Shown: positions 1-24,000 of the stretch, one piece after another
Layout of the letters: each line of letters begins with the position of its first letter
How positions within the stretch are numbered: the stretch's first letter is position 1
DNA from: Firmicutes bacterium HGW-Firmicutes-4
Lineage (GTDB): Bacteria; Bacillota; Clostridia; Eubacteriales; Eubacteriaceae
Direction of reading: 5' to 3'
Assembly (NCBI GenBank): GCA_002841405.1
Contig: PGZR01000022.1
Coordinates: forward strand, 684-24,683
DNA: 24,000 nucleotides
The notes under the pieces: model-generated
Databases searched by the model: none
Told to the model about the DNA's origin: nothing
The model's input: only the letters and a program-made list of their open reading frames with translations
Made by a program: the position numbers and the translations under genes

Positions 1-38
1 TCGAATATAAAAAAAAGCTAGTTTAAGATTATCATCGA

Positions 39-90
39 GCGCACCGCTAATGACAGCAGAGAAGTCTGCCATTAAAAGGTGCGCTTTTTC
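39..90 (+). terminator. Rho-independent terminator of the gene lying upstream of the window
   Basis: Outer stem GCGCACC (39-45) pairs with GGTGCGC (78-84). Inner pairing is TAATGaCAG/CTGcCATTA. The hairpin is followed directly by TTTTTCTT. Confidence 0.6.
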
Positions 91-117
91 TTGTATTAAA
101 ACCACGGTTCTTTTTTT

Positions 118-146
118 CTGACAATTAAAGAAAAAAATGTTATAAT
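118..146 (+). promoter_or_regulatory. Sigma-A type promoter candidate for the 185-2683 gene
   Basis: CTGACA (118-123), 17-nt spacer, TATAAT (141-146). TG at 138-139 gives an extended -10. It lies 39 nt upstream of the ATG at 185. Confidence 0.55.
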
Positions 147-184
147 TCAGCTAAATCATTAGAATGATTTTATCGAGGTGATTC

Positions 185-2683
185 ATGGATAACCGGGTAT
201 TATTTTCAATCGTTTTATTTGTGTTTTTTATCTTTTATATATTAGCAGGACTTTACATTTTTTTTAAATCTCCCAAAGAACAGATCAATCAGGTTTTATT
301 AACTGCGAGTAACGCTAGAAAGGAAAAACAGGAAAGTAGGACATTCAGTATAATTTCATCAAAAAAAGTATATCAATACCTTTCTATTGCGATGGTTTCT
401 GGTGGGATGCTTAATTTTGTGTCTCAATATCTCATTAGCAAGGAATCCAGCCTTGAGGAAGTTCTGATCCTCAGTGCTATCCTGATCTGTGGTGGCTTGA
501 TGATTCAGATTCTGCAAAGACTGAAAGTGTCGGATCAGCGAAAGGACTTTCTTTGTGTATCATTGTTGGCAGTATTGATTCCCATCATCACGCTGCAGTT
601 TAGTGAATTTGGCGCAGTTACGATTTGGGCTTTTCCATTTATTCTGATTATTGCTTTTTTAGTATTCAAAGAGAAACGCCTGCTGGGAATCATGACTGTA
701 TCCATTATTACAACTCAGATTATTGTCTGGGTGATGGTGCCGTTAACTTATGTAAAAGTCAGCGGGGTCGACTATTCGGTCAGAATTGGGCTGTTTTCTA
801 TTGGGATCTGGTTATGCTATTACATTAACAAATTGTTTTTATCCAGGCTCGATGAAACATCCGAAAAAATGCAGCTTCAGGAACTGATCACTCAAATTTC
901 ATCTGATTGTGTGGGCATCAACCAGCAGAATTTTACGGAGAATATCAAATATTTGTTAAAAACGAGCTGCGAGTTCTTTTTAGTCGACCGGACTTATATC
1001 TGTTTATTTGACTTGGATCATAAAACATTTTCATGTCTCCAGGATTATTGTCGTCCTGGGATCGAATCCAGTCAAGATCGGATTCAAAATATTTCCATTG
1101 ATTCCAGCCACTGGCGAATGGAAAAAATTCTGGGTAATGAATTGTTTGTGGCATCAGATATCAGCAAACTTCCGGAATTTGTCAATGCTGAGCTTATTAA
1201 TATGGATGTTAAGTTTCCTAGATCTCAGCTTATTGCGCCGATTGCCAGCAAAGAAAAAATTATTGGGTTCTGGGGACTTGAGACAGAGACAAGGATACAG
1301 GAATGGCAGGATGACCACCTGAATTTCGCCAAAATTATTGCCAACATACTTGGTGATACCATTTCTCGGATCGACGCAGAGAAGGAACTAAGTTACCTGG
1401 CACATTATGACGAGATTACCAAGTTGGCAAATCGGAATCTTTTTACCAACTATTTGTATTTTAGTATGGTAAAACAAGAGTTTACCGACACCTATTTAGG
1501 GATTATTTTTCTGGATCTCGATTCGTTTAAAACGGTCAATAATACAGTCGGTCATGAAATGGGAGATGAACTGCTTTTTCTGGTTGGGGAAAAGATCAAA
1601 AGTTTAGTAGATAAAAGCGACCTGGTTTCCCGTTTCAGCGGCGATGAATTTTTAATCATGATCAGTCATGTAAAAAACAAAGACGAAATGGCAGGGATTG
1701 CCGAAAAATTGATGAATCTATTTAATGAGCCATTTATCCTCAAGGGGCAGGAGTTTTTTATGACCGCCAGTGCCGGGATTGCACTCTATCCGATGGATGG
1801 CGGAGATCCGGAAGCGTTGATCATGAATGCCGACATTGCCAAATATAAGGCCAAAGAAAAAGGCCGAAATCAATATCTGCTATGTTCTGCTGATATGAAA
1901 GAAGCCGTGAATCGTCAGAATCAGCTGACGAATTTTCTCTATCGCGCCCTGGAGAAAGGTGAGCTATTTATCAACTATCAACCACAGGTAAGTCTGAGTA
2001 CAGGAAAGGTTACCGGTGTCGAGTCACTCTTGCGTTGGCAGCATCCGGAGTTGGGGCTGATTTCGCCGGGGGTGGTGATTCCGCTGGCTGAAAAAACCAG
2101 TTTGATTAATCCCATCGGAGAATGGGTGCTTGAAACAGCCTGTCGGCAGAATAAAGCCTGGCAGGATATGGGCATGGAACCGATCCTGATGGCTGTTAAT
2201 ATTTCGGCCAGTCAGTTTAAAAATCCGAATCTGATCAGTCAGATCGAGAGTATTCTCAAAAAAACCGGTCTTAAACCTGAGTATCTGGAAGTGGAAATCA
2301 CTGAAAGCACCGCAATTTTAGAATTAAGCGAGATTATCTGGAAACTAAATGGATTGAAAAAAATCGGGGTTTCCATTGCCATCGATGATTTTGGAACCGA
2401 GTATTCATCTCTGGGTCGTCTAAAAATGCTGCCGTTGGATCGACTGAAAATGGACAAACAGTTTGTCGACGGGATTGGATCCAATCATAAAGATCAGGCT
2501 ATTGCCAAGGCTATTATCCAGCTGGGCAAAAGTCTTGGTCTGTCGGTGGTGGCTGAAGGGGTTGAGGATGAAAAGCAGGTTTCCTTCTTGAAAACATCCC
2601 AATGTGATCTGATTCAGGGATACTATTACTACAAACCACTTGATGCGGCAGCAATTGCGGAAATTCTAAGACAACAGGGTTGA
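185..2683 (+). CDS. Membrane-anchored GAF-GGDEF-EAL c-di-GMP turnover protein; the EAL looks intact and the GGDEF motif reads SGDEF
   Basis: 832-aa ORF with GAGGTG Shine-Dalgarno at 175-180. About 7 hydrophobic helices in aa 1-220 and a GAF-like segment at aa ~230-395. GGDEF domain has DxLT-like KLANRNLF and RFSGDEFLIM. EAL motifs present: ESLLRWQHP, EVEITES, DDFGTEYSSL, KMDKQFV, EGVEDE, QGYYYYKP. Confidence 0.93.
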   Translation: MDNRVLFSIVLFVFFIFYILAGLYIFFKSPKEQINQVLLTASNARKEKQESRTFSIISSKKVYQYLSIAMVSGGMLNFVSQYLISKESSLEEVLILSAILICGGLMIQILQRLKVSDQRKDFLCVSLLAVLIPIITLQFSEFGAVTIWAFPFILIIAFLVFKEKRLLGIMTVSIITTQIIVWVMVPLTYVKVSGVDYSVRIGLFSIGIWLCYYINKLFLSRLDETSEKMQLQELITQISSDCVGINQQNFTENIKYLLKTSCEFFLVDRTYICLFDLDHKTFSCLQDYCRPGIESSQDRIQNISIDSSHWRMEKILGNELFVASDISKLPEFVNAELINMDVKFPRSQLIAPIASKEKIIGFWGLETETRIQEWQDDHLNFAKIIANILGDTISRIDAEKELSYLAHYDEITKLANRNLFTNYLYFSMVKQEFTDTYLGIIFLDLDSFKTVNNTVGHEMGDELLFLVGEKIKSLVDKSDLVSRFSGDEFLIMISHVKNKDEMAGIAEKLMNLFNEPFILKGQEFFMTASAGIALYPMDGGDPEALIMNADIAKYKAKEKGRNQYLLCSADMKEAVNRQNQLTNFLYRALEKGELFINYQPQVSLSTGKVTGVESLLRWQHPELGLISPGVVIPLAEKTSLINPIGEWVLETACRQNKAWQDMGMEPILMAVNISASQFKNPNLISQIESILKKTGLKPEYLEVEITESTAILELSEIIWKLNGLKKIGVSIAIDDFGTEYSSLGRLKMLPLDRLKMDKQFVDGIGSNHKDQAIAKAIIQLGKSLGLSVVAEGVEDEKQVSFLKTSQCDLIQGYYYYKPLDAAAIAEILRQQG

Positions 2684-2720
2684 AAATGGGCTGTATATCC
2701 AAATTCAACCCATTTTCGAA
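2677..2720 (+). terminator. Putative terminator hairpin after the GGDEF-EAL gene
   Basis: Two mutually exclusive stems: GGGTTGAA (2677-2684)/TTCAACCC (2704-2711), or GAAAATGGG (2682-2690)/CCCATTTTC (2709-2717). The trailing T-run is short. Confidence 0.45.
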
Positions 2721-2834
2721 GCGATTTAGGTCTAAAAAATTAAGTTGAACTAAATTATTTGCTGTTTTTATTTTTAAATCAGCGACTGCTTTGTTGATTT
2801 TCTAACAATTTGTACGACGTTCGTAAACTTAAAA

Positions 2835-2863
2835 TTTACAAAATCAAGAGTTTAGTTTATAAT
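2835..2863 (+). promoter_or_regulatory. Sigma-A type promoter candidate for the QueG-related gene
   Basis: TTTACA (2835-2840), 17-nt spacer, TATAAT (2858-2863). The implied transcription start near 2870 argues against the ATG at 2876 and for the ATG at 2900. Confidence 0.6.
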
Positions 2864-2899
2864 TGAATAAATTAGATGAATCTGATCGAGAGGCTAAAA

Positions 2900-3736
2900 A
2901 TGGACAAAATAGAAGTAAAACAACTGGCTGAAGACTTTATCGCAAACTCAACCGACAACCAGATCAAGATGGATAGCAAAGCGCCCCCTGATTTAGTTGG
3001 CGAGAAAATCTACGACGCCCCAATTTTCGGGTTTGGCGATGCCAGTGACGATGTATTTGCGATTCTTAAGGAACCTGATGTGATCGGCTGTCACTTTCGG
3101 TATCCCCGGGAGTGGTTGCCTACAGCGCAAACCGTAATCTCCTTTTTTCTGCCCTATAGCGAGGCGGTAAAAGCCAGTAACCGGGAACAGAAAATCTGGC
3201 CTTCATGGGGATGGCTGGTTGGACGGGTTGAAGGCCACCGGTTATTACGAGCCCTGTTGTTAGATCTTGAAATGCATTTGAAAAAAGCCGGCTATGCGAC
3301 AATTGTACCATCCATGGATAAAAAATTTTTCAGTATAACAGAACCGATTGAAGAGCTCTGCGGTGAACCTCTGGCATTTACCAGTAACTGGTCAGAACGG
3401 CATATTGCCTACCTCTGCGGATTAGGTACCTTTGGTTTATCTAAGGGGCTGATCACTGAAAAGGGAATTGCGGGAAGATTTGGCAGTCTGGTCACGGAGC
3501 TGCCGTTAGAACCCAATCAGCGCCCTTATGGAATTTATAATGCCTATTGCACTCAATGTGGCGCTTGTGTCAAACAATGCCCAGTGAAAGCTATTTCCAT
3601 CGAAAGCGGGAAAGACCATCGACTCTGCAGCATTTTTCTGGATAAAACTGCGGATAAATTCAGCCCTCGATATGGTTGTGGGAAATGTCAGGTCAACGTC
3701 CCTTGTGAAAGTGGTATTCCCGGCCAACATAAATAA
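2900..3736 (+). CDS. QueG-related (epoxyqueuosine reductase / reductive-dehalogenase-like) 4Fe-4S protein
   Basis: ORF track gives 2876-3736. I prefer the ATG at 2900 (MDKIEV) because GAGAGG sits at 2888-2893 and the promoter lies just upstream. Ferredoxin-type CTQCGACVKQCP motif plus a second Cys group (CGKCQVNVPCES). The ERHIAYLCGLGTFG block is typical of this family. Confidence 0.75.
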   Translation: MDKIEVKQLAEDFIANSTDNQIKMDSKAPPDLVGEKIYDAPIFGFGDASDDVFAILKEPDVIGCHFRYPREWLPTAQTVISFFLPYSEAVKASNREQKIWPSWGWLVGRVEGHRLLRALLLDLEMHLKKAGYATIVPSMDKKFFSITEPIEELCGEPLAFTSNWSERHIAYLCGLGTFGLSKGLITEKGIAGRFGSLVTELPLEPNQRPYGIYNAYCTQCGACVKQCPVKAISIESGKDHRLCSIFLDKTADKFSPRYGCGKCQVNVPCESGIPGQHK

Positions 3737-3866
3737 AAAAACGAACAAGACAAATATTTACTCTTTTTTCTTAATGCGTTTTGACGATCAATAACATGAG
3801 AGTAAGTTAAAAGAAATAAAGATCGCATTAGGCTGAGCAAAAAGAATACAGCCAGTCGATTTAAAG

Positions 3867-4424
3867 ATGGATGGTATAATGTTAACAGAAAAATACGAAA
3901 AACTGGAAGAATTGGAAAAAGTTATCGAGTTTACCTATCCAGGCATCACCCTGTTGATTCGCGACAGTAATTTGGGGGACCTGGGGTCTAAATATAAGGT
4001 GGGAATGATATTGAAAGAGTTGGGATTTACCGATGCCAGTTTACGTCGGGGCGGCATGGTTACGACCCATCGTCTGGCAATCCTATCCAACCATTATGCC
4101 AATATGCAGGCTTATGAGCATGATACCCATTGGGGATTATGTGTTTTGGAAGCGGGTTCGCATTTCAAAGTTCTGGATGTCTGCACCTGGGGAGATAAAA
4201 CCCAGATTATCCTGCTTCATTTGCCTGAAAAAGGCTGGGAAGTATTTGATACGGTCGCCACTGATATTGATCAGCAGGTTGTGGAAATCGTCAGAGAAGG
4301 ATTTGAACATTGTCTCGAACTTCCACCCATTCCTGAGCTTGCTACTGAGAGTTGGCTTAACCGATGCCATTATCCGATTGGCATGTCTGAAGCTGGAGAA
4401 TATTTCGCCCTCAGTACGGACTAA
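3867..4424 (+). CDS. Hypothetical cytoplasmic protein with no family I can name
   Basis: 185-aa ORF with codon usage like its neighbours, followed by a strong terminator. Start is ambiguous (ATG at 3867 or 3879; no clear Shine-Dalgarno). No terminator separates it from the upstream gene. Confidence 0.6.
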   Translation: MDGIMLTEKYEKLEELEKVIEFTYPGITLLIRDSNLGDLGSKYKVGMILKELGFTDASLRRGGMVTTHRLAILSNHYANMQAYEHDTHWGLCVLEAGSHFKVLDVCTWGDKTQIILLHLPEKGWEVFDTVATDIDQQVVEIVREGFEHCLELPPIPELATESWLNRCHYPIGMSEAGEYFALSTD

Positions 4425-4444
4425 AGCAAATATGATGCTTACAC

Positions 4445-4489
4445 GAATCGCGAGAAACGCCTTTGCAGGAAGATCTCGCGATTTTTTTA
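4445..4489 (+). terminator. Rho-independent terminator
   Basis: Perfect 10-bp stem AATCGCGAGA (4446-4455)/TCTCGCGATT (4474-4483) running into a T7 tract ending at 4488. Confidence 0.8.
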
Positions 4490-4633
4490 AGCAAAATTAT
4501 AGAACCCCAATCAGAGTCATGATTCGAGGACCGAGTTTGGGGTAGATACTAATAAATGGCAGCATCGTTGGGAATACTAGTGATTTGAATAAATCAGCGC
4601 CGGTCGGTTTGGTATGAATACAAGGTAGATGGG

Positions 4634-6916
4634 GTGAGCAGATTGGATGATCAAAATGCAAGACTATTAGGAGATAAAGAATCATTTTTTGAAGCGCTTT
4701 TTCGAAATAATCAGGAGATTATGCTTCTGATTGATCAAGACACGCTTGAAATTAAAGACTGCAATTGGTCAGCCTGTTTGTTCTATGGTAAAACCCGCGA
4801 GGAGATGATTACCTATAAAATCACTCATTTCAATTGTCTCAGTGAAGATCAGCTTAGAAAAGAAGTGGAGCAGGCCAAAAAAAGCGAACGCAATCAGTTT
4901 TATTTTAAGCATCGTGGAGGCAATGGAGAAATCAGAGACGTGGAGGTTCGATCAAGCCCCGTCGCTTTGGAGGGCAGAAATTACTTACTCTCGATTGTTG
5001 TGGATATCACCGGATTGCAGATCGACAGTCATGCATTGCAAAAAGAGAACACGGTGCTGGAAAAACGGGTGGCAGAACGCACCTATGCCCTGAAGGAGCT
5101 TAATGATCAGTTAATCACCGCCAAAGCAGAATTAGAGCGGGAGATGCTTTTTATCAAGGCGCTGTTTGAAAGTATTCCAGGTTATCTTTATGTCTACGAC
5201 GAAGCCGGAAAACTGATTAAATGGAATAAAAAGCATGAAGAAATGACTGGTTATTCTGACCAAGAATTAGCCCAGATGATGATAGATCAGTGGTTTGAAG
5301 GTGATGATCTGGTCAGAGTTATGGCAGCTGTGGATGATGTATTCAAAAAGGGGTATGCCGAGGTCGATGCGAATCTCATTACCAAAGGCGGAAAAAAACT
5401 TCTGATTCGTTCCAATGGGGTGGTCATGACCCTTGACGGCAAGAAATATTTTACCGGGGTAGGTATCGACATTACCGCAAGCAAACGCCTGGAAGCGGAA
5501 TTGGCAAAGAAAAGTAAACTACTTGAAACAACTTTGGTTTCCGTCGGGGATGGGGTCATCTCCTGTGATAAGGAGGGTCATGTTTTGTTCATTAACCGGG
5601 TGGCAGAAGAACTATCCGGCTGGACAAAAAATGACGCAATTGGGAAACCAATCGAAACCGTATTTAATATCATCAACGATATTAACCGGGAAAAAGCTGG
5701 AAATATTGTTGCTGAAGTGATTGACACAAAAGAAATTCACGAGTTGGATAATCATACTCTGCTGATTGCCAGGGACGGCAGTGAGCGAACCATTGAAGAC
5801 AGTGCTGCTCCCATTATTGATGAAAACGGGGATGTGCTCGGGGTAGTTCTGGTATTTCGGGATTACACTGAGAAAAAGCAGAAACTTGACCAGATTGAGT
5901 ACTTAAGCTATCATGATCAACTTACTGGGCTTTACAATCGGCGGTTTTATGAAGAAGAACTTTGTCGAATGGATACGCCAAGAAATTTACCTATGTCACT
6001 GATCATGGGGGATGTCAATGGGCTGAAACTGGTAAATGATAGTTTTGGACATGTCATGGGGGATGAGTTATTAAAAAAGGCCGCTGCGACGATTACCAAA
6101 GCCTGTCGCGCCGATGATGTGGTAGCAAGATTGGGCGGTGACGAATTTGTTGTGCTGCTACCTAAAACAGATCAAGTTGAAGCGGAACAAGTTATCGCAC
6201 GCATTGAAGATCTGGCTAAAACTGAAAAAGTCGGTACGGTAGAACTTTCAATATCATTTGGTTTTGAAACAAAACTGGATGCAGAAGAGGATATCCAGCG
6301 GATTTTTAAAAGAGCTGAAGACTATATGTATCGTCGTAAATTGACCGAAAGCCTGGGAATGCGGAATAAAACAGTCGGTATGGTGATCGAAACCTTATTT
6401 GATAAATACCAGAAGGAAATGTTCCATTCAGAACGAGTCAGCAGATTATCAGCTGAAGTTGGAACTAAAATCGGACTCAATTCCAAGGATTCCCATGATC
6501 TTCAGACCGCCGGTCTGATGCACGATATTGGTAAGATCGGAATTGCTGAAGGAATTCTCGATAAATCGGAAAAACTGAGTGAACAGGATTGGATTGAAAT
6601 ACGGCGTCATCCCGAAATTGGGTATCGAATTTTGAGTTCCGCCAACGAATTTGCCGAAATAGCGGATCATATTCTGGAACACCATGAACACTGGGACGGC
6701 AGCGGCTATCCCAAAGGACTGAAAGGCGAAGAAATTTCCTTAGAAGCTCGGATAATTGCCATTGCTGATGCCTATGATGCGATGACAAAGATGCGGTTGC
6801 ATATGAATGATCTCACGGTTGAAGAAGCCATTGAAGAAATCAACCGATGTTCAGGCACCCAGTTTGATCCGGAAATTGCCAGGGTTTTCATAAATATGAT
6901 TGAAAATGAAAATTAG
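4634..6916 (+). CDS. PAS-PAS-PAS GGDEF + HD-GYP fusion protein (diguanylate cyclase and c-di-GMP phosphodiesterase domains in one chain)
   Basis: 760-aa ORF. Three PAS-like segments at aa ~17-127, ~172-285 and ~297-415. GGDEF with an I-site (RADD, then 5 residues, then GGDEF in RLGGDEFVVLLP). HD-GYP motifs HDIGKIGI, RRHPEIGY, HHEHWDGSGYPKGL and IADAYDAM. The start is uncertain: GTG at 4634 has a weak Shine-Dalgarno, and the next in-frame ATG is at 4718. Confidence 0.9.
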   Translation: MSRLDDQNARLLGDKESFFEALFRNNQEIMLLIDQDTLEIKDCNWSACLFYGKTREEMITYKITHFNCLSEDQLRKEVEQAKKSERNQFYFKHRGGNGEIRDVEVRSSPVALEGRNYLLSIVVDITGLQIDSHALQKENTVLEKRVAERTYALKELNDQLITAKAELEREMLFIKALFESIPGYLYVYDEAGKLIKWNKKHEEMTGYSDQELAQMMIDQWFEGDDLVRVMAAVDDVFKKGYAEVDANLITKGGKKLLIRSNGVVMTLDGKKYFTGVGIDITASKRLEAELAKKSKLLETTLVSVGDGVISCDKEGHVLFINRVAEELSGWTKNDAIGKPIETVFNIINDINREKAGNIVAEVIDTKEIHELDNHTLLIARDGSERTIEDSAAPIIDENGDVLGVVLVFRDYTEKKQKLDQIEYLSYHDQLTGLYNRRFYEEELCRMDTPRNLPMSLIMGDVNGLKLVNDSFGHVMGDELLKKAAATITKACRADDVVARLGGDEFVVLLPKTDQVEAEQVIARIEDLAKTEKVGTVELSISFGFETKLDAEEDIQRIFKRAEDYMYRRKLTESLGMRNKTVGMVIETLFDKYQKEMFHSERVSRLSAEVGTKIGLNSKDSHDLQTAGLMHDIGKIGIAEGILDKSEKLSEQDWIEIRRHPEIGYRILSSANEFAEIADHILEHHEHWDGSGYPKGLKGEEISLEARIIAIADAYDAMTKMRLHMNDLTVEEAIEEINRCSGTQFDPEIARVFINMIENEN

Positions 6917-6934
6917 AATAAATTAGCCAGGAAG

Positions 6935-6973
6935 TTAACCCGACCGATCCGTTTTGCGATGTGGTCGGGTTAA
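6935..6973. terminator. Bidirectional terminator between convergent genes
   Basis: Perfect 11-bp stem TTAACCCGACC (6935-6945)/GGTCGGGTTAA (6963-6973). The 3' arm overlaps the stop codon of the minus-strand gene. Confidence 0.75.
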
Positions 6974-7626
6974 TTGTGTTTCTTCAGATTGCGAAGATTC
7001 TGAAACATAACACCGAAGGTTTCGTGTTTTACTTCAGTGGGGTCAAATTTAAGCAGCATAAAGGTGATCTGTACACAAAAACCGATGGCAAAAGCCGAAA
7101 TCACTGTACCTAAGCCAACCATCCCGCCCAATAACCAGCCAATCAGGACAACGCTGACTTCCAGAATACCGCGGCACAGGCCCACTGGTAGACCGGTTTT
7201 TCGGGTTACCGCCACCATCAGGCTGTCCCGGGGACCGGCGCCAAAGGCAGAAGAAATGTAAAAGTAGGTTCCCAGTGAAATGATAAAGAGACCAAGAATA
7301 AGCACCAGGGTTCCAATCCAAAAATTATTAAAAAGCGGGATGAAGTCTAGAATAAGAATGAGATCCATAAAGAGACCAATCATAAACATATTGAAAATGG
7401 TGCCTAATCCAATTTTTTCGCCTAACAAAAAGACGATGACAACAATAATGGCACCCACCGCTGTATTTACCAGCCCAATACTGACCCCAAGAGTTTGACT
7501 GATCCCACTGTGTAATACCTCCCAGGGAGCATAACCGATATTTGCCCGCATGGTCACAATGATCCCTAATCCATAAAGAAAAAGCCCGAAGTTCAACTTT
7601 AAAAATCTTAAAATGTAGTTAGTCAT
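6970..7626 (-). CDS. yczE: YczE-like integral membrane protein (COG2364-type)
   Basis: 218-aa polytopic membrane ORF with AGGAGGG Shine-Dalgarno upstream of the ATG. The N-terminal pattern GLFLYGLGIIVTMRANIGYAPWEVLHSG closely follows my recollection of Bacillus YczE. Confidence 0.8.
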   Translation of the reverse strand: MTNYILRFLKLNFGLFLYGLGIIVTMRANIGYAPWEVLHSGISQTLGVSIGLVNTAVGAIIVVIVFLLGEKIGLGTIFNMFMIGLFMDLILILDFIPLFNNFWIGTLVLILGLFIISLGTYFYISSAFGAGPRDSLMVAVTRKTGLPVGLCRGILEVSVVLIGWLLGGMVGLGTVISAFAIGFCVQITFMLLKFDPTEVKHETFGVMFQNLRNLKKHN

Positions 7627-7653
7627 TATGCCCTCCTAAAACGAATAAGTTCT

Positions 7654-7662
7654 AGTATAACA
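7654..7662 (-). promoter_or_regulatory. Extended -10 promoter candidate for the yczE-like gene
   Basis: The minus strand reads TGTTATACT (TGn + TATACT) about 28 nt upstream of the ATG at 7626. No convincing -35. Confidence 0.4.
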
Positions 7663-7749
7663 CAGAATCAAGGGTGGTTAAAGCCCGAATTTTTAAGGCA
7701 CTGTATTTTACCAAATCTGAAGATTTGCTGTTTTGCTGTCTTGAAAATG

Positions 7750-7758
7750 TGGTATACT
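7750..7758 (+). promoter_or_regulatory. Extended -10 promoter candidate for the flavoprotein gene
   Basis: TGGTATACT (TGn + TATACT) lies 50 nt upstream of the ATG at 7809. The nearby TTGAAA (7741-7746) is too close to act as its -35. Confidence 0.4.
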
Positions 7759-7808
7759 AAAACCAGCAAAATAGAACAGATGGAGCATCGCGCTTCGGGA
7801 GGTTAGAG

Positions 7809-8444
7809 ATGAAAGTAATAGGCATTAATGGAAGTCCTCATGGAGAAGGAAATACGTTTACGGCACTGAGTATTGCCGGTGAAATTTTTGCTCAGGAAAG
7901 CATTGAATTTGAAATTTTCAATGTTGGCATGAAAGCCGTACAGGGCTGTACTGGCTGTAATGCTTGCGGCAAGAATAAAAATGAACAGTGTATCTTTACT
8001 AAAGATTTTGTTAATGAAGGCATTCAAAAGATTAAAGAAGCCGATGGTGTTATTTTTGCCAGTCCTGTTCATTTTTCAGGGATAAGCGGAAATATGAAGT
8101 CGTTTCTGGATCGGGCTTTCTATGTGGCGGGAGCCAACGGTGGGCTTTTTCGTCATAAAGTTGCTGGTGCCCTGGTGGCGGTCAGACGTTCTGGAGGGGT
8201 AGCAACCATCGACCAATTGAATCACTATATTACCTATTCGGAAATGGTGATGGCAACCGGAAACTATTGGAATGTCATTCATGGTCGAACTGCTGGTGAA
8301 GCATCCCAGGATACTGAAGGCGCCCAGACCATTGAGGTCACTGCTGCTAATATGGTCTGGCTGATGCGGCTCATTGAAAACGGCAAAGGTGTAGTTGCTG
8401 AGCCAAATCCCTTTAAAAAGGTATATATGCATTTTGTCCGATAG
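7809..8444 (+). CDS. Iron-sulfur flavoprotein (Isf-like, NADPH-dependent FMN reductase / flavodoxin-like fold)
   Basis: 211-aa ORF with GGGAGG Shine-Dalgarno at 7797-7802. N-terminal MKVIGINGSPHGEGNT is an FMN-reductase-type P-loop-like motif. Compact Cys motif C47-x2-C50-x2-C53-x7-C61. Confidence 0.85.
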   Translation: MKVIGINGSPHGEGNTFTALSIAGEIFAQESIEFEIFNVGMKAVQGCTGCNACGKNKNEQCIFTKDFVNEGIQKIKEADGVIFASPVHFSGISGNMKSFLDRAFYVAGANGGLFRHKVAGALVAVRRSGGVATIDQLNHYITYSEMVMATGNYWNVIHGRTAGEASQDTEGAQTIEVTAANMVWLMRLIENGKGVVAEPNPFKKVYMHFVR

Positions 8445-8457
8445 GTAATATCGTTTC

Positions 8458-8498
8458 AGCCAATAAAAAAACACGTTCAACGTGTTTTTTTATTGGCT
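8458..8498. terminator. Bidirectional terminator between convergent genes
   Basis: Perfect 18-bp arms AGCCAATAAAAAAACACG/CGTGTTTTTTTATTGGCT around a TTCAA loop. A/T runs lie on both sides, and the hairpin overlaps the stop of the minus-strand gene. Confidence 0.85.
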
Positions 8499-9342
8499 AT
8501 TTAAATATCATGAAAACAGGTCCGATGCCACCATCGATATCGATTCGATGAGGTGCAGATTTAGATCCGGTTCCGGTTTCCGAAATCTTTTGACCATTAA
8601 TGGTAATCGGGCCGAGACCCTGGTCTGCAGTGATAAAATAATCATCAACATTGGCATTGATGTCCAGACTAGTCTGGCCGACACCACAGTCGATTTCCAG
8701 ATTCCCGGTAACGATCCCCTGAATATTGATCAGACCGACGCCGCCGTTAATTTCAAAATCATTGAGTAGAACATCGGTAAAATGAACCGCGCCGGCACCG
8801 CCGCTGAGTTTACCAGAATTTGCTTGGAGCTGATCGGCCACAATTTCGCCGGCACCCTGTTTGATGGTTAGTTCATCAGCGCTCAAGTGGGACATTTTAG
8901 CGCGACCGGCACCGATCTCAAGTTCCATTTTTTTCAAGATGGCATCTCTGGGAATAGTAACCACAAGGTCAGGCATGTGATCCTTGCCGATCAAATTAGG
9001 CATAATATTGATACTACCTTTATCTTCGATCACAAGTTTGCCATTATCAAGGGTGGCACTTAGACTTTTAGGGATATCAGACCCTTCAACCCGAAAGACA
9101 TTTCCCGTTTGCAGGGTAATATTGCCGGCATTAAAATTAACAAAAACTGAATCCAGTTCGCCGGTGAAATCCTGTTGAAAGTTGTCAGTACCTTGTTCCT
9201 TGATTTGGGTACTGTTTTCAATCAGACCAAAACCTTTCATAATAGCGACGCCGCCATTGACAATGCTGGAAATGATCCCCAATGCCAGCACCAGACCAAA
9301 GGCGATGGCCAGGTATTTAATCCAATTTTGATTGGTATTCAT
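8497..9342 (-). CDS. DUF4097 / LiaG-like beta-helical protein with an N-terminal membrane anchor
   Basis: 281-aa ORF with one N-terminal TM helix. It has repeated G-x-G / GGVG-type short beta-strand repeats (GAGEIV, GGAGAVHF, NGGVGLINI, DCGVGQTSL). Its start overlaps the upstream stop (ATGA at 9339-9342). Confidence 0.8.
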   Translation of the reverse strand: MNTNQNWIKYLAIAFGLVLALGIISSIVNGGVAIMKGFGLIENSTQIKEQGTDNFQQDFTGELDSVFVNFNAGNITLQTGNVFRVEGSDIPKSLSATLDNGKLVIEDKGSINIMPNLIGKDHMPDLVVTIPRDAILKKMELEIGAGRAKMSHLSADELTIKQGAGEIVADQLQANSGKLSGGAGAVHFTDVLLNDFEINGGVGLINIQGIVTGNLEIDCGVGQTSLDINANVDDYFITADQGLGPITINGQKISETGTGSKSAPHRIDIDGGIGPVFMIFK

Positions 9343-10016
9343 TTGACTTCTGTCCCCCCAAAGATATTCGTGCTGTTGATGTAAACAGTCGGTGGATTCT
9401 CGCCTAATGGTCGGTTGGTCTTATTTGAGGCCCCGCCGAAAATCGGCGTGGTGGACATTTCTACCCGAACATTGCTTGGCATCAGCATGTCAACACCGCC
9501 AAAGACTGCAGTGGCGGAGATATAAATGTCTTCATTAATGATGGCCTGGCGTAAATCAAGGGAAACGCTGCCAAAAATCGCAGTCAGGCTGGCACCGTGA
9601 AATTCTTCCCCCGGAAAGTTGATTTCCTGACCACCAAAGACCGCTGAATAATCCGGAAGTCCATCTTTAGTCATGCCCTGAATCAGTTTGGCATTCTTAC
9701 TAAGTCGATCTTTAAACATTATGCTCAAACCGATGGCAATAATAATGATAGGAAAGATTAAATCGCCCAGCAATGCGCCGTTAAAATAGCCTTGGGCGGA
9801 AATAAATAATAAGACCCCAATCCCCAAACCGATGGTATTCCAAAGCTGTAAGCCATTTTGCACCATACTGATGGCACAAGGAATAATGATAAACAAGGTC
9901 CACCAGCCGGCGAAAAATAATTCAAAATTCCACAGGCCAAAGACATTTCCGGCAAATCCAAGACCGATAGCGACCAATAAAAGACCCCATAACAGGTTAC
10001 CAACTCGATTTCTCAT
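9339..10016 (-). CDS. LiaF-like membrane protein (cell-wall-active antibiotic response family, DUF2154 C-terminal domain)
   Basis: 225-aa ORF with AAGGAGAG Shine-Dalgarno. It has four N-terminal TM helices. The C-terminal repeated FGG pattern (AVFGGQEINF, AIFGSVSLDL, AVFGGVDMLMP, PIFGGASNK, NIFGGTEVK) is typical of LiaF. Confidence 0.8.
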   Translation of the reverse strand: MRNRVGNLLWGLLLVAIGLGFAGNVFGLWNFELFFAGWWTLFIIIPCAISMVQNGLQLWNTIGLGIGVLLFISAQGYFNGALLGDLIFPIIIIAIGLSIMFKDRLSKNAKLIQGMTKDGLPDYSAVFGGQEINFPGEEFHGASLTAIFGSVSLDLRQAIINEDIYISATAVFGGVDMLMPSNVRVEMSTTPIFGGASNKTNRPLGENPPTVYINSTNIFGGTEVK

Positions 10017-10044
10017 TTTTCTCTCCTTATTTCACAATTTGCTT

Positions 10045-10053
10045 TATTATATC
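10045..10053 (-). promoter_or_regulatory. Extended -10 promoter candidate for the liaF-like/liaG-like pair
   Basis: The minus strand reads TGATATAAT (TGn + TATAAT) about 30 nt upstream of the ATG at 10016. The -35 (TTTTAA) is weak. Confidence 0.4.
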
Positions 10054-10275
10054 ATGCATCACGAAAAATTAAAATTCTTCTGTGCTAATTTCTAAATCAA
10101 AATAAACTGATTTGGAGGAGTTATTGTAATTGACTAAATGAAAACGGGTGGGTAAAATAGTAGATGGGAATTCAGTATCACTAAACGATATAAAAACGGG
10201 ACGTTTTATTACATCAAGATTTAAAGTAAAACGTGACACATAAAGGAAGGCCTTTGATAGGTGGAGGAAACGAAA

Positions 10276-10680
10276 ATGGGATTAGAAAGCGTTTTATATA
10301 AATGTGACAAAGGTGTGGATCTTAAACAATTGCGACTTAAGCCCTGGGCTGTGGCGTCTGAAGTGATGGGCCGGTTTAAAAAAACTAATCAGATTCATCG
10401 CTGGTTTTTAGAGAATATTCAAAATGGGGTTGATGACAGTCGATTTTATCTGGTCGATGAATACCAGTTTAAAAAACTCTACAAATTGTGCACCACGGTG
10501 GAGAGTAATCCTGAACGTGCCGAAGAATTATTGCCTACGCTAAAGGGTTTTGATATCGGAAGTGCTAAATATGATGCTGTTTATTTTGAAAATCTGAGTA
10601 AGGTGCTCATTATTCTGGGGTACATTAATAATACCTTTGACTTTGAAAAAAATGAACTGGTTTATAGCAGTTCACATTAG
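10276..10680 (+). CDS. Hypothetical small cytoplasmic protein
   Basis: ORF track starts at GTG 10261. I prefer the ATG at 10276 (MGLESV) because GGTGGAGGA sits 7 nt upstream. 134 aa, no motif I can name, followed by a hairpin. Confidence 0.6.
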   Translation: MGLESVLYKCDKGVDLKQLRLKPWAVASEVMGRFKKTNQIHRWFLENIQNGVDDSRFYLVDEYQFKKLYKLCTTVESNPERAEELLPTLKGFDIGSAKYDAVYFENLSKVLIILGYINNTFDFEKNELVYSSSH

Positions 10681-10713
10681 GGAAAAATAGATAGAGATAG
10701 TTGTTCGTTGCAG

Positions 10714-10746
10714 AACCAGCTGGAGTATATTTCAGCTGGTTTCTTA
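10714..10746 (+). terminator. Putative terminator hairpin
   Basis: 9-bp stem AACCAGCTG (10714-10722)/CAGCTGGTT (10733-10741). The T-run is weak (TCTTAGGTT). Confidence 0.45.
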
Positions 10747-10857
10747 GGTTGGAAAGGAAGATATCGTGACAAGAGTTAAATTTAAATTAAACTAAAATAA
10801 TTCTAGACGATGATGACAATCTTAAGGCAGCAGTATAATATAAAACAAAAAATAATA

Positions 10858-10886
10858 TTGAGTTTACTAAAAATTTCATATATAAT
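10858..10886 (+). promoter_or_regulatory. Sigma-A type promoter candidate for the MCP gene
   Basis: TTGAGT (10858-10863), 17-nt spacer, TATAAT (10881-10886). This implies a leader of roughly 150 nt. A second candidate, ATGACA-15 nt-TATAAT, lies at 10813-10839. Confidence 0.45.
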
Positions 10887-11040
10887 GTAAACTATTATTA
10901 AATTATTCTAATTGAATACCCTGGCTATGAAGAGTAACAGCACGAATCATTAAATGGTTTAGAGGAACAATTATTCAATGCAAAGTAGGTGAAGAAAAAA
11001 GAATTGTTTTCAAGTTATCGTAAATAAAAAGGAGGAAAAA

Positions 11041-13350
11041 ATGGAACATAAAAAAAGTTTGCTGTCAAGAATACTAGTGACAGTCGTTCTGCCGATGGCG
11101 TTGATATTTTGTGTGACGGCAGGGATTGCAATGACTGTTATTAATCAGAAATTTGATCACTTTGGGGATATTCAAAATATTCTGATACTGATTTTTGCCG
11201 TTGGTTTAGCGGCGTTGGTAGGCATCACTGTCATAGGTGTGAAGGGAACATCGAACCGTTTGACGCAGCTGGTCGAGGCAGCCAAGCGGCTCGCTGATGG
11301 TGAAGCTGAAGTAGTGATTCAAGCAGAAAATCCCCAGGATCAGCTGGGTGAAGTTGCTTACGCACTGTCCGGTATTGCACAGAATATCAGATTTCAGTCA
11401 GAAACGGCTGTGAAATTGGCTAAGGGAGACTTGTCAGCAACAATCATGCCATTATCGGATAAGGACGTGATGGGTAACAGTTTGCTGGAAATCCAGTCGT
11501 CCATTAAAATGGTCAATGATTACCTGATCCAACTGCCTGAACTCATGGAAAAAGAAGAAAATCTCGATAAAAATCTGGAAACAAATATGTCTGGCGACCA
11601 TAAAAAAGGAATACAGCAGGTCAATCAGGCGATCCAAATAGTAGCCGATAAGCGAGATTTCTTTCAGGCAATTCTTGATGCAATGCCATACCGGATTACC
11701 GTTGTCGATACCAATTTGAAATGGACATTTATTAATAAAACCCTTCAGGATCTAAGAATGGCTACCGGTCGTGAAGGAACTCGAGAGTCGATTTACGGTG
11801 ATGATTGTTGTAAATCAAATCTGGAGATCTGTAAGAATGAGGATTGCGGCGTCAAGGCTTACCGAAAAACGGGCCGAATTGAATTTCCTTTTGAATATCG
11901 TGGCGGGCATTATCGCATGGATACGACGCCGATTATCGATAAACAGGGCCAAACTATTGGTTATGTCGAAACTTCGTTTAATACCACTGCGACTATGAGT
12001 GTTAGTAAGTATTCAGAAATAGAGATAAATCGACTGGCTGAAAATTTAAGACGTTTATCTGCTGGAAATCTGGACTTTGACATGGATATTCAGGAACCAG
12101 ATGAGTATACTGGTGAAGTTTACGAACAGTTCAGAGCCATAGAAATAAATCTTCGCGAGGTCAAAAACTCCATTGATAACCTCATCGGTGATGCCATCAT
12201 CCTGACAACCGCGGCCATGCAGGGAGATCTGGATGTTCGGGCAGATGAAGCTAAGTTTAGCGGATCCTGGCAGGAACTAATCGGCGGCATGAATGGCATA
12301 CTTGGTGTCATGGCAAAACCAATGGAAGAGGTTGCCCATGTAATGGATGCCATCGCCAACGGAAACCTTGATGTAACAGTTGATGGTTATTACCAGGGCA
12401 GCTTTGATGTCTTGAAGCAGGCTGTCAATGAAATGGGAAGTAACTTTAAAACTATTGTGACAGAGATTTCGACGGTTACCAGAGAAATAAGCAATGGGAA
12501 CCTCAATTTGGAAAATGTCAGTTCCTTTGGTGGCGATTTCAACGCGATTTCTGACGCACTCAATACTATTATTGCGACATTAAACTCGTTGTTGGGTGAT
12601 ATTAATCATGCCGCTGAGCAGGTTAATGCCGGAGCGAATCAGGTATCTGACAGCAGCCAAGCCCTAGCCCAGGGTTCAACTGAACAGGCCAGCTCGATCC
12701 AGGAACTGACGGCTTCGATTACCGAAATCGCTGACCAGACCAAGAATAACGCCGTCAACGCCAACAAGGCCAGAGAACTGGCTACCGATGTTATGGGTAA
12801 CGCGGACAAAGGAAACCATCAGATGACCGAGATGCAGCAGTCGATGGTGGAAATCAACAAGTCATCGGAAGACATTTCCAAGATTATCAAGGTCATTGAT
12901 GACATTGCCTTCCAGACCAATATTCTGGCGCTTAATGCGGCTGTTGAAGCCGCCCGGGCGGGACAGCATGGTAAAGGTTTTGCCGTGGTGGCAGAAGAAG
13001 TCCGCACCCTGGCCGCTCGAAGTGCTGATGCAGCCAAAGAAACTACCGGCTTAATTGAAGGCTCCATCAACAAGGTGGCAGTCGGGACAAAAATTGCCGA
13101 TGAAACCGCCAGTGCCCTGGACGAAATTGTTGGCGGAATCGCCAAGGTTAATGATTTAATCGGCAACATCGCTACCGCATCAAACGAACAGGCGACCGGC
13201 ATCGCTCAGATTAATATGGGTGTTGAGCAAGTTGCCCAGGTCGTTCAGCAGAATTCGGCAACCGCCGAAGAAAGTGCAGCCGCCAGTGAAGAACTCTCCG
13301 GGCAGTCGATCTTACTAAAACAGATGATCGACCAGTTCCAGCTGAGATAA
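11041..13350 (+). CDS. Methyl-accepting chemotaxis protein: TM hairpin with almost no extracytoplasmic loop, HAMP, Cys-rich PAS, four HAMP-like repeats, MCP signalling domain
   Basis: 769-aa ORF with AGGAGG Shine-Dalgarno at 11030-11035. Two TM helices (aa ~8-34 and ~47-66) are separated by about 12 residues. PAS-like segment at aa ~200-320 with C256, C257, C264 and C269. Repeated GNLDFD / GDLDVR / GNLDVT / GNLNLE units. The canonical signalling-domain core reads IAFQTNILALNAAVEAARAGQHGKGFAVVAEEVRTLA. Confidence 0.93.
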   Translation: MEHKKSLLSRILVTVVLPMALIFCVTAGIAMTVINQKFDHFGDIQNILILIFAVGLAALVGITVIGVKGTSNRLTQLVEAAKRLADGEAEVVIQAENPQDQLGEVAYALSGIAQNIRFQSETAVKLAKGDLSATIMPLSDKDVMGNSLLEIQSSIKMVNDYLIQLPELMEKEENLDKNLETNMSGDHKKGIQQVNQAIQIVADKRDFFQAILDAMPYRITVVDTNLKWTFINKTLQDLRMATGREGTRESIYGDDCCKSNLEICKNEDCGVKAYRKTGRIEFPFEYRGGHYRMDTTPIIDKQGQTIGYVETSFNTTATMSVSKYSEIEINRLAENLRRLSAGNLDFDMDIQEPDEYTGEVYEQFRAIEINLREVKNSIDNLIGDAIILTTAAMQGDLDVRADEAKFSGSWQELIGGMNGILGVMAKPMEEVAHVMDAIANGNLDVTVDGYYQGSFDVLKQAVNEMGSNFKTIVTEISTVTREISNGNLNLENVSSFGGDFNAISDALNTIIATLNSLLGDINHAAEQVNAGANQVSDSSQALAQGSTEQASSIQELTASITEIADQTKNNAVNANKARELATDVMGNADKGNHQMTEMQQSMVEINKSSEDISKIIKVIDDIAFQTNILALNAAVEAARAGQHGKGFAVVAEEVRTLAARSADAAKETTGLIEGSINKVAVGTKIADETASALDEIVGGIAKVNDLIGNIATASNEQATGIAQINMGVEQVAQVVQQNSATAEESAAASEELSGQSILLKQMIDQFQLR

Positions 13351-13375
13351 GTCAAGCAGTCAAAATAAATGATTA

Positions 13376-13409
13376 AAAAGACCACCTTGTCATGAGGTGG
13401 CTTTTTTTA
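13376..13409 (+). terminator. Rho-independent terminator of the MCP gene
   Basis: Stem CCACCT (13383-13388)/AGGTGG (13396-13401) flanked by an A-run and followed by T7. Confidence 0.75.
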
Positions 13410-13423
13410 GAAGGAAGATCACC

Positions 13424-14743
13424 ATGAATCGATTAATTGCGAAACTGATACTTTATACAGAATCAAGCCAGGAGAGCCTGCTAAAGCAGATGGGACAGCT
13501 CTATGAACGTTTTTACAGTGGGCTAGAGTCCAAAGAAGAACTGATTGCCGAAAGCTATCGGCAGATAAAAGCGCTGTTGGAAATAGCCACTGATTTTGGC
13601 TTTGATCGAAATCTCTGGCATCATTACCTGACGTTTTTACTGATAACCAATGAAAATCCATTTAGTTTAACCTGTGAAAAGGTGGGAAAAAAAGAAGGCA
13701 GTGTTAACTATTTTGCCCAAAATGACTGCAAGGTTTTTAAAGAGCTCTTTGATTTTAATTTCACTGAACTGGAATCAGCACTGGGAATTGATTGCTTCAC
13801 CCGGGTTTCAAATTACCAAGCCATCAAAAAACCGGAATTTATGTACAACCAGAATGTCAGTGAAAAGGTGAAATCGCTGAGTCTTAAATTAGCGGAAGCT
13901 GCAAACGCACAAGTATTTTTCGACGAAATCACTCAGTTCTATGGAGAATACGGAGTGGGTATGTTTGGACTGAACAAAGCCTTTCGGATTATTCCCAAAT
14001 CCGATAACACTGGGGTTATCTTTAACCCCATCAATAACATGGATAAGGTTGTGCTGGCGGATCTGGTGGGATACGAAAATCAGAAACAAAAACTGGTCGA
14101 AAATACCAAAGCCTTTGTCGAAGGAAGAAAAGCCAACAATGTCTTGTTGTTTGGCGACAGCGGTACCGGTAAGTCTACCAGTATCAAAGCCATCGTCAAC
14201 GAATTCTATCATCAGGGATTGCGGATGATCGAAATTTATAAACATCAATTTCGGGATTTATCAAATGTCATTGCCCAGATTAAAAACCGCAACTATCGGT
14301 TTATTATCTATATGGACGATCTTTCTTTTGAGGAATTTGAAATTGAATACAAATTTCTGAAAGCGGTTATCGAAGGTGGCGTGGAAACGAAACCGGATAA
14401 CATTTTGATTTACGCCACCTCAAATCGTCGCCATCTGATTCGGGAAACCTGGAATGACCGAAATGATATGGAAGCAAATGGGGACATCCACCGGTCAGAT
14501 ACGATGCAGGAAAAGCTATCGCTGGTCAATCGTTTTGGGGTTAGTATTTTTTACGAACGACCCAGTCAGAAACAGTACTTTGGCATCGTCGCCGAACTGG
14601 CCAGACGGGAAGGCCTGAACATCTCGGAAGAAGTTCTTTCCGGTGAGGCCAATAAATGGGAATTGCAGCATGGCGGAATTTCTGGCCGAACCGCCCAGCA
14701 ATTCATCAATCATTTACTTTCAATCAGTTCTGAGGATAATTGA
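13424..14743 (+). CDS. DUF815-type P-loop (AAA-like) ATPase
   Basis: ORF track starts at GTG 13397, inside the terminator. I prefer the ATG at 13424 (MNRLIAK) with AAGGAAG upstream. Walker A is LLFGDSGTGKST and Walker B-like is FIIYMDDLSFEE. The YATSNRRHLI block matches my recollection of COG2607/DUF815. The N-terminal ~200 aa are unassigned. Confidence 0.8.
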   Translation: MNRLIAKLILYTESSQESLLKQMGQLYERFYSGLESKEELIAESYRQIKALLEIATDFGFDRNLWHHYLTFLLITNENPFSLTCEKVGKKEGSVNYFAQNDCKVFKELFDFNFTELESALGIDCFTRVSNYQAIKKPEFMYNQNVSEKVKSLSLKLAEAANAQVFFDEITQFYGEYGVGMFGLNKAFRIIPKSDNTGVIFNPINNMDKVVLADLVGYENQKQKLVENTKAFVEGRKANNVLLFGDSGTGKSTSIKAIVNEFYHQGLRMIEIYKHQFRDLSNVIAQIKNRNYRFIIYMDDLSFEEFEIEYKFLKAVIEGGVETKPDNILIYATSNRRHLIRETWNDRNDMEANGDIHRSDTMQEKLSLVNRFGVSIFYERPSQKQYFGIVAELARREGLNISEEVLSGEANKWELQHGGISGRTAQQFINHLLSISSEDN

Positions 14744-14788
14744 ACCAATAAATATCAAATAAAATATAATGAATTCAGAAAAATGATA

Positions 14789-14826
14789 ACACCTGGGACT
14801 AAAATTAGTCTCAGGTGTATTTTTAT
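14789..14826 (+). terminator. Rho-independent terminator
   Basis: 12-bp stem ACACCTGGGACT/AGTCTCAGGTGT with one G-U pair, followed by ATTTTTATT. Confidence 0.8.
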
Positions 14827-14925
14827 TGGCTAAAACTGCGTAAATTTTAGTAAGTTGGATATTAATAAAGTAAAGGGTATCAAGATTAAAAAGATTACAG
14901 ATGAAAATCCATGGCTGGCATATAC

Positions 14926-14939
14926 AAAGCTGCGCAGCT
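14926..14939. repeat. Perfect 14-bp palindrome AAGCTGCGCAGCTT in the upstream region of the beta-CASP gene; possible operator
   Basis: Read directly from the sequence. It lies 53-66 nt upstream of the ATG at 14992 and abuts a TTGAAA hexamer at 14939-14944. Confidence 0.35.
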
Positions 14940-14991
14940 TGAAAAATTTGGACTGATATTAACTGGAAATGAAAAGAACAGGAGAAAGAAA

Positions 14992-16662
14992 ATGAAGATA
15001 AAATTTTTAGGAGCGGCGCTGTCCGTTACCGGTTCCTGCCACCTGGTGACTGCAGATCACAGTAAATTCCTCCTGGACTGCGGTTTATTTCAGGGCAGTG
15101 AAGCCCTGGAAGAATTAAACTATCAGGTGTTTGATTTCAACCCGGCGGAGATAGATTTTGTGATTTTAAGTCATGCTCATGTGGATCATTGCGGGCGCAT
15201 TCCCTTACTTGTCAAGCAGGGGTTCAAAGGAAAGATTTACTGTACCGGGGCAACCGCTGAAATAGCTGACATCATGCTTCAGGACAGTGGCAACATTCAC
15301 GAAATGGATGCGAAGTGGATTAACAAACGTACCACTCGTTCGGGACAGCGGCAGGTTGACCCGCTTTACACCCAGGAAGATGCCGCCCGCTGTGCCCAAT
15401 ATTTTTTTCCGGTGGCATATGGACAAATTTTTGAGATCAATTCTCAGATCAAGATCCGGCTAAATGAAGCCGGTCATATATTAGGGGCAGCAATAGTTGA
15501 GATTTGGGCTCAGGATGGTGGAAAAACCACGAAGCTTGTTTACTCAGGCGATATCGGCGCAAGCAATCAGCGGATGCTTAATGATCCGACCCTGATTGCA
15601 GCGGCTGATTATCTGATTATGGAAACGACCTATGGGGATCGTGCTCATGAAACCCAACAGGAAAGTGGAAAGCGTTTTATGGACATCATTTTTAAAACCG
15701 TTGCTCGGGGCGGCACCGTGGTAGCACCTGCTTTTGCTCTGGGTCGAACCCAGGATTTGATCCATGTGCTGGAAGTGTTTTATGATAACCATGAACTGTA
15801 CCAAAATCAGCTTGATAAAGTAAAAGTTTATGTTGACAGTCCACTGGCTACCGACGCCACCGAAATTTTTCGCAAAAATGCCCATTATTTTAATGACTAT
15901 ATAAAAGAGCGGATCAAAAAAGGTGATGAGCTTTTTTACTTCAGAAATTTGAATTTCACCAAGAGTATTGATCAATCCAAGGCCTTAAATGATAATCCAG
16001 AACCCAAAGTTATTATTTCTTCCAGTGGCATGGCTGATGCTGGCCGGGTTCAACATCATCTCAAGCACTATCTCTGGAAACCAAAATCCAGCATTGTTTT
16101 TGCTGGCTATCAGGCAGAGGGCACCACTGGACGGGCGATAACCAGCGGCGAAAAATATGTCCGGATCCTCCGGGAACGGATTCGTGTGAATGCGGAAATC
16201 TATTTTCTTGAGGGGTTCTCTGCTCATGCTGACAAAAATGATCTGCTCAAATGGCTGTCCGGGTTTAAAGAAAAGCCAAAGAAAATATTTCTGGTTCATG
16301 GGGAAGAAGAACCTAAAAAAATATTTGCTGAAACAGTCAAAAATATTCTCGGGTATGATTGTACAGTCGTGGAAGATGTATCCGAATATGTTCTTGGAGA
16401 AGCTGAAGAAGTTGTTTGTGATGGTATAAAAAGTCAGATTGATGCAAAGAAACAAATGATTCAAATAAAAACCAATTTACAAGATATGTATGATGAGCTG
16501 GACTCACTTTTATCTAAACCAGGTATAAATACAAAAGAAATACTTACACAAGAGAAAATTGAAGATATTTCCAATCTTTCAAATGACCTTGAAAAGATTC
16601 TGACGAAATTTAAATCAGTGGTTGGCGAAGAAGATTTGCAACAAGATGAGAAAACGGTTTGA
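14992..16662 (+). CDS. MBL-fold beta-CASP family hydrolase (COG1236 / RNase J-CPSF-like putative RNA-processing nuclease)
   Basis: ORF track starts at 14911. I prefer the ATG at 14992 (MKIKFLGAA) with GGAGAAAG upstream. Motifs LLDCG, SHAHVDHCG (HxHxDH), EAGHILGAA, YSGDIG, ETTYG and GFSAHAD. An acidic helical tail of roughly 85 aa follows the catalytic core. Confidence 0.88.
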   Translation: MKIKFLGAALSVTGSCHLVTADHSKFLLDCGLFQGSEALEELNYQVFDFNPAEIDFVILSHAHVDHCGRIPLLVKQGFKGKIYCTGATAEIADIMLQDSGNIHEMDAKWINKRTTRSGQRQVDPLYTQEDAARCAQYFFPVAYGQIFEINSQIKIRLNEAGHILGAAIVEIWAQDGGKTTKLVYSGDIGASNQRMLNDPTLIAAADYLIMETTYGDRAHETQQESGKRFMDIIFKTVARGGTVVAPAFALGRTQDLIHVLEVFYDNHELYQNQLDKVKVYVDSPLATDATEIFRKNAHYFNDYIKERIKKGDELFYFRNLNFTKSIDQSKALNDNPEPKVIISSSGMADAGRVQHHLKHYLWKPKSSIVFAGYQAEGTTGRAITSGEKYVRILRERIRVNAEIYFLEGFSAHADKNDLLKWLSGFKEKPKKIFLVHGEEEPKKIFAETVKNILGYDCTVVEDVSEYVLGEAEEVVCDGIKSQIDAKKQMIQIKTNLQDMYDELDSLLSKPGINTKEILTQEKIEDISNLSNDLEKILTKFKSVVGEEDLQQDEKTV

Positions 16663-16721
16663 TAATCGGGTAAAGATCACTTTTGCAAACAAATAATTAA
16701 AAAAAACTCAGGAGGGTTATG

Positions 16722-17522
16722 ATGAAAAAAAAGTATCAGGAAGCAGATGACAAATTAAAGGCTCAAATTCTTGACCAGATACCAGCTCCAGTCATGGCAG
16801 TTAATAAAGAACTGATAGTGATATATATGAATGAGGCTGGCAAAAAATTAATAAAAAGAAGTGCAGAGGATATTATTGGAATTGCCTGCAAAGATATAAT
16901 CTGCACCGATCAGTGTGGAACTGACGATTGTGCCATGCTAAAAGCGATGAAGTCAGGGAAGACCTATGCTTCCCGAACCGAAGCAACCTTAGGTGGACAA
17001 ACGATTCCTTTAGAATTTTCAGCAGTACCTCTCGTTGATGACAGCGGAGAGATCATTGGTGGCCTTGAATTTGTCTTGGACATCACAGAGCGGGTACTAT
17101 ATGAGAATCGGCTCAAAGAACAAAACCATACAATCAGGGAAATGTCTACACCGACAATTAAGTTATGGGAAGGTGTTATGGTTTTGCCGGTTGTCGGTGT
17201 TGTTGACTCAATGAGAGCTCAGCATATGATGGAAAGTATGTTGACAAAAATCGCTGAAACTTATGCAAAAGTAATTATTTTGGATATTCACGGTGTTGCA
17301 GCCGTGGATACGGCTGTAGCGAATCATTTGATTAAAATAACTAAAGCAACTAAACTGATGGGGTGCGATTGTATTCTGTCAGGAATTTCACCTGCCGTGG
17401 CTCAAACAATCATCCAATTAGGGATTGACATGGAAGCGATCAACACCCGGGCAACACTCAGTGATGCTTTGACCGAAGCATTTTTAATGTTGAATCTGGA
17501 AGTGAATAAGAAAAAACAGTGA
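16722..17522 (+). CDS. rsbR: RsbR-like stressosome sensor protein: N-terminal Cys-rich PAS plus C-terminal STAS
   Basis: Tandem ATGs at 16719 and 16722; AGGAGG at 16710-16715 favours 16722. PAS-like aa ~15-125 carries C57-x4-C62-x3-C66-x4-C71 (numbered from 16719). The STAS block STPTIKLWEGVMVLPVVGVVDSMRAQ ... DIHGVAAVDTAVANHL ... LSGISPAVAQTIIQLGID follows the RsbR pattern, including the DT phospho-acceptor position. Confidence 0.85.
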   Translation: MKKKYQEADDKLKAQILDQIPAPVMAVNKELIVIYMNEAGKKLIKRSAEDIIGIACKDIICTDQCGTDDCAMLKAMKSGKTYASRTEATLGGQTIPLEFSAVPLVDDSGEIIGGLEFVLDITERVLYENRLKEQNHTIREMSTPTIKLWEGVMVLPVVGVVDSMRAQHMMESMLTKIAETYAKVIILDIHGVAAVDTAVANHLIKITKATKLMGCDCILSGISPAVAQTIIQLGIDMEAINTRATLSDALTEAFLMLNLEVNKKKQ

Positions 17523-17555
17523 AATAATATTTTTGATGGGAATAGGTTGAAAGTA

Positions 17556-17912
17556 ATGGGAGAAGACTATAATACATCCGTAACCGTGATAAAAAATAAC
17601 CTGATTGTGGCACTTCCAGCAGAAATGACGGATTCGTGTATTCAAAACATTGAAAAAATAATTATTGAGAAAACTTATCAGAAGAATATTCAGGGAGTGC
17701 TTCTTAATTTTTCAATGGTGTCTGTTATGGATACATATACATACCAGGCCTTTGAACACATTACGAGGGTTTTTTCATTGATGGGGATTCAGACAATTTG
17801 GGTAGGTTTAAATCCCGGGGTGATTTTTGGTTTAATTGACTTGGACGTTGCGATTAATACAAAAATAAAAATGGCAATTAATCTTGAGATTGGATTAACA
17901 TTGCTAAATTAG
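17556..17912 (+). CDS. rsbS: RsbS-like single-domain STAS protein (stressosome scaffold / antagonist)
   Basis: About 118 aa from the ATG at 17556; the ORF track uses TTG at 17547. Single STAS domain. VSVMDTYTYQA aligns with the Bacillus RsbS VDMIDSFIAK region, so the phospho-acceptor is Thr rather than Ser. GLNPGVIFGLIDL matches the GIxPxVA helix. Confidence 0.78.
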   Translation: MGEDYNTSVTVIKNNLIVALPAEMTDSCIQNIEKIIIEKTYQKNIQGVLLNFSMVSVMDTYTYQAFEHITRVFSLMGIQTIWVGLNPGVIFGLIDLDVAINTKIKMAINLEIGLTLLN

Positions 17913-17917
17913 AGCAA

Positions 17918-18412
17918 ATGCTAAAACTGGTTAAAATGATGAAAATAGCTGATGTGCGATTAACAAAAGAAATTAGTGATAGAGTTAGGGTTAGAGAAAC
18001 AAAAAAAATAGACCTTGTTTTTAGCCACGATAATGAAAATGTGGTGTATTCTGTTCGTAGTATCGCTAAAAAAGTTGGATTTCGCTTAACGGATGAGGTG
18101 TTAATAGCAGTAGCTGCTTCGGAACTATCGACAAATATCTTGCGGTATGCTGGAAGAGGCATGATAGAAGTAAGTATTGTTACAGATGAAGCTAGCCAGG
18201 TCAATGGGATCGAACTGTTTGCAAGTGACAAAGGACCGGGCATCAATGATATTGAACAGGCACTAAAGGAAAACTACAGCTCACAGGCAAATAGCTTGGG
18301 ACAAGGTCTTCCGAGTGTGCAGCGAATCATGGACGAGTTTTATATCGAATCGGTTTCAGGCAAAGGAACACGAGTGTTGACACGTAAATGGGTGGATTAT
18401 GGAGAAAATTGA
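17918..18412 (+). CDS. rsbT: RsbT-like serine/threonine kinase (GHKL anti-sigma-regulatory-factor family)
   Basis: 164-aa ORF starting 5 nt after rsbS. N-box ASELSTNILRYAG, G1 SDKGPGI, G2 LGQGLPSVQRIMD ... GKGTRV. The N-terminus is about 20 aa longer than I recall for Bacillus RsbT, so the start is uncertain. Confidence 0.85.
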   Translation: MLKLVKMMKIADVRLTKEISDRVRVRETKKIDLVFSHDNENVVYSVRSIAKKVGFRLTDEVLIAVAASELSTNILRYAGRGMIEVSIVTDEASQVNGIELFASDKGPGINDIEQALKENYSSQANSLGQGLPSVQRIMDEFYIESVSGKGTRVLTRKWVDYGEN

Positions 18413-18986
18413 ATATGCAATGATACTCCGAGCACTACTGTGGGATGTTTCAGAATGCGGTGATCTCGGATATATTAGAGAATATGATAATAAGTGCTTT
18501 GTCTGTTTGATTGACATCCTTGGTCATGGCAAAAATGCAAGAAGTATTGCGGTCGAAGCAGAAAAATATCTTGAAGCCAATTATCAACGCAACCTCGTTG
18601 ATATTATGAACGGTCTCCATAAACATTTATATGGTAGTAGAGGTGGAGTTGTCCTAATGTGTCGCCTGGATATACCTGCTGGGAAACTTCAGTATACTGG
18701 AATTGGAAATGTCACTGGAAGAGTAATTGGTTTCAATCAACATCGGATGCTTTCAAAAGATGGAATTGTGGGATTTGGAAGCATTAGTCCAATTATTCGA
18801 GAATGTGATTTTTCTGATCACGATCTTCTGATTCTCTATTCTGATGGTATTAAAGAGCACTTCAATTTGCTTGAACATTTGCCATTATTTACCGGCGACA
18901 CGGAATCAATCGTAAGTGGTGTTCTTAAAGAATTTGGCAAAAAAACTGATGATGCTTGCTGTATAGCGTTAAAGTATATTAAATAA
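18399..18986 (+). CDS. rsbX: RsbX-like PP2C/SpoIIE-family protein phosphatase
   Basis: 195-aa ORF overlapping rsbT by 14 nt. Motifs CGDLGYI, CLIDILGHG, LYSDGI and DDACCIAL are typical of small SpoIIE/PP2C feedback phosphatases. Confidence 0.8.
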   Translation: MEKIEYAMILRALLWDVSECGDLGYIREYDNKCFVCLIDILGHGKNARSIAVEAEKYLEANYQRNLVDIMNGLHKHLYGSRGGVVLMCRLDIPAGKLQYTGIGNVTGRVIGFNQHRMLSKDGIVGFGSISPIIRECDFSDHDLLILYSDGIKEHFNLLEHLPLFTGDTESIVSGVLKEFGKKTDDACCIALKYIK

Positions 18987-19007
18987 AAGCGGAATCGAGG
19001 TAGAACA

Positions 19008-22000
19008 ATGATCGAATTGGGTCATACAAGGGTCGATAGCAATATTTCTTTGATCGAAGCAAGAAAAAAAGCAAGACATGTTGCTTTAAAATTAGGTTGT
19101 TCCGAAATTAAGGCAGCCCGAATTGAAGCGGTTTTATCAGAAATGATTCGGCAGTTGCTTAATGATACAAATACGGTTGACTGCATCGTTTCAGTCATAA
19201 AAAACCAAGATAAAGAAGGAATTAATATCGCATATGATAACCTGGAGGTACCGTTTAGATTGAATTGTGCTGAAAAATATGTAAATCTGTTTGAAATTCA
19301 CGAAAAGCCGGATGGAAAATACTTGGCAAATGTCTTTTTCCCATTCATAACAGTCGAACCAGATTTTTGTGAGACCCTCGTCGAAGAAATTCGTATTGAA
19401 ATTGAGTCACCGACTAGAGCAGAGTTACTCAAAGAAATTGAGGAAAAGAACAAAGAATTGGCGCGCAGCAGAGAGTTTATCGAATCAGTTCTGGAAAATT
19501 TACAGGCTGCAGTTTATGCAAAAGATTTAAATGGAAAATATACATATATTAACAAACAATGGGAAGCGGTAACGGGCATTGATCGGGATTCCTGCATCGG
19601 AAAAACGGCGATGGACATATTCAGACCAGATCTTGGCGAAGCTTATGAAGAAAATGATCTCAATGTTATTAAATCAAAGAAAATTCAGATAATCGAAGAA
19701 CACTCTAATCGGGAAGAAAACACACAAACCTATTTATCCACAAAAGTACCGATGAAACAGAATGATGAGATTATCGGACTCTGTAGTATTTCTACAGATA
19801 TCACTCAACGAAAAACTATGGAAGAAGAGCTGTACAAAGCAAAAAAAAACGCTGAAGAGGCGGCCAAGTCGAAGTCCGAATTTTTGGCAAATATGAGCCA
19901 TGAAATACGAACACCCATGAATGCCATACTGGGAATGAGTTATTTAATGGAGAAAACTGATCTGTCCGAAAAGCAGAAAGACTATCTTGGAAAAATACGG
20001 TTGTCGGGGCAGCATTTGCTGGGTGTTATTAATGATATCCTGGACTTTTCAAAAATTGAGGCAGGGAAACTGGATATAGAATGCATTGATTTTAAATTAT
20101 ATGAGGTTCTGGATAATTTGTCCAACTGTATTAGTGAAAAATGTATGTCAAAAGGTTTGGAACTTGTCTTTGATGTTAATTCGAATGTTCCTAACGAACT
20201 ATGTGGCGATCCGCTGCGAATTGGACAAATCCTGATTAACTATGTCAACAATGCCATAAAATTCACGGAACAAGGAGAAATTATTGTCAGAATAAGGAAA
20301 GAAGAAACATTAGCCCAAGGATTTTTGTTGAAATTTGAAGTTCAGGATACCGGAATCGGGTTAACTACAGATCAGAAATCTAAGTTATTCCAGTCTTTTC
20401 AACAGGCCGATACCTCTACTACACGAAAATACGGTGGAACGGGATTGGGACTGGCTATTTCAAAAGATCTGGCGGAATTAATGGGTGGCGAAGTTGGTGT
20501 GGAATCAGAATATGGTAGAGGCAGTAATTTTTGGTTTACGACCCATTTTCGCGTCTCCGGCAAATCAGAGCAATCAATTATCTCAAATGAAGGTTTGGAA
20601 AATTTACATGTATTGGTAGTCGATGATAATAATCAGGCCCGAATGATCCTATCGGAGATGTTAAACTCCATGAAAATTCGGGTTGATGAAGCAGGTTCTG
20701 GTGTGAGTGCCATCGAAATGGTTCAAATGGAAGATTTGCGGCAAGATCCCTACGAAATTGTTTTCGTTGATATGCAGATGCCTAATTTAAATGGCGTTCA
20801 AACCGTTGAACAATTAAGTCAGATCAAACTGAAAAGCCCACCCAAATATGTGATGGTCACCGCTTTTGGAAGAGAAGAAGTATTTTGTAAAGCGGAACGG
20901 GCGGGATTTGAACTGGTTATGGTCAAACCGGTTAATCTATGGGTACTGTACGAAACGATGATTAGAATTCTTGAAAAAAACCGACTGAAAGATACTGTCG
21001 AAAGAAAAGAAGTGGAGACGGACGGTCAAAGGAAAATTTTACAAGCAATTTCCGGGGCTAGAATTTTGTTGGTGGAAGATAATGAGTTGAACCAGATGGT
21101 TGCACTTGAACTACTTCAAGAAGCCGGACTGATTGTAGATGTGGCAGAAAATGGTCAGATTGCCGTAGAAATGGTGGCTGAAAATGAATATGATCTGGTT
21201 CTGATGGATATGCAGATGCCAGTACTGGATGGGCTTGAAGCGACCAGGCGGATTCGTTCAGATAGCCGATTTACAGAACTGCGAATTATTGCGATGACTG
21301 CCAATGCAATGGCCAGTGATCGCGAACGTTGTATCGCTGCCGGAATGAATGATCATTTACCTAAACCGATTGAGCCGAATCATTTGTTTGAAATACTGGC
21401 GCATTGGATACCGCCAACAACTATTTGCTCAGATGACTGTATCCACGATACTGAGGATGAGATTTATCGAGAAGCGGAATTAAACATCAGAATCAGTGGT
21501 CTGGACGTTGAATTGGGTTTACGGCGGGTTCTCGGTAAGAAAAAATCGTATCTAAATTTACTGAGAAAATTTATTGCCGGACAACCGAGTTTCATTACAG
21601 ATCTGGATCAGGCAGTCAGCAATGGCGATTATACCACCGCTGAAAGGCTTGTACATACATTAAAAGGGGTATCTGGGAATATTGGGGCAATGGAAATAAG
21701 AGAAACGGCAACGATGCTTGAGACCGCAATCCGTGAACAACCAAGTATGGATACATTAAGGCCGCTCATTACAAACCTAGCTATTCAGTTAAAAAAGCTA
21801 ACTGAATCATTAGAAACGGCGTTGCCAAAAGAAAAAAAAGCTGTTGACAACAGTGATACTGTTTCCACGAAGATTGAACTAATACGATTTTTAGAAGAAC
21901 TTATGCCGGGGATTCAAACACGGAAACCAAAAAAATGTCTGGATGTTCTCGAAACTTATCGTAAATTTTTATGGCCAGATGAAATCGAAATCGAAGTCGC

Positions 22001-22088
22001 TGAGATCTATCGACTTGTTTCCAAATATCGATATAAGGAAGCCGCTGAACGCGTAAATTCCTTATTAATCAAATTAAGTGAGGTTTGA
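19008..22088 (+). CDS. Hybrid sensor histidine kinase: unassigned N-terminal domain, coiled coil, PAS, HisKA, HATPase_c, REC, REC, Hpt, helical tail
   Basis: 1026-aa ORF with GAGG Shine-Dalgarno at 18997-19000. H-box SHEIRTPMNAILG (H298), N-box NYVNNAIKFT, G1 DTGIGL, G2 GGTGLGLAIS. REC1 has VVDDN, VFVDMQMP (D588), VTAF and VKPV. REC2 has LVEDN, LVLMDMQMP (D734), MTAN and PKPI. Hpt has VHTLKGVSGNIGA (H883). Confidence 0.93.
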   Translation: MIELGHTRVDSNISLIEARKKARHVALKLGCSEIKAARIEAVLSEMIRQLLNDTNTVDCIVSVIKNQDKEGINIAYDNLEVPFRLNCAEKYVNLFEIHEKPDGKYLANVFFPFITVEPDFCETLVEEIRIEIESPTRAELLKEIEEKNKELARSREFIESVLENLQAAVYAKDLNGKYTYINKQWEAVTGIDRDSCIGKTAMDIFRPDLGEAYEENDLNVIKSKKIQIIEEHSNREENTQTYLSTKVPMKQNDEIIGLCSISTDITQRKTMEEELYKAKKNAEEAAKSKSEFLANMSHEIRTPMNAILGMSYLMEKTDLSEKQKDYLGKIRLSGQHLLGVINDILDFSKIEAGKLDIECIDFKLYEVLDNLSNCISEKCMSKGLELVFDVNSNVPNELCGDPLRIGQILINYVNNAIKFTEQGEIIVRIRKEETLAQGFLLKFEVQDTGIGLTTDQKSKLFQSFQQADTSTTRKYGGTGLGLAISKDLAELMGGEVGVESEYGRGSNFWFTTHFRVSGKSEQSIISNEGLENLHVLVVDDNNQARMILSEMLNSMKIRVDEAGSGVSAIEMVQMEDLRQDPYEIVFVDMQMPNLNGVQTVEQLSQIKLKSPPKYVMVTAFGREEVFCKAERAGFELVMVKPVNLWVLYETMIRILEKNRLKDTVERKEVETDGQRKILQAISGARILLVEDNELNQMVALELLQEAGLIVDVAENGQIAVEMVAENEYDLVLMDMQMPVLDGLEATRRIRSDSRFTELRIIAMTANAMASDRERCIAAGMNDHLPKPIEPNHLFEILAHWIPPTTICSDDCIHDTEDEIYREAELNIRISGLDVELGLRRVLGKKKSYLNLLRKFIAGQPSFITDLDQAVSNGDYTTAERLVHTLKGVSGNIGAMEIRETATMLETAIREQPSMDTLRPLITNLAIQLKKLTESLETALPKEKKAVDNSDTVSTKIELIRFLEELMPGIQTRKPKKCLDVLETYRKFLWPDEIEIEVAEIYRLVSKYRYKEAAERVNSLLIKLSEV

Positions 22089-22090
22089 TT

Positions 22091-23206
22091 ATGAAGAAAT
22101 TGTCAGAGTGTAATATTCTAATCGTCGATGATACAGAAATGAATATTGACATATTAGTTGGTGCACTGGGAGATGACTACGAACTGTCAGTGGCAATGGA
22201 TGGGGAAGCTGCTCTCGAAATGATGGAAATCGAGCTTCCCGATTTAATCTTACTGGACATCATGATGCCAGGATTGAGTGGCTACGAAGTCTGTGAAAAA
22301 CTTAAAAAGAATCCTACAGCGAAAGAGATCCCAATTATTTTCCTGACAGCGATGACTGACATCGAAAGCAAAACAAAAGGGTTTGAGGCTGGGGCCGTTG
22401 ATTATATTACCAAACCATTTGAAATACTGGAAGTAAAAGCACGGGTGCAGACCCATCTGTATATCACGACTGCAAAAAAAGAGTTAGCTCTGCAGAATGA
22501 AATACTTGAGCAACGGGTTATTGAACGAACTGAAGAACTGTGTCTGACTCAGGAAATTACCATTGAAGCGCTAGCCTCACTGGCTGAATATCGAGATCCA
22601 GATACGGGGGGGCATATTTATCGTACAAAAAATTATGTAAAAATTTTGGCTGAAAAACTAAGCTCCTTTGAAAAATATAAAAATATTCTGAATGAGGAAG
22701 TTATCAAAATATTTTACAATTCGGCACCTCTCCATGACATTGGCAAAATCGGTATTCGCGACGAAATTCTTTTAAAGCCAGGTAAGTTGACCGTTAAAGA
22801 ATTTGAAGAAATGAAAAAACATACGCTGATTGGTTATAATGCTCTTAGAATTGCGTCACTAAAGCTTGGTGAGAATTCATTTTTAAAACATGCCATGGAG
22901 ATTTCAAAAAGCCATCAGGAAAAATGGAATGGGACCGGGTATCCGGATGGTCTGTCTGGCGATGATATCCCCATAGCTGGGAGAATCATGGCAATTGCAG
23001 ATGTGTATGATGCACTCATCAGTAAGCGGATTTATAAACCGCCATTTACGCACCGGCAGGCGGTAGCGATTATTAAAGAAGGCCGGGGTATTCATTTTGA
23101 TCCGCTGATGGTTGATGCTTTTGAAGATGTTAATGAAGAATTCCGGCAGATTGCGATTAAATATGCCGATTGTGATGAGGAACGAGTGACATTAAATCAA
23201 GTGTAG
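22091..23206 (+). CDS. RpfG-type response regulator: REC plus HD-GYP c-di-GMP phosphodiesterase domain
   Basis: ATG at 22091 with GAGG at 22080-22083; the ORF track uses TTG at 22085, which overlaps the kinase stop. REC has IVDDTE, LILLDIMMPG (D56), LTAM and TKPF. HD-GYP has LHDIGKIGI, KKHTLIGY, SHQEKWNGTGYPDGL and IADVYDAL. Confidence 0.92.
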   Translation: MKKLSECNILIVDDTEMNIDILVGALGDDYELSVAMDGEAALEMMEIELPDLILLDIMMPGLSGYEVCEKLKKNPTAKEIPIIFLTAMTDIESKTKGFEAGAVDYITKPFEILEVKARVQTHLYITTAKKELALQNEILEQRVIERTEELCLTQEITIEALASLAEYRDPDTGGHIYRTKNYVKILAEKLSSFEKYKNILNEEVIKIFYNSAPLHDIGKIGIRDEILLKPGKLTVKEFEEMKKHTLIGYNALRIASLKLGENSFLKHAMEISKSHQEKWNGTGYPDGLSGDDIPIAGRIMAIADVYDALISKRIYKPPFTHRQAVAIIKEGRGIHFDPLMVDAFEDVNEEFRQIAIKYADCDEERVTLNQV

Positions 23207-23211
23207 CGTTG

Positions 23212-23258
23212 CTATCTAAAAGACCTGCCGGCTTGACGCCGACAGGTCTTTTAGATAG
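23212..23258 (+). terminator. Long hairpin terminator closing the signalling operon
   Basis: 20-bp arms CTATCTAAAAGACCTGCCGG/CCGACAGGTCTTTTAGATAG with one mismatch and a 7-nt loop. The T-run (TCTTTT) lies inside the 3' arm. Confidence 0.7.
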
Positions 23259-23359
23259 AATGAGATCAGATAATTACGGAGGTGTTGGTGGTTAAGTCTG
23301 CTTTAGGTAAGATTAAAGCCATTTCACCAGGTGGAATAAGTTGCAAGGAGGCGATAACC

Positions 23360-24000
23360 ATGCCAGTAAACTCATTTGAAGATTATCCGATGTCCTGGAA
23401 ACCAACGCTAAACCATCAGGTTAAACCCCTGTATCTGGCCCTGGCTCGGCAGTTAGAGCAGGACATTAAAAAAGGCAACCTGCTACCAGGGACAAAGCTG
23501 CCGCCGCAGCGGGAACTGGCCGATTTTTTGGATATTAATGTCAGCACCGTGTCCAAAGCCTGCAAGGTCTGCGAATTAAAAGGGCTCCTTAGTGCCACGG
23601 TGGGCAGTGGTACCTTTGTATCCTTCGATGCGTTGGCAAATGCCTACTTGCTGCCGGATGATAAACCCCGGAATGTGATCGAACTGGGTGCGGTTTTTCC
23701 GGATACCGCCACCTTTGGACCATTGATCGGCTGTTTAAAAGAAATGCTCAATGAAGCTGATGTCGATAAATTGTTTAATTACAGCCGTCCCAATGCCAAC
23801 ATCTGGCTGAAAGATACGGCCGTGAAACTGATGGAAAAAGGCGGATTCAGTCCGGAACCGGAGAGCATTTTATTTTCTAATGGCGGTCAAAATGCCATCA
23901 CGGCCATTCTGGCCGGACTTTGTCGTCATGGTGATAAAATTGGCGCTGACCCCCATACCTATTCCGGACTCAAAACTACTGCTTCAATGCTGGGCATTCA
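23360..24000 (+). CDS. MocR/GabR-type regulator (GntR winged-helix fused to a PLP aminotransferase-like domain), 5' part only
   Basis: Not in the ORF track because it runs off the window. I translated it by hand from the ATG at 23360 with AAGGAGG at 23345-23351: MPVNSFEDYPMSWKPTLNHQVKPLYLALARQLEQDIKKGNLLPGTKLPPQRELADFLDINVSTVSKACKVCELKGLLSATVGSGTFVS, then an aminotransferase-like region (SNGGQNAITAILAGL). Confidence 0.8.
   Translation, partial: MPVNSFEDYPMSWKPTLNHQVKPLYLALARQLEQDIKKGNLLPGTKLPPQRELADFLDINVSTVSKACKVCELKGLLSATVGSGTFVSFDALANAYLLPDDKPRNVIELGAVFPDTATFGPLIGCLKEMLNEADVDKLFNYSRPNANIWLKDTAVKLMEKGGFSPEPESILFSNGGQNAITAILAGLCRHGDKIGADPHTYSGLKTTASMLGI

Follow-up and report, generated by a model that had tools for sequence, protein, structure and literature searches.

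The DNA analysed here, referred to as the window, is a 24,000-nt stretch from a Eubacteriaceae genome. Its list of open reading frames contains a tightly packed run of six genes at 16719-23206, all on the plus strand, with junctions, in order, of 24 nt (33 nt with the alternative rsbS start), 5 nt, a 14-nt overlap of the rsbX start with rsbT, 21 nt, and a 4-nt overlap (or a gap of 2 nt if ATG 22091 is used). As identified with Pfam, the first four products are, in order, a PAS-STAS RsbR, RsbS, RsbT and RsbX; they are followed by a hybrid kinase, which is cytoplasmic, and by a REC-HD-GYP regulator. All phospho-acceptor and catalytic motifs were found across the operon. The features, with alternative starts in brackets, are:

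16663-16718, plus strand: intergenic region 5′ of rsbR; ribosome-binding site AGGAGGG, read in the sequence
16719 (16722)-17522, plus strand: rsbR; PAS, residues 18-126 (Pfam PAS_4, 1.8e-17), and STAS, residues 150-250 (Pfam STAS, 3.4e-16)
17547 (17556)-17912, plus strand: rsbS, scaffold and antagonist; single STAS (Pfam STAS, 1.1e-07)
17918-18412, plus strand: rsbT, GHKL serine/threonine switch kinase (Pfam HATPase_c_2, 1.8e-09)
18399-18986, plus strand: rsbX, single-domain PP2C feedback phosphatase (Pfam SpoIIE, 2.3e-06, 28 bits, a weak match)
19008-22088, plus strand: hybrid kinase
22085 (22091)-23206, plus strand: REC-HD-GYP regulator (Pfam Response_reg, 1.7e-26; HD_5, 2.8e-27; HD, 1e-14)
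23212-23258, no strand assigned: intrinsic terminator, a long inverted repeat (RNAfold dG −34.9 kcal/mol)

A promoter and terminator scan of 16663-16718 found neither a terminator hairpin nor a sigma-70-like promoter match, and the region folds weakly (dG −5.2 kcal/mol). Transcription may therefore come in, in this lineage, from the upstream beta-CASP gene. At the other end, the terminator scan picked up the core of the hairpin (23230-23248), which has a UUUU tract 3′ of its stem; since an A-tract precedes the core stem and a U-tract follows it, the terminator is potentially bidirectional. An earlier, sequence-only reading of this DNA had described six same-strand genes with tiny junctions, closed by a strong hairpin, and had named them RsbR-RsbS-RsbT-RsbX followed by a relay ending in REC-HD-GYP. 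The coordinates and junction lengths, the energy and UUUU tract of the hairpin, and the Pfam searches and motifs bear out this description.

The stressosome genes

RsbR is predicted from its domains to be the co-antagonist and sensor. Its STAS domain shows extreme conservation, which extends to both phospho-acceptor motifs, VDT198 and AQT230, with T198 and T230 invariant across 7 orthologues; the linker-STAS region scores 100 bits against the NCBIfam model YtvA_fam, under its cut-off. The Cys57/Cys66/Cys71 triad of the PAS domain is invariant in all 22 PAS-type RsbR proteins compared, which suggests a redox or metal cue. The likely start of rsbS is ATG 17556, giving the 118-aa form used by metagenome gene calls, and its motif VMDTYTY has Thr where B. 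subtilis has Ser59 (alignment of 7 orthologues). Judged by its aligned motifs, RsbT is catalytically intact, with the N-box (SELSTN), G1 (DKGPGI) and G2 (LGQGLP) all preserved; its matches to NCBIfam spIIAB and RsbW fall under the cut-offs. RsbX keeps the PP2C metal-binding motifs GD, DILGHG (DxxGHG), SDG and DDA in 7 orthologues.

The hybrid kinase and its regulator

The kinase is soluble and has the order N-dom-PAS-HisKA-HATPase_c-REC-REC-Hpt, where N-dom denotes its first 135 residues:

19008-19412, plus strand: N-dom, residues 1-135; putative RsbT-derived pseudokinase and proposed stressosome-coupling domain
19416-19475, plus strand: linker helix, residues 137-156, consensus PSREELMxEIxxKNxEL, joining N-dom to PAS and DHp
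19491-19814, plus strand: PAS, residues 162-269 (Pfam PAS_4, 3.7e-17)
19869-20546, plus strand: kinase core; HisKA, residues 288-353 (Pfam, 5.2e-21), and HATPase_c, residues 400-513 (Pfam, 7.8e-27)
20619-21398, plus strand: two receivers; REC1, about residues 538-655 (limits approximate; D588), and REC2, residues 686-797 (D734) (Pfam Response_reg, 2.3e-48, in two stretches)
21558-21806, plus strand: Hpt, residues 851-933 (Pfam Hpt, 9.3e-13), with H883 in HTLKG

The sequence-only reading had listed HisKA-HATPase-REC-REC-Hpt correctly, and had missed the PAS domain, a possible second signal input, and the conserved N-dom. Its phospho-sites all proved to be present: H298 in the H-box SHEIRTP, D588 and D734 in the receiver motifs FVDMQMP and LMDMQMP, H883, and D56 of the regulator (numbered from ATG 22091). 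The linker is helical in the AF2 model and near-invariant at E139, L140, E143, K147, N148 and L151. The kinase gene runs on past Hpt, to 22088.

The relay resembles those of BarA/TorS/ArcB-type kinases in its HisKA-HATPase-REC-Hpt composition and full set of phospho-sites; unlike them, this kinase is soluble, lacks a membrane or periplasmic sensor, and has two receiver domains. The regulator is of the RpfG type, with HD at 216-217 and GYP at 285-287, except that HHE reads HQE. Because Gln replaces the second His of this motif (ligand positions compared in orthologues), the level of HD-GYP activity is uncertain. NCBIfam equivalog scores of both proteins were under the cut-offs, including 158 bits for the regulator against the NosR-family response regulator c-di-GMP phosphodiesterase model.

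An RsbT-like domain at the kinase N-terminus

N-dom matched no Pfam or NCBIfam family; hits to RsbA_anti_sig were sub-threshold, and there was no Pfam match to the four-helix RsbU_N at E<=1. The AF2 model (pLDDT 86, pTM 0.76) has an alpha/beta fold, and in a Foldseek search of the PDB with it the top 17 matches were all SpoIIAB, RsbW or UsfX (probability 1.00, TM up to 0.78 on the target). Moreover, hhalign aligned N-dom with RsbT over the whole GHKL domain (97.1%, E 5.4e-11), in contrast to the RsbS and RsbX controls (below 1%), and the HMMs of RsbT and N-dom find each other reciprocally, if weakly. N-dom thus shares its fold and profile-level RsbT homology with the STAS-binding GHKL serine kinases SpoIIAB, RsbW and RsbT (PDB 1L0O, 1TH8, 6M36, 8IH8). 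These are free proteins, whereas N-dom is the N-terminal part of signalling enzymes and leads into a signalling helix. As the alignment with RsbT shows, it also lacks the ATP lid, the G1 and G2 boxes and the Asn of the N-box, which makes it a pseudokinase. We infer from these comparisons that N-dom is a duplicated RsbT stripped of its ATP-binding elements. R19, K21, R38, E40 and R48 are invariant, and Ser14 and Ser44 are conserved in 51 and 65 of 76 sequences. The sequence-only reading had found neither RsbU, RsbV, RsbW nor a sigma factor in the window; no such genes occur within the 24,000 nt, but its remark that nothing there resembles RsbW does not hold for the kinase N-terminus, given its RsbT/RsbW/SpoIIAB-type fold.

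Distribution of N-dom and conservation of the cassette

All four relatives that were looked up have the same six-gene order, with kinase identities of 45-71% and unrelated flanking genes. As the order also recurs in further Clostridia genomes, the arrangement is far beyond chance.

We surveyed N-dom with a DNA pattern built from its own columns alone, blind to neighbourhood. The pattern identified 93 genome loci, 92 of them validated, in about 18 phylum-level groups. Among the 87 loci with enough upstream sequence, 81 have a stressosome gene (RsbX, RsbT or RsbS-like) directly upstream, and RsbT was found in nearly all N-dom loci. The partners of N-dom are HisKA kinases, class III cyclases, one GGDEF protein, PP2C, PAS-PP2C and PP2C-HATPase_c_2; whatever the output domain, N-dom takes the position that RsbU_N has in RsbU, and RsbU_N occurs in none of the fusion proteins. 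Kinases with N-dom but without PAS also adjoin stressosome genes, and metagenome N-dom cyclases are likewise located behind RSTX. In eight loci an RsbS-like gene, not RsbT, directly precedes the N-dom kinase; in one of them (L095) the start and stop codons of the two genes overlap, as do those of RsbS and RsbT of that cluster. Several phyla carry RsbT-RsbX fusion proteins. Mirror-tree analysis gave co-variation of N-dom with RsbS (r 0.76) and RsbT (r 0.71), which does not separate the two. Four N-dom genes have no cassette nearby (L042 and the orphan kinases L052, L068 and L077), and a weak match (P0131) lies in a different context; these count against coupling of N-dom to the stressosome.

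Comparison with known systems

The operon is a Clostridial (Acetobacterium-like) member of an already known, Vibrio-type locus. In V. vulnificus the genes VvRsbR-VvRsbS-VvRsbT-VvRsbX-VvD1-VvD2 encode the stressosome, a PAS sensor kinase (VvD1) and a predicted c-di-GMP phosphodiesterase (VvD2) (PMC9237108, PMC10014275, PMC10436020); these papers cite Pane-Farre et al. 2005 as having first noted the locus. The Vibrio work of 2022-2023 comprises Northern blots, cryo-EM and proteomics (PMC9237108), co-transcription of the locus by RT-PCR (PMC10436020), and RSTX and D1 deletion mutants whose motility and fleQ phenotypes resemble each other (PMC10014275). The RSTX and kinase/regulator modules thus appear to be functionally coupled in Vibrio (PMC10014275, PMC10436020). 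The wiring, which the sequence-only reading took to be biochemically uncharacterised, is so as far as phosphotransfer and phosphodiesterase activity have not been shown biochemically, but as the V. vulnificus locus it is not essentially unexplored.

In both loci genes in the order R-S-T-X precede a large PAS sensor kinase and a response regulator with predicted c-di-GMP-degrading activity. The two loci also share a single transcription unit for all genes (here predicted from gene packing), the absence of sigma-B (here, from the window) and an output kinase without RsbU_N, the VvD1 and VvD2 domains being taken from text descriptions. They differ in host (a Gram-positive anaerobe versus a gamma-proteobacterium) and in the RsbR sensor (PAS with an invariant Cys triad versus the haem globin of VvRsbR). 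With B. subtilis RsbRA-RsbS-RsbT-RsbU-RsbV-RsbW-SigB-RsbX the operon shares the RsbR/RsbS STAS core with its phospho-acceptor motifs, the GHKL kinase RsbT and RsbX feedback; unlike there, the window lacks RsbU, RsbV, RsbW and sigma-B, rsbX comes directly after rsbT, a phosphorelay to HD-GYP serves as output, and the proposed coupling domain is not four-helix RsbU_N. As described in papers citing Quin et al. 2012 (PMC4976288, PMC12143880), Moorella thermoacetica MtR-MtS-MtT-MtX-MtG is also Clostridial, has the RSTX order and controls c-di-GMP in place of a sigma factor; by the same descriptions, its output is one RsbU_N-GAF-GGDEF cyclase under MtT, in contrast to the hybrid kinase and REC-HD-GYP phosphodiesterase with an RsbT-like pseudokinase as N-terminal adaptor found here.

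Possible routes from the stressosome to the kinase

By analogy with Bacillus, Moorella and Vibrio, RsbR and RsbS would form a STAS core, presumably assembled into a stressosome; a signal at the RsbR PAS domain would alter RsbT-dependent phosphorylation of the RsbS Thr and of RsbR T198 and T230, and RsbX would remove these marks. The state of the core would reach the kinase through N-dom, the best candidate for the link and probably the stressosome-coupling domain, which the conserved helix joins to PAS and DHp. Docking of STAS proteins or binding of RsbT at N-dom would alter autophosphorylation at H298, from which the phosphoryl group may pass to D588 and/or D734, then H883 and D56 of the regulator, whose state would control c-di-GMP hydrolysis by HD-GYP. 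The lowering of c-di-GMP by stress that the sequence-only reading proposed is no more than compatible with the Vibrio mutant phenotypes; the sequence gives no direction. Taken as a whole, with coupling through N-dom included, we consider it somewhat probable that this Acetobacterium-like Clostridium carries here an RSTX stressosome module of the Vibrio type that is connected to c-di-GMP turnover.

We tentatively favour, at slightly under even chances, direct docking of N-dom on the STAS proteins, where it would read the phosphorylation set by RsbT and RsbX as a partner switch. A near-equal, if somewhat less probable, alternative is that stress frees RsbT from the STAS core to bind N-dom as a substitute for RsbU_N, rigidifying the linker helix and switching the kinase on or off. 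The pairing could be, for example, a GHKL pseudo-homodimer, and would parallel RsbT-RsbU and MtT with the Moorella cyclase. Binding of RsbT would fit the exact RsbU_N position of N-dom before a conserved helical linker, whether the output is a PP2C, kinase, cyclase or GGDEF protein, the near-universal presence of RsbT at N-dom loci, co-variation about as strong as with RsbS, and the published RsbT-RsbU_N-linker mechanism, for which exchange between effectors has been proposed (PMC12143880). However, alpha/beta N-dom is unlike RsbU_N, so RsbT would need a different binding mode; and the eight loci with a preceding RsbS-like gene, the overlapping codons in L095 and the RsbT-RsbX fusions hint instead at direct reading of the STAS proteins. 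So does the failure to detect a VvRsbT-VvD1 interaction, though the same assay also missed RsbT-RsbS and RsbT-RsbR (PMC9237108). Direct docking is in turn weakened by the loss of the ATP lid from N-dom. In SpoIIAB:SpoIIAA structures, the lid is part of the surface by which SpoIIAB-type kinases touch their STAS partners.

The negative interaction data led to the suggestion for VvD1 that RsbT acts on the downstream kinase by transient Ser/Thr phosphorylation (PMC9237108), here possibly within N-dom and without a stable complex. Conserved Ser14 and Ser44 and an intact RsbT would suit this, yet Ser44 aligns with a structural Ser in the SEL N-box of RsbT, so that its conservation is inherited and no sign of a phospho-site, no stretch of N-dom resembles a STAS phospho-acceptor loop, and a phospho-acceptor would need less than a whole conserved fold; we regard this coupling as improbable. 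Still less credible is that direct coupling is absent and that the kinase-regulator pair senses through its own PAS, sharing the operon with RSTX just for co-expression, with N-dom as a dimerisation or other sensor domain foreign to the stressosome. The kinase's PAS and the three orphan kinases speak for it; against it are the RsbT paralogy of N-dom, its 81 of 87 stressosome-adjoining loci across phyla and outputs, PAS-less kinases included, and the similar Vibrio deletion phenotypes (PMC10014275). It is also unlikely, if less so than these two, that the four upstream genes form a small soluble RsbR/RsbS/RsbT partner switch without a megadalton icosahedral stressosome. Assembly is not readable from sequence, the window has one RsbR paralogue, and the RsbS and RsbX Pfam scores are modest, but V. 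vulnificus needs no more than one RsbR with RsbS to assemble a stressosome (PMC9237108), conservation of the RsbR STAS domain is extreme and covers both phospho-Thr motifs, and the R-S-T-X order is that of the canonical module.

The new element of the operon is N-dom, an uncatalogued domain that may explain how such stressosomes reach their outputs.

A stressosome operon of the Vibrio type

The six open reading frames assigned to the + strand by the sequence-only reading were all present where it had placed them, and its domain calls were upheld by Pfam and NCBIfam profile searches for every product.

16719-23206, +, six-gene operon, with product domains in gene order:
rsbR: PAS_4 and STAS
rsbS: STAS
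rsbT: HATPase_c_2
rsbX: SpoIIE/PP2C
hybrid kinase gene: PAS-HisKA-HATPase_c-REC-REC-Hpt
regulator gene: REC-HD_5/HD

Gaps of 24 nt (33 nt from an alternative ATG) and 5 nt separate the first three genes, rsbT and rsbX overlap by 14 nt, 21 nt lie between rsbX and the kinase gene, and the kinase and regulator genes overlap by 4 nt; with a regulator start at the ATG at 22091, where the ribosome-binding site is better, this last junction becomes +2 nt. The hairpin described at 23212-23258 was also recovered, with a dG of -34.9 kcal/mol and a U-tract after its core stem. One further gene lies close upstream:

14911-16662, +, beta-CASP/RMMBL metallo-beta-lactamase gene (RNase J/CPSF-like), ending 56 nt before rsbR

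No terminator was found between this gene and rsbR, the nearest upstream one being at 14789-14818, and it is possible that the gene is co-transcribed with the stressosome genes in this lineage. We rejected it as a seventh member of the operon, as the linkage is confined to the closest Acetobacterium relatives (loci L007 and L020).

RsbR joins a PAS_4 sensor to a C-terminal STAS domain, and its VDT198 and AQT230 motifs, which by motif we take to be equivalent to T171 and T205 of B. subtilis, are invariant among seven orthologues. RsbS is a single STAS domain (Pfam 1.1e-07) with an MDT motif, whose phosphorylatable Thr occupies the position equivalent to B. subtilis Ser59; the motif deviates in two of seven orthologues (Ala-Ser in locus L009, Pro at the phospho-acceptor position in L010). 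RsbT, a GHKL Ser/Thr kinase, has HATPase_c_2 with N-box SELSTN, G1 DKGPGI and G2 LGQGLP. The order R-S-T-X and its junctions were verified, with the single-domain PP2C protein RsbX directly after rsbT; its SpoIIE match is weak (28 bits), and the PP2C motifs GD, DxxGHG, SDG and DD are kept in seven orthologues. These four genes fit an RsbRSTX stressosome module, in which RsbR and RsbS would form a putative pseudo-icosahedral assembly that sequesters RsbT.

As had been claimed, the whole 24-kb window is without a sigma factor, RsbU, RsbV or RsbW. Neither the window nor the cassette neighbourhoods of its relatives contain an RsbU_N-PP2C protein, RsbV, RsbW or a group-3 sigma factor (RsbU_N being the four-helix RsbT-binding domain of RsbU), and the window thus differs from the sigma-B partner switch (RsbU-RsbV-RsbW-SigB). 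The sequence-only reading had further held this wiring to be uncharacterised, which is not so: a Vibrio vulnificus locus with the same wiring has already been studied (PMC9237108, PMC10014275, PMC10436020). There, VvRsbR-S-T-X is followed by VvD1, a sensor kinase of roughly 1060 aa with a PAS domain, and by VvD2, a predicted c-di-GMP phosphodiesterase, in an organism that has no sigma-B (PMC9237108, PMC10014275, PMC3360785). The six genes are co-transcribed (PMC10436020) and share common expression kinetics (PMC9237108), the RSTX and D1 deletion mutants resemble each other in motility and fleQ phenotypes (PMC10014275), and the stressosome structure has been solved by cryo-EM (PMC9237108). In our locus, too, a sensor kinase and a c-di-GMP-related regulator come directly after RSTX in the same orientation, without sigma-B, VvD1 and VvD2 being compared by their published description. 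The Moorella stressosome controls a GGDEF cyclase (Quin 2012, as cited in PMC4976288 and PMC12143880). The earlier finding is real and was described well, but its headline claimed too much novelty: the Vibrio-type arrangement of RSTX, two-component system and c-di-GMP phosphodiesterase was known, and this locus adds a new member to it, from Clostridia and with a PAS sensor. Since that wiring is known from Vibrio, the operon by itself is not a discovery, and the worth of the locus lies in the N-terminal domain of the kinase.

Conservation of the cassette

RsbT proteins identical to that of the window were found on metagenome contigs only, in the same gene order. Among genomes, a MAG labelled Acetobacterium woodii comes closest, at 88% amino-acid identity for RsbR, 88% for the regulator and 71% for the kinase. 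Conservation of the neighbourhood across Clostridia, proposed earlier as a check, was borne out: in all four kinase relatives examined (71, 47, 46 and 45% identity) the six genes recur in unchanged order, within four genomic contexts that are unrelated, which argues that the cassette is a self-contained, conserved module. A genome scan added further Clostridial carriers, both MAGs and isolates, in Limiplasma, Anaerovoracaceae, Velocimicrobium and Marinisporobacter.

Several loci depart from this layout. In the cultured A. paludosum (L031) and A. tundrae (L033), rsbR-rsbS-rsbT are followed by a gap of about 140 nt and then the kinase; rsbX is absent, and the feedback phosphatase is thus lost from this module. 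The L031 kinase is complete at 921 aa, with a single receiver domain, and that of L033 extends past the end of the locus. Eubacteriaceae bacterium ES2 (L027, 2910-7103; complete genome, cultured) has the hybrid kinase as two genes, N-dom-PAS-HisKA-HATPase (500 aa; N-dom is the N-terminal domain described below) and REC-REC-Hpt (480 aa), followed by the REC-HD-GYP regulator. In L003, a metagenome copy of the window locus, an MCP gene (3126-5433) and the hybrid kinase gene (11091-14163) are each called as two ORFs, which points to a frameshift or an error of assembly, or else to pseudogenes in that population.

A cysteine triad in RsbR

The PAS domain of RsbR carries three cysteines, C57, C66 and C71 (C-x8-[H]C-x-T-x2-C):

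16887-16931, +, cysteine triad of RsbR, aa 57-71

All of the 22 PAS-type RsbR proteins compared, which come from Clostridia, Desulfobacterota, Victivallales and Proteobacteria, keep the triad. Cys216 and Cys218 of the STAS domain are invariant too. The triad is a candidate site for a metal, Fe-S or redox cofactor, and as such a clue to the input signal, hinting at redox, metal or gas sensing by PAS-RsbR stressosomes. Such sensing, if real, would have a counterpart in Vibrio, whose haem RsbR senses O2.

An RsbT-like domain heads the kinase

19008-19412, +, N-dom, kinase aa 1-135, followed by a linker helix at aa 137-156

Searches of Pfam and NCBIfam at E<=1 gave no match for kinase residues 1-150. 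RsbU_N (PF08673), which occurs in RsbU, in the Moorella output cyclase MtG and in proteobacterial NreB-like kinases, was likewise without a Pfam match at E<=1 across aa 1-151. The region is nevertheless a conserved domain. In BLAST searches with the kinase it always began at residue 1, and it was found in 47 of the 120 relatives listed, including kinases that have no PAS domain. Exhaustive phmmer against 1.84 billion representatives returned 34 proteins, matched at residue 1 in almost all. According to Pfam, the fusion partners of N-dom are HisKA kinases, both plain and hybrid, class III nucleotidyl cyclases and a PAS-V4R protein. Near-invariant positions in the alignment are M1, L4, G5, R19, K21, L29, R38, E40, S44 and R48, and the domain is followed by a conserved linker (consensus PSREELMxEIxxKNxEL). 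A word-indexed protein search with N-dom alone or with its profile, tblastn against plasmids and a profile search of PDB sequences gave no match, no match and only noise, respectively.

We modelled the fold with AlphaFold2 from 30 sequences. The model is confident (pLDDT 86, pTM 0.76) and runs as a strand, two helices, four strands, a helix and the linker helix, an alpha/beta GHKL-like fold in contrast to the four helices of RsbU_N. The top 17 Foldseek matches in the PDB were SpoIIAB, RsbW and UsfX (probability 1.00, target-normalised TM up to 0.78), which are GHKL serine kinases that bind STAS partners. Profile-profile comparison (hhalign) of 85 N-domains with 58 RsbT proteins from the same loci aligned N-dom 6-115 with RsbT 30-161, covering the whole GHKL domain, at 97.1% probability and E 5.4e-11, while the control comparisons with RsbS and RsbX each gave less than 1%. 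N-dom is, then, a Bergerat-type alpha/beta domain of the GHKL anti-sigma type, homologous to RsbT; in addition, two of five diverse N-domains gave sub-threshold matches to the RsbA anti-sigma GHKL family. ATP-binding features are not conserved: the N-box Asn column is variable, and G1 (DxGxG), the ATP lid and G2 are deleted in the profile alignment. Their loss marks N-dom as an RsbT-derived pseudokinase rather than a catalytic member. A match of R19 to the conserved alpha-1 Arg of SpoIIAB and RsbT was considered and dropped, as the hhalign register puts this Arg at R23.

Neither Pfam-A (2025 copy) nor NCBIfam (2026) contains N-dom, although its fold may already be tagged in structure-based resources, Gene3D for example. 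The domain was not found in the searchable literature, outside which lie the subscription-journal reviews of Pane-Farre (2005, 2017).

N-dom follows stressosome genes across bacteria

To scan one genome per GTDB species, we used a degenerate DNA pattern, designed by hand from the invariant N-dom columns only (about 42 bits; it matches 46 of 76 known N-domains). The scan returned 93 loci, 92 of which also matched the N-dom HMM. Going by record labels, they spread over about 18 phylum-level groups, among them Clostridia, Gamma- and Alphaproteobacteria, Myxococcota, Desulfobacterota, Cyanobacteria, Planctomycetota, Acidobacteriota, Dehalococcoidia, Nitrospinota, Victivallales and Elusimicrobia. 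We classed the upstream gene with HMMs built from the cassette proteins for the 87 N-dom genes that have at least 300 nt of upstream sequence, and in 81 it was a stressosome gene. As the pattern is blind to neighbouring genes, the search itself did not favour this association.

Gene immediately upstream of the N-dom gene (n = 87)
RsbX or RsbT-RsbX fusion: 66
RsbT: 7
RsbS-like STAS: 8
Cassette nearby: 2
None: 4

The outputs fused to N-dom are HisKA-HATPase kinases with or without PAS, REC and Hpt, cyclases, one GGDEF protein and, by Pfam, PP2C, PAS-PP2C and PP2C-HATPase_c_2 proteins. None of these output proteins contains RsbU_N. Heading phosphatases, kinases and cyclases that all lack RsbU_N, N-dom thus holds the place of that domain. 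Two metagenomic N-dom cyclases also lie behind RSTX cassettes. Both of these class III cyclase genes (L011 and L012) are followed by a 133-aa hemerythrin gene (L011 4288-4689; L012 7329-7730), which hints at an O2 or iron link in the cyclase sub-type. The N-dom-like protein P0131, with PAS and V4R domains, was set aside as a weak match outside a stressosome context.

The loci vary in architecture. A double cluster is seen in L095 (1-7998) and in L018, L026, L049, L089, L097, L102 and L104; in L095 the order is PAS-PAS-STAS, STAS, RsbT, a HATPase_c_2-PP2C fusion, PAS-STAS, REC-PAS, a second RsbS-like STAS, the N-dom kinase (about 706 aa) and a REC protein. Stop and start codons overlap at the first STAS/RsbT and the second STAS/N-dom junctions alike, so that N-dom, overlapping the second STAS stop codon, stands where RsbT does after the first. 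A single HATPase_c_2-PP2C protein of 370-412 aa combines RsbT and RsbX in Acidobacteriota, Alphaproteobacteria and Myxococcales; a shorter fusion, of 305 aa with a truncated RsbT part, occurs in L043 (Gemmatimonadota).

RsbT-RsbX fusion genes directly upstream of an N-dom gene
L015, 674-1783, -
L044, 1566-2675, +
L051, 5376-6572, -
L096, 1260-2495, -

In many Gram-negative loci an RsbR-like gene points away from rsbS-rsbT-rsbX-N-dom, on the other strand (proteobacterial and myxococcal L016, L017, L028, L060, L073, L079, L086, L090, L101 and similar), in contrast to the co-linear R-S-T-X order; its products are about 380-570 aa with a C-terminal STAS domain. N-dom kinases and stressosome genes were also seen on two contigs binned as archaeal, L058 (Woesearchaeota-labelled MAG) and L106 (Thermoplasmatota-labelled MAG), through either horizontal transfer or binning contamination.

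How the stressosome may reach the kinase

By analogy with the Bacillus, Moorella and Vibrio systems, RsbT would write phosphorylation on the STAS core and RsbX would erase it. For the step from this core to the kinase, N-dom is the best candidate, a proposal that is new here. N-dom may retain the ancestral STAS binding of RsbT and dock on RsbS or RsbR, depending on how these are phosphorylated; we give this slightly less than an even chance. In eight loci, e.g. L095, the gene directly before the N-dom kinase is RsbS-like, and the RsbT-RsbX fusions of Acidobacteriota, Alphaproteobacteria, Myxococcota and Gemmatimonadota are easier to reconcile with a writer and eraser than with a released activator. 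Binding of VvRsbT to VvD1 could not be demonstrated (PMC9237108), a negative result that also counts for direct reading of the core. Against it, loss of the ATP lid takes away part of the canonical STAS-contact surface.

Nearly as likely, in our view, is that RsbT is released and binds N-dom as it binds RsbU, acting via the linker helix. N-dom is analogous to RsbU_N in position, and a linker mechanism has been published (PMC12143880), but the two domains are unrelated. That RsbT phosphorylates the kinase, transient phosphorylation having been offered as a guess for VvD1 (PMC9237108), appears improbable. The distances among 45 loci (mirror-tree) correlate between N-dom and RsbS (r 0.76) and between N-dom and RsbT (r 0.71) much as between RsbT and RsbS (0.73), which places N-dom within the co-evolving set and does not separate RsbS from RsbT as its partner. 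That stressosome and kinase are not coupled we regard as highly improbable.

Predicted phosphorelay and HD-GYP output

The kinase has the H-box His, HATPase_c, receiver Asp and Hpt His of a hybrid phosphorelay (Pfam; canonical motifs), and the phospho-sites proposed earlier, H298, D588, D734, H883 and regulator D56, each lie within a canonical motif. Phosphate would pass from H298 to D588/D734, H883 and regulator D56, and so control HD-GYP activity. We infer the transfer from kinase to regulator from the intact motifs, the adjacency of the genes (4-nt overlap) and the conserved pair in Clostridia; a REC-HD-GYP gene directly downstream of the N-dom gene is almost confined to Clostridial loci.

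The regulator has D56 and, of the ligand set of RpfG-type HD-GYP enzymes, HD 216-217, H245, GYP 285-287 and the D of an ADVYDAL motif. The one departure from this set is HHE, which reads HQE (22901-22912; aa 275-276 from the TTG start), with Gln for the second His. This position varies between His and Gln among orthologues, several having HQE and others HHE. One canonical metal-ligand position is thus variable in this clade, and phosphodiesterase activity is predicted. The Vibrio phenotypes are compatible with a module that promotes c-di-GMP degradation (PMC10014275).

The window encodes two other c-di-GMP enzymes, a 760-aa PAS-PAS-GGDEF-HD-GYP (HD_5) protein (4634-6916, +) that joins a cyclase to an HD-GYP phosphodiesterase in a single chain, and a GGDEF-EAL protein (185-2683), and with the REC-HD-GYP regulator is unusually rich in them. 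It also has an overlapping gene pair (8497-10016, -) for a LiaF-like membrane protein and a DUF4097 'toastrack' protein, which resembles a cell-envelope stress module and has no relation to the stressosome finding.

Implications for stressosome signalling

RsbU_N is the only RsbT-receiving module recognised in the literature, and most stressosome-linked outputs, the Vibrio kinase included, lack it, their coupling being unexplained; a 2025 eLife study, too, knows no other RsbT-docking module on phosphatases, cyclases and kinases (PMC12143880). The Vibrio work states as an open question how stressosomes without RsbU-type targets signal (PMC9237108). N-dom, found behind stressosome genes in 81 of 87 cases and on four classes of output enzyme, is a concrete, testable candidate for the missing link. 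We tentatively propose, at not quite even confidence, that it is a new domain family, an RsbT-derived pseudokinase that would serve as the general adaptor between RsbRSTX and its outputs wherever RsbU_N is absent; with N-dom present in about 18 phylum-level groups and swapped among histidine kinases, PP2C, cyclases and one GGDEF protein, it would be a tethered, dead 'RsbT' that would read STAS phosphorylation directly in a partner switch. N-dom can be used as a sequence marker for stressosome outputs in genomes, its invariant residues can be mutated, and it occurs in cultured hosts (Acetobacterium paludosum, A. tundrae, Eubacteriaceae ES2, Thalassospira alkalitolerans, Marinobacter caseinilyticus, Luminiphilus and Amazonocrinis), and through it the coupling of stressosome to output becomes directly testable. 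If the adaptor reading is true, it would answer the question raised by the Vibrio work.
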